Origin: Euglena gracilis | Taxonomy: Eukaryota | DNA length: 49,095 nt | Assembly (NCBI GenBank): GCA_039621445.1 | Contig: CP154954.1 | Coordinates: 9,612,634-9,661,728, forward strand | Direction: 5' to 3' | In this document: positions 1 to 49,095 of the stretch, piece by piece | How positions within the stretch are numbered: position 1 is the stretch's first letter | How the letters are laid out: every line of letters begins with the position of its first letter | The notes under the pieces: generated by a model | Database searches by the model: none | Told to the model about the DNA's origin: nothing | Seen by the model: the letters and a program-made list of their open reading frames with translations, nothing else | Made by a program: the position numbers and the translations under genes

Positions 1-2413
1 AAACACGGCCATTACCTCGGCCTATCGGTATGTAGTGTTTGGGTGTTTAGTCCTTGGGCAGACAGACAGTCTCAAAATCCTTGAAGATGTGCCTGGGGGC
101 TCCAAAGCAACAAACGAGGCGAAAAAGGCAAGTCTGCATACTAAACCAGTGCATTGGGAATTATTGGCTTGCGCCTCTAAAATGTGGTGCACCAATAGAG
201 ACGAGGTCAGCTGTTTGTCGAAGGCCCGAGCCTGCCCTCCCCCCCCCGTGCTGCGGCGCAAGCCGTGGTGCACCCCCCACCAACTCCCATCTCCCCCACT
301 CTGTCCAGGTTCAAAAAAAATTTTGACCCCAAAATATGCCTTTCTTTTTAAAAAAAAATGCACCAATGCAACATCTGCCCCACCCCACCAAAACATCGTC
401 CAAACAATGCCATACCGGTTGCAAACATCAATGTACTCAAAAAAAACAGTTTACTTGTTCTTGGGGCCTAGGTGGTCATTTTCACCACCGGTGGGGAGGG
501 AGCCCAAAACGGCATCTAACCCCCCCCAAATTACCTGGCGGGTGCCAGGTTATTGGAACCAATTTATGGCCCTTCCCCCCTGCCAGGTTATTTGGGCCCT
601 TGTTTTCAGTGCCGTAAAAAATTTTGCCTCAAATGGGGGGTGCCAAGTTATTGGAACCATCTTTTTTGCTCCTCCCCCCACCAAGTTATTCAGCCACTAC
701 CAGGAGCAAGGGCCCCGCAGGCTATTTGGGAGGTTTACTGCTGGCTCCTAAGGACCCAGCACCACGTAAAATTGCCAAAATCATCTACATTGGGGGGGAT
801 GGGGCATCTGAGCTTCCGTCACATTGGCAAAACGCTTTATTGGACTGTGGAGAAAACCGATTGCATGGGAAAAAAGGCAACAAAAGATGTGATTCTGCTC
901 ACTGGTGACACCCTGTGCACCCGTAATCTGTTCGCAGGGTGCACAGAAGTGCCTGGTGACCGGATTTGGGCGTTTACGGGAGCGCCACAGCACACCCATG
1001 AACACCCAAAATTCACCTGTGAACACTGAAAAAACGAAATTCGGTAGGATGCAGGTCCCGTTAAACCTGGCCTGTGAGTTTGGGGAACGGTTAAAAGCCG
1101 AAATCAGGGTTTACCCAAGCGTAGAAACAGGGGGCGCCTTCGGCCCCCCGTTTCCACACCGGGAATTGTGAGTGAACCCCGATATTTCTCATGAAACATA
1201 ACAACAACAACAAACAAACCATGGCTGACCCAAATTTCAGCCTGAAACCAGGTTCAGCAGGGAATGGTTTGTTTCCACCTTCCCATTCAACAGACATGTT
1301 CCATTCTGTTCTGGCAGTGTACTTGTGAGGTACCAAGCGACCGAAGGTTGACCCCTTTATGGGAATTTAAAGCAAAACAAACAAAACCCCGTTCTGTCTC
1401 CTAACTCCCAAAACAAATATGAGTTCACAAAAAATCAGTGATAATTCGCGCCGAGGGGTCAAACCCCCAAGGGGGGGATCCACCTCGGCGGAGTGCCAGA
1501 ATTTCCCAATGGAAAGGAAATTGGTGTGGTGCGGCCGTGCCGAGAGGGGTCGGTCGACAGGGGGGGGGGGGTGATCATTTTGCCGTGCCGAGGGGCCTGA
1601 CGCCGGGGAGGGGTGCCAAACCTCCAAAAATTGAAACTATCAAAAGCCCGAAATTCGGCAATTTATACAAAAAAAATACATAAGCCAATAATTAAAACTA
1701 GGCAGCCCATGAATCATATTTGCCCAATTTTCCCCCCATTTTCTCGCCTTGGAAGGCGCAAAAAAATGTTACCGCCCGACCACGCCTTGGGGGGGGGTCA
1801 GAGGACCCACTTTGGGGGGTCAATTTTGAGGTCAAAAAATTTCGGCTCTTCGAGCCCAAAAAAAAGGGCCAAAAAATGGCCAAAACCCACCCTCCAACCC
1901 TTGGCCTTGGGGGTCCAGCGGAGCTCCCCCCCAACACCTCCCCCCTCCCCCTCCAAACTTTTAAAAAAAAATCCTGGTAGGCCACCCTTTGGCCAGAGAA
2001 AACCTCTGATTGTCGGACACAAAAGAGTTTCACAGCACACCTGAAAACAAAGAACAGCATCATTTGACGTTAACCCCTTTGCCAAAGTTGGCAAGGCAGG
2101 GAAGGTAGCAGCAATTGTAAGCATTAATAATGAGCCGATGCAAGACAAAGGAACAACTACATTCTGCATGTTTGCCATGTTCTGGAAAGGTCACAAAGAG
2201 TCTTTCTATGCTTCAAAAATCAGGCGCTACGTTGATAAAAAGAAATTTGTTTGCCCAGTTGTTGGTGCAATTAAAAACAAATGATGCTTTTTGTGCCTGT
2301 TTTTTTTTTGGGTGTTAGCCTGTTTTTTGGGTGTTTGGGTTAAGGAAATCCTAATTTGGCTTAGCACGTTCCGACCCTCACCCCCCCCCATTTGGCTTAT
2401 GGCCAGGCTCCTT

Positions 2414-3285
2414 CAGACGGCGCAATGACGTAGACGGGGGGGGGGGGCAGTGGGTAGTCGGCCGACTAGTCAGCCGACTACCCAATTGGTCGGCCGATTG
2501 GACCTGTCGGTAGCTAGTCGGCGAGACAGGGGGGGGGGGTGTGGGTAGTCGGCCGACTACCCACTCTGATGTACTAACGGGCCAAGTTCGCCGACTTTTA
2601 AGCCTCCCCCCTGTGAACAAATTCCACACACCGAAATGGTCCAGATGGGGTCAAATGAGCATCCTGCACCAATACAATCAACGACAGCTGAAAATGTAAG
2701 GTCCGTGGGGAGGGTGGTTTGGGTTTGTGGGACTCCAAAGGGGTAAAACAGATTGATAGACAAAGATTGCATGAAAATCCTTTGCAACTGACAGTGTTCT
2801 GTACCTTGAGGGCAGAAAATTCCTCCACCACCCTCACCACCACATCCCCCCAACCGCCCCCCCCCATCTGCTGCCCCCCCCCTCAAGCGAAATCCCTTTG
2901 TGCAGGCAAAATCCCTTAATGTGGGCAAAATACTAGGCCCCCCGCACCCCCCCCCCTCAAATAACGAAATCGCGGCTATTTTGACTGGGTCATTAAGCCA
3001 TTTTGATTGGGTTTTCCTTGCCACCGTATGGAAAATCTCATGGGCAAGCGTATGATTCTGCTAAAAAGCGGTCAAAACCGGAGATTTTTATCGCAAATCC
3101 TTGCATATTTACCCCCGGTTGGGGGGTTCTAGAGCCATTCGGGTGGGTTTTGGCTGGTTTTGGGATGATTTGGCCAAACATTTGGGGGGGTGGGCTTTTA
3201 AGTCGGCGACCTTGGCCCGTTAGTACATTAGAGTGGGTAGTCGGCCAACACGTCGGCCAACCCCCCCCCCCCAGTCTACCGTCTG
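2414..3285. mobile_element. Non-autonomous TIR element (MITE) with CAG...CTG ends and palindromic GTCGGCCGAC subterminal arrays; same family as 45485-46727
   Basis: Left end CAGACGG..TAGACGGGG..GTCGGCCGACTAGTC is the inverted copy of right end GTCGGCCAAC..CCCAGTCTACCGTCTG; internal sequence aligns by eye to the copy at 45.5-46.7 kb. Confidence 0.75.
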
Positions 3286-3364
3286 GGGCCCCTTCAGACC
3301 CCAAATTAGCCAATTACCATGCCCCCCCCCCCGGCCCCCCGGCCCCGGCACAAAGCACTGGACC

Positions 3365-3437
3365 ATCCGCTCCTGCCCCGCGTCCTCCAACGACGCCGCC
3401 TTCTGCGTCCAGCTCGCCAACTGCGCCGTGCGCGAGG
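3365..3437 (+). CDS. PFK: Single internal exon of an ATP-dependent 6-phosphofructokinase (kinetoplastid/euglenozoan type)
   Basis: Translates to IRSCPASSNDAAFCVQLANCAVRE, matching the trypanosomatid PFK segment (Y)MIRACPPSANDAAFCATLATLAVHEA as recalled. Very high GC3. GT donor at 3438 in phase for the following Ala. The 5' boundary is preceded by CTG plus 4-5 nt rather than AG. Confidence 0.75.
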
Positions 3438-5922
3438 GTGTGGGGGGGAAGAAGCATTGGTGTTGCATTGCCGCAATCAAGGATTGTCGGAAAGGCACCC
3501 AGCTGCTCGGCCAAAAATGGTCACCTGGACCGCACCACTGTTTCGGTGTTGGGTGTCCCTCACCCTCCTGGACCAGAGGGTGACGGTCCCCCCAAACCTG
3601 CCCTTAGCTCTGGTCTCCTTGGGGGGTGGGTTGCGCCATGGGTCAGATTTTGGCCCGGCCAAAGGCTGAGCAGAATTTTTTAAGCCTTTTCGGCCGATTC
3701 TGGCTGGGTTTTGGGTGGTGGGTGGGTGGGGGGGGGGGGCTTTGTGGGTGGGTGGGTTTTTGGAAAAAGTGGGTGGGTGGGCTTGAGCCCCCCCCATAGT
3801 GGGCATTTTTTTGTTCTTTTTTTAAAAAAAACAATGTGTTTTTTTTAAAAAAAACAGTTAAAAAAACATCAAAAAAAACAAAAGGAAAATTTCATTGAAA
3901 AAACTCGTTATGAAACTCCCAAACCATACTTTGAATCCTACTAAGTTCAAAAACTGCCAAAAATGGTCAAAAACATCCAAAAATGCAACAAAATGGAATT
4001 TTATAACTTTTTTTCATTTTTTTGTGCAAGGAAATTTTTGGCAGAAATTACCCAAAAGCTGCCAAAAATCATTGAAAATGTGCATTCAAAAAATTTTCCA
4101 TGCAAAACCCACTGGGTGTTTTTTTTGTTTTTTTAAAAAAAACATTGTTAGAATTTAAAACAAAAACAAAAAAACAACGTCAAAAAAAACAGGCCGGCCC
4201 ACTATGCCCCCCCCTCCGCTTTCTGAAACCACCCACAAATTACCCTCACCAGGTTTTGAATAGTGCTGAGTCCTTAATAGGACTTGCACGTAATGGAAGG
4301 ACGAAAAGACTGGCACTGCAAACTTCGTGTAATTTAAGATTTACAAAGCCCCGGGGGGTCTCATTTTCGGCTCAAAAAAACAGCTTTTCTGGGTCCGGGA
4401 GGCCAAAAAAAGCATTGTTTCGGGCAACAAATTTTTTTCGATTTTTTCGACTTTTTTGACCCGTTTTTGACCCAAAATCCACAGTTTTCAGCCCAAAAAC
4501 AGGGCACTGTGGGGTCGAAAAAGGCTCATTTTCGGCTCAAAAAAGCAGGTTTTCCGGGTCCGGGAGGCCAAAAAACATCGTTTTGGGCAAAAAAATTCAA
4601 TATTTTTCGACACAAAAAAATCAAAAACGGCCAAAAAAAGTCAAAACAGGCCAAAACTGTACATAATGGCCAAATTTGGCCGAAAAATGGCCATAACTTG
4701 GGCACTGTGGGGAAATCAAAATACTGTTAGATAGGGCATTTAAAGGGCTTCAACTCAGATCTCTGGACATCTCCTTTGATTCCGACCATTTTTGAGAAAA
4801 TTTAGAAAAATTGATTTTTTGGCCCCAAAAAAACAGCCAAAAACGGCCAAGTCGGATGCCTGCCGCGCTGTTTTGGGCCACATTTCAGGCCATGCAGGGA
4901 GTTGCGGGGAAATCAAAATACCGTTAGATAGGCATTGTAAGGGCTTCAATTTATGTCTCCGGACATTTCCTTTAACTTTACTTCATTTCAAACATACTTT
5001 GAAAACAACCCAAAATGGCCCTGAAATGGGCCAAAATTGGCCGAAAAATGGCCGTAACCCGGGCTACACGAAGAGTTTGGGGGGAAAGTAAACCATGGTT
5101 GGATAGAGTGTTCCAAGGGCTTCATTTTTGCTGTCTGGACATTTTCTTTGATTTTGCTTCATTGTCGAGATATTTTGAGCAAAAAAAACGGCCCAAAAAA
5201 ACACCCCAAAATGGCCGTTTGGGCCGCAAAAGCGCGCCGGAACGGGCCAGGCGTGTCAGTGGCCAAAATGGCAAACAGGAGGGTGATAAAGGGCCTCCGG
5301 GGGTGCATTTCGTCAGAAAATAATGTCTGTTTTCTCGAGATATTTTCGTTATTTGGTCCCTGGCGAAATGGCAGAGTTCCAAATCCTACCCAGTTTGGAC
5401 CCCTTCACATCTGAATAACTCGGTCCTAGCAGGGAGTTGGGGGTCAAACGGACGTGATTCGGCAACTAGAAATCCATTCGCTCGACACTGATAAAAAAAA
5501 ATTCCGGGAACGGAGCCATGATAATCTGCCGGTTTCCAAGGTGGTTCGAACCCCGGGGGGGGGGGGTTCGACCCCTCCATGGGTTTCGGGCCCAAAACGG
5601 GGTGCCGGGGAGTCGAAAAACGCTCATTTTGGGCTCAGAAACAGGTTTTCTGGGTCCGGGAGGCCTAAAAAACATCGTCGTGAAACAAAACTATTTTCAA
5701 TTTTTTGACTTTTTTTTAAACACCCACTCCCCGGGGGGGGGGGGGGGGGGGTAACACAATCTTAAATGAATCTATGGTGGCATCTCCCCCATGTCCCCCC
5801 GTTTCCGTCCGGTGGATGTGCGTTTTCAGCCAGGGGGGGATGTGCGTGTGGGACCCATCAACATGTGCCCGTTCTGATGTGCTATCAGGAACATTGCTCC
5901 GGCATCCTGGGGAACGTTTGGC

Positions 5923-5973
5923 TGGACCTGGGTTTGGTTCAATGTCACCATCTGCACAAAGATCACGCAACCA
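5923..5973 (-). other. 2A-like (StopGo) peptide coding segment, probably a retroelement remnant
   Basis: WLRDLCADGDIEPNPGP contains the exact D(V/I)ExNPGP consensus preceded by GD. Confidence 0.7.
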
Positions 5974-7489
5974 TGAACTGCACGGGGCGAGGGGATTGGA
6001 TTGCTTCCTGTAGCTGAAACGTGGCTCTGGACAGCTCCCGGATCTGGCCTGGGGGGGGGGTAGTGGACCGACCCTAGGATCGGCCAGGGTTGACGTTTTT
6101 TTTTGTTTTTTAAAAAAAAACATGTTTTTTTAAAAAAAAACACAAAAAAACATGTTTTTTTGAAAAAGCAAAAAAAGACCTTTTTCCTTGCGAAATAGCC
6201 ATTTTTTGAAGAAAAATTTTTGGGGGTGGTTCGGGTCACGAGGGGGGTAACGGGGGGGGGGGGTCACGGGGGAACATCACATTTTCGGTGGCCAAATTAG
6301 GAATCACCAAAAACGAATTTTTGGGGGGAAAATCCTTTTTAGGCTCCAAATTAGGAATCCCCAACCTAAAATTAGCATTTTGACACCAAATTAGGCATCA
6401 CCATTCCAAATTTTGCGAAATTTATGCCTCAAAATTAGGAATCCACCTGAATATTTTGTCAAATTAGGCATCACAGGCCCTCTAAAAATTTTTTATGTGT
6501 GAAAGTATCCAAATCTGTGTTTTCTGGTGCGAAAAATCATGCTTTCAACCAAAAAAAAATGAATGTTGCAGAGATAAAAATGAACTTTTTTCTAAAAAAA
6601 AACATTGCAAAAAATTTTCCCCCAAACCCTCCATGACGTTTTTTAGTTTTTTTAAAAAAACATGTTTTTTTGTTTCAAAAAAAACAAGCGCTCAACCTTG
6701 GGATCGGCCCACAGTCGCCAAAGGTCGCCAAAGGTCGCTATGGTCGACCCCCCCCAGGCTGTGGAGTGGGTGGCGACCCCAGAAACCCCAGTGGGTCGAC
6801 CCAGGGTCGACTTAGGGTCGGCCCACTCCACGACCTCCCCCCCCCACCACCCTAGAGTCGACTTAGGGTCGGCCCACACCACGACCTCCCCCCCCCCTTC
6901 AAAAAGAAAAAAAGGAAATTTTCGGGCCATTTTTGGGGGACAAATCCCTTGTGTTACCCACCCATTTTGGGGGGCAATCCCTTGAGTAACCCAACTGACT
7001 TGGGGGGCAAATCCCTTTTGTTGCCCAACTGTTCGAGGGCCCCTAAATAACAAAATCCCTTGTGTAACCCAACTGATTTGGGGGGGCAAATCCCTTTTGT
7101 TGCCCAACTGTTCGAGGGCCCCTATATCAAGAAAGACCTCCCTACACGGACTTTGTCCTGAGTCCGGTGGGGGGGGGGGGGCACGGACTTTGTCCGAAGG
7201 ACAAAGTCCGTGCCCCCCCCCACCGGACTCAGGACAAAGTCCGTGTAGGGGGTCTTGCTTTAAGTCCGTGTACTACCCCACCTCCGTCTCAGGACAAAGT
7301 CGGTGTATCCTAATGAGGAACATTAGTGTCGCTCAGGGTACACTTGTCTTTGTCTTCACAGCTCCATGTTGCCCGCACAAGTCGTAAACGTCGCTGAGGT
7401 TGTCTTGGGACCTTTGCCAACACCCGCAAAGTTGTTGGCAGGGTTGAAGGTGGCAGTTGAACCCCAGAACACAGAAACCACGGACACAG

Positions 7490-7935
7490 AGCTTTTTGGG
7501 GATGTTTTCACCCAAACGGTGCCCCAGCCCAGGGCAACGTCAAAAATCAGAAGGGGGGATATACCGCCTCGCCAATTTCAAAAAGTTTGCGAAATGCGAG
7601 GCTATGCCACCACTGATTTGGATGACTACATGGTGGCGTTTGCAAAGTGGGTGCTTTCGGTACACGCTTTGCATGACACAGAAGCTGAGAGGATTGCGAA
7701 AAGGCACAAAGGCAGCTTCCATGTCAACGGGCTGGGGTGCCCATGCACGAATGGGCTCCGCAAACGTTGACATCGTATGTCAACGCATTGGCTGTGCTAT
7801 ACAAATCAACAAAAACCAAGAATCCCATCGTCCCCAAAGCAAAATGCCATTTTCCAAAGTTCGTTACATTTGTGAACACAACATCACGGCTGAAAATTTT
7901 GGAGTTCGATTCCGTTTGTTCTATGCACTTCGATT
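7490..7935 (+). pseudogene. Degenerate, frameshifted ORF with possible HUH (Rep-like) transposase motifs
   Basis: VFTQTV..GDIP, ER....GSFHVNGLG and IG(C)AI..HNIT occur in the order expected for Rep motifs I, II and III, split over two frames. Resemblance only. Confidence 0.3.
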
Positions 7936-8161
7936 CAGGCCGTTCTATGCCCCCTCCCCGCAACAGTTGGTGTTGTCCTCGTTGCGACGGCCAGGAGATG
8001 CCTCCCTTGCCAGCTCGTGTCGAGAACATGAAGCGAAAGCAATGAGGGGGACACCAACTGTCTGCTACCGTTTTTTCCCCTGGAGACATTCAGTGGCACT
8101 ACCAGGTTTTTACGGTAGCTGCTCCCTATTCCCTCCCTGGCGCGTCACAACAGCAAGAGGA

Positions 8162-8424
8162 TACCAACCCCCCCCCCTCTATTTGGCCGCCCTCCGGGCG
8201 GCCCGGACCCCCCTTCTAGCCAATTAGGGGGGGGGACAATTAGGGGGGGGTTACCCCTAACCCCCCCCCCTAATTGGCCACCTGGACCCTGTCCTTTACA
8301 GTCGCGAACCCCCCAAAAAACCCGAATAAAGACATTTTCCCTTGAAATGAGTACCCCCCCCCCTAATTGGCCACCTGGGCTCTGGCCAATTAGGGGGGGG
8401 GGGACAAATAGGGGGGGGTTGGTA
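8162..8424. mobile_element. TA-flanked MITE (Tc1/mariner-like TSD)
   Basis: TA|CCAACCCCCCCC...GGGGGGGGTTGG|TA with internal CCCTAATTGGCC and GGCCAATTAGGG repeats. Confidence 0.7.
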
Positions 8425-9373
8425 ATTGTTCTGGGGCTCCATTTGCATTAGTCCTAGTGGTGGAAACATCAAGGTGGCCATTGGTGGAAATGGGGGGGGG
8501 GTACACCGGACTCAGGACAAAGTCCGCGCCCCCGCCCCCCGGACTTTGTCACCCTTGAGTCCGTCGTAGGGTACGCCGACTTTGTCCTGAGTCGGAGGGG
8601 AGGGTACACGGACTTAAAATAACAAAATCCCTTGTGTTACCCACCAGTTTTGGGGGGCAAATCCCTTGTGTAACCCAACCCCGGGCCCCAAAATAACAAA
8701 ATCCCTCGTGCTGCCCTAACGTTTTGGATGGCAAACCCCTTTGTTGCCCAGCTGCCCCAGGGCCCCAAAATAACAAATTCCCTTCTATGTTGGCAACATA
8801 CTTGGGGGCTACCATGCCCCCCCGCATAAGACCCCCCCTCGCTCGGGAGCCAAAATCCCAGGGTGGGGTCTTATATGGGAGGGGTCAGGGGTGTAGAAGT
8901 AATTTTTTCTCGGGGGGGGGGGCGAGATCCTCGACAAGACCAAATATATACATTTCTTCGGTAGTGCTTTTTTTGAAAGATGGCATTGAATGTAACAAAA
9001 AAAAGTGGCAATATTTGGCAGTATGTCACTGATCCATCACAACTTGGAAGCAGACCGCCATTTGGTGCGTATCACAACGTACCTGTGATACATTAATGTG
9101 ATACATGAAAAGAATTGTGGTGATACACATGTGAAACATTAAAAAAAATTTGGTGATACATATGTGATACACAAATTTTCCTTGGTGAAACATAGAATAA
9201 AAGTTGTGAAGCACAAACAAATTTGTAAGATGAAAAATTTACAGACAAACATAAGACGCTCACCCGGGCTTGAGGAACTCAGGTTCCCATGGCTGTTCCA
9301 GCCCCACTTCCGTGGTGCTAACCTGTCTGCCAAGACAGGTCCCTGCCATCTTTTTTTTTCATCTTTGAGGCAT

Positions 9374-11260
9374 GGAGCTGGGGTATCTGGCTAGCCGCGG
9401 CTAGCCGCGGCTGGCTGGCTGGCAAAAAAAAAGGAGGAGGTCTGGCCAGCCATGGCCAGACACGGCTGGCTGGGGGATTTAGAGGAGGAGGAGGTCTGGC
9501 TGGATTCTGGGTTGAGGATTGGAAAGAGGAGGAGGAGGTCTGGCTGGCCGCGGTGGAAAATTTTTTCAGTTCTTGTGGCGAACTGGGTAAGTCCTAATTC
9601 TGGGTGCTCTTTACAAAAAAGATTTTCCAATGACGAAAACTTGCACACAGCGGGGTTTGAACCCGCGACCTCACAGTTCCGAACTGCATCTTGCACCAAT
9701 TATACTGTGTGCACGATACACTTCGGAATACCAAAAGAGAAAAAGGACCAGTCCATGAAATGAAGCGAAGCGGAAGAAAGTTCGGGAGAGAACACATCTT
9801 GAAAAAATACCACATTTTGAATGTTGTAGTATGCAAATTTCTGTTCTAGTTAATTTGGTGCATGGGGGCACATCAAAGACCGAAGCACATGTTTTTTTTT
9901 GAAGGAATTATGAATCACCTACACGCAAAGAAATGCTTGCATTCCCAATCCTTCTCCTTCGGTGTCACAATGCCATTTCGTGTGGAAGCGGCGTGGGATG
10001 GTTATGATGAAAGTACAGGGTGCTGAAATGAAGTGAAAATACAGGAACTTATTGCTTTGTGGAAAGAGGGCCAACATCACCACATGCAGGCCACTCAGGC
10101 CTTTGCTCTGAACACATACACATTCGATCGAGCAGAGGCCTGCCTGCAACACGGTGACAGGCCCTTGGTGGGTCTACTTGTTTTCTGCTTGGTACTTCTA
10201 CCTGAAGACAGATTTCACAGACATTTTGTCCTTAGATGCTGGTTTTCGTCTGAAACTGCCATTTCTGTTCCTTGCGTTCTTTATTTGCTGTTCAACAAAT
10301 GTTCTTGGAAGCCAAAAAATTGGGGGAGAAGTTTTTCAATCTGGCAAACGACCCAAAATTTTGCATTTCACATTTTGTGCAATGTCATGGTTTTTTTGGG
10401 GGGCCAGATGTGCTGGCCAGTTTTGGGCCACATGTTCTGGCCAGTTTTGGGCTAGATGTGGTGGCCAGCTTTTGGGCCACAGGATTCTCTCAGGAAGGAG
10501 TTGTTTGGGTGCCATTCTCTTGGAAAGGGGGGGCAGAAAAGCAGTTTGTTTGCATTTTTTTTGGCAAAATATGTGTTTTTCAACGAGAAAAATGTCAGTA
10601 AAGTTTGACTGTGCCAAAAGTTTGTTTACTTTTTTGACCTTCGTTTATTTCACCCCCCCCTCCTCAAAAGTATGAGTTTTTAGGACGGAAAATTTTGAGA
10701 TTTTTTGTGGAAAAAAGTTTTTTCCCTTCAAAAATCACGTGTTTTTGGGTTTTATTTTTCAAAAAAAACTTTCCTGGCCAAAATCCCCGTTTCCCCGAAA
10801 TTGGTGAAAATGTTGTGGTGGGTGTGGGGGGGGGGGTCGACTGCCCCCCTTCGGTTCTTCCGGCGCAGTCATATGGTGCTGCCGTCAAAAATGTCGAAGA
10901 AATGTTCATCCACCCGAAAAATAAATAGTCTCGTCTTGCGCAGCACTTCTGGTGCCGTGGACCCCGGTTACTGCTGCTCGCTGTTGATTCATCCGCCTGG
11001 GTGGATGTTGTGATTAAACCTGGCGAGCGCAGCCGTCGAGCGTAATAAAAACCGAGGAGGTTGCGTCGTGCGGTCTTCGCCCTATATAATTTTTGAAGCC
11101 ACTAAAAAAAGAGGAGGAGGCGCCCCAGCCGCGGCCAGCCACGGCCAGCCGCGGCTGGCCGTGGCTGGTGGCTGGGAGAAAAGAGGAGGAGGAGGTCTGG
11201 CTGGTGGCTGGTGAAAAAAGAGGAGGAGGAGGTCTGGCTGGCCGTGGGGACCCCAGCTCC
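9374..11260. mobile_element. TIR element with GGAGCTGGGG termini and 3-bp TSD (CAT)
   Basis: CAT|GGAGCTGGGGT ... ACCCCAGCTCC|CAT; subterminal GAGGAGGAGGTCTGGCTGG repeats; second copy at 25286-27621. Confidence 0.8.
9642..9712 (-). tRNA. tRNA-like sequence (anticodon CGG, Pro-like), probably a pseudogene or SINE head
   Basis: 7-bp acceptor stem GCACACA/TGTGTGC plus A; T-arm GCGGG-TTCAAAC-CCCGC; variable loop AGGTC; 7-nt anticodon loop TTCGGAA. The D-arm is ~2 nt short and poorly paired. Confidence 0.55.
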
Positions 11261-11429
11261 CATGCACAGGGTTTTGTTTTTGGGCGGGTCCCCAGCTGCC
11301 ATATTTTTTTGTTTTTTTTGTAAGCAACTTCTCAGCTGCTATTTTTCAAAAAAAATTTGGACAGGATGAGAGAATAATGGAACGAAATCTTCTCCACTGT
11401 GCTGGATGAAGCTGCCAACTGACCCTTCT

Positions 11430-12050
11430 CGTCTTCTATAAGACGCCTCACCCCCGCTGGAATTGCCATGCGTGCCATGTCCTCAATTGTGAAGAATCCA
11501 AAAGTTTCCTTGCTGTCAAAACCCTCCTTCCGAAGGGAACCTTCAAAACGACGGAAGACAGGATTTTGAGACAACAACTCCTCAAACCATGGACAAGAGT
11601 GATCACTTTCTTCCTTCCGTGTTGAAACGACCTCCAATTGCCATCTCTCTTGGAACCTCCTCAACCCCGACTGATGCCACGAGGATGATTCTGTAGAGGA
11701 TTCGAGGTCCCACTGCGCCCCACTCTCTTCGGAAGAAGCGGAAAGACTACTTTCTGTGATGGAATCCCCACTCGAATTGGAAACAGAAATTCCATCAAAG
11801 GACGATGTTGCCTCGTCGACAGCACTGCACTGGGCAGTTCTCTGAGTTTCTTGTGCACCTCATCAAAAGAGAATTTCATGCCTGTCAAAGGCCAAGGTGG
11901 GCACTTTCAATTTTTTTTCTGGGGGGGGCAGATTCTGATGAAAAAACCCTCTCCAGGAGGCGAATCGGGGATGCCCTCGTCCTCCACGTTGCACAGCTCC
12001 GCGTAGCTGTCCTCCAAAGCATTATCACAAGAAAAGTGTTCCATTTGTCT
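11430..12050 (-). pseudogene. Degraded coding remnant ending in a SAM-like domain
   Basis: WFEELLSQNPVFRRFEGSLRKEGFDSKETFGFFTIEDMARMAIPAGVRRLI (11430-11595) follows the SAM pattern; upstream frames are broken by stops and frameshifts. Confidence 0.4.
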
Positions 12051-15000
12051 GCAGAGAGGCAAAGAAACAAGGATGAAAAGCGGAACAGAAAGGGGAAAAA
12101 CATTCAATGTAAAAATGTAAAAAATCTAAAAAAAATTGGTGATACATATGCGATACATTAAAATATTTTTGGTGATACATATATACATATATATGATACA
12201 GTAATACAGTAATTTGGTGATACATATATGTGATACAGTAAAAAAAATTTGGTGATACATATGTGATACATTAATTTTTAGGCTGTGATACGTGCGATAC
12301 GTAAAAAAAATTTTTGGTGATACATTCTAAATGGAGGTCTGCTTGGAAGCTTTCAAGCCGCCCGAAGGGCGGCATAACGGTAGTGCTTTTTTTTAAAAAA
12401 AAAGATGGCGTTGAATGTAACAAAAATAATCGTGGCAATTTTTGACGTTGTGTCACCGATCCATCACAACTTGGAAGCTTTCAAGCCGCCCGAAGGGCGG
12501 CTAAACGGCAGCCATTTTTACATTATGCCACCAATCCATCACAATTTGGGAGAGCCGCCCAACAACGGTGACGTCTTTTTGTGTTTTAGGATTTGTGTCA
12601 GAACAAAAAAATATATTGCCGCCAAAAGGGCGGCTGACGGTAATCCAAAAACCTTCCTCAAAAAGAGCCAAACTTGTCAACAAAAACTGTGTGCTTTTGA
12701 AGAAAAAAAAAAGTGCTTTGGAGATGCATGTTTTCCTGTTGCCGAGATTTTCGCCTCTTCCGAGCCATGAGTTCAGGACGTCTTTGCCCGCCCTAAGGGC
12801 GGCGAGACGGTAGCGATGTCCAACAGCAAAACACCCAAAAGTACAATGAAAAGTTGAGTTCTCAGAGTGAGAAATTGAAAAAAGCACGAACAATGTGATG
12901 AGTGAATCACACACTTTTCAAAAAATTTTCTTCCCAAAATCTCGGGGGGGGGGGCGGCCGTGCCCCCCCCCCGACCCCCCACTTCTACACCTATGGGGGG
13001 GGTCTTATATGGGGGGGGGGGGTCGGTCCCGGCCAAAGGGCTGGTCGAAGGCCGGCCAGGGGAGTGTCTTATACCGGGGACCGACAATTACCGCGGGTGG
13101 GTAATTCCCGCTCGGGCTTAAACGCGGTCATTTTAGGCGCGCTGTATTACCGCGCGCTCCACGGCCGAAGCGCGCTAATAAACCCCGCGTTAATAAACCC
13201 CGCGCTATAACCAAATCGCGAACAATCCGCCATTCCTTATTTTTCTCTTCCACAGGTACGCAACGTGCCCTGGTGAAGAATCATTTTTTTTTTGCATCAG
13301 ATGTCTGAGAAGTGAAATCTAGCGGGATTCAAGTTACAAGGATGTGTTTATCAAGTTTATGTTATCAAGAGAGATGAAGTTTGTAAGTGAACTTATTGGA
13401 AGGGTATGGGGGGGTCTTACATGGGGGGGCATGGTAAGTTGTTTTTGTGGCTCACTTTGGCGACCTTTCGTGACCGTGGGCCGACCCTAGGGTCGGCCCA
13501 CTACCACCCCCCCCCCCAGGCCAGATCCTGGAACCGGGGGGGGGGAGGTCGTGGGGTGGGCCGACTCTAAGTCGACCCTACGGTCGGCCCACGACCCTAA
13601 GGGGGGTTGGTACGCCGTGGCGAGGGGGTCCGAATAGGGGGGGGGGGGGGGGGGGGTAAAGGGCGTGGCGAGGGGGTCGGCGACCAGGGGGGGGGAGGGG
13701 TGTACCATGGTCGCCAACAAAATTTTCGTTCAAAAAATCGCGAAAATCGCCGGTGGCGTGGCGAGGGGGTCCGGCTAGGGGGGGGGGGAGGGGGGGGAAA
13801 TGGCGTGGCGAGGCCCTCGGAGAGGGGGGGGGGGGAGGGGTGTACCAACCCCCCTAAGTCGACCCTAAGCTGGCGACCCTAGGGTCGGCCCACTAGGGGG
13901 GTCTCCCGGACGCCACCTTGGGCGACCTTTGGCGACCTTTGGCGACCGTGGGCTGACCCTAGGGTTGGCACCCTAGCCCCCCCCCCCAGGCCAGATCTAC
14001 CCCCCGCTCTGGACGGTGAAGATGGGGGAGGGATGGAATAGGTGGCGATGGTGAGGCCGACTGTGGGCTGGTGCTAGGGAGGGGACGGGGTGAGGGGGGA
14101 GCACTGACACGGCGGGTGCACCTCGGGGAAGGGAAGTGGGAATGGCCGGCAGTGGGGACTGCGGCAGCACCATGGGGAGGGACAGGCCCGCCCGGGCTCA
14201 CCGAGGGAGAGATCCTTGGCGGCGACTCCCTCGGATCACAGCCCAGCGCAAACGCCGATGACGTGTGGGCCAGCCTGCTTGTGCTTTGGGGGCGTCGGAG
14301 CGTCGGAGCTGCCCTCGGGGGGGGGGGGAGCAGGGAGACTCGCCCAGGCTCGCTGGGGGCGTGAGCCTTGGCGGCATCAGCCCCAGGTCATTGCCTTTGC
14401 TGCTCACACATGGGAGGCACAGGGGCATCCCGTTGTCCCTGGATGTTGGGGGGCATGGGCAGAATTGATGAAGTGGACTAGAGGTGGAAGGTCAGAGATC
14501 TGTATTTTTTTCAAAAAGAAAATGCAGATGATGTCAAACAAAACAAACAATTCAGGGCATGGGGGTTGGTTGAGGCTTCGCGAAACTTGGCAAATGACAG
14601 CAACGTAACTTTCCAACTTAGTTAGGGCTAGGTTGGTCTCCGCAGCGGGATTTGAAGTGTTTGGGGGAGTAAGGCTATATACAGGGCTAGGGTTGTTCAA
14701 TTCATGAAAACTGCTCTGAAAGAAAGATAAAATCTGTGAAACCTTTCATTTTCCGTTCATGAAAGTTAGGAAACACCCTTAGTACGCAAATCCTAAATGT
14801 GAACCCTGGTAGGACCTAACTAGACAGCCAGCCGTAAAAACGGTGGTGGGGCGAACCGAATCCATCCAGGCGCAGTGTGTGCAAGGAGTGAGGAGGAGGG
14901 TGGGTGGAGAAAAGGGTAGTACAAGTGAGAACGGGGGCAGAGAGCGCAACGTCCGGCCGAAGCCACGGCCAGCACCGCTTGACGGAGCGCGAGGTGGGCG

Positions 15001-15589
15001 AGGGTGTAGGAAAACCAGAGGCACAGGGTCAAGCTTGTCACTTACCGAAGGCCATCTCAAAAGGCAGCAATGGTGTGACCCAGTTCCTTGGTTATGAGTA
15101 GAGCACCCAGTTGGGCGGCCACCCCAGAAAACAAGGCCAGCGACAGGCCCTGCTGCAAGGGTGATCAATTAATTGACTGTCGGGGGGGCAGTCAATTAAA
15201 TAACTTGGGCCTCTAGTTAACTAGTTAACTGTTCAAAAATGAAGGTTAGGCGCTCTCCCGGGCTTTAGGAAGAAAGGCTGCACCAGCCCCACATTATTGT
15301 GATGCTGACCTGTGAGCCACCACAGGCCCCCGCCTTTATATGCTCCTGCTTTGCGGCTCCCCTGCTGTTTTTTTTTGGCCGGGGTTTTCTCTTCAGGCGG
15401 GTCCCCGGCAACTCTGGATGCTCCGAGAGTTATTTTTTTTACAGGAGCTTTTTTTTTTGAGATGCTCTTTGAGGAGCTTCTTTTGATGTTTTTTTTTTTA
15501 GGAGCTTCTTTTGATTTTTTTTTTGAGGAGCTGTTTTTTTTTTTTTGAGGAGCTGCTTTTCATGAGTTTTTTTTTGAGAAGCTTGCTTT

Positions 15590-15850
15590 TCAAACGGAGA
15601 TCACACCGAGAGGGACAACGTTCATTCTCACAAACACGAGAGCATGGACAGACTTGTCACTCAGACTGTTGCGCATCGGGCTATGCAGGACCTTAAGATG
15701 GCTGAAAGCCCTTTCCACAGCTGCTTCAGTTGGAGCAATGGACAGCACTCGCAAGGCAACCTGCGCCAGCTGTGGACAAGACACCACTCTCAGCTTCCAA
15801 TACTGCTCCAGGTCAGTGTCCTCAGAAGTGGTGGGGAAGGGGGCTGCCTT
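15590..15850 (-). pseudogene. hAT transposase C-terminal dimerisation-domain remnant
   Basis: YWKLRVVSCPQLAQVALRVLSIAPTEAAVERAFSHLKVLHSPMRNSLSDKSVHALVFVRMN is the canonical hATC pattern (W..P.L...A...L..P......ER.FS.......RN.L). The upstream part is replaced by other repeats. Confidence 0.85.
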
Positions 15851-17458
15851 CAGGGAGAAAAAATACAACGAATCGGCCCCGGGGGTCAAAATGGGGGTAC
15901 CCAAAATGGGTCCAAAAATGGGTTGTTGGCATATTTGGGGGTGGTTTACATTTGGACATGCCCAAAAATTGCCAAAAATTGCCCAAAGTGGGCCCAAAAT
16001 GCTCGATTTTGGGCTGATTTTGGTCACTTCCTCAAGGGATTTTGGGTTGGTTCGGTCATCCAAGTGGGACCCCCCATCCAAGTCCCCTTTGTACTCCCTG
16101 GCCAGTTTTTTTTTTACTCCCAGGAAATGGGGTCGAACCAAGGCTTCCACTGAAGTTTTTTTTCCACCAGTTTTTTTTCCTTCCACTGGGACAGAAATCT
16201 TCAATTTCACTAGAGGGGCATTGAAGGTTTGCTTTTGTTTTGGCCCACAACGCCTAGATTAATCTGGAGTGGTGCGGAAAATGCATGTCACGAAGCACCA
16301 ATTTTTGCCAATTCGGGCCATTTTGAGCTGAGTTAGTTCTAATAAGCAAGTTCCTCATATTTCCGGCCATTTTAGGCCTCTTTGGTGGTTTTCAGACATT
16401 TTCACCATCTTTGGATATTGCTGGCTATTTTGAGGGCCGTTTCAGGTCATTTTAAGTCATTTTGAGCATGTCCGCCGTTTCTTGGGCTGCTTTTTTTTTG
16501 CATTTTTTTGCAACCATTTTACGTCATTTCTGTGGTTATTTTGGTTCAGTTTTGGGTGCCGTCCAACCAAACCAATTTCAACTGGAAAAGGGCGGGGTGG
16601 GTGTGCTACAGCACTAACCCCCCAAACCTGACCCCCCCCTCCAGGAAGGGGTCAAAAACGCCACCCCCGCCTGTCCACAGCACCACTGGTCTGTGCTAGG
16701 GCACTTTTGGCCGTGTGCCCTACCCCCTGGGGGGAGGGGGGTCGGATCGGGAGTGCCTTGGAGTGCCTGCCCAGGCAGGCACTCCCCCTCGGGGTGGGGT
16801 CCAGGCTTGTGCTTAGTTGGGTGCCTACCCCACGGGGGGGGGGGTGCTAGGGGCAAGCACCCCATAGCACCTGATCCGCCCCCCCCCCCGGGGGGGGGTA
16901 GGGTTTTGGGGGGTGCCTGCCCCTAGCAGGCACCCCCTCCGACCCCGGCGCCGAAGGTGCCGGGGGCCCGGAAAAGGCCATTTTCAATGAAAATTTTCTG
17001 GGTCCCCCCCTATCCCCCCCGGGGGGGTGCCTGCTAGGGGCAGGCACCCTATAGCACCCCCCCCCCCCCGGTTGGTAAGCACAAGCATGGTGGGGTCGGC
17101 ACCCGACTAAAATACAGCCTGCACTCCATACCTTGACCCCACACAGCCTCGAAATCAAACCCTGGCCGAGATTGAGCAAGCATGCATCCCACACCTGATG
17201 CGGAGGTCGAAGCGTTGGGATGAGGGAATTTATAACGACAGAATTTTGTTGCGGTGTTGAGGGCAGAAGACCAGGTGAGCAATAGTTCCCTCTGATGCTG
17301 GCTTGTCCGGGGTTCAGGTCGAGTGAAGCTTGAATATAACATCCAGTTGAAAAAAAAGTGTTGGTGCGGCAACCCTTTTCAGATTGGATTGAAGATGCGT
17401 CAACGAGCAAAAATATAATTGCATCAAATAGCTTTATTAGTACTATTAATATTATTAT

Positions 17459-17616
17459 CATCACCACCACCACCACCACCACCACCACCACCACCACCAC
17501 CACCACCACCACCACCACCACCACCACGATCATCATCATCATCATCGTCATCGTCATCGTCATCGTCATCATCATCATCAGCATCATCAGCAGCAGCAGC
17601 ATCATCATCATCATCA
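17459..17616. repeat. Compound microsatellite (CAC)n-(CAT/CGT)n-(CAG)n
   Basis: Direct reading. Confidence 0.95.
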
Positions 17617-18823
17617 TTGGATTCAAAAAAAATGTACCAAACCACAAATCCACCGCATTGGTGAACTATGTGCACAACAACAGAATGATAACGTCAACTG
17701 CATCAGGGGTGTTTTGTTGCAGATGCTGTGACCATAAATGAGCTCTAAGAAGAAGATGCTGCTTTCAAATAATTCAAATGAAAACATCTTTTACATCCAA
17801 TTCAGGAAAGAACAGCCACTTCCTAAACTGAATTTTTATACATTAAATGTGTCCAGACAGTTCAGCACTTGGTTTCACCCTCCCTGGGGGGGCGGGGGTA
17901 CCCTGTGCTATGGGGCAGGAAGTTTCAGTTGGGAGGACCCTTGGGACCTTCCTGGGGGCGTAGTTAGCAAATTTTCGGCTGCAGCCAGTGGAAATCCCCG
18001 TGGCCCGCCCTGGGGCACTCAAGCAAAGCGATGGCGACAAATATTTGGGTAAATAATGAATCACATCCCAAAAAGCTGAGTTTTAACTTTCTTGCCCCCC
18101 ACCAACCAGTCCTCATAGGGTATCTATGGCCAGGCTCCTTTTAAAGAAGGCTGCACCCCCCCCTCCGGCGCCGAAGGTGCCGGGAGCCAGAAAAAATGGC
18201 CTATTTTCAAAAGAGAGGTCGATAAAAAATTGTTTGTCCCCAGCCCAACATGACAAGTTTATGGGGTGGGCCCCATACTCGGCCTTACTTTGCGAACCTT
18301 CCTAACAAGCCGGCAATGCCTAATTGTATGCTGTGCCGAAATGAGTGTGCGCCATTCAGGCACAAAAACAAGGCAAAAAAGTGCCCCCCCCCCCACAGAA
18401 AACACCAACACCAAATTGCCTGGGCACAGGCCGAAATCCGACCCGGGGGGGGGGGGGTAGTGCCTGCCTGGGCCTGCACTTATAGGCACTCCGAACCCCC
18501 CTCCCCCCCGGGGTTGGTAAAAAACTGCCTGATGGAGTGTCCCTCAACCCTCTCGATTTGTGACGCTCCAACCACCCCTGGTGACTGAACACCAAACCCT
18601 GGCCTCAGTCCTCCCCCTTCCCTTGGCCAGCCAAAAACAATGTGTTTCAGAAAAATAGACCGTACCATACGGCCCAACTGCTGTTGGACGACTTGTTTTC
18701 ATGTGTGGGAAAAGCTCGGACAAGTTGCAGATTTGGTCGAGGGTACACTTATATTCTCATTGTGTCAGCAATGCTAGTTCTCAAAGGCCTGTTGGTGGAT
18801 CTCTCCAGCAAAGGGTCTTATTT

Positions 18824-19316
18824 TTGAATTTTTGTGAACTCACCAAACCCTTATCGAACCCGCGTTTGGGCTGATTTTTGAGACAGCAAAAGCCTTAGGT
18901 CTTCGCCCAAACACGGTATCAGAACAAGAACAGCGTTTTGGGCCAAGGTTTTTAGGGGTGCCGGAGGCGACCGGCCGCGACGCCTTCGGCGGCGCGGTTC
19001 CCATCCCCAGGCTCCCCCTAACAATTGGCCCAAACACAGTTTGTAACAGAGAAAAATTTTGAACCCGCCTAACGTCGTCTTGATACTTGATTCCCAGGGT
19101 GCCAAAATTTTTTCAAGCATACAATATAATATACCAACAGTAGCAGCAGCAACAATGAGGAGTAGGACGACAACAACAACGACAGTATGATGATTATATA
19201 GCCACCACATGTAGCCATCATGTAGCCACCACATTATTTGATTAATAATGCTACTACTACTACTACTAATAATATTTGTCCGGATTTGGTTGATAATTGC
19301 AATGTTTCATTGCCTT
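18824..19316. repeat. Dispersed repeat; the second copy at ~23064-24860 is split by the 23371-24602 insertion
   Basis: Shared GAATTTTTG..CACCAAACCCTTATCGAACCCG.GTTTGGGCTGATTT start and ATATTTGT..GGAT.TGG..TAATTGCAA end, with a variable trinucleotide-rich middle. Confidence 0.75.
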
Positions 19317-20054
19317 GTGAATTTTTTTTTGTTCATTTCACATGGCATCACAAGAAATTTCAGTTTTATGCCTTTTTTTTTGCAAATGAGCGCATGATTT
19401 CTGACTGATCACAACCACTCACAACCTTCAAAGAACCAGTTTGCTGGGCAACTGCTCTTTGATCCTTTTCTCCCTTCAAAGCCCTGTGAATGGCAGGATG
19501 TCCGTTCAGGCACCAGCTTTGGTTTTCTGATTTGTCCACTCCTCAGAATATACCAAGGATGAATCATGGGACGTTTTCCCAAACTTTCTGTCCACGCAAA
19601 CAACGAGCGCTTTGGCCAGGCCATTGCCCAGTGGCATGCTGAAGCAGTCTGGTCCTCAGCCATGCAATCATGGCCCGACCCTCCTCTCCCGGGGCGGGGG
19701 AGGAGGTCGGTGGTGACTGACTGCTTTTTGACCCAAACCCCTTCCCCTCTGGAGGGCAAACACCCGCCAAAAATGGTCTGTCGCCGAAGGCAAAGGGATT
19801 TTTTTTTCGGCCATTGGCCTCGCATTTATTGGCCAATTTCCCTTAGATTCCAGAATGACCGACCCTGGCGGGGGGGGGGGGGCAGTGACTGACAGGTTTT
19901 TGAAAGAGTGGAAGTGACCCCCTCCCCGGAGGTCGATAAAAAATTGTAATTGTGGCTTCTAAATGCAGCATTGGATGAGATGAGGCCAGAAGGAACGTCG
20001 GGTCTGGGTGTTCTTCCCCCTTTGTCGCCGTTCGCCCACAGGTAGCCCCGCCCC

Positions 20055-20443
20055 CAGGGTTTGATATAAGGAGGGCGTACATGGTTTAGGTGGGGGGGTG
20101 TCCCCCCCCCACCCCCCCCCCTCCTGGCCCGCAGGGGGGGTCCAGACCATCCCCCCACCTGCCAGGGGGGTCCGGACCGACCCTGGGTGGGTACCCGGGA
20201 CCCCCCCCAAAAGGGTCAATTTTTTCCTCCGGCGCTTTGCGAATTTTTTTTGCATTTTTGGCAAATTTTTGCCCAAAAAGTGCCCAAAATGGCACTTTTG
20301 GTCGTCAAAGGGTCAAAAATTTTCATTCACCCTGACCGCACCACTGTTTAGGTGGGGGGGGTGTCCCCCCCCCCCCCCCCCCCCCCCTTGCCCGCCGGGG
20401 GGGGTCCGGACCCCCCCCCCTCCTGTTCTTAGATCAACCCCCG
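20055..20443. mobile_element. hAT-type MITE, 8-bp TSD CCCGCCCC
   Basis: CAGGGTTTGATATAAG ... CTTAGATCAACCCCCG, flanked by CCCGCCCC at 20047-20054 and 20444-20451. Confidence 0.8.
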
Positions 20444-20882
20444 CCCGCCCCCCCCCCCCTGCGCCGACGCAAGCGACGCTGGCCCCGCCGCCGCGCAGCT
20501 GTTCTCCCTGCTTGTCCTCCTGCCACCCCGTTTGCTGTTTTCTGTCCCATCTCAGAGTTCTCCAAGCCTCACTTGTGCCACTGTCCCCATGGGTGCGAAG
20601 TCCGACCGCAGCGCAGGGCCAAAATGGAGATGGGAGGGGGCGACAACGTCTTTGTGTGGTTTTTTTTGTTCCAGCGGGAATGAACTTCTAATTTCTTTTG
20701 GAAAATCGATTGTGTGTCCAACCTGACCTTGTCAGTTTGATGTTTGAAGTTGGCGACCCCGTGAGGCTATCGCTTTCCCTGATTGCGACAGTTTGACAAA
20801 TCTCCCACTTGTCGACCTGCTAGTAAGAAGTTCGAACGCTTCTTCACTAGCTGGAAATGAAGAAGGCTTTGAGCAGGTCTCT

Positions 20883-21845
20883 ACTACAAAAAAGGGGTGG
20901 CGGACGCCGGTTCTGTCCAAAACCCGGCGTTCCAAACGCCGGTTCCGTCCGAAGGACGGAACCGGCGTTTGGAACGCCGGGTTTTGGACAGAACCGGCGT
21001 CCGCCACCCCTTGTTTAAAGCGGCGTTTTAGAGACGCCGGGTTCAGGACAGAACCGGCGTCCCCACCCTTCGGTCAAAGGACACTCCCAGGACCAATCTC
21101 CGACCACTTATCTGCAATGTCACGCCACCTTGCATTTCACCAAAATCCGGCGATCGCGAGGGTATTTCTGGCTGTGTCGATCGTCTGGGTACAAAGTCAC
21201 CCCTCAATCGAAAGCTCTTTTCATCAGACGACTGGCGATCACCACCAAATTCAGCGACGCCGCCTGGAGCTCTTACTTTCTGTCACTGGGAAATCCTAAT
21301 TTCACAAGTCTGGTGCCCCCCCAGGACCCCTCAGGTGGTCGCTTCGAAGAGAAGAAACGTTTCTGTAAGGTTTATTAAGCATCTTAAACCAAAAATCACT
21401 GAAAACTACCACAAATTTCGACTAAGATTCTGGCCGATCCGACGATCGCGAGCGTATCTCTGGCTGCGTGCAACGTTAGGGTACCAAGTTACCCCTCGAT
21501 CGAAAGCTCTTTTCAACAGACGACCAGCGGTGCTCATCAGATCTTTCCACGCCGCACGGTACTCTTTATCAAAATCTGGGCCAATTTCACCAAATTTGGA
21601 CATCCACCCCACTGGTCCCCAAATGGCAAAAATCATTGTCCTACATGGTTAAAACAGTCATACCAGGAGCTTTGGGCCACTTTTGGGCACTTTTGGTGAC
21701 ATTTTTAGGAATGAAAATCTGACGCCGGGTTTTGGACAAAACCGGCGTTCCTAACGCCGGGTTTTAGGACAGAACCGGCGTCCGAAAACCCGTGGGGGGG
21801 GACGCCGGTTCTGTCCTGAACCCGGCGTCTCAAACGCCGGTTTAA
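20883..21845. mobile_element. Hairpin plus asymmetric-TIR element (same architecture as 7124-8616)
   Basis: Palindrome ~20888-21016 with a cGAAg loop at 20951-20953. TTAAAGCGGCGTTTAGAGACGCCGG (21015) is inverted at CCGGCGTCTCAAACGCCGGTTTTAA (ending 21845). Confidence 0.65.
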
Positions 21846-23644
21846 TGTGAGTGGGGTTCCCAGAGTTGGGGTGATGGGTCTGGAACCCTCAGCCCACCTT
21901 CCAAGAAGGGTCTAGGGGGCATCTTAGGGGAGGGGCTCTCTGGATTTGGTGTTCGGCCCAACGTGATGGGTTTGGAGTTTTTGTTTTTAATATTGGCGCA
22001 GTAGGGAAAGCAGGACTCTGCTTCCTTTGTTTGAATTTTTGTGACGTAATGTTGTTGCAGAGAAAGCGTCGAACAGTCCCTGGTCGTTGCACGTCATCAA
22101 TTCATTACTCTCATCAGCCAAGCAGATGACGTGAAAACCACTGGCCGTGCACAAAGAAGGCAGGCAAACGTTCGCCCATCACATGGCGTGTTCAAGTGAA
22201 CATTGCACACAAATTTCATCACCACGCATTGACGGTGCAAATCAACGGTTGGCGTGCGGAAGTGCGTTCGCCAGCCGTCACAGACGAGGAGATGGTGTCG
22301 CACAACTGATGTGTGTTCGTACGAGATATAGCACCACACAAACAAGTGAATGATTAAATGTTTGTCCGCGCATTTTCACCCACAACAAACTGTGTTTGTG
22401 TGCACAAATATGCGCACCAACACGCGTATCACAAAACCTCCTAGGTTGTGGTAATCGTCAGTCTTCTTTAACATGATCATGTTGTTCGTGCCCATGCACA
22501 AACCATCCGCATAGAAGTTTCCCCAAGATGTTGCTGCGCATATTGCGCCCACAAACAAAGTTTGTTTGGGGGCGCTTCAGTGAGGAAGGACATGCCATTT
22601 TAACTTCAGCGTTTTGCGTTGTGTGCACGCAAATGCACCCACAAACAAAAATTTCGTGCACAATGCAAATGGTACAAACACATCAGTTGTGCGACGGCTG
22701 GCCATCACAGTATGTAGTATGTGATGCAATATCGCTCCGTGTGTCCTGACGGGTGGCTGTAGTACCGCAGCCAGTTCAGGCAGCACGTCAGCACCAGTAC
22801 CAATTGTCGTAACAGCTGGTGTGTGCTTCCCCCCTGTTTGACATCCAAGAGCCCTCTTCGCGTCACTCGGCAAGCAACATGCACACCAAACCACCTGGAG
22901 CTGATCCTCTAATAGGGCGTTGCAACAGTTCATAAATTGTTTTTCCGTGTATCAGGGAACAGGGCCCCAGGGATTTCGTAAAAAATGTGAATTTGCGCAA
23001 ATCGCCCATTCTAAAGAACCCTTCAGTGCGAATCCCGCCGCATAAGTCCGGCAGAAGGTCTGATTTTTGAATTTTTGCTAACCCACCAAACCCTTATCGA
23101 ACCCGTGTTTGGGCTGATTTCGCGACAGCAAAAGTCTTAGATCTTCGCCCAAACACGGTATCCGACCAAGAACAGCGTTTTGGGCCAAGGTCTTTAGTGG
23201 GCCCGGGGGTACCACCCACGACACCTTCGATGCCGAGGTTCCCATGCCCAGGCTCCCCCTAACATCATTCTTTGAACCCACCAAACATCATTTTGACGAT
23301 TTTGATTCCCAAAATACCAAAAAGTTTCAAACTTACAATACAATACACCACCACCACCAGCAGCAGCAACCAGGGATTTTCACCGGTTCGTGCCACGAAC
23401 AATCACGAACAATCACGAACCAGCACGAACTTGAGACTTTGGCAAAATCACGAACAATCACGAACAATCACGAACAATCATGAACCGGATTTTTGTCACC
23501 CTTGCAGAAATGTCTGCTTCTGAGAATGAAGGTGTTGTTCAATCAACCAAAGAGAAAAGATCATGTCGTTCAGCCTCGCCAGTCTCGTCGATGCCAAGAA
23601 TCGTCAAAAGACGGGGGAAACCAAATTTTAGCTCATTTGCCCTT

Positions 23645-23828
23645 TACCACCCCCCCCCCCTTTATTGTCCCACCGACCTGCCCCCGGGAGGCGCGACCGG
23701 ACAATAAAGGGGGGGGGACAATAAAGGGGTACCAAAGGAATTTCATTGGCCGGGCCAAAAAAACCCCCCGTCGGCCGGGGCCCAGGGACAATAAAGGGGG
23801 GGGGGAGACAATAAAGGGGGGGGTGGTA
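23645..23828. mobile_element. TA-flanked MITE
   Basis: TA|CCACCCCCCCCCCCTTTATTGTC ... GACAATAAAGGGGGGGGTGG|TA. Confidence 0.75.
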
Positions 23829-24194
23829 AGTCCATTTGAGCCATTTTTTTTGGCTGGTTTTCTCCCATTTCGGGCATTTTTTTTTTGCGACAACCTTGGG
23901 CATTTTTGGAATTTTTGGGGCCAATTCATGGTCATCGTGGACATTCAGGCTTCATTTTGGGCAGTTTTTGGCAGATTGTCAACCATTTTTTAATTTCAAA
24001 TTTTTTGATAAATTAAGGAAATGCTAGGCTTTTGATATCATTTTAGGTTATGACCAGATTTTGCACTATGACCGTCACAAGGCCTAAATCTCCCGTTGGC
24101 TTTGGAAAAGTAGGGTGTTCACCAACATGGGGATTGAACACAATGAACATTTGTGTTTTTCATCCGCTGTAAAAGACGCAGACTCCGTCTTGAG

Positions 24195-24309
24195 CAGGGT
24201 TTGATGTAAGGAGGGCGTACAGGGTTTAGGTGGGGGGGTGTTCCCCCCCCCCTCCTGGCCCGCAGGGGGGGTCCGGACCACCCCCCACCTGTCCTTATAT
24301 CGAACCCTG
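24195..24309. mobile_element. 115-bp hAT-type MITE, perfect 8-bp TSD GTCTTGAG
   Basis: GTCTTGAG|CAGGGTTTGATGTAAGG ... CCTTATATCGAACCCTG|GTCTTGAG; same family as 20055-20443. Confidence 0.9.
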
Positions 24310-24683
24310 GTCTTGAGTCCCCGCCTGCGCCTCTTAAAAAAAACGGCGTCTTAAGACGCAACTCTTGCTGCATAAATCAATCAATGTGGATCTTTTTCCA
24401 TTGTCCAGTGTAAGGCTTTTTTTCGGAGCAAAAAGCAAATGACAGAGTGCAATGAGTACATGAGGAAATACCTATTTGCCAACAAAAACGGAAAACCGGG
24501 CGGTTTTTTGAAAGCACGAACACTCACGAACAATCACGAACAATCACGAACAATCACGAACCGAATTTCAGGCTTCCTAGCACGAACCGGTGGTAAACCC
24601 TGCAGCAACAATGAGGAGGAGGAGGAGGACGACGACAACAACAACACTGACATCAACGTTAATAGCAATGATGGTGATTCCAG

Positions 24684-24811
<128 letters not shown>

Positions 24812-25516
24812 TATTTGTTTGGATCTGGTAATTTGATAATTGCAACGTTACATTACCTTGGTTCTTAGGCGGCCTAATTCGCACTTAAGCTTTTAACTTT
24901 TTATTTGTGCATTTGCGCAAATCCCCGAGTTTTTTGATTCCGGCGGGGAAGGTCTGGGGGGTGGAGAGTCACCCCGGTAAGTAAGGGAAAAAGTGGAGCG
25001 ATTTTTTGGTTTTGGCGGAGAGACTCCCGGGACTTTGGTTTGAAATGCGAATTTTAGAGGTGTTTTGGGGCCCCAAACCCCCGGGACCCTGCCCGCCCAA
25101 ACTGAAAAAAAAGTGAAAAAATCACCTGGGAACCGGGACCCTGCCCGCCCCTGTGAGCGCGCGGAGGCTTTTTTGGGGAAGTGAACTCGCCGGCAGTGTG
25201 TTCCCTCCCGGTGCCTCGGAGTGTGTGTGTCCACTTTTACCTTTAACACTTGTCAATTTTTGATTGGTAAGGAAAGCAGGGGACAGGAGCTGGGGTATCT
25301 GGCTAGCCGCGGCTGGCCGCGGCTGGCTGGCTGGCAAAAAAAAGGAGGAGGTCTGGCCAGCCATGGCCAGCCACGGCTGGCTGGGGCGATTTAGAGGAGG
25401 AGGAGGTCTGGCTGGATATAGTTTTGAGGAACTGAAAGAGGAGGAGGAGGTCTGGCTGGCCGCGATGAGAAATTGGCTGAAGGGTAAGCCTCGCGATCCG
25501 GGCAAGTCCTGATTCT

Positions 25517-26465
25517 ATATCGAAAACTGTGTCCCAGACGCCGGTTCGGGCGGGAAACCTGTGCCTGGGACGCCGGTTCGGGCGGTAGCCCGAACCGGCG
25601 TCCCAGGCACAGGTTTCCCGCCCGAACCGGCGTCTGGGACACAGTGTTTGAAACCGTGGCTAGGGGGCTCCGTTTTCATGCCCGAACCGGCGGCTAGGGA
25701 ATCACGGCCAATTTCGCCCAAAATACCCATGTTTGGGGCAGTTTTGGGCGATTTTGGCCCAACTGGGCCGCCGGTCAAAAATGGCAGATTCCACACTTAT
25801 GAAGCCATGTTACCCATTAATCGAAAGCTCTTCTCAAGAGCTTTCGACAGATAATCACAGGATTCGGCCATAATGCACGCAGCGCTTATTTTCAGCGATC
25901 GTGTAGTCCAAAATTTGACATCCTAATTTGTCAAATCCCACAGTTCAGGTTGCAAATTGCATATCAAACGAAAGGTCTCGCCAACACCTTTCGCTTGGTA
26001 CCCACAGAACTCAGCCAGACTGCAAAGCGACCTCAAAATCAGCGATCGCATTTTTCCGCATTTTTCGGACCCCATTTGCATATCTGAAATTCCACTTTTC
26101 AGCAGCCATGTTACCCATCGATCGAAAGCTCTTCTCAAGGGCTTTCAGCAGATGACCTTAGATTTCAGCCATGCTGTGTGGTATTCTATTTCAGAAATTC
26201 TCCAAAATTGGCCAAAAGGAAACTTTTCCTCAAAAACCCCCAATTTTTGGCCCAAGACCACCCAAAAACTGCGCAAATGTGATTACCACATGTCTACAAA
26301 CCCTTTTGGACACTTTTTGGCACTTTTTATTTTGGGTCCCCCAGACGCCGGTTTCCCGCCCGAACCGGCGTCTGGGACGCCGGTTCGGCGCAGAAATTTC
26401 CCGCCCGAACCGGCGTCCCAGACGCCGGTTCGGGCATGAAAACGGAGCCCCCAGACACGGTTTCA
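25517..26465. mobile_element. Third hairpin plus asymmetric-TIR element, no TSD
   Basis: Palindrome ~25522-25650 (loop GGTA, 25584-25587). TGAAACCGTG (25649) is inverted at CACGGTTTCA (ending 26465). The empty site ATTCT|GGGTG is present in the sister host element at ~9597-9606. Confidence 0.7.
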
Positions 26466-26765
26466 GGGTGTTTTCTGCACAAAATGTCAGGCCTGGTCAG
26501 AAGTTCATCTTTCTCTGCTGCAGATCACGGGCAAGAGACCTCTGAAGTCTATCGTGCAGAAGTGGGTGAGGCGCTTTTGGAGATGATTATATGGTGCTTA
26601 GACCCTGTACACAGGTGGCTTGAGTTGAAATGAACTTATTGGAAGGAGTTTGTTGGTGACTAATCTGGACAAACTGCTCCATTGTGTTGGAATGCCTATC
26701 TTGTGTGCTTTCTGTTTCCTGTTGCTGTGTCGAAAAAGGCGAAGGTTTTTGTCTGTCCATGTGAT

Positions 26766-27067
26766 GGCCAGTTTTGGGCCAGATGTGTGGCCAGTTTTGG
26801 GCCAGATGTGTTCGTCAGTTTTGACCAGAGGTCATGGCCAGTTTTGGGCCAGATGTGCTGGCCAGTTTTGGGCCATGTGTGGTGGCCAGTTTTGGGCCAC
26901 ATGTGCTGGCCAATTTTGGGCCACATGTGCTGGCCAGTTTTGGGCCAGATGTGATGGTCAGGTTTGGGCCAAGTGTGCTGGCCAGTTTTGGGTCAGATGT
27001 GATGGCCAGTTTTGGGCCACAGGACGTGGCCAGTTTTGGGCCACAGGCTGTGGCCAGTTTTGGGCCA
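26766..27067. repeat. ~24-bp tandem minisatellite GGCCAGTTTTGGGCCA(C/G)ATGTG(C/A)T
   Basis: About a dozen degenerate units; a shorter array lies at ~10404-10480. Confidence 0.9.
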
Positions 27068-30000
27068 CAACCTTTTCTCAGGAGTTCTTTGGGTGCGATT
27101 CTCGTGGAGGGGGGGGGCGCAAAAGGGTTTTTGCGTTTTTTTTGGCAAAATTTGTGTTGGGGGGCTTTTCTGTGCTGCTCGGTTGTTTTTCTGCCCCCCT
27201 CCGTCTTCTGGCGGAGTCATATAGTGCTCCCGTTGCTAGGATGTTGATCGTTCAATGAAACCGGAAGTGCTTCCCAGCTCGAATAACTAAATAAGACGAG
27301 ACTACTTTTAGTTGCGGTTCCGACTGCTCGCCGTTGACACATCCGCCGGCATGGATGTTGCGATTAAACCTGGCGAGCACAGCCGTCGAGCGTAATAAAA
27401 ACCGGCGAGGTTGTGCCGCTGTGGCTTTGCCCTTCTTTAAATTTTGGCGCTCTCTGGTGGGCACTAAAAAAGGAGGAGGCGCCCCAGCCGCGGCCAGCCA
27501 CGGCTAGCCGTGGCTGGCGGCTGGGAGAAAAGAGGAGGAGGAGGTCTGGCTGGTGGCTGGTGAAAAAAAGAGGAGGAGGAGGTCTGGCCGGTATCTGGCT
27601 GGCCGTGGGGACCCCAGCTCCACAGGGTGACAGGGCTCTGGGAGGGGTGCGGGTTGATGGGTCCGGTGTGCAGGGGGTAGGGGGAGGAGGGGTCCAGGGT
27701 GCAGAGGTGTGACGGTGCAGAGGGTGTGTAGGGGTGGTGTGCGGCGGGCAGGGCGGTGGGGTGAGACGCCCGCAGGGGTTGTCAGTGGGGGCTTGGTTTA
27801 CAATATGTATTGGCTTGTGTGCGTGCAACCCAGGACTTTGACCTTGGTGTTTTTGTGAGGCACTAAAACAGATATTTGATGTTGATGCGTGCAATTGCGC
27901 AAATAAAACGTATGGTGTTGTGCGTGCCAGGGTAGGAGAGGGGTGCCGGTGGAAGAACCAGATGGTGGAAAGAGATGCGGATGAGAGGACCACACACAAA
28001 ACAAAAAACTGAACCAGACAAACAAACCCCCGGCGGGCGGGGATACGCTTGCCGCCCGAGCGCCTGGCTGAACAGGACGCGCGCTGGTTGTCAGTGGGGT
28101 GGTACTTGGGGGAGGGGTATTTTTTTTTTGTGACACGGGTGAGAGGGGCAGCACGGCACGAGAGGGGGAGGCAGGTCACGAGAGGGGTGTCACACCAACC
28201 CCCCCCCAAAAAAAAACTACACAAGTCCACCCCCCGGCAGGATAGAGGGCATGGGGATGACGTAGGCGGTGGGTGGCCAGCGGGGGGCGGTGTACACGGA
28301 CACCACGGCAGTGGGGCACCGTCTCCAGCTGGCAGGCAAATGACAAAACAACAAAGTGTGCGTTTTACTTGCGCAATTGCGCGCATCAACATAACATGAA
28401 GATGAATTCTTTTATTTGAAATAAAAATTCTGAGAGGGGACAGACCATGGCCGGGAGGGGACTGAGAGGGTGAAACACTTGTAACAGAAACATTTGCGCA
28501 AATGCGCGCATCAAAAGTGTTTTACAAAAAAAAGAGATAATGAGTATAGCATGCAGCGGGGAAGAGAACCAACAGAAAAAAAAAACTTTAGAGACAGGCC
28601 CACAGCCAGTCTCACTTCTTGTGCTTGGAGAGCCGCTTGGCGAGGCTCTCCGAGGCGGCTGCCGGTTTGCCACCGGGCTTCGGCAGCCCGCGGCGGACGG
28701 GGCCTGCCGGGGCCTCCTCCTCCTCGGACTCCTCCTCTTCGGACTCCGCCTCCTCTGGCGCTGGCGCTGCGGCCGCCGCTGCCTGCGACGACGTTGCCTC
28801 CGCCGCCACCTTGGCCTTGGCCGCGTCGATGATGTGCTTCATCGCCGGGGGTACTTCTTTGGGGGGTTCGAGGAGGTGGTAGGAGACCCCCTTGGGGCCT
28901 TGAGGCCTCCCCGGTCCGGGTGGACGGATCAGCCCCGCTTGCTTCCACCGGGTGTCCTCCTTGCCTTTGCCCCTTCCCCTTCCCCTCCCCCTTCTTCTCC
29001 TCCACCTTCTTCTCCTCCCCCTTCCTCTCTTTACCCTTCTGGGGCTCTGGCTTCCTGAACCCAGGGGTGATCTCCTCGATGGTGTCCTCCTCCTCTTCCT
29101 CTTCTCCCTCCCCTGCCGGGACTGCGGGAGCTTCGCTGGCGATCGGCGAGGAGGTGTTGGAGGTGTCGCTGCTGCTGCTCTCCTCCGCCTCCGGGTGCCG
29201 GCTGGGCTGGGCCACCGGCGGCGGCACGATGGCGGGGCTGGCCTCCTCAGGCTGGCTGGCGGGCGGGGTCAGCTCCGGGGTCTCCCGGCCGGGGGCGGTC
29301 ATCTCCACGTCACTGCCCTCCTCCGGGCTGTCCACTGCCTCGGCCTTCTCCCGTCGGGCCTTGGGGGGCGGGGGCCTGCTGGGCTTCTTCTCAGGCTCCT
29401 TCTTCCGCCGCTTCTTCTTGTTGTCACCCCCCTCCTTCTGGCGCTGCTCCTTGGTCTGGCGGCGCCGCTCCTCGGACTCCTTCGCCCTCCGAGCTGTCTC
29501 CTCAGCGGCCAGGCGGAGCTTGTCCTGGAGGGCGGCGTTCTCCAGGGGGACCCACAGGGGGTCCCCCCCTTCCAGGGCGGCCAACAGCAGCGGCAGCATG
29601 GCGGAGGTGACGGGCCGGGGCAGCGTCACCGTGTTGCCCATGGTCTGGGCGATGTCCTCCAGGCTGCTGGCGGAGTCCTCCGCCACCACCAGCACCTCGG
29701 GGGGGCTTGGCCGCCCAGGCCGCCACCCGGGCCGCCACCGCCACGTCGGCGGTCTGGATCACCATGGCGTTGGCCGCCTCCATCCGCCGCACCACCCTCC
29801 GCCACAGCCACTCCACGCAGAGCCAGTGCAGCCCCGCCCTGCAGCTGGACTCCACGTCCCACTCCACCTTCGGCAGCACCTACGAGAGGAGACAGACATA
29901 CATAGAAAGAATAAAGCCTTTTTGTACAGAAGGTGGGCGCAATTGCGCAAATAAAACGGGAACACTTCATTAAAAGCAGGCGGCTTGGCACTGGTGACCT

Positions 30001-30359
30001 TCCGGCACCCAATATGTAAAGCATATCATGCCAATCTGCACACTGGGACATCCAGGGTGCGTACCTTGCCCCGCTCCACGTCGCCGGGGCCGAACACGAC
30101 CACGAGGGCCCTCTTCTCAAACTTGCGGGCCACCCCCTGGCCCCCCTGCCGCAGCCAGACGTCCACCATGGCCGTCTCCCGCCCCGGCGCCAGCAGCCGC
30201 ACCGCCGTCTCCACCGCGGCCACCGCCCCGGCAGCGCCGTAGATGACGACCGGCACGACGCCGGCTAGGCGCTTGACCTGCTCGGCGAGGAGGAGGCAGG
30301 GTTCTGTTTCAGATAGCGTATTTATTTTAACCACGGTGCGCAAGTGCGCGCACAATAAC

Positions 30360-31017
30360 TGTTTACCCCGGGCGCCCCCCCTGCGGGTGTCGGACCGAAA
30401 ACCCCAGCCCCCTGGCCGGCTGATTCCTGCCCGTCACCCACCCCTGGGGCTGATATTCCCTGGTAGGGCCCAGTGTTTTTCCGGGTGGTGGAGGGCTCAG
30501 GCCACCCCCCGTTTCGCCCACTGGTAGTATACCCCCCGACCAGAGGGGGGTGCGTAGGATCGAATTAGCTTTTTCGTGGAAATCTTGTACAAAATCAAAA
30601 TTCCGCTCCAATGAAAATGTTTCTCCAAACTTTGATCCCCATGAGGCCATTTCACTCCTCCTTTCTTCTGGCATGCAAAAGATTGAGAATGGGTAAGGGT
30701 GGTGTTTTGTTCACTGAAATGGTGGTCAAAAAGCAACAATGACACACCGTGAATGAGGAAAGGTGGGACCTGACCTTTGAACTTGAAATTCTCAAAAATG
30801 ACAATTCTTCAATGAAATAATTCTTGAGGACTTCAATTCTCAATTGTATGCAACAAAGAAACCCACAAAAGTCTGCGGAAGCAAATTGTGCTGAATTGGA
30901 ACCTCAAATTAGGCTTTTCCTATAGAACGCGCGTTCTGCGCGGAATGAAAAATTCCGTGTTTTCAAAAGCTTCCGCCCTGCCATTTTTGACTGTCGGACG
31001 CCCCCCGACAGTCGACA
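30360..31017 (-). repeat. 3' LTR (658 bp)
   Basis: Matches 42442-43097 with about 5 substitutions and 2 small indels by eye. Confidence 0.95.
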
Positions 31018-31028
31018 CCCCCTCCCTT
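31018..31028 (-). promoter_or_regulatory. Polypurine tract AAGGGAGGGGG
   Basis: Directly abuts the TG of the 3' LTR on the minus strand. Confidence 0.85.
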
Positions 31029-32376
31029 GCGACATTAGTCGGACCCTCAAAAAAATGAAAATTGAATAGAAAAGCGAAGACATGGAAAAAAAATCAGAAT
31101 GAAACAAATGCAAATGAGAATCCTTCACCAATGTCTTGAGAAAGAGAATGATGAAACGCCTATGCCCCTCGCTTAGTGTTACCTTGCCACAAAAACAAGG
31201 CACACGGCACCACTTAGCGGCTTCAAAAAAAATGCGAAAAACGTCCCCCTTGAAAATCCAAGCGCCCCCCCCCCCACAGGCTGGGGGCATGAAAAAAAAA
31301 TGGCAAGAAAAAAAAATGGCCATAAACTCCGTTAATGTCATTCAAAACAGAGATGAAAACTGGGCTACCCCCCCCCCCCCCACCAATCAAAAAAAATCGT
31401 GGGGAGAGTTCTGACTTTTTGCACCCCGGAGGGAAAATGTTGGAGGGAAATTTTTGGCCCCACCCCCCCCCGAACATTCGGCGTGACCGCTTGGGGAGAG
31501 TTCGGACAGCCCCCACCCCCCCCCCCCCCCCCGGTGCTTGTGACTTACTTTCTCATGGCTCACCAAAAAACTCGAATTCTTGGATTGGACGTTCTCTTGC
31601 ACTACACAATCTTGGTGGACATCCGAAATGCAACCAACCCTCCATGAATGAAATCCGGTGAAATTCACTTAAAAAATAACCATTCACAGGGTCGTCGCAT
31701 GGTGTATCATACATCAACCGAAAAATCAGGCGGTCTCCATCACACAATCCTTTGGACACGGGCATGGGAATGGGCGACCCCCCCCTCGACCGAAACACGT
31801 TTGGAGGGAGCTCACCCAAAAATCGGAGAAATTCAGCCCCCCCCCCCCGCATCCACGGAGAAGGTGAGGCTTCTTCCCCCTTGCAACATTCACCAATGAC
31901 TCGGAATCCAAATAAATCATCAAAACTCCATACATTTTGGGCCGCTCTCCTACACAGGGGCTATGGCTCAACCTTGGTAAAAAAAGCCAAATCCTTCGGT
32001 CCCCCTTTCCATTCACGGTATGGGAGGGTGAGGTCAGGGTGGGGAATGTAGGGAGGGGGGTGCGGGGTTCGGGTAGCGGGTGTTGGGGCCGTTTATAAAG
32101 AGGAAAGCCCCAACGGGGCTGGGCTATGGACAAGTTGGGTGGTGGTGTATTCGGTTGATTGGGTAAAAAGGCTTCATCTCCTCGTCTCGTCTCCTCATCT
32201 CATCTCCTTGTCTCGTCTCCTTGTCTCGTCTCCTTGCTTGCGTAGGGTGCTCGCCTCCTTCCTGCGGTGGTGCGCTCGCACTTTTCCCTTGGGGCTCCCT
32301 TGGGTGTGCTTGGAGCCTCCAAGTCCTCAAAACCTGTGAGAGCAAAGCGAAAGAGAAGAGCAAGCACAAAATATGC

Positions 32377-32378
<2 letters not shown>

Positions 32379-32412
<34 letters not shown>
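32379..32412. repeat. (GA)n microsatellite in the retroelement 3' region
   Basis: Direct reading. Confidence 0.9.
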
Positions 32413-32414
<2 letters not shown>

Positions 32415-32617
32415 AAATTCATCACATGCTCGAAAAATCAAAACATATGAGAATCATGGAGTCAAAAACAAAAGGTATGATGCACATAAGCAATGCACAA
32501 GCACACAAACAACTCGCCGAAACAGCACTTGGCCCAACTCAAAGCAAGAGCCTCAAACATTTGGGCTCCCCGATCAAAAAAAGAGCAAAATGGACCGAGC
32601 CTTCAACTTTCGGCTCA

Positions 32618-34100
32618 CTAGGGTTTCAAAGATTTTTTCAATTCGGACATCAAATCGACCCCTAGGTTTTTCTTCGTGCAATACCTCACCAACTCCTCAC
32701 TAAATCGGTGTATGAAATTCCCCACCGGCTCCCAGGTTTCCTCCCCCTCGTTGTAACCAACCCATTTCGTGAGGAATTCCCAGGTTCCCCCCTTCTTTCG
32801 GTGGTTCAGAATTTTTTCAACTTCCCACTCATCAGGCATTGCTTCCTCTTCTTTTTCGGTCCTCTTGAAAAAGAACAAAGGCACCCCCTCACCAAAAACT
32901 TCAGGCTCTTTGTATTCCTTAAGGAAACTACGATGAACCTTCATTTCCATCCCGGGTTTAATTTCAACAATGTAACTCCTCTCCCCCTCCCGGGCTTTAA
33001 TAATCCCAGGTCCAATCCATCTGGAATCCAATTTTTCTCCGGATCCTTCGGGTCTCCTATACCACACTTGGGTTCCCAATTTTAAGGGTACCAACTCCCT
33101 CCTCCCTTGGTTGACCCAACTCGCTTGAACCCAATGTGCGTGGTTGAGAACCTTAGCAACTTTCTCATCCACCTCCTTTATTCGGCGAAAGAAACTTTGA
33201 GCGTCCTCACACTCCTTCGGTGTTTGATAGGGTATTCCCCCAATGGGTCTATCCCTTCCAAACAAAATTTCGTAAGGACTAAAACCACTCTCCCCCTTGG
33301 TGTCATGAATGCGATCCAAAACTTGGGGAAGTGCTTCCACCCAATTCATTTTTTCCTCCACAAACAACTTTCGGAGGATTTCCATAATTTGTTGGCCGGC
33401 TCTCTCCACCCTCCCATTTGCTTGGTGGTGGTAAGCTTGGGAAAATGCTTGCCGAATTCCCATGAGCGAACACATGGTTTGCCACCATGTGTTGACAAAA
33501 TGGCTCCCTTGGTCACTTGAAATTATTGACGGGACTCCAAAGGGTTTCCATTGGGCTTTAAGCATTTCCTTGGCCAATTTTGCACCCGTTAATCCTTTAT
33601 CAAAACACGGTATGGCTACAATCCAACCGGAATGTCGGTCCACGCAAACAGCCATTGTGTTGTACTCCCCCCTCGTACAACCTCTTCTGCATTTTGAAAA
33701 GATCTATAGCCACACGTACCCTGGGCGCGGGTGGTATGGGTTTTAAGTCAATTGTTCCTTTCAATGTCTCCCCCCTCAAGCTCGCTTGACAAGTTGTGCA
33801 ATTTTTGCTACAACTGTCGGTGAAAACTTTCGCCTTCTTTTCATCAGCCCATGCATACCTCAAATTGACGTGCCTCCACACCTTTTCCGGACCAACGTGT
33901 CCAAGAAATTTGTGGTTTTCAAGGATGATCATTTCTTGAAAACTTAGTGGAATGCACAACTTCTCCTCTCGAAACATTTGGTTTTTGTGGACTTTCACCC
34001 CCTTAGGCCACTCACCATTTTCTTGTGTTGCTTGCCAAATCTTTTTCCACGTGGGACACAAAGTGTATGCAACCACCCAATCTTGCTCCCAAACCGATTT
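32618..34100 (-). pseudogene. pol: Integrase (HHCC zinc finger, DDE core, GPY/F-like module) with C-terminal chromodomain (~32680-32830); frameshift near 33660-33690
   Basis: H-KFLG-H...CTTC; AIDLF; SDQGSHF; ANGRVER; RWIGPG; WEVEKILNHR..FLTKWVGY..ETWEP. Confidence 0.92.
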
Positions 34101-34539
34101 TGTTCCCTCAGGGGTTACACTTGGAGTTGGCGCGGCCATACCTCCTCTCCCGTACCCCCCCTCGGCAACTCATTGGATGAAAGCTTTGGGTTGGTCACCA
34201 AATTACCCGCGGGGTCCACTCCATCCCAAAAAGTGACTCTCAACTTTTTGTCCTTTTTCCCCTTTGACCTGGGCCCTTGTGTGTGTGTGTGTCAACGGTG
34301 GTGTCTATGCCTCCCGGATTTACTACACCTCGGTTCCCTTCTCTCTTGCATGCTATCCATAGAATCTTTTGGTTCCACCAATTTCCCGCTACGGGTTATC
34401 ACCCCTCTAATCCACGTGTTACGGTTGTTGGGCTGATTTTTCACTCTAATCCACAAACAATTTCTTTCGTCTTCCCTTTCCTCTCTTATGAGTTCCTCCA
34501 TTTCTTCCTTATCCTCGGCTGAACCGTGTTTGCTTACGT

Positions 34540-35100
34540 CCCTTAATGCTTGTGAGGCCGGGTAAGCCCACCGACTCAAAATGTCGGCAATTGTGTTTTC
34601 TTTACCCGGTATGTACCCCACCGTCAAATCATATTTTGAAAAAATCTGGTGCCATCGTGCCCTCCTACCCACCGGACCACTGGGGGTATCGAGCACCTCT
34701 TTTGACCATGCCTCCAAACTTTGGTGGTCGGTCAACACCAAAACGGGTTGAAGACCGATCCAACTTTCCCATTTTTGGAGAGCCAAAATTATGGCATAAG
34801 TCTCCAACTCCCGGGGGGTCCATTTCCTTTGCCCCACGGTAAGTTTTCGGGACATGAAGGCAATAGGCACCGTTTTCTTATCCATCACATCTTGGGGTGT
34901 GGGCTTACCATTTCCTTCCTTTAGTTGTTCTAGTGTAGCCCCCACGGCGTACCCACTTGCATCTACCCTTAATACAAAGGGTTTATCGGGGTCTACACGT
35001 TGTAGGATTAAGCCCGAACACAAACGTTTCTTCAACTTCAACTCCTCAAACGCTTGGAGATCCCCCTCCCCAAATTCAACTCTTTTTCCTTTTTTTACCA
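34540..35100 (-). pseudogene. pol: RNase H domain (Ty3/Gypsy type)
   Basis: FVLRVDASGYAVGATLEQ, IAFMSRKL, RELETYAI, VLTDHQSL, YIPGKENTIADILSR. Confidence 0.92.
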
Positions 35101-36500
35101 ACATCCCTAGGCACCTTCAACTTGTCTTGCAAGGGTGCGGCAATTTGAGCATACATATGGATGTATGCATTGTAGTAGTTGGTAAAACCAAGAAAGGCTC
35201 TTAATGCGGTTATGGTTGTGGGAACCTCCCATTTCTCAATGGCACGAAGTTTGCCCGGTGCTGGCCATCGGGCACCATGACCCAAAATTTGGCCACAAAA
35301 TTCCACTTCCTTGATGAACAATTTTGCCTTTTTTGGGTCCACCACAAAAAATTCTTTGGCCAACAAATCCAAAACTCGGCACAAATCCCTTTTGTGCGCC
35401 TCTAGGAGGTCTTCCCCCTCCCCAACGGTTGTCCCACCAAAAATATCATCTGAGTATGGGGTTGCTATGTCCCTTACGGGTGCTAGCCTCTCATCCATCA
35501 TTTGTTGAAATTGTTGTGAGGCGTTAGTTAACCCCATTACATTGACCCTCCATTGGTAGAGACCCTTTGGTGTGAAGGAGCAAGTTATTGGCCGGCTATC
35601 CGGGTGAAGCGGTTGTTGTTGGTGGAATGCTTGTTTTAAGTCCAAAATGGAGAACATTTGGTTGCCACCATGCTTAGGTTTCTAGCGGGTGGCACCTACT
35701 TTTATTGGGTTTGACCTCCTCCAAAGATTTTTGGGTCGGGATTTGGAGAGCTTTTTTTTTGTTTCGTCCAAATTTATTTTTTTTTCTCGTTTTTTTTCCA
35801 ACATTCTTAATTTCCGTTTCCTGTTTTTTCCCAGTGTCTCCTCCTTCTTGGTTGCATCCCAAGGGCCCCCCTTGTGGGGCTACCCCGTTTCTTTTCAATT
35901 TTCTCCCCCTTTCATTCATTTGCTTCCTTTCCTTTTAAATCCCTCCTTTTCGGGGATGGTTGGGGGTTCTTGGGTAAATTTTTTGTCGTTCTTTGCCTTT
36001 TTGGGTTTGTTTGGTCTCTTTGGCTTTTTGCCGTCCCCTCTTGGGGCTAACAAGTTGTGATGTCGCGTTGTCCCTTCTCGTCCCCTGCTCTTGTTCGTTA
36101 AATTGTCCTTTGAGTGTTGCGTTCTTCCCCCTTAGCTCCCTTTTTTTGGCCCCTATCCGGTGGCCCTTTTGGTTTTTTGTTAATCTGGCCGCCCTGGGGC
36201 CCACCCAGGATATCTTCGATTTTCGGAAGAGGGTAGTTGCACCTACGGGTTGGCTATTGGGTCCCCTCATGTCAACAACCCCCCTCCAAGGAAAAACTGG
36301 AGACTTTTTGGGCACGGGGAAAGTTTGTGAGAGCAATTCTGAATTTTTTGTTGTGGCTGGCTCGATGAATTTTATTCGATCCAATCTTGAGTGATTTTTT
36401 CCAAAGCTTCTTTTCGTTCCCCGTGCATGAAGAATGGTTTTTGTCGAGTTGGTGTTGCTCCTTCCTTCAAAGGTATAAAAGCATACCCATAGGGTCCCCT
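35100..36500 (-). pseudogene. pol: Reverse transcriptase, frameshifted and interrupted by a ~530-bp insertion (35677-36205)
   Basis: FPVPKK..WRGVVDMR.PN, YPLPKIEDIL, FSILDLKQAFHQ, MGLTNASQQFQ, YSDD, FCGQIL, LRAFLGFTNYY. Confidence 0.92.
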
Positions 36501-36887
36501 TATGGGTGGTTCCGGGTATACCGTTGACCTAAAAACCGTTCCTTCATATTTTTGTTGAATTTCCTCCCTTAATAGCCTTAACTTGCCTTCATCCTTATCT
36601 TCCTCCTCTTCATTATTTGCATCCCCCCCCTCCCTTGCAATTATCATCCGTCGGATGGGTTGGGGGTTTGCTTCGGACACGTTCAAATTTTTGTGCAAAA
36701 AATTCAGGGTTCGGTCATCCAAAAAGCGACTTCTTTGATCAAACCCACTCAAAGGTAGTTGGAAACCAAATTTGTGCAAATGGGCCGTGCCCCCCTCTTG
36801 GGGCAAACTTTTTGAAGTGTTTGAGTGTCGCCGTTTTCTGAAATCACGCACACCAAACAAAAATGTGAGCTCGGGGGTTTCCAAAAC

Positions 36888-37250
36888 CAAAGCTCGGTGA
36901 TGTGGAAAAACTCCAAGTTTTGCTTGGGCAAGCCATGGGAATGACAAAATGGCATCCACTTTTATGTTTGCTTCGTAAAATTCCACTTCATACTCAAAAC
37001 ATTCGGGTGGTGTCCCATTATTCTCCTCCCCAAGCAACTTCATTCTCACCTTAGTGCACCTTGTCCCCCCTCTTAAAACTTGGCCGTTAGCCGTTTCAAA
37101 CTTAAGGGGATTTTCAGCCGAGTGCATTAGGTGATCGCTTACAAATCCTTGCCTTATGAGGTTTGCTTCCGCCCCCGTATCCACCAATATATTCATATCC
37201 CGTTCCTCCCCATTGACCAAAATTACCTTTGTGCGAATCAAAAGTTGCCG
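36888..37250 (-). CDS. pol: Retropepsin aspartic protease domain
   Basis: ILVDTGAEANLI ... DAILSFPWL within the 796-aa ORF 36372-38762. Confidence 0.9.
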
Positions 37251-37367
37251 ATCCTTGGAAAACTTGCTTACCCCTGTGGGTGAATACGTTTTTTTCACCA
37301 TACGCGACTTCAAACGTACAACCTTTGGTTCCTTAGGCGTGTTAGTGCTAGTGGGGGGCTTATCACC

Positions 37368-37763
37368 CTCTATCAACAAGGCCCAAACTCCCCACTTCAC
37401 ACCTCCCATGGGTTTCCCATCCACTTCGAAAAGCTTTGTTCCAGGCTGAAAATACAATTTTTGTGTCGCCTTTCGCACAAGTTCTCTCACCCATCCCCTT
37501 TGCCAATCGGGAACAATGCAAATTGCATCACACGGGGTTTTTTGCAACTTTTTTGCCACCTTATGCCATAACGACCATGGGGGATTCAACCACACCGTGC
37601 CCCCCTTCCCCCAATCAACGCTCAAGGCATTTTCCTCCTTCGTCAAAAAAGAAGCACATTGAGAATTTTTGGTTGAGGCAAAACAATCCATTTCGGCTCT
37701 CCTTTGAAATTTCTCCTCAATCAATTTCACAAAGGAGTTTCTCACGGCATAGTCCTCCCTTTT
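37368..37763 (-). CDS. Dam-like (phage/DIRS-type) N6-adenine DNA methyltransferase domain
   Basis: MDCFASTKNSQC, NALSVDW, catalytic VWLNPPW, IVPDW; uninterrupted frame. Confidence 0.85.
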
Positions 37764-37790
37764 GAAGGAAAATTTCTCCTCCTTAAAATC

Positions 37791-38393
37791 AAGGGCCGAA
37801 AGAAGATATTCAATCAAATTTTGAGGCATTCTCCATTTTTGATGTGTGCTCGTATGCATATGCCTCCCACCCAATTGCTCCTTGTGTGCCCACCTGCCCC
37901 CCTCCTTCAACACCATGTTGGGGCAGGTTTTTCCATCACAAATTTTGTCCTTCAAACTTAAGAGATTCTCACTCCCCCAAATACGGGTTGGTTTTTGGTA
38001 TCCCCAATCAGAAAATTGGCAATAATCAACATCAATGAAATTCAAATTTCGAACACATTGCCGTTTGGGTAAATATCCCGTACGGGGATTTTCAATCCAC
38101 CACAATTTGGGTTGAAAATATTCCACGATCTCCAAAGTTTTTTCGACAAGGCGATCTGCCGTTTGCATGTCCCTACCCCCTATCGTTTTTGCAAGGCTAT
38201 ACTCCGTGCATGGCACACCGGCCGCAATAACTTCAAAGTATCCCTGGGGGTATTTGCGATAATCCCACTCCAAAATGTCTGTTACGTGGGTTGGGTGAAA
38301 TTTTGGGTTGACATCCAAAGATACCACCTGGTATCCGTTTTCCTCCAAACCCCTCCCCACAGATCCTTTTCCCGAAAACAAATCCAACGCCTT
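37791..38393 (-). CDS. C5-cytosine DNA methyltransferase domain (compact viral/phage type)
   Basis: Motif I ALDLFSGKGS, II SLD, III DIL, IV GVPC, VI IENP, VII VDYCQF, VIII QKPTRIW, X-like RMPQNL; uninterrupted frame. Confidence 0.9.
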
Positions 38394-38825
38394 GGGAATT
38401 CTCCTGCTTCCCACACCTTTGATGGATCCTCTTCCACTCAAACAACCATAATAATTGTTGAAACTGGGCCGTGCACTCTCCTGGCTTGCACACCTGGTCC
38501 ACGGTTTGGGTCGAGTCCACGGTTTGCCCGGCTTGCCCTTCCTCGACACGGGCTGCCATTGGCTCGAGGCCACTTGCCTTCTTGAGTCAATTGTTGATGA
38601 TGAATTCATTGAATTGCCTTCAGTTGCACCATTGCCTGTCTTCGGCATTGCAAACTCTTGATTGGTTGACTTTGAACCTGAGATAGAGGGACTGGAAGAT
38701 AGATATACACATTCTCCAACATGGTAACATTCTCCACATGGAGATGTGGTTGGGTTATGCAAAATATTGCGGGGGTTTTTAATGCCCGAGGATGTAAACC
38801 CCTCAAAAACATGACCCCGGCGTCC

Positions 38826-41800
38826 CTAAAGATGAACTGGGGGTGTAACATTTCGGTTTGAATTGTACCCCCCTCCCTTCCAACCGTTGCCTTTGGAAGA
38901 ATCTTTCCCTTGGCCTTTGCCTTTGCCTTTTCCTTTTTGGGAAGATTGTTGATTCCAATTTTCATTCGATTGGCTGTACCCCCTTCCCCCATATCGTCCT
39001 TGGCCTTGATAATTTTGAGCACCCTTGAAACTTTGGCCTTTCCAAGAGTTTTGGTTTTGATTTTGGGGTTGCCAAGTTGGCCAAGGAGACGATTTTGGTG
39101 GTGCTTGAACCCAAACTCCACCATTGGTATTTGGCACAGATTTTGGAAGTTCTGCATTTTGTGTAAGATTTTGGGCCTGACTTTCAGTGGAAATGGGAAC
39201 AGGACCATTCGAAGCATTGGGCAAGTCAGAACCTGTGGACTTGGGTGTAGAAGATGTTGGAGATGCCACCTGCTTTCCAGAAAAAGAACGTTTCTTTGAG
39301 GGGGAACCCTCCCGACTGTTGGATTTTCCCCCTTTGTTCTCCGCCCCCACCGATCGAGAACGTCTGTATGAGGTTTGGCTGTGATTGGGGTTTAGCATTA
39401 AGTCTTGCCGATCTCTGAGTGCCAATTTTGAAGTCACGAGACGGAAAATGTCTTCAACACTCAAATTTGGTTCATTTTCTCGAACCCGAACCAAAACATT
39501 GGAATCATTAAATTCTTTCCCATTGTAACTTTTGAGTGTTTCACAACTTTGCACATCAGGCAACACAATTTCGAATTCCGTCTCACTCAATTTTGTGACC
39601 CTTGTGGGTTTCTTCCCAGCGAAAATCATCACAAAATTTTCCATAATGGCTGTGGAGGTTGGCTGTGGATAGTTCATTCGAACGGTTGGTTGGCTGGTTT
39701 TGATCCGTTCTTCCTCATCAGTAATCCAATGCACAATAAAAGGAGGCATTTTTTCGATGAGTAATCTTTTCACCTCCCCCTCACTAGCATCCTTGATTTT
39801 CTGTCGACACAACTTGAAGTCAACCTTGAAATTTTCCCAATCACGACTTGTAACCCTCCCTTGATGGCATAATGTAAGATCCCGAAAGTTTTTTCTGGCC
39901 CCAAACTCTTCATTTCTCGAATGCCAGGCATCCAACTTGGCCCACACTTCATTGAAAGTGAGTGTCTCCCCCATTTCATCCAAATGCAAATTCAGCTGTT
40001 TTTCCCCAAATCATCCAAACAAAGTTCTAGGAGGCCCAATTTATCAGCTTCTGAAACTTGATTGAATTTTCGGATGAATCTCCCCCACTCATCCTTGAAG
40101 TTTGGCCAATCACCTGCATGACCTGAAAATTTCGGGACAACAACATTTCACAAAATGTGTTGTTTAGCTGCAGACGCCACAGTCATCATTGGTGACCGTT
40201 CAGATGCCCCCCCTATGGCATTGATACTCACCTGGCCCACCATTAATGATCCATCCCCTAAATCTGGGCCCCCTTCCAATCCCAGATTAAGATCCCAGAT
40301 TTCAATTGGCTGAACCGGCTTCACTCCCTTAATTCCAACAAAACCAGAATTCGGCTTAAAAACTGGCTTGGGCTGTGTCACCGTAGATGCCTTGGGCTGA
40401 ACCGTTTCAGTCAAAACTTGTTGCACCCTCCTTTCAATGGCCTTCAACCGTGCCTCAAAATTGTTGCACAGATTTTGGACAACCTCCCTATGGCTTTTTT
40501 CCTTCGAAAAATCTGTTTGAATTTTGCCCAAAATCGCACAAAACTGCTGTTTCATACAATTTTCCATGTCATTTCGCCACTTGTCAAAATGTTCTTCTTT
40601 TTGCACTTGTCTCATTTTTTCCTCCATCATTTGGGTCATCATGATTTCCATCATTTTTCTGACCTGAGCTGCCATTTCCCTCCGAACCTGAATTTGTATC
40701 GTTTCTTCTGTTTTCCCCATCATTTCAACAACTTTGTCCCAAGGCACCTCCTGGCTGCCCAGAAATTTCTCGATCCCAGCCAATCTGTCCCCCAGAGCTT
40801 TGCTCTCCTGATTCACTGTCTGAAATCGCTGCTGCATATCACTTACTAGTGTTCCAAAATTTGTCTTAGAGTCCTCCCCAACAGTTTTCAGCCCAGCAGC
40901 AATTTCAGTGAATCGTTGGTTTACCCCAGAGCACAGCTCACGGTTTGCATTCTGAAGCGCAGAAATCTCTTTTTGCAACTCCAATTTGTTTTCTCCCGCA
41001 GCCCGAGAACAAATCCCAACTTGGTCAAAAAGACCTGAAAATCTGGCTTCAATTTCCTTTTCCCTTTTCAAAATTTCGCTCAACTGCCCATCCAAAAAGC
41101 TCTTCACAGATTTCTCAAAAATCTGGGATTTTCCTTCAACCTGTCTTTCAACTTCGATTGACAAAAGTTGCTTGTGGCAGTTTGCAATATTTTCCACAGC
41201 ATTCCCCCCTTGCTGGCACTGTGAAATAAAATGGCTGACTGACTGCTGAATTTCCTCCTGAGTTTTCTGTTTTTGCTGTTCAAACTGGCTGCAAATTTCA
41301 GCATTTCGCCGTTCCACATTTTCCTGAATTAAATGTAAAAGTTCAGCCTGTGCTCGAGAATTTTTTGCACCCAATTCTCGCTCAAAATTTTCCAGCCGGT
41401 TTTCCACAACAACCTGGGGGGGTATAATACTTTCCCAGTGAGTTAAACTTCGGTTCAGCTCAGCTAATTGGCAATCCACCCCCTGGGCCCAATTATCCCA
41501 TGCGTCCCAATCTGAAATGTCAGCCCCCCCCACCTGAACTCCTAAATCAGGTGGCTGGGGTTCCATTTCTTCATCCTCCTCCACCTGGGTTTTTGATGTT
41601 GCCACATTAAACACCCCCGATGATGATGCACCACAACCCAGATTTACAGATTGCACCCCAGAAAATTTTGATTCAGAATACATTCTGGTCGATTCCGAAA
41701 AAAATGTCTGTCCATCGACAGTTATTTCGTTGTGGCTGGCTGTCCCCCTGTCTTCCAACAATAAAATTGGAGTTACCCCCTCAATCTGGGGTATTTCGGC

Positions 41801-42754
41801 TCCAAAATTTGGAAACTGATTTGGACCAAAAATCTGAAACCTGGGGGGTATCCAACCTGCAGCCACCAAAAGTTGTTCTGTTTCTTCAAACTGGCTGAGT
41901 CCTGACCCCCTGTCACTGTCAATTTCACTGTCGCTTTGATACTGGGGGGGTGAACCTGTCCATTGTACCAACTGATTTTCATCCCCCCCCTGTGATTCCT
42001 GGGGACTGGCCGTTATCATGTTAATTCCAAACACATTTTCTGGGTTCCCACCTGAAAAGTCTGAGCTTGAAATTTCTGAACACGCATCAGAGCCAATTTG
42101 TGATTGAGAATTCCTTATTTCCACAGATGCAGAAGAATTCAGGTTCACTGATTCCAAAAAAGCTTCACTGATTTCTACAGATGCAGAAGAATTCAGGTTC
42201 ACTGATTCCAAAAATCCTTCACCAACAGAGTTGAAGCTGCCTCTGTTAATCATGTTTAGCCGAGGGCTGCAACTTCCAACATTTCCACAGATTCTGTTGG
42301 TATGACCAGCAGAACCTGTCTCTGTAATCATGTTTAAATCTTCAGCAAGATTACTGCTGGCTGTGCCATCAAAATTGTCCGTATTTTCTGGGCTGAAAAT
42401 TTTTTTGTCAACTGGGTTGGCAAAAACTCCTCTGCGTACCATGTTTACCCCGGGCGCCCCCCCTGCGGGTGTCGGACCGAAAACCCCAGCCCCCTGGCCG
42501 GCTGATTCCTGCCCGTCACCCACCCCTGGGGCTGCCATTCCCTGGCCAGGGCCCAGTGTTTTTCCGGGTGGTGGAGGGCTCAGGCCACCCCCCGTTTCGC
42601 CCACTGGTATACCCCCCGACCAGAGGGGGGTGCGTAGGATCGAATTAGCTTTTTCGTGGAAATCTTGTACAAAATCAAAATTCCGCTCCAATGAAAATGT
42701 TTCTCCAAACTTTGATCCCCATGAGGCCATTTCACTCCTCCTTTCTTCCGGCAT
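38826..42754 (-). pseudogene. gag: Very long Gag-like region (~1300 aa reconstructed): acidic/coiled-coil N-terminus, capsid-like core, RRM-like module, G/K-rich tail
   Basis: The 868-aa ORF starts inside the 5' LTR. An in-frame TGA (40148-40150, possibly CGA>TGA) is followed by VPKFSGHAGDWPNFKDEW, and a 1-nt shift near 40000 joins the 387-aa ORF. Confidence 0.75.
42427..42441 (-). promoter_or_regulatory. Primer-binding site TGGTACGCAGAGGAG (initiator-Met-like)
   Basis: Starts with TGG immediately after the CA of the 5' LTR. Equals the complement of a tRNAiMet 3' end (TGGTAGCAGAGGA) with one extra C. Confidence 0.7.
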
Positions 42755-43097
42755 GCAAAAGATTGAGAATGGGTAAGGGTGGTGTTTTGTTCACTGAAAT
42801 GGTGGTCAAAAAGCAACATTGACACACCGTGAATGAGGAAAGGTGGGACCTGACCTTTGAACTTGAAATTCTCAAAAATGACAATTCTTCAATGAAATAA
42901 TTCTTGAGGACTTCAATTCTCAATTGTATGCAACAAAGAAACCCACAAAAGTCTGCGGAAGCAAATTGTGCTGAATTGGAACCTCAAATTAGGCTTTTCC
43001 TATAGAACGCGCGTTCTGCGCGGAATGAAAAATTCCGTGTTTTCAAAAGCTTCCGCCCTGCCATTTTTGACTGTCGGACGCCCCCCGACAGTCGACA
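42442..43097 (-). repeat. 5' LTR (656 bp)
   Basis: Direct repeat of 30360-31017; 9-bp-stem hairpin GACTGTCGG..CCGACAGTC at its outer end. Confidence 0.95.
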
Positions 43098-44205
43098 TAA
43101 CTTTTGCGCAAATGCGCGCATAAAAAATACTTGTGACACATCAAACAGCGGAAGGATCTGTGTGCACCTGAAGGTGTCAATCAGAACCGTTATTTTATTT
43201 TTGAAGCGCGCAAATGCGCAAATAAAACAGGAACACTTTTTAAAAAGGAAGAATTCAACTAAACAGGACCCTGAGCCGGTGTTTTGGGTGACCTCGACGA
43301 TGACGAGGCCCACTGCGGCCCCCAGCGCCTCCGCCGGTACCCCCTCTCCGCTGGCCTTGTAGACCAGGCACCGCACTCCTTTCTCCTCACCGGCCGGCCT
43401 GGCCGCCACCACCTCCTGGAGGGCCCCGCCCTCCTTGGACGTGATCTCCGACTCCACCGCCGGCAGCGCGAAGGAGGCCCGCAGCTCCTCGAACTGCGCC
43501 TCCACCCAGAAGGGGGCGGTCAGCACCGCCGCCAGGGCCTCGGCTCCACCGGGCTCCAGGTCCACGACCCGAGCCGCGCCACTTGCAGGGCGGCGACGGG
43601 CACCGTCCGCTTGAAGCGGCTCCTCTCCGTCGCGTTGTGCACTGTGATGGGGGCAGTGAGTGAGGGAGACTACAGTTACACTACCGCACAGCATGCAATC
43701 CACCGTGCGCGCGTGCTGGTCTGCTGTCATATCCAACACCACAGTTGCACCCCAGACCCCAGAGCACTGGCACACCGATCTGGCCGTGGATGTTGGGGTT
43801 GTCGCTCCTCCGCGTGAAGGCCACCCACATCTCGTGGGTGGCCTCCGTCACCGCCTGCTCCAGCTGGGCCAGCCCGATCTCCGGGCTCTGCAGCGCCGCC
43901 GCCACCTGGGCCCGCGCCTCGGGGGTCAGCAGGCGCCGGAGGGACCGCATGTGGAAGGACAGCAGCGTGCGGCCCCTCGCCGCCAGCGCCGACTCCACGC
44001 TGAGGAGGCCCGCCACCGCCTCGGGGGTCTCCTCCACCAGCCGCTGCAGCGGCCCCCACATCTTGATGACCTCGCCTTGAGGCAATGACATAAGACACAC
44101 ACACCTCATCCATGCATCGCAGGAGGAAGGATAGTAGAAGGGAGAAAGGGGGTGGGAGGGGGGGGAGGGGGGGGGGGTGGGGGGGGGCGGTGGGGGAGGT
44201 TGGGG

Positions 44206-44224
44206 GTTTTTTTTTTTTTTGTTT

Positions 44225-44281
<57 letters not shown>

Positions 44282-44315
44282 TTTTTTTTTTTTTTTTTTT
44301 TTTTTTTCTTTTTTT
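44206..44315. repeat. Poly-T tract adjacent to a G-rich tract, intronic
   Basis: Direct reading. Confidence 0.9.
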
Positions 44316-44650
44316 GATGCGCGCAATTGTGCAAATAAAACAGTACACTGTCATTCAATGCACAGGCAGACTGGCAGTGGGCTCACACCTGGGGGACCGA
44401 CCGGTCCCAGCCGGCCTGCCGGTAGGCCGCCGCCAGCCGCACCGTCGGCACCGTGGAGATGTCCTTCCCCTTCACCAGGAGGTTGGCGAACTGGGGGATG
44501 GACAGCTCCTTCACCGCCGACTGGATGGCCTGCGCGTCTCCGCCGGCGGCCCGCCGCAGGTGCACCGGGGTCATGGGGTGGAGGATGGTGGCGAGGACGT
44601 ACTTGCCCTGGCAACAGCCCTGCACTTGAACCTTTGTATTTCAGACACAG

Positions 44651-44740
44651 GAGGGGCTGCACGAGAGGGGCTGCACGAGAGGGGCTGCACGAGAGGGGCT
44701 GCACGAGTGGGGCTGCACGAGAGGGGCTGCACGAGAGGGG
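44651..44740. repeat. 14-bp tandem repeat GAGGGGCTGCACGA (~6 copies)
   Basis: Direct reading. Confidence 0.9.
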
Positions 44741-45479
44741 CAAAATAGAAAACACACAAACAAATGCAGGGCTGAACCCTTCGGGGGGTTCAACTTCTGG
44801 GATACAGCGCTGGAATTACACCAGAGTTACTCACCCGGCCAGGGGGAGCAACAAAAGAGGACTGGTGTAAGGGGTCCCTGGCCACTCACCACGCAGCAAA
44901 CTGGGCCAGAAGCGAAGTTAGCGCCGGCCATAAACAGACAAGAAGCCTTAGTGCAACTAAGGGGTTCAACTTCTGGGACCTGAAGCCCTCCGCCCAGCGC
45001 TTCAGCGCCGAGGTGATGTGCTGCCCCGACATCAGCACGTAGTGGTCCTCTGTGGGGACAATGAAGGGATGTGCGCGCAATTGCGCAAATAAAACAAACG
45101 ACATGTGTATGTGCGCGCAAATGCGCAAATAAACACATTGTGCATGTACGTGCGCGCAAATGCGCAAGTAAAAAGGTACTGTGTGCTTGTGCGCGCAAAT
45201 GCGCAAATCAAATCTGACTTCCAATGCATTGCACGCGCTCCAATGCTGAACCCTGCACACCAATAGAGTTTCCAGAGACAAACTCATTCCAGACAAACCA
45301 CCACACCTGCAAACACCCACATATGACACAGTCACACTGAGAGACACACCTTCTTCTCGTCTTCTTCCACACGGTGACCCGCACCATCTCCAGCGGGGGG
45401 TTCAGCTGCAGCTGCCGCAGCTTCCGCTCCACCTCCGTGTTGTCCAGGGGCTGCGTCTGCCCCTCGGACTGTTTGTAGT

Positions 45480-46730
45480 GGCTCTAGGCGGTAGACTGGG
45501 GGGGGGGCGGTCCTGGGTGGTCGGCCGACTAGTCGGCCGACTAGGCCTGGTCGGCAGCTAGTCGGCGAGACGGGGGGGGGGGGGAGTGGGTGGTTGGCGG
45601 ATTAGTCAGCCGACCACCCACTCTAATGTAGTTACGGGCCAGTCTCGCCGACTTTTTATGAAGAAAATTGTATGCAAACTAGTCGGTGGCTAGTCGGTGG
45701 TCATAAAAATGGTCTGTGGCGGGTCCAAACCACCCGGAAATGGTCCGGATGGGTCCAAATAAGTGCCTTACACCAACAGGAACACCCTCAGATGGAAATC
45801 TTTGGTCGGTGGGGGGTCGGTGGGCCCTTGATGGGGTCCGGAGGGGTAAAAAACCAATGACGAAACAGGGATTACATGAAAATCCTTTAGAAATGCAAGC
45901 ATTCTGCATCACGACAGGCTGAAAACTCCCCCCTCCACCCCCATCCGAGCCTCAGATAACAAAATCCCTTCTGTGTTGGCATCATACTCGGGGGCTAAGT
46001 CGTTTTGTGGCTCACTTTGGCATAGGCGGGGGGGCTCCGCCCCCCCCCGCACCCCCCCCTCAAATAACAAAATCCCTTCTATGTTGGCAACGTACTCCGG
46101 GGTTAAGTCGTTTTTGTGGCTCACTTTGGCATAGGCGGGGGGGGGGGCTCCGCCCCCCCCCCCCCGCACCTCAAATAACAAAATCCCTTCTTTCCTGGTA
46201 TCATTCCCCGGGGTTAGGTCGTTTTTGTGGTTCACTTTGGCATAGGGGGGGGGTGCTACCCCCCCCCCCCCCCCCGCACCCCCCCCTCAAATAACAAAAT
46301 CCCTTCTATGTTGGCAATATACTTGGAGGGCTAAGTCCTTTTTGTTCAAAATTTGACTTATATTGACTTATATACAACGGGGAGAGGTGTTCTTTGCCAA
46401 AAGTGGCCCAAAATGGACATTTTGCCCCCAGTTTTTTGCATATTCACCCCCGATTGGGGGGTTCTGGAGCCATTTGGGTGGGTTTTGACTGGCGTTGAGG
46501 TGATTTGGACAAAAAAATTTCTCAGGGGGGGGCTTAAAAGTCGGCGAGACTGGCCCGTAACTACATTAGAGTGGGTGGTCGGCCGACTAGTCGGCCGACC
46601 ACCCCCTACCCCCCCCCCCCCCGTCTCGCCGACTAGCTGCCGACCAGGCCTAGTCGGCCGACCAGTTGGGTGGTCGGCCGACTAGTCGGCCGACCACCCA
46701 GGACCCCCCCCCGCAGTCTACCGTCTGGCA
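45480..46730 (-). mobile_element. TIR element inside a coding exon with the geometry of a euglenid non-conventional intron
   Basis: Long TIRs (CAGACGGTAGACTG / CAGTCTACCGCCTA on minus). Removing 46730-45480 (1251 nt) joins DLQP-D-YKQSEGQ in frame and removes a TAG. Internal ~110-bp tandem units at 45958-46310. Confidence 0.65.
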
Positions 46731-48125
46731 CTGGTTGTAGGTCCACGTGCAGCACGTCCAGCGGCAGTTTCGTCCCCGTCGACAGCACCCACTGCTTCAC
46801 CTCCTCCTTGTACACCTCTGCGATGGGGAGGTTCCGGGCGGTACTGCGGGGCCGGATCCGCCCCGGCTTGGCGGCGGGCTTCGGCTCCTGCGCTGCAGCG
46901 GCCTCGGCCGGGGCGGGCTCCGCTCCAGCCTCCGCCGCCTCGGTCCCGGGCTCCGCCTGCCCGGGGACGGCAATCCGCCCAAATTGTGACAAAAAATCAT
47001 CCGACTTGGGCATTTTCAGGCAAAAAATGGAAAAAGTGTGAAACGTTATCACGGAACGTACAAAATTCTGGTCCGTAACAAGGGGGGGGGTATGGATATG
47101 CTACGTTTTTGTAATCTTTCATGGCGTATCTGTGTCAAAAACTGCCCAACACAAACCGGGGGTGACACGTCACGCATTCGGGTCGCGAAACAGTTAACGC
47201 ACTGGCGGTTTACCGTTGGACATCCGTAGGCCTGGAAGGTGTCTGGAGGGGAGTTTTCAACTTTTTTCTTTTTGCGAACATGCACCTGGTTCTGGCGCAT
47301 GGAATGATCCATAAAATAAAGTGTGGTATGGCTTGTATCAAAAGTTACTAAACCGTCGCCTCATTAGTGAATCCGCTCAGTCGGACCCCTCGAAGGGGTA
47401 CACACGAGTCGCCCTCGGCTCCATCGTGTCCCGACTGCTGGTGGCCGCCCCGCGCCCTGCAGGGTCCACCGGTACCCGCCCGCCCGCCCGCGGAGGTGAC
47501 TCGTCGCCCGCCAGCGATTCGAATTGCGACCGTCGAGTCGGTCGCTCCGGCAGGGACCCCTATGACGAGGACTCGGCAGCCACGGACAACGGCAGATTTG
47601 CGGTGCACCACAACATTAATTTTTTAAAATACACTTTTGATGCGCGCAATTGCGCCCACAAAACGCAATCTGTGGCTTCTGGGAGGGGGGTGTGACCCCC
47701 CCGTCCTCAAAAATGTTCGTACTCTCAATCCTACGGAGCTACAAACATTCGGTACCTTCCCACCTGCTTTCAGAACACAGAGACTTCCCGAAACAAATAT
47801 GGAGCACGTACAGGTGTGCAAACGCCTGGACTAATGGGCCACTATTTTCAGAGGGGACTGAAGGAACTCTTTGTCAGACACAGTACACGTAAAAGGCCTA
47901 TTGCGCATGTCACTTAGGATCAATGTGAAGCAGTTCACACTTTTGATGCGCGCAATTACGCAAATAAAAAGTGTAAACTGTTTCGTAAGATACAACCGTA
48001 TTGACAGCATCACCACACACGTGCACACTTTTTTTTACGTTTGATGCGCGCAAATGCGCAAATGCTAAGTAACACTTCCGTATTCCTGAGGAAAGAATGT
48101 TAGCAGGACAACGGTGATAGTGAAT

Positions 48126-49095
48126 AGAGCCCCCCAAATTGCCTGACCAACCGCGAGTCTGGCTGCTGCCTCCCCAGGAGCCCTCTCCTGGCGTGGACGG
48201 CGGCGACCCAGCATACTGTCCCAGTGGACCTGGCACAGGTCCAACTCCGCCTGCGACCGGCGACTGCTGCCAGCCTGCGCGTCGTAGCACAGCCGGTCCA
48301 GCTCCGTCGCGGCGTCGGCAGAGGGCACGTGGTCCTTCAGGAGCGTCCGCAGCGCGTACTGCAGCACGTCCTTCAGGGCCGTCTCGCCCTTCGGTACAGC
48401 GTCGGGCTCCAGCAGGGATGGCGGACCCACCCAGCCGTCCGGCCACCGCAGGACCACCGACTGGTCCCCGGACTCCTCACCTCGTCCGCGTCCAGCTCCT
48501 CGGGCTGCCGCCGTCTCTCCGGGCGCTGCCCCCTCACCGACGCGAACGTCACCATCTGGTGGACCAGGCGGTCAGGGGCGTCCAGCGGCGGCCGCAGCTC
48601 ATTGCCGTCCAGCAGGTAGTCCAGGTTGCACAGGCAGTCCGCCATCCACCGCCGGTCCACCCCACCCGCTCGCAGCTCCCGGGCACCGTGGTGCCCCTGC
48701 CTCACCAGGAGGTACAGGTCCATCACGTGCTCCACCGCCTCCGGGTGGTGCTGCATCGAGCCGCCCAGCCTGCTGAGGGTGGCCTCGTTCACCTCCTCCG
48801 AGAAGCAGCAGGCGGGCAGCTGCTCGTGCCACCGGTACCACATCAGCAGCGCGCATGCCAGCGTCCGCACGTAGTCCGAGTGGCCGCGCGGCCGGTGTCC
48901 CGGTGTCGGCGCCTCCAGGTGCAGCAGCATCGTCAGGGCGTTGCACAGCACCTTGCGCGCCTGTCCACCGGTCTGCGGCCGCCGCCTCCCAGTGGCACTC
49001 CCGCACCTGCCACCCCAGCGCGAAGCAGGCCGGCGCCCACACCAGCAGCAGGTCCTCCAGCGCCTGCGGCACCGCCAGGTCCCGCTCCAGCCTCT
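48126..49095 (-). pseudogene. GC-rich coding segment of unknown function, frameshifted at least twice, running off the window end
   Basis: Strong GC3 codon bias across ORFs 48599-49072, 48373-48951 and 48065-48457; contains DYVRTLAC..LPACCFSEEVNEATLSRL. Confidence 0.55.

Follow-up and report, generated by a model that had tools for sequence, protein, structure and literature searches.

The locus described here raises the question of whether the geometry of the nonconventional introns of euglenids, in which one cut lies three nucleotides outside an end triplet and the other lies five nucleotides outside its partner, derives from the 8-bp target-site duplications that certain transposons leave on insertion. 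Such introns make up ~70% of the introns of Euglena and 71.8% of those in E. agilis (Nomura et al. 2025, PMC12501133). According to the same source, the rule has been tested experimentally, the 3 nt before CAG being strict and the 5 nt after CTG tolerating a sixth; in the splice code, 3 nt separate the upstream cut from a 5' C-D-G triplet and 5 nt separate a base-paired 3' C-H-G triplet from the downstream cut, and the exon that follows starts with a purine. Release as circles has been reported for nonconventional introns (PMC11282704, a review). A MITE origin for them was proposed as early as 2013 (PMC3935182, Milanowski et al. 2014); in the literature, no paper was found that names hAT transposons, invokes an 8-bp duplication as the cause or observes that 3 + 5 = 8. 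That observation was made in a preliminary description of this DNA, and its arithmetic is right, the spacers being those of the tested rule (PMC12501133).

The window, by which we mean the whole stretch of 49,095 nucleotides that was analysed, is gene-poor, transposon-rich DNA of a euglenid-type nuclear genome. Its 225 ORFs gave no convincing Pfam match to a host gene outside transposon domains, the only DNA-transposase signature among them is that of hAT, and the RNA reads give no gene-like cover over 9000-24684. The features discussed below are collected in Table 1.

Table 1. Transposon-related features of the window (positions are those of the whole stretch).
Feature	Position	Strand	Details
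3291-bp non-coding element	9051..12341		CAGACCGCCATT...AATGGAGGTCTG; exact 8-bp duplication CTTGGAAG (9043-9050, 12342-12349)
hAT dimerisation domain, C-terminal	15620..15823	-	PF05699 Dimer_Tnp_hAT, E 8.2e-13
1699-bp high-copy element	16772..18470		CAGGCAGGCACT...AGTGCCTGCCTG, 17/20; flanking 8-mers match 6/8
288-bp MITE	16802..17089		CAGGCTTGTGCT...AGCACAAGCATG; exact 8-bp duplication GTGGGGTC (16794-16801, 17090-17097)
Empty paralogous target site of the 1232-bp element	19146..19153		GCAGCAAC once
Left duplication, copy 1	20047..20054		CCCGCCCC, low complexity
MITE copy 1, long form, 389 bp	20055..20443		Starts CAGGGTTTGATATAAGGA, ends ...CTTAGATCAACCCCG
Right duplication, copy 1	20444..20451		CCCGCCCC, low complexity
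1232-bp non-coding element	23371..24602		Ends CAGGGATTTTCACCGG... / ...CCGGTGGTAAACCCTG, 17/20
Left target-site duplication, copy 2	24187..24194		GTCTTGAG, with T2 and A7
MITE copy 2, short form, 115 bp	24195..24309		Ends CAGGGTTTGATGTAAGGA / CAGGGTTCGATATAAGGA, 16/20 terminal nt matching
Right target-site duplication, copy 2	24310..24317		GTCTTGAG, 8/8 with 24187-24194

Two copies of one MITE, starting with CAG, ending in CTG (CCG in copy 1) and standing between exact 8-bp duplications, had been described, and the sequence confirms them. Copy 2 runs CAGGGTTTGATGTAAGGA...TCCTTATATCGAACCCTG, with terminal inverted repeats CAGGGTTTGAT.. and ..ATCGAACCCTG (16/20). In copy 1 the left end is intact and the right inverted repeat, with its terminal CCG, has a 1-nt deletion; a G/C-rich core is present twice, on either side of a stretch of ~180 bp. 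The copies align at 87% over 107 nt, and neither the 115-bp nor the 389-bp sequence, both non-coding, has a Pfam match. A short form of copy 1, in which a joint 20125->20364 skips what lies between, occurs in eight DNA contigs of run X1. Summed contig depth in that run is ~946,000 for the MITE bin, whereas unique stretches have 50-150 per single contig; this measure is a crude indicator of copy number and is inflated by homopolymer runs. The copies belong to one high-copy, non-coding, cut-and-paste MITE with an 8-bp duplication and CAGGG...CCCTG inverted-repeat ends.

In all, the families in the window that are CAG-terminated and have 8-bp duplications, the MITE among them, number at least four or five. 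Besides the two MITE copies, no fewer than two other CAG-terminated elements are flanked by exact 8-bp duplications, and for a third the duplication is 7 or 8 bp; the exact 8/8 cases are 24195-24309, 20055-20443, 9051-12341 and 16802-17089. The third is the 1232-bp element, inside which MITE copy 2 is nested; the duplication that flanks it reads CAGCAAC (7 bp) or, with the final G taken as flank, GCAGCAAC (8 bp), and if it is 7 bp the 3+5 rule would heal the insertion wrongly by 1 nt. The flank of this element has a paralog in the window (18804-19023 vs 23047-23264, 86%), in which the target site is empty. Deletion derivatives of the 3291-bp element, whose ORFs have no Pfam match, exist elsewhere in the genome, with a joint 9097->12248 in three X1 DNA contigs and in four RNA reads (three in run X21, one in X22). 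The 288-bp MITE, one end of which is of the CAT/ATG type, is nested in the 1699-bp repeat, and X1 DNA contigs that join 16778..16790 to 17089 represent copies of the outer repeat without it. It is from the empty site, from these contigs and from the nesting that the elements are recognized as insertions. Different ends are seen in an element at ~23646-23828, CCACC...GGTGG, which has TA flanks instead.

The MITE copies present here are inert, intergenic, nested insertions, and are not introns. RNA depth at 24167-24684 is ~1 or less per strand, and 2281 of the 2289 aligned X21 reads fit only partly and so derive from copies elsewhere or from homopolymer runs; in the sampled ~5 in 100 of each RNA run, the 15 listed joints (of 628) include none that spans either copy. 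Copy 2 with its flanks satisfies the code 5'-N3-CDG ... CH'G-N5-6 / R (the slash here and below marking the splice junction), with complementarity, on both strands. Its RNA with flanks is predicted to fold with a minimum free energy of -81.4 kcal/mol (z -5.2) for the + strand and -72.4 kcal/mol (z -4.4) for the - strand, and in the predicted terminal stem CAG is paired to CTG. Copy 1 does not satisfy the code, CAG standing opposite CCG and the would-be exon position +1 on the + strand being C, a pyrimidine. As judged from its sequence, copy 2 is built like a precursor of a euglenid nonconventional intron.

Evidence from introns themselves comes from the published record. It had been expected that young nonconventional introns would show 8-bp direct repeats offset by three and five nucleotides around the end triplets, and on a small scale this is what is found. 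The junctions in two published supplements (~23 intron positions, 90 N-type rows) were counted by hand, so that the figures may be off by a few, in the predicted register, where the left repeat is five exon plus three intron nucleotides and the right repeat five intron plus three exon nucleotides. A perfect 8/8 repeat occurs at three of the ~23 positions (4/90 rows), each time in a lineage-specific intron: gapC intron 4 of E. agilis ACOI 323 (GTCCC/aac-CAT..ATG-gtccc/AAC), tubB intron 12 of Lepocinclis spirogyroides (TTCCT/aac-CAGGCC..GGCCTG-ttcct/AAC) and tubB intron 13 of Monomorphina pyrum (ATCCC/tcc-CATACC..GGTATG-atccc/TCC). The next base outward is mismatched where it is shown, which is on the left for Lepocinclis and Monomorphina and on the right for gapC intron 4 and Lepocinclis. 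The gapC intron is missing from the other strains, and its 'eight nucleotide direct repeats' were noted by Milanowski et al. 2016 (PMC4770533), who proposed break repair. The CAT..ATG ends of two of the three perfect cases lie outside the tested CDG/CH'G code. The remaining rows match at ~117/255 positions in the 2013 table and ~157/432 in the 2016 table; in many rows of older introns the identity is 0-3/8 by hand count, most keeping little. Residual identity is partly expected from the known pyrimidine/purine preference at both junctions. Position 2 is T in each of the perfect repeats, and position 7, the second exon base, is A in two of them; A stands at that exon base in 43 of 55 introns (PMC4770533). 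In the same compilation CAG +4..+6 pairs with CTG -8..-6, often extended to CAGG/CCTG (31/55).

We consider it probable that the MITEs of the window, with their 8-bp duplications and their most likely hAT mobilisation, have the anatomy of intron precursors, and that many nonconventional introns arose by insertion of elements of this kind. For an element bounded by its end triplets, the rule would remove the element together with 3 + 5 = 8 nt, equal to one copy of the duplication, so that the pre-insertion exon sequence would be restored. The ruler would have been fitted to the stagger, and not the reverse, because an 8-bp stagger is a trait of hAT transposons such as Ac/Ds and Hermes, and of the superfamily as a whole. 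It should be noted that knock-ins described in the cited literature splice without a flanking direct repeat, and the match of 3 + 5 to 8 is for this reason historical rather than mechanistic evidence. A stronger formulation, which we hold only tentatively, sees in nonconventional splicing a 'precise excision' at the level of RNA, fitted to hAT-like transposons, with spacers that sum to the 8-bp duplication of the transposase; the excised circle would carry the second copy of that duplication. The conserved CAG and CTG of the intron would then be the first and last bases of a transposon, and a part of the consensus at the junctions, with A at exon +2 and T at exon -4, may be a fossil of the target preference nTnnnnAn. 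If this is true, the origin of ~70% of Euglena introns could be traced to one transposon superfamily. The hAT-linked origin put forward in the preliminary description stands in part: the sum of the spacers and the three published 8/8 introns speak for it, no autonomous hAT with matching ends was found in the window, and we infer the 'hAT' part.

The assignment to hAT is made because the MITE has an 8-bp duplication and CAGGG ends like those of Ac/Ds, and because the window contains a transposase remnant, though an unlinked one; on these grounds a hAT-type transposase most likely mobilised the MITE. Inverted repeats of hAT elements start (C/T)A(G/A), as do those of the MITE, and the wider hAT end consensus is YARNG. 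The remnant reported near 15590-15850 is real, PF05699 matching residues 146-213 of the ORF at 15590-16258 (- strand), but it retains the C-terminal domain only, no other transposase domain being found in it. No longer relatives of it were detected, no credible pair of inverted repeat and duplication encloses it in the window, and it is physically linked to no MITE. Autonomous hAT elements with ends matching those of the MITEs were looked for and none was found in the window. Ac/Ds elements have ends (C/T)AGGGATGAAA and 8-bp duplications (PMC3260210), the 8-bp stagger being described for maize Ac/Ds and insect Hermes (PMC3260210, PMC10368747); the window ends that resemble them are CAGGGAT (1232-bp element) and CAGGGTT (MITE). 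The Hermes target consensus nTnnnnAn (PMC10368747) is matched at both positions by GTCTTGAG and CTTGGAAG, at T2 only by GTGGGGTC, at A7 only by GCAGCAAC and at neither by CCCGCCCC, five sites being too few to establish a preference.

Three other explanations deserve consideration. That the flanking 8-mers match by chance, the DNA being repetitive or of low complexity, and that the mobile element is not real, is scarcely credible. The tract around copy 1 is indeed rich in C, so that CCCGCCCC can be expected to recur there and the 8/8 match of copy 1 is weak evidence alone, and an unrestricted scan for duplications with inverted repeats yields many palindromic false positives. However, the GTCTTGAG of copy 2 is not of low complexity, the window contains the left 26-nt end of the MITE two times, where 100 shuffles give an expectation of none, and shuffled controls of the scan gave 0-1 matches at k=8; on its duplication and recurrent end, chance is rejected for copy 2. 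Among the 107 CAG...CTG pairs of the window with at least 11/14 inverted-repeat matches, for flank lengths k from 4 to 12, exact flanking repeats were found in two pairs at k=8, in one at k=7, in one at k=4 and at no other k, the chance expectation for k=8 being 107/4^8 = ~0.002 by our own arithmetic. The empty paralogous site and the insertion-free contigs of neighbouring elements of the same type also argue against chance. An unlikely, though not negligible, alternative is coincidence: the MITEs would be ordinary DNA-transposon relics, the introns would have another origin, such as the repair of double-strand breaks, and the ruler would merely happen to sum to 8. The window copies are neither in a gene nor seen spliced, splicing works without the repeat, many older introns show the low identities given above, and the 8-nt repeat has itself been read as a break-repair scar (Milanowski et al. 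2016, PMC4770533). Against this, the three 8/8 repeats directly abut perfect or near-perfect inverted repeats of 9-10 nt in the exact 5+3 register, where by our own estimate far fewer than 0.01 would be expected among ~23 positions with the junction consensus allowed for. Several element families in the genome share the end triplets and the 8-bp duplication, and break repair predicts neither terminal inverted repeats nor a fixed length of 8 nt.

The remaining alternative, that the link to introns is right and the superfamily wrong, overlaps our main reading and disputes only hAT, so its probability should not be summed with those of the other readings; we regard it as improbable. The transposase would then be Merlin or P-like; P-like elements have an 8-bp duplication and CATG ends. 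In favour of this alternative are the CAT/ATG ends of two of the three perfect introns and of one end of the 288-bp MITE, the lack of linkage between the hAT remnant and any MITE, and the two Merlin families of E. gracilis, both with 8-bp duplications (PMC8101967). Merlin ends have a conserved terminal 5'-GG, whereas here CAG and CTG are outermost; CAGGGAT and CAGGGTT are like the Ac/Ds end (PMC3260210), and no transposase signature other than hAT was seen among the 225 ORFs scanned.

Among known systems, the Merlin elements of Euglena gracilis are DNA transposons of the same species with 8-bp duplications (PMC8101967). The window MITEs do not fit the Merlin superfamily: the duplication length fits its 8-9 bp, but the terminal 5'-GG is missing, and Merlin has a DDE_Tnp_IS1595 transposase whereas the sole transposase trace here is hAT. 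Two of the five duplications fit the Hermes consensus at both positions (PMC10368747). Like Ac/Ds and Hermes, the elements combine an 8-bp duplication with short terminal inverted repeats starting (C/T)AG, and like Ac/Ds, maize Ds1, Ds-like MITEs and other non-autonomous hAT elements they include internal-deletion derivatives and small non-coding forms; unlike in Ac/Ds, neither an autonomous partner with matching ends nor an active transposase was found in the window. There is a precedent for Ds insertions acting as introns, reportedly described by Giroux et al. 1994. In maize, Ds is removed by the spliceosome at cryptic GT-AG sites, rarely with exact restoration of the sequence, whereas the structure-measured cut of Euglena would restore it exactly. 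Copy 2 resembles euglenid nonconventional introns (PMC3935182, PMC4770533, PMC12501133) in its triplets, stem, 3/5 spacers and purine, on both strands; the window copies differ from them in lying in no detectable gene and in having no splicing joint listed, and copy 1 fails the code. A parallel in kind may be drawn with the introner elements of Micromonas, dinoflagellates and Fritillaria, non-autonomous DNA transposons that become introns on insertion and likewise have inverted repeats and target duplications, the duplication helping exact removal (PMC11282704). Introners depend on the spliceosome, which recognises GT/AG-type sites that come with the element or with a duplication of 3-5 nt, whereas in Euglena the cut is measured from an RNA stem, the duplication length is 8 nt and the introns reportedly leave as circles.

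The two MITE copies of the preliminary description, each starting with CAG and flanked by a perfect 8-bp target-site duplication, are real, and both duplications are read directly in the sequence. The 26 nt at their left end are present twice in the window, against 0 times in 100 shuffles, and had 0 matches in metagenomes. The copies align at 87% across 107 nt, copy 1 being a long form in which the G/C-rich core is doubled (20084-20161 and 20346-20425); a short form without 20125-20364 is present in eight contigs of the DNA contig set. It should be noted that the duplication of copy 1 lies in a C-rich tract and, taken alone, is weak evidence; that of copy 2 is not low-complexity.

Further CAG-terminated elements are found nearby, as listed in the table. 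A scan of the window for CAG...CTG pairs with an inverted-repeat match of at least 11/14 returned 107 pairs, with exact flanking repeats at k = 8 in two, k = 7 in one, k = 4 in one and at none of the remaining k in the range 4-12; simple arithmetic puts the chance expectation at k = 8 for 107 pairs at approximately 0.002. A further scan, which took exact direct repeats as its anchor and required an inverted repeat, gained 20055-20443 and 16802-17089, and its mononucleotide-shuffled controls gave 0, 1 and 0 matches at k = 8. Many palindromic false positives at k = 6-10 (e.g. 45525-46690, 25539-26415 and 27899-28372) were discarded, and only elements whose flanks take no part in a longer palindrome were kept. 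The fifth element, of 1232 bp, has an empty site in the paralogous stretch 19060-19200, where GCAGCAAC is present once. Contigs of the DNA set that join 16778..16790 to 17089 are copies of the 1699-bp outer repeat (16772-18470) without the 288-bp MITE, and those that join 9097 to 12248 represent a shortened form of the 3.3-kb element, derived by deletion. The small element nested within the 1232-bp element is of a different MITE type, Tc1/mariner- or Stowaway-like, with TA on both flanks; the 8-bp duplication is thus tied to CAG ends, and not to every inverted-repeat element here.

Elements and other features of the window, and published introns with perfect repeats (¦, exon-intron boundary)
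Feature	Position	Length	Duplication	Ends and remarks
MITE copy 1	20055-20443	389 bp	CCCGCCCC, 8 bp, 20047-20054 and 20444-20451	CAG-terminated; left end as copy 2; right end one base short, terminus CCG
MITE copy 2	24195-24309	115 bp	GTCTTGAG, 8 bp, 24187-24194 and 24310-24317	CAG-terminated; begins CAGGGTTTGATGTAAGGA, ends TCCTTATATCGAACCCTG
3.3-kb element	9051-12341	3291 bp	CTTGGAAG, 8 bp, exact	CAG-terminated
288-bp MITE	16802-17089	288 bp	GTGGGGTC, 8 bp, exact	CAG-terminated; opposite end CATG
Fifth element	23371-24602	1232 bp	CAGCAAC, 7 bp (8 bp if the last G is flank)	starts CAGGGATTTTCACCGG; copy 2 nested inside
Small element	~23646-23828			CCACC...GGTGG; ends CCACCCCCCCCCCCTTTATTGTCCC / GGGAGACAATAAAGGGGGGGGTGG
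hAT dimerisation domain	15620-15823 (minus)			PF05699, E 8.2e-13
Ty3/gypsy (chromodomain) LTR retrotransposon	30360-43097		TAAC, 4 bp	TG..CA ends; LTRs 659 bp, 98.6% identity
Retrotransposon ORF	36372-38825 (minus)			PF05869, E 3e-13; PF00145, E 1e-6
Long palindromes	20888-21016; 21721-21842			63-nt arms, 98% complementary; 3-nt loop
(ATG/CAT)n microsatellites	17433-17624; 24685-24797			opposite strands
G+C-rich stretch	27364-29758			64% G+C; open frames 385 and 415 aa (minus), 373 aa (plus)
E. agilis ACOI 323 gapC intron 4				GTCCC¦aac-CATTACCTTG...CAAGGTATG-gtccc¦AAC
Lepocinclis spirogyroides tubB intron 12				TTCCT¦aac-CAGGCCTTTT...AAAAGGCCTG-ttcct¦AAC
Monomorphina pyrum tubB intron 13				ATCCC¦tcc-CATACCTCTG...CAGAGGTATG-atccc¦TCC

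According to passages of Nomura et al. 2025 (PMC12501133), in nonconventional introns 3 nt separate the donor end from CAG, and CTG lies 8 nt ahead of the acceptor end. The same passages report, from gene knock-ins in E. gracilis, a 3-nt spacer in which no change is tolerated, a 5-nt spacer in which +1 is tolerated and little else, and the need for a purine at the exon start, and state the code as 5'-N3CDG-/-CH'GN5-6¦R; the supplement describes the sliding analysis solely for -5..+5. Published junction sets comprise 413,446 introns for E. gracilis and 649,158 junctions for E. agilis. Were an element of this kind to lie in an exon, excision under the rule would take with it 3 nt from the end of the left duplication and 5 nt from the start of the right one, and the 5 + 3 nt left behind would make up a single intact 8-mer. 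Under the published rule, the arithmetic put forward earlier, in which 3 + 5 excision removes exactly 8 extra nucleotides and would heal the insertion, is correct. Copy 2 with its flanks agrees with every term of the code on both strands, and its RNA is predicted to fold as a hairpin, with CAG and CTG paired in the terminal stem (z -5.2 and -4.4). Copy 1 with its flanks fails the code.

Read mapping across 9000-24684 drew on two raw RNA-seq runs, one DNA contig set and one contig set that is possibly RNA. In most bins the RNA depth stays below 1, gene-like cover is absent across the interval and the RNA peaks coincide with homopolymer runs and high-copy repeats; reads of the RNA-seq run X21 are placed only partly in 2281 of 2289 cases, and the joints listed (15 of 628) occur in DNA contigs too. 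Taken together, these observations give no evidence of transcription or splicing for copies 1 and 2. At the poly-G/poly-C runs 13630-13660 and 20100-20460, hundreds of RNA-seq reads are stacked with loose homopolymer ends, most likely through an artefact of sequencing or mapping rather than expression.

Stop-to-stop ORFs were compared with Pfam in 225 queries, made in three batches with a few ORFs queried twice. The first batch took ten ORFs from among the longest, with a minimum of 120 aa. Outside the retrotransposon 209 ORFs reach 85 aa or more; the first 150 of these formed the second batch, and the other 59 were queried in the third along with six from within the retrotransposon. The sole convincing matches were PF05699 and the domains of one Ty3/gypsy retrotransposon, and these queries revealed no recognisable host gene in the window. 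The hAT transposase remnant noticed earlier at 15590-15850 is borne out by the PF05699 match, which covers the C-terminal domain; it is a mere remnant. Credible element ends were not found around it, the sole matches lying inside GCCGCGGC-type repeats, and a homology search for longer relatives gave none at E <= 0.001, which is weak evidence.

The Ty3/gypsy retrotransposon looks complete, and its minus-strand ORF combines a Dam-like N6-adenine methyltransferase domain (PF05869) with a C5 cytosine methyltransferase (PF00145), both adjoining an aspartyl protease; to our knowledge, retrotransposons bearing DNA methyltransferases are rare and reported from dinoflagellates and charophytes only. The near-perfect palindromes, approximately 700 bp apart, are built on a GACGCCGGTTCTGTCC-type unit whose family is very high-copy in DNA contigs. 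The second of the long microsatellites lies just outside the 1232-bp element, and the long open frames of the G+C-rich stretch gave no Pfam match.

Evidence of another kind comes from junction tables published as supplements to Milanowski et al. 2016 (PMC4770533) and 2014 (PMC3935182). Ninety rows typed N, N/I or I/N, covering approximately 23 intron positions, were compared by hand. Each left 8-mer joined the final 5 nt of the exon to the 3 nt that open the intron, and each right 8-mer joined the final 5 nt of the intron to the 3 nt that open the next exon. Among these rows, three lineage-specific introns have perfect 8/8 repeats in the predicted register, adjoining perfect or near-perfect 9-10-nt inverted repeats. 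One of these, gapC intron 4, is missing from the other strains; its 'eight nucleotide direct repeats' were remarked upon by the 2016 authors, who suggested double-strand-break repair as their cause (PMC4770533). The remaining rows show 0-6 of 8 identity. Approximately 117/255 positions are identical in the cross-species table minus two perfect rows, 157/432 in the within-species table and 42/127 at positions 1-4 alone, outside the known junction consensus; these are hand counts without a mismatched-pair control, in which an error of a few is possible, and the three perfect introns are independent of them. The young gapC intron and the Monomorphina intron have a common terminal motif, CAT(T)ACCT...AGGTATG, a hint that a single element family has been active in both genera.

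The proposal that nonconventional introns arose from MITEs dates from 2013 (PMC3935182) and has been restated in 2016 (PMC4770533), in a 2024 review that mentions 'TSD-like sequences' (PMC11282704), by Nomura et al. 2025, for whom the origins 'remain unclear' (PMC12501133), and in a 2025 diplonemid paper (PMC12621601). Within literature that included few subscription journals, we found nothing that names hAT or another superfamily for these introns, and nothing that makes a transposase the cause of the 8-bp repeats or equates 3 + 5 with the duplication; 'hAT' has 0 occurrences in PMC12501133 or in PMC11282704, while PMC12621601 has one match at a word start, to an author called Hatkevich in its reference list. 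A literature search for transposon annotation of the Euglena genome yielded nothing of use. Beyond the older MITE idea, no paper that we found explains the geometry in a concrete way that can be checked, with 3 + 5 as the 8-bp insertion scar, together with a named transposon type. The hAT-linked origin suggested in the preliminary description is a sound, testable sharpening of the existing hypothesis. It gains real support from published junctions, in the form of the three perfect introns, which their authors read otherwise; the window itself is no demonstration of it. The window elements belong to a hAT-like MITE class, as ordinary and inert representatives. If the proposal is true, it shows how one transposon family can be neutralised by its host to the point of making up most of the host's introns.

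As to the superfamily, CAT/ATG ends in two of the three perfect introns speak against hAT. P-type elements have CATG ends and make 8-bp duplications. Merlin elements of E. gracilis likewise make 8-bp duplications, a further point against hAT, but their ends carry a terminal GG (passages of PMC8101967), whereas the window elements are CAG-ended. Target preference can be compared with that of Hermes, given as nTnnnnAn in passages of PMC10368747: T stands at position 2 in all three perfect published 8-mers and A at position 7 in two, and the five window duplications have each of these in three. Across introns more widely, the second exon base (repeat position 7) is A in 43/55 and G/C stands at +7/-9 (CAGG/CCTG) in 31/55 (PMC4770533); by hand count, exon position -4 (repeat position 2) is T at approximately 11/23 intron positions. 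Given the rest, hAT is probably the superfamily concerned, and in its favour we count the likeness of the window ends, CAGGGAT... and CAGGGTT..., to those of Ac/Ds, described in passages of PMC3260210 as making 8-bp duplications and having the ends (C/T)AGGGATGAAA.

Follow-up and report, generated by a model that had tools for sequence, protein, structure and literature searches.

Does a single LTR retrotransposon of Euglena gracilis encode two DNA methyltransferases of different chemistry side by side in its Pol, and are they shared by its family or peculiar to one copy? The question arose from a 49,095-nt stretch of DNA (hereafter the window), for which the original prediction, made from the letters alone, had claimed a Gypsy element that ends in a chromodomain and whose Pol begins with tandem C5-cytosine and N6-adenine methyltransferases.

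A complete LTR retrotransposon of 12.7 kb was delimited at 30360-43097 on the minus strand of the window. The blastn comparison of its two ends gave an LTR pair of 656-658 bp with 98.6% identity (659 columns, 5 mismatches, 2 gaps). Outside Pol, the element has the following parts, in the sense direction.

43098-43101 and 30356-30359, flanking the element: target duplication GTTA, 4 bp (sequence reading)
42442..43097, minus strand: 5ʹ LTR, 656 bp, with TG at its start and CA at its end (blastn and sequence reading)
42427..42441, minus strand: putative primer-binding site, starting with TGG and immediately following the 5ʹ LTR (sequence reading)
40148..42790, minus strand: ORF0, an open frame of 880 codons upstream of gag
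38826..40010, minus strand: gag-like ORF, 394 codons, with a basic tail rich in G, K, N and Q
31018-31028, minus strand: polypurine tract adjoining the 3ʹ LTR (sequence reading)
30360..31017, minus strand: 3ʹ LTR, 658 bp (blastn and sequence reading)

The first ATGs of ORF0 fall within the 5ʹ LTR. Its N-terminal half is of low complexity and its C-terminal half is rich in heptads; no known family could be given to it, the Pfam match being sub-threshold and the best Protein Atlas score, 0.77, lying below the trustworthy level. The gag-like ORF matched no Pfam family above cut-off and is labelled by its position only. The one tRNA-like sequence in the window, a weak Rfam match, does not resemble the primer-binding site, and ARAGORN found no tRNA; six further long frames of the window gave no Pfam match. 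The ratio of observed to expected CpG was 0.57 in the element, 0.75-0.81 in its flanks and 0.59 in positions 1-20000 of the window, values too ambiguous for use.

The TAG that closes the gag-like ORF (38826-38828) shares the frame of pol, and the sense strand reads LTR, ORF0, gag-like ORF, in-frame TAG, Pol, LTR. Pol itself runs in the order basic N-terminus, C5-DNMT, Dam-like methyltransferase (DAM), protease (PR), reverse transcriptase (RT), RNase H (RH), integrase (INT) and chromodomain.

36372..38825, minus strand: initial open segment of pol, a stop-to-stop frame of 817 codons (P0001) (ORF list, translation and Pfam)
37785..38405, minus strand: C5-cytosine DNA methyltransferase domain, P0001 aa 141-347 (Pfam, model and structure search)
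37359..37760, minus strand: Dam-like N6-adenine methyltransferase domain, P0001 aa 356-489 (Pfam and model)
37041..37217, minus strand: aspartic protease core with DTG (Pfam gag-asp_proteas, 22.1 bits, cut-off 28.2)
34292..36572, minus strand: reverse transcriptase and RNase H (Pfam RVT_1, 51.9 bits; RT_RNaseH, 86 bits)
32618..34169, minus strand: integrase with H2C2 zinc domain, rve core (48.9 bits, above cut-off) and C-terminal chromodomain
32705-32827, minus strand: chromodomain, at aa 293-333 of the final pol ORF (Chromo PF00385, 36.7 bits, cut-off 25.1)

P0001 covers the basic N-terminal stretch, DNMT, DAM, protease, a linker and the start of RT, and the uninterrupted ORF 36372-38762 of the original prediction, whose residue numbers equal those of P0001 minus 21, sits within it. 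The protease motif, LVDTGAEANL, lies in a region 55-68% identical to the proteases of relatives with the same order, despite the Pfam score below cut-off. The tandem cassette and the protease share a single frame, with the cassette first, as had been claimed. In the integrase, the H2C2 zinc domain (22.5 bits) also stays under its Pfam cut-off of 25.5.

LTRs with TG and CA ends, a target duplication, a primer-binding site, a polypurine tract and the order PR-RT-RNase H-integrase, the last found in the 26 long relatives described below as well, are those of Ty3/gypsy elements (Metaviridae), and the chromodomain at the integrase C-terminus is a hallmark of chromoviruses. The Gypsy assignment with a chromodomain therefore stood. 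The further claim that no description of both chemistries in such an element existed failed, because a preprint of 22 May 2026 already describes 'EpiLTRs', LTR retrotransposons with DAM, DNMT and chromodomain, in Euglena gracilis and Cymbomonas tetramitiformis (bioRxiv 10.64898/2026.05.21.726589); an earlier description was what the prediction itself had named as a refutation. The dual-methyltransferase LTR design with a chromodomain is thus known. EpiLTRs are defined as LTR retrotransposons that combine a Dam-like domain with a C5-DNMT and a chromodomain, a combination found in the window element and in the relatives P0215-P0217. We conclude that the element is very probably one recently inserted copy of a very-high-copy Ty3/gypsy, chromovirus-like LTR retrotransposon of the EpiLTR kind.

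This copy is damaged beyond 36372, the point down to which its pol is open. In tblastn, its RT and RNase H extended across three frames, and single-base indels were found at 36375 and 36249 relative to other copies, whose frame stays open. The frame breaks in RT are therefore private to this copy. RT is further split by an insert.

35676..36205, minus strand: A-rich insert of about 529 nt, between the second and third conserved blocks of RT

Contigs of other copies join 35675 directly to 36205 (two contigs in sequencing run X1, one in X15), indicating that the insert occurs in this copy alone or in a minority of the family. Its sequence has no second occurrence within the window. An intron was considered and rejected in favour of the simpler alternative, a secondary insertion, because DNA runs include contigs without the insert. 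As assembled, this copy cannot produce full Pol.

All the catalytic motifs that had been claimed for both methyltransferases were read in the translation of P0001. In the DNMT domain these are DLFSGKGSVG, GVPCTEYS, IENPR and QKPTRIWGS, that is, motifs I (FSGKG), IV (PC), VI (ENP) and VIII (QKPTR); the target-recognition region is very short. DNA_methylase (PF00145) matched the whole ORF at aa 146-248 with 28.7 bits (cut-off 22) and the isolated domain with 33.3 bits (E 4.8e-8), a partial match over profile positions 3-112/113 of 324. A PDB profile search gave DNMT1 (E 6e-4) across motifs IV-VI. Foldseek matched the modelled domain to DNMT3B (E 3e-9), DNMT3A, M.HaeIII and M.HhaI, at E values of about 3e-9 to 9e-8. 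With VIA-align, model residues 19-228 were superposed on DNMT3B 569-848 (Z 14.5, 202 aligned) and the domain on M.HhaI 11-320 (Z 13.8, 193 aligned). On this model, the domain is assigned a DNMT fold that includes the C-terminal motifs.

The Dam-like domain carries DCFAS..N (D-x-F-A-S) and WLNPPWS (N-P-P-W), and NPP was invariant in 10/10 rows of its alignment A3. Dam (PF05869) matched the whole ORF at aa 364-423 with 50.1 bits (cut-off 28.1) and the isolated domain with 52.9 bits (E 4.4e-14), a partial match confined to profile positions 17-75 (profile length 169). AlphaFold2, run on an alignment of 76 rows, gave a model with a mean pLDDT of 90.5 and a pTM of 0.71. It showed two compact domains (P0001 141-347 and 356-489) and, between them, a low-confidence linker of about 8 residues, close to the 'about 10 aa' that had been predicted. 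Both methyltransferase domains thus keep their catalytic motifs and are predicted to fold with high confidence, and the expectation that profile and structure searches would assign both folds was borne out by PF00145 and PF05869 above cut-off together with AlphaFold2, Foldseek and VIA-align. In Protein Atlas, the clusters nearest to the cassette were short phage DNA_methylase proteins, at a score of 0.85, below the trustworthy level.

The structural matches also bear on the substrate. Among the 50 matches listed, the only one to model residues 233-371, the DAM range, was 6irx_A, an mRNA cap-specific adenosine N6-methyltransferase (VIA-align Z 10.8, rmsd 2.9, 129 aligned), and DNMT2 tRNA methyltransferases matched the DNMT domain at Z 10.4-10.7. 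These matches would fit a Dam-like domain, and possibly a DNMT, whose substrate is RNA or the RNA-DNA hybrid of reverse transcription, yielding m6A or m5C instead of modified dsDNA. According to the available preprint text, eukaryotic DAMs expressed in dam-deficient E. coli gave no gain of 6mA, and its authors raise a hybrid substrate (bioRxiv 10.64898/2026.05.21.726589). Against this, the same text reports that DAM-LTR insertions in E. gracilis are enriched in genomic 6mA, more of them being methylated at 6mA. The DAM fold was barely probed by the structure search, because the DNMT domain filled the list. The profile search of PDB sequences with A3 gave only 7zgt_A (E 0.034) and a glycine N-methyltransferase (E 1.2), both aligned to the DNMT motif-I part of permuted rows, and thus no match for the DAM part. 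Pfam places the domain in the DNA adenine methyltransferase family, and the DNMT domain is closer to the DNA enzymes DNMT3B and M.HhaI than to DNMT2. We therefore consider RNA or hybrid substrates unlikely and continue to regard both domains as predicted DNA methyltransferases.

We then ask whether the cassette belongs to the family. Relatives at E<=1e-3 comprised 3649 cluster representatives. Among 26 long relatives (1431-4085 aa; the 71 shorter ones had 449-1430 aa), 6 had the domain order of the window, each in a single uninterrupted ORF on another contig, and P0215, P0216 and P0217 run from DNMT through chromodomain in one ORF of 1763-1911 aa. These three are 61-64% identical to the window in DNMT, 60-66% in DAM and 37-45% in the linker between PR and RT. 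In the DNMT tree, the window fell in a clade of 8 rows (SH-aLRT 98), the other 7 of which are all DNMT-DAM or DNMT-DAM-PR. This result indicated that the order DNMT-DAM-PR marks a supported clade of relatives, including uninterrupted full-length polyproteins.

Copy number was consistent with this. In run X1, 10006 contigs aligned to the internal region with an identity of >=90%, and for 3146 of these it was >=99%, which together with the 98.6% identity of the LTRs points to recent activity; in four public runs the depth of the cassette was similar to that of RT and INT. The methyltransferase cassette is family-wide, and the family is of very high copy in public runs. Such a cassette could in principle come from a nested insertion (e.g. 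of a DIRS element with Dam), from chimeric assembly or from a capture by this copy alone; the available preprint text names nested insertions, chimeric TEs and assembly artefacts for mixed architectures in E. gracilis (bioRxiv 10.64898/2026.05.21.726589), and this copy does have one secondary insertion, in RT. An artefact is, however, very improbable. DNMT, DAM, PR and the start of RT share one stop-free frame, and for this family such an origin is refuted by the single ORFs of the relatives, by the domain matches among members of alignment A1 (Dam in 7/8, DNA_methylase in 6/8) and by the depth in the runs. The cassette is accordingly no one-off insertion, an outcome that the original prediction had left to be checked.

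Catalytic residues are widely kept among relatives: PC in 185/193, E[NT]P in 195/203, PTR in 162/197, NPP[WFY] in 36/41 and D.F in 41/41. The metagenome scan gave 21 loci, with both domains only in L003. L011-L021, which have DNMT only at 22-37% identity by the best tblastn segment and may not be retroelements, were excluded from all counts. The best loci had 50-53% amino-acid identity to the window, with pS saturated at 0.83. Since no metagenome locus was close to the window, dN/dS was limited to two pairs of more distant DNMTs, which gave 0.058 (L001/L002) and 0.004 (L008/L010). The DNMT of relatives is under strong purifying selection; the prediction had named a dN/dS near 1 as evidence against itself, and the values found were 0.004-0.06.

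This conservation is also what speaks against a loss of enzyme activity. One or both domains might be kept for binding nucleic acid or chromatin, or for recruiting the host methylation machinery: the DAM is a shortened prokaryotic Dam that covers 59 of the 169 Pfam profile positions, the DNMT is nearly without a target-recognition domain, and the preprint, in the text available, reports CD-1 and TR-1 missing from DAM besides the negative heterologous assay (bioRxiv 10.64898/2026.05.21.726589). We find this quite improbable, as PC, NPP[WFY] and D.F are retained beyond the needs of binding, a SAM-binding motif I is found in both domains, and the DNMT of relatives is so constrained.

DIRS elements with a Dam-like (MT) domain resemble the window element in having PF05869 in a retroelement polyprotein. 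They use a tyrosine recombinase, and their Dam-like domain lies downstream of RNase H. In the window element, by contrast, the integrase is of the DDE type, true LTRs and a 4-bp target duplication are present, and the Dam-like domain precedes the protease.

Retrotransposons with a DNMT are closer in other respects. KnitGypsy-Dnmt3 of Klebsormidium nitens has, in the part of the source available, a DNMT inside a Gypsy-type Pol ORF with conserved catalytic residues and Ka/Ks < 0.2, but it is described with a DNMT of the Dnmt3 lineage and without a Dam domain (PMC5890265). SymbioDIRS-Dnmt3 and SymbioLINE-Dnmt of Symbiodinium are likewise retrotransposon-encoded DNMTs, on DIRS and LINE backbones that, as there described, are without the integrase, chromodomain and Dam partner of the window element; SymbioDIRS-Dnmt3 methylates CG de novo in yeast, the host has near-global CG methylation, and cDNA self-methylation was proposed for these DNMTs (PMC5890265). 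The nearest systems are the EpiLTRs, whose DNMTs the preprint places, in its available text, as sister to DNMT4 (bioRxiv 10.64898/2026.05.21.726589). The Euglena gracilis EpiLTRs (DAM-LTR subset) are, like the window element, multicopy Ty3-like LTR elements with Dam-like domain, C5-DNMT and chromodomain, and their DAM keeps Asn-Pro-Pro; the likeness is one of architecture alone, the available preprint text giving no Euglena domain order. The Cymbomonas tetramitiformis EpiLTR is chromovirus-like with both DAM and DNMT, but its DNMT is reported there at the 3ʹ end of pol, whereas that of the window element is at the 5ʹ end, beside DAM.

Position in pol varied among the relatives too. At least ten domain orders were mapped in single uninterrupted ORFs, suggesting that the mixed architectures would be genuine, and in the distant relative P0240 the DNMT lies downstream of the integrase.

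A candidate control of expression was seen in contigs that skip all of pol.

32332..38491, minus strand: skipped stretch of 6160 nt, absent from contigs of two putative RNA runs

On the sense strand, its borders are CAG|GTGTGC and a polypyrimidine tract ending in CACAG|G (GT-AG), and the joint removes DNMT, DAM, PR, RT, RH, INT and the chromodomain. The joint 32331-38492 had a depth of 382 in X16, occurred as a variant in X15 and had a depth of 0 in X1 and X2. In these two runs, whose RNA nature is a guess, the depth of pol was about 10-fold under that of ORF0 and gag. The preprint reports, in its available text, that LTR expression is low or undetectable in E. gracilis (bioRxiv 10.64898/2026.05.21.726589).

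Taking these observations together, we hold it plausible, though short of probable, that DNMT with or without DAM is a freely recombining cassette that has changed its place in pol on many occasions within a large Ty3/gypsy clade of many public assemblies, and that the dose of methyltransferase-Pol is set in a retrovirus-like manner by TAG readthrough and a pol-removing GT-AG splice in most transcripts. Pol and both enzymes would then be made only from unspliced RNA via readthrough of the TAG, so that only few enzyme molecules, carried within Gag-Pol, would reach the particle. Their target there may be the reverse-transcription product of the element itself or the new insertion; double methylation of new cDNA by packaged enzymes had been proposed in the original prediction. 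5mC could make the new copy resemble the heavily CpG-methylated host genome, 6mA could mark it as permissive chromatin, maintainable by a host maintenance enzyme, and the chromodomain would steer integration. This full chain of readthrough-limited Gag-Pol packaging, self-methylation and chromodomain steering is possible, and we propose it tentatively.

Beyond the preprint, the analysis contributes a single copy delimited in full, with exact borders for its domains and with its private frame breaks and 529-nt RT insert, the constraint on the cassette and its shuffling within pol in at least ten domain orders, and, as candidate limits on the amount of enzyme, the in-frame gag-pol TAG and the GT-AG joint that removes pol. 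Transposons are the usual targets of DNA methylation; here, the element is predicted to have its own 5mC writer, 6mA writer and chromatin reader. Such an element could impose an epigenetic state on every new copy, and it may gain by being hidden among methylated host DNA while its promoter is kept permissive. The family would therefore be a good system for studying how mobile DNA manipulates host epigenomes.

The tandem of a C5-cytosine DNA methyltransferase (DNMT) and a Dam-like N6-adenine methyltransferase (DAM), called the cassette here, was carried by a complete LTR retrotransposon with the following parts.

30360-43097, minus strand: complete LTR retrotransposon carrying the cassette, 12,738 bp
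42442-43097, minus strand: 5' LTR, TG start and CA end on the sense strand
40148-42790, minus strand: ORF0, 880 codons, first ATGs within the 5' LTR
38826-40010, minus strand: gag-like ORF, 394 codons
36372-38825, minus strand: pol frame with the cassette, 817 codons (translated as P0001)
Downstream of the cassette, minus strand: reverse transcriptase (RT; Pfam RVT_1, 51.9 bits)
Downstream of the cassette, minus strand: RNase H (RH; Pfam, 86 bits)
Downstream of the cassette, minus strand: integrase (INT; Pfam rve, 48.9 bits)
Downstream of the cassette, minus strand: chromodomain (Pfam, 36.7 bits; cut-off 25.1)
35676-36205: A-rich insert of about 529 nt splitting RT, 44% A on the sense strand
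30360-31017, minus strand: 3' LTR, TG start and CA end on the sense strand

The two LTRs were 98.6% identical (659 columns, 5 mismatches and 2 gaps), and the same four bases, GTTA, were found on both sides of the element. In the sequence, a primer-binding site (PBS) starting with TGG comes directly after the 5' LTR, and the 3' LTR borders a polypurine tract. The protease (PR) carried the DTG motif and was 55-68% identical to proteases of relatives, with a Pfam match below the cut-off. ORF0 had neither a Pfam family nor an Atlas lead, and its coverage in public runs guessed to be RNA was high. Ty3/gypsy elements do not usually have an additional 5' ORF this large upstream of gag.

Elsewhere in the window, a weak tRNA-like Rfam match was present at 9642-9712 on the minus strand (33 bits, gathering score 29), with no ARAGORN call and no match to the PBS of the element. 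A long stretch rich in A/T homopolymers, whose open frames read poly-Lys or poly-Phe, was found just past the 5' LTR (43681-44382), and at 26771-27106 a 24-bp unit was repeated in tandem, about 10 times or more.

The METHYLTRANSFERASES of P0001 were two, both assigned by Pfam above the cut-off. DNA_methylase (PF00145, cut-off 22) scored 28.7 bits in the whole ORF and 33.3 bits (E 4.8e-8) as an isolated domain, covering profile positions 3-113 of 324; Dam (PF05869, cut-off 28.1) scored 50.1 and 52.9 bits (E 4.4e-14), covering profile positions 17-75 of 169, so that each matched part of its profile. An AlphaFold2 model based on a 76-row alignment of relatives had a mean pLDDT of 90.5 and pTM of 0.71, against a pLDDT of just 32 for the single-sequence fold. 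It consisted of two compact domains, P0001 residues 141-347 and 356-489, joined by about 8 low-confidence residues. The DNMT domain aligned with solved C5-methyltransferases along its whole length: DNMT3B (Foldseek E 3e-9; VIA-align Z 14.5, 202 aligned), DNMT3A (Z 14.2) and M.HhaI (Z 13.8, 193 aligned, rmsd 3.4). The alignment profile also matched DNMT1 among PDB sequences over motifs IV-VI (E 6e-4). The DNMT domain filled the list of structural matches; among the matches listed, one was to DAM, 6irx_A, a zebrafish cap-specific adenosine N6-methyltransferase (VIA-align Z 10.8, rmsd 2.9, 129 aligned). The motifs quoted in the original prediction were all present in P0001, and the ORF, Pfam and the model confirmed its reading of tandem cytosine and adenine methyltransferases before the protease, with a chromodomain in the same element.

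Cys150, Cys177, Cys182 and His195 (cassette numbering; P0001 residues 269-314, window about 37884-38021) were invariant in an 8-row alignment. They fall within the short segment that connects DNMT motif VIII to the C-terminal helix, and may form a metal site in place of a normal target-recognition domain.

Relatives were collected with the cassette (P0001 residues 120-500) as query against predicted proteins from public assemblies. Matches at E<=1e-3 were obtained for 3649 cluster representatives (257 at <=1e-30); the cassette relatives included 71 proteins of 449-1430 aa and 26 of 1431-4085 aa. Counted over all relatives that were fetched and aligned across the motif in question, Pro-Cys was kept in 185 of 193, Glu-(Asn/Thr)-Pro in 195 of 203, Pro-Thr-Arg in 162 of 197, Asn-Pro-Pro-(Trp/Phe/Tyr) in 36 of 41 and Asp-x-Phe in 41 of 41. 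This conservation of catalytic motifs argues against non-catalytic roles of the domains, which we regard as improbable. Three relatives in which one ORF of 1763-1911 aa runs through to the chromodomain (P0215, P0216 and P0217) were 61-64% identical to the window's element in DNMT, 60-66% in DAM, 51-59% in protease, 78-85% in RT and 37-45% in the PR-RT linker. The dN/dS check proposed in the original prediction for both domains spoke for constraint on the DNMT, in two pairs of metagenomic loci outside the window's own clade: 0.058 for L001/L002 (Nei-Gojobori, dS near saturation) and 0.004 for L008/L010 (Nei-Gojobori, 116 codons, 99% amino-acid identity, pS 0.56). Both methyltransferase domains belong to Pol; they are intact and conserved, and they fold well.

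In the 26 long relatives, domain orders were assigned by BLASTP.

Domain orders in the 26 long relatives of the cassette
DNMT-DAM-PR-RT-RH... (order of the window's element): 6/26; P0215-P0218, P0222, P0224
PR-DAM-DNMT-RT-RH-INT-chromo: 3/26; P0219-P0221
DAM-DNMT-PR: 1/26; P0223
DNMT-PR-DAM-RT: 2/26; P0228, P0231
DAM-PR-DNMT: 1/26; P0234
DNMT-PR-RT..., without DAM: 9/26; P0225-P0227, P0229, P0230, P0232, P0233, P0235, P0237
PR-DNMT-RT: 1/26; P0239
PR-RT-RH-DNMT-INT-chromo: 1/26; P0238
DNMT-RT, PR not detected: 1/26; P0236
RT-RH-INT-DNMT: 1/26; P0240

Both enzymes were present in 13 of the 26. All 26 were single uninterrupted ORFs, thus the variety of orders did not arise from nested insertion or misassembly. 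Across these proteins and the 71 shorter ones (P0215-P0240 and P0002-P0072), all single ORFs, DNMT preceded PR, stood between PR and RT, separated RNase H from integrase, or followed integrase; DAM lay ahead of DNMT, behind it or at a distance from it, or was missing.

A quick maximum-likelihood tree was built from 80 DNMT domains, each with an informative neighbour and with 160 or more of 200 domain residues aligned; 111 proteins that showed DNMT only were left out. The window's element fell in a starred clade of eight rows (SH-aLRT 98), the other seven all being DNMT-DAM or DNMT-DAM-PR. Position labels required 16 changes on this tree; 200 shuffles of the labels averaged 40 and none went as low. 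The starred branches alone forced at least 6 changes of 'DNMT before PR'. Cassette position is thus inherited within clades, yet has moved repeatedly.

The pol of the studied copy had several frame changes past codon 817, besides the A-rich insert. Contigs of four public runs, two of DNA (X1, X2) and two guessed to be RNA (X15, X16), were mapped to the internal region. Most other copies carried a single-base indel at 36375 (depth 14100/16697 in X1, 329/329 in X2, all in X15 and X16), some also differed at 36249, and these copies retained the reading frame. Position 35675 was joined to 36205 without the insert in two contigs of X1 and one of X15, and the RT blocks flanking the insert site were contiguous in the relative P0002. 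The insert had no second occurrence within the window; GGGTGG at one of its ends and CCACCC at the other could form six base pairs. Since other copies are in frame and free of the insert, the breaks are private to the studied copy or assembly errors. In X1, 10006 contigs matched the internal region at >=90% identity (3146 at >=99%, 3375 at 95-99%, 3485 at 90-95%), cassette depth resembled that of RT and integrase in the four runs, and part of the stretch was found in 20 of the 24 runs listed (15 studies). This is a very abundant family, and the damage concerns the studied copy, not the family. That the cassette is an artefact is extremely improbable, as the other copies and relatives already refute it for the family.

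Two features bear on expression. The TAG ending the gag-like ORF (38826-38828, minus strand) is followed by GGA and lies in the same frame as pol, which suggests that translation would get to Pol by reading through the stop codon, without a frameshift. In contigs of the two runs guessed to be RNA, 38492 was joined to 32331 (minus strand) with 6160 nt skipped. The sense-strand joint, CAG|GTGTGC to a polypyrimidine tract and CACAG|G, is that of a canonical GT-AG intron, and this putative intron takes out all of pol including both methyltransferases. In these runs ORF0/gag and the 3' region were covered deeply, pol about 10-fold less; in the two DNA runs of the same comparison the joint had depth 0. 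Either splicing into a subgenomic RNA or transcription of a derivative that has lost pol could account for the joint. The 1.6 kb separating the stop codon of integrase from the 3' LTR (31018-32617, minus strand) contains only short frames of 50-157 codons, broken by G/C runs, yet depth in the two runs guessed to be RNA peaked within it, at 31810-32189, downstream of the splice acceptor. Another small ORF or a structured 3' end may be present in this part.

The original prediction knew of no earlier description, a claim overtaken by a preprint of 22 May 2026 (bioRxiv 10.64898/2026.05.21.726589). As far as its accessible text goes, it describes non-DIRS LTR retrotransposons that contain Dam-like domains ('DAM-LTRs') and gives the name 'EpiLTRs' to the subset also having DNMT and chromodomain, in Euglena gracilis and Cymbomonas tetramitiformis; neither term was found elsewhere in the literature searched. 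The Cymbomonas EpiLTR has DNMT at the pol 3' end, whereas that of Euglena is given a 'structurally distinct configuration', with no domain order in that text. The same text reports DNMT4 as sister of EpiLTR DNMTs, Asn-Pro-Pro conserved in DAMs, a larger fraction of DAM-LTR insertions carrying 6mA in E. gracilis, and low or undetectable LTR expression there. An earlier study showed that Symbiodinium and Klebsormidium have DNMTs within elements of the DIRS, LINE and Gypsy types, and that SymbioDIRS-Dnmt3 performs de novo CG methylation in yeast (PMC5890265).

DAMs expressed in dam-deficient E. coli gave no gain of 6mA, as reported in the preprint (bioRxiv 10.64898/2026.05.21.726589). This negative assay and the structural match of the DAM domain to a cap methyltransferase suggest RNA or an RNA-DNA hybrid as the substrate, a reading we consider unlikely. 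We tentatively favour a chain acting on DNA: unspliced RNA and TAG readthrough would yield Gag-Pol, the enzymes would enter the particle together with RT and integrase and put 5mC and 6mA on the cDNA or new insertion, and the chromodomain would guide integration. The chain as a whole is plausible, somewhat short of an even chance.

The dual-methyltransferase element is a real feature with well-defined limits and striking biology, but it has already been described. Added here are the exact anatomy of one copy, evidence of constraint, the wide range of orders that the domains take in uninterrupted ORFs, and two expression features.
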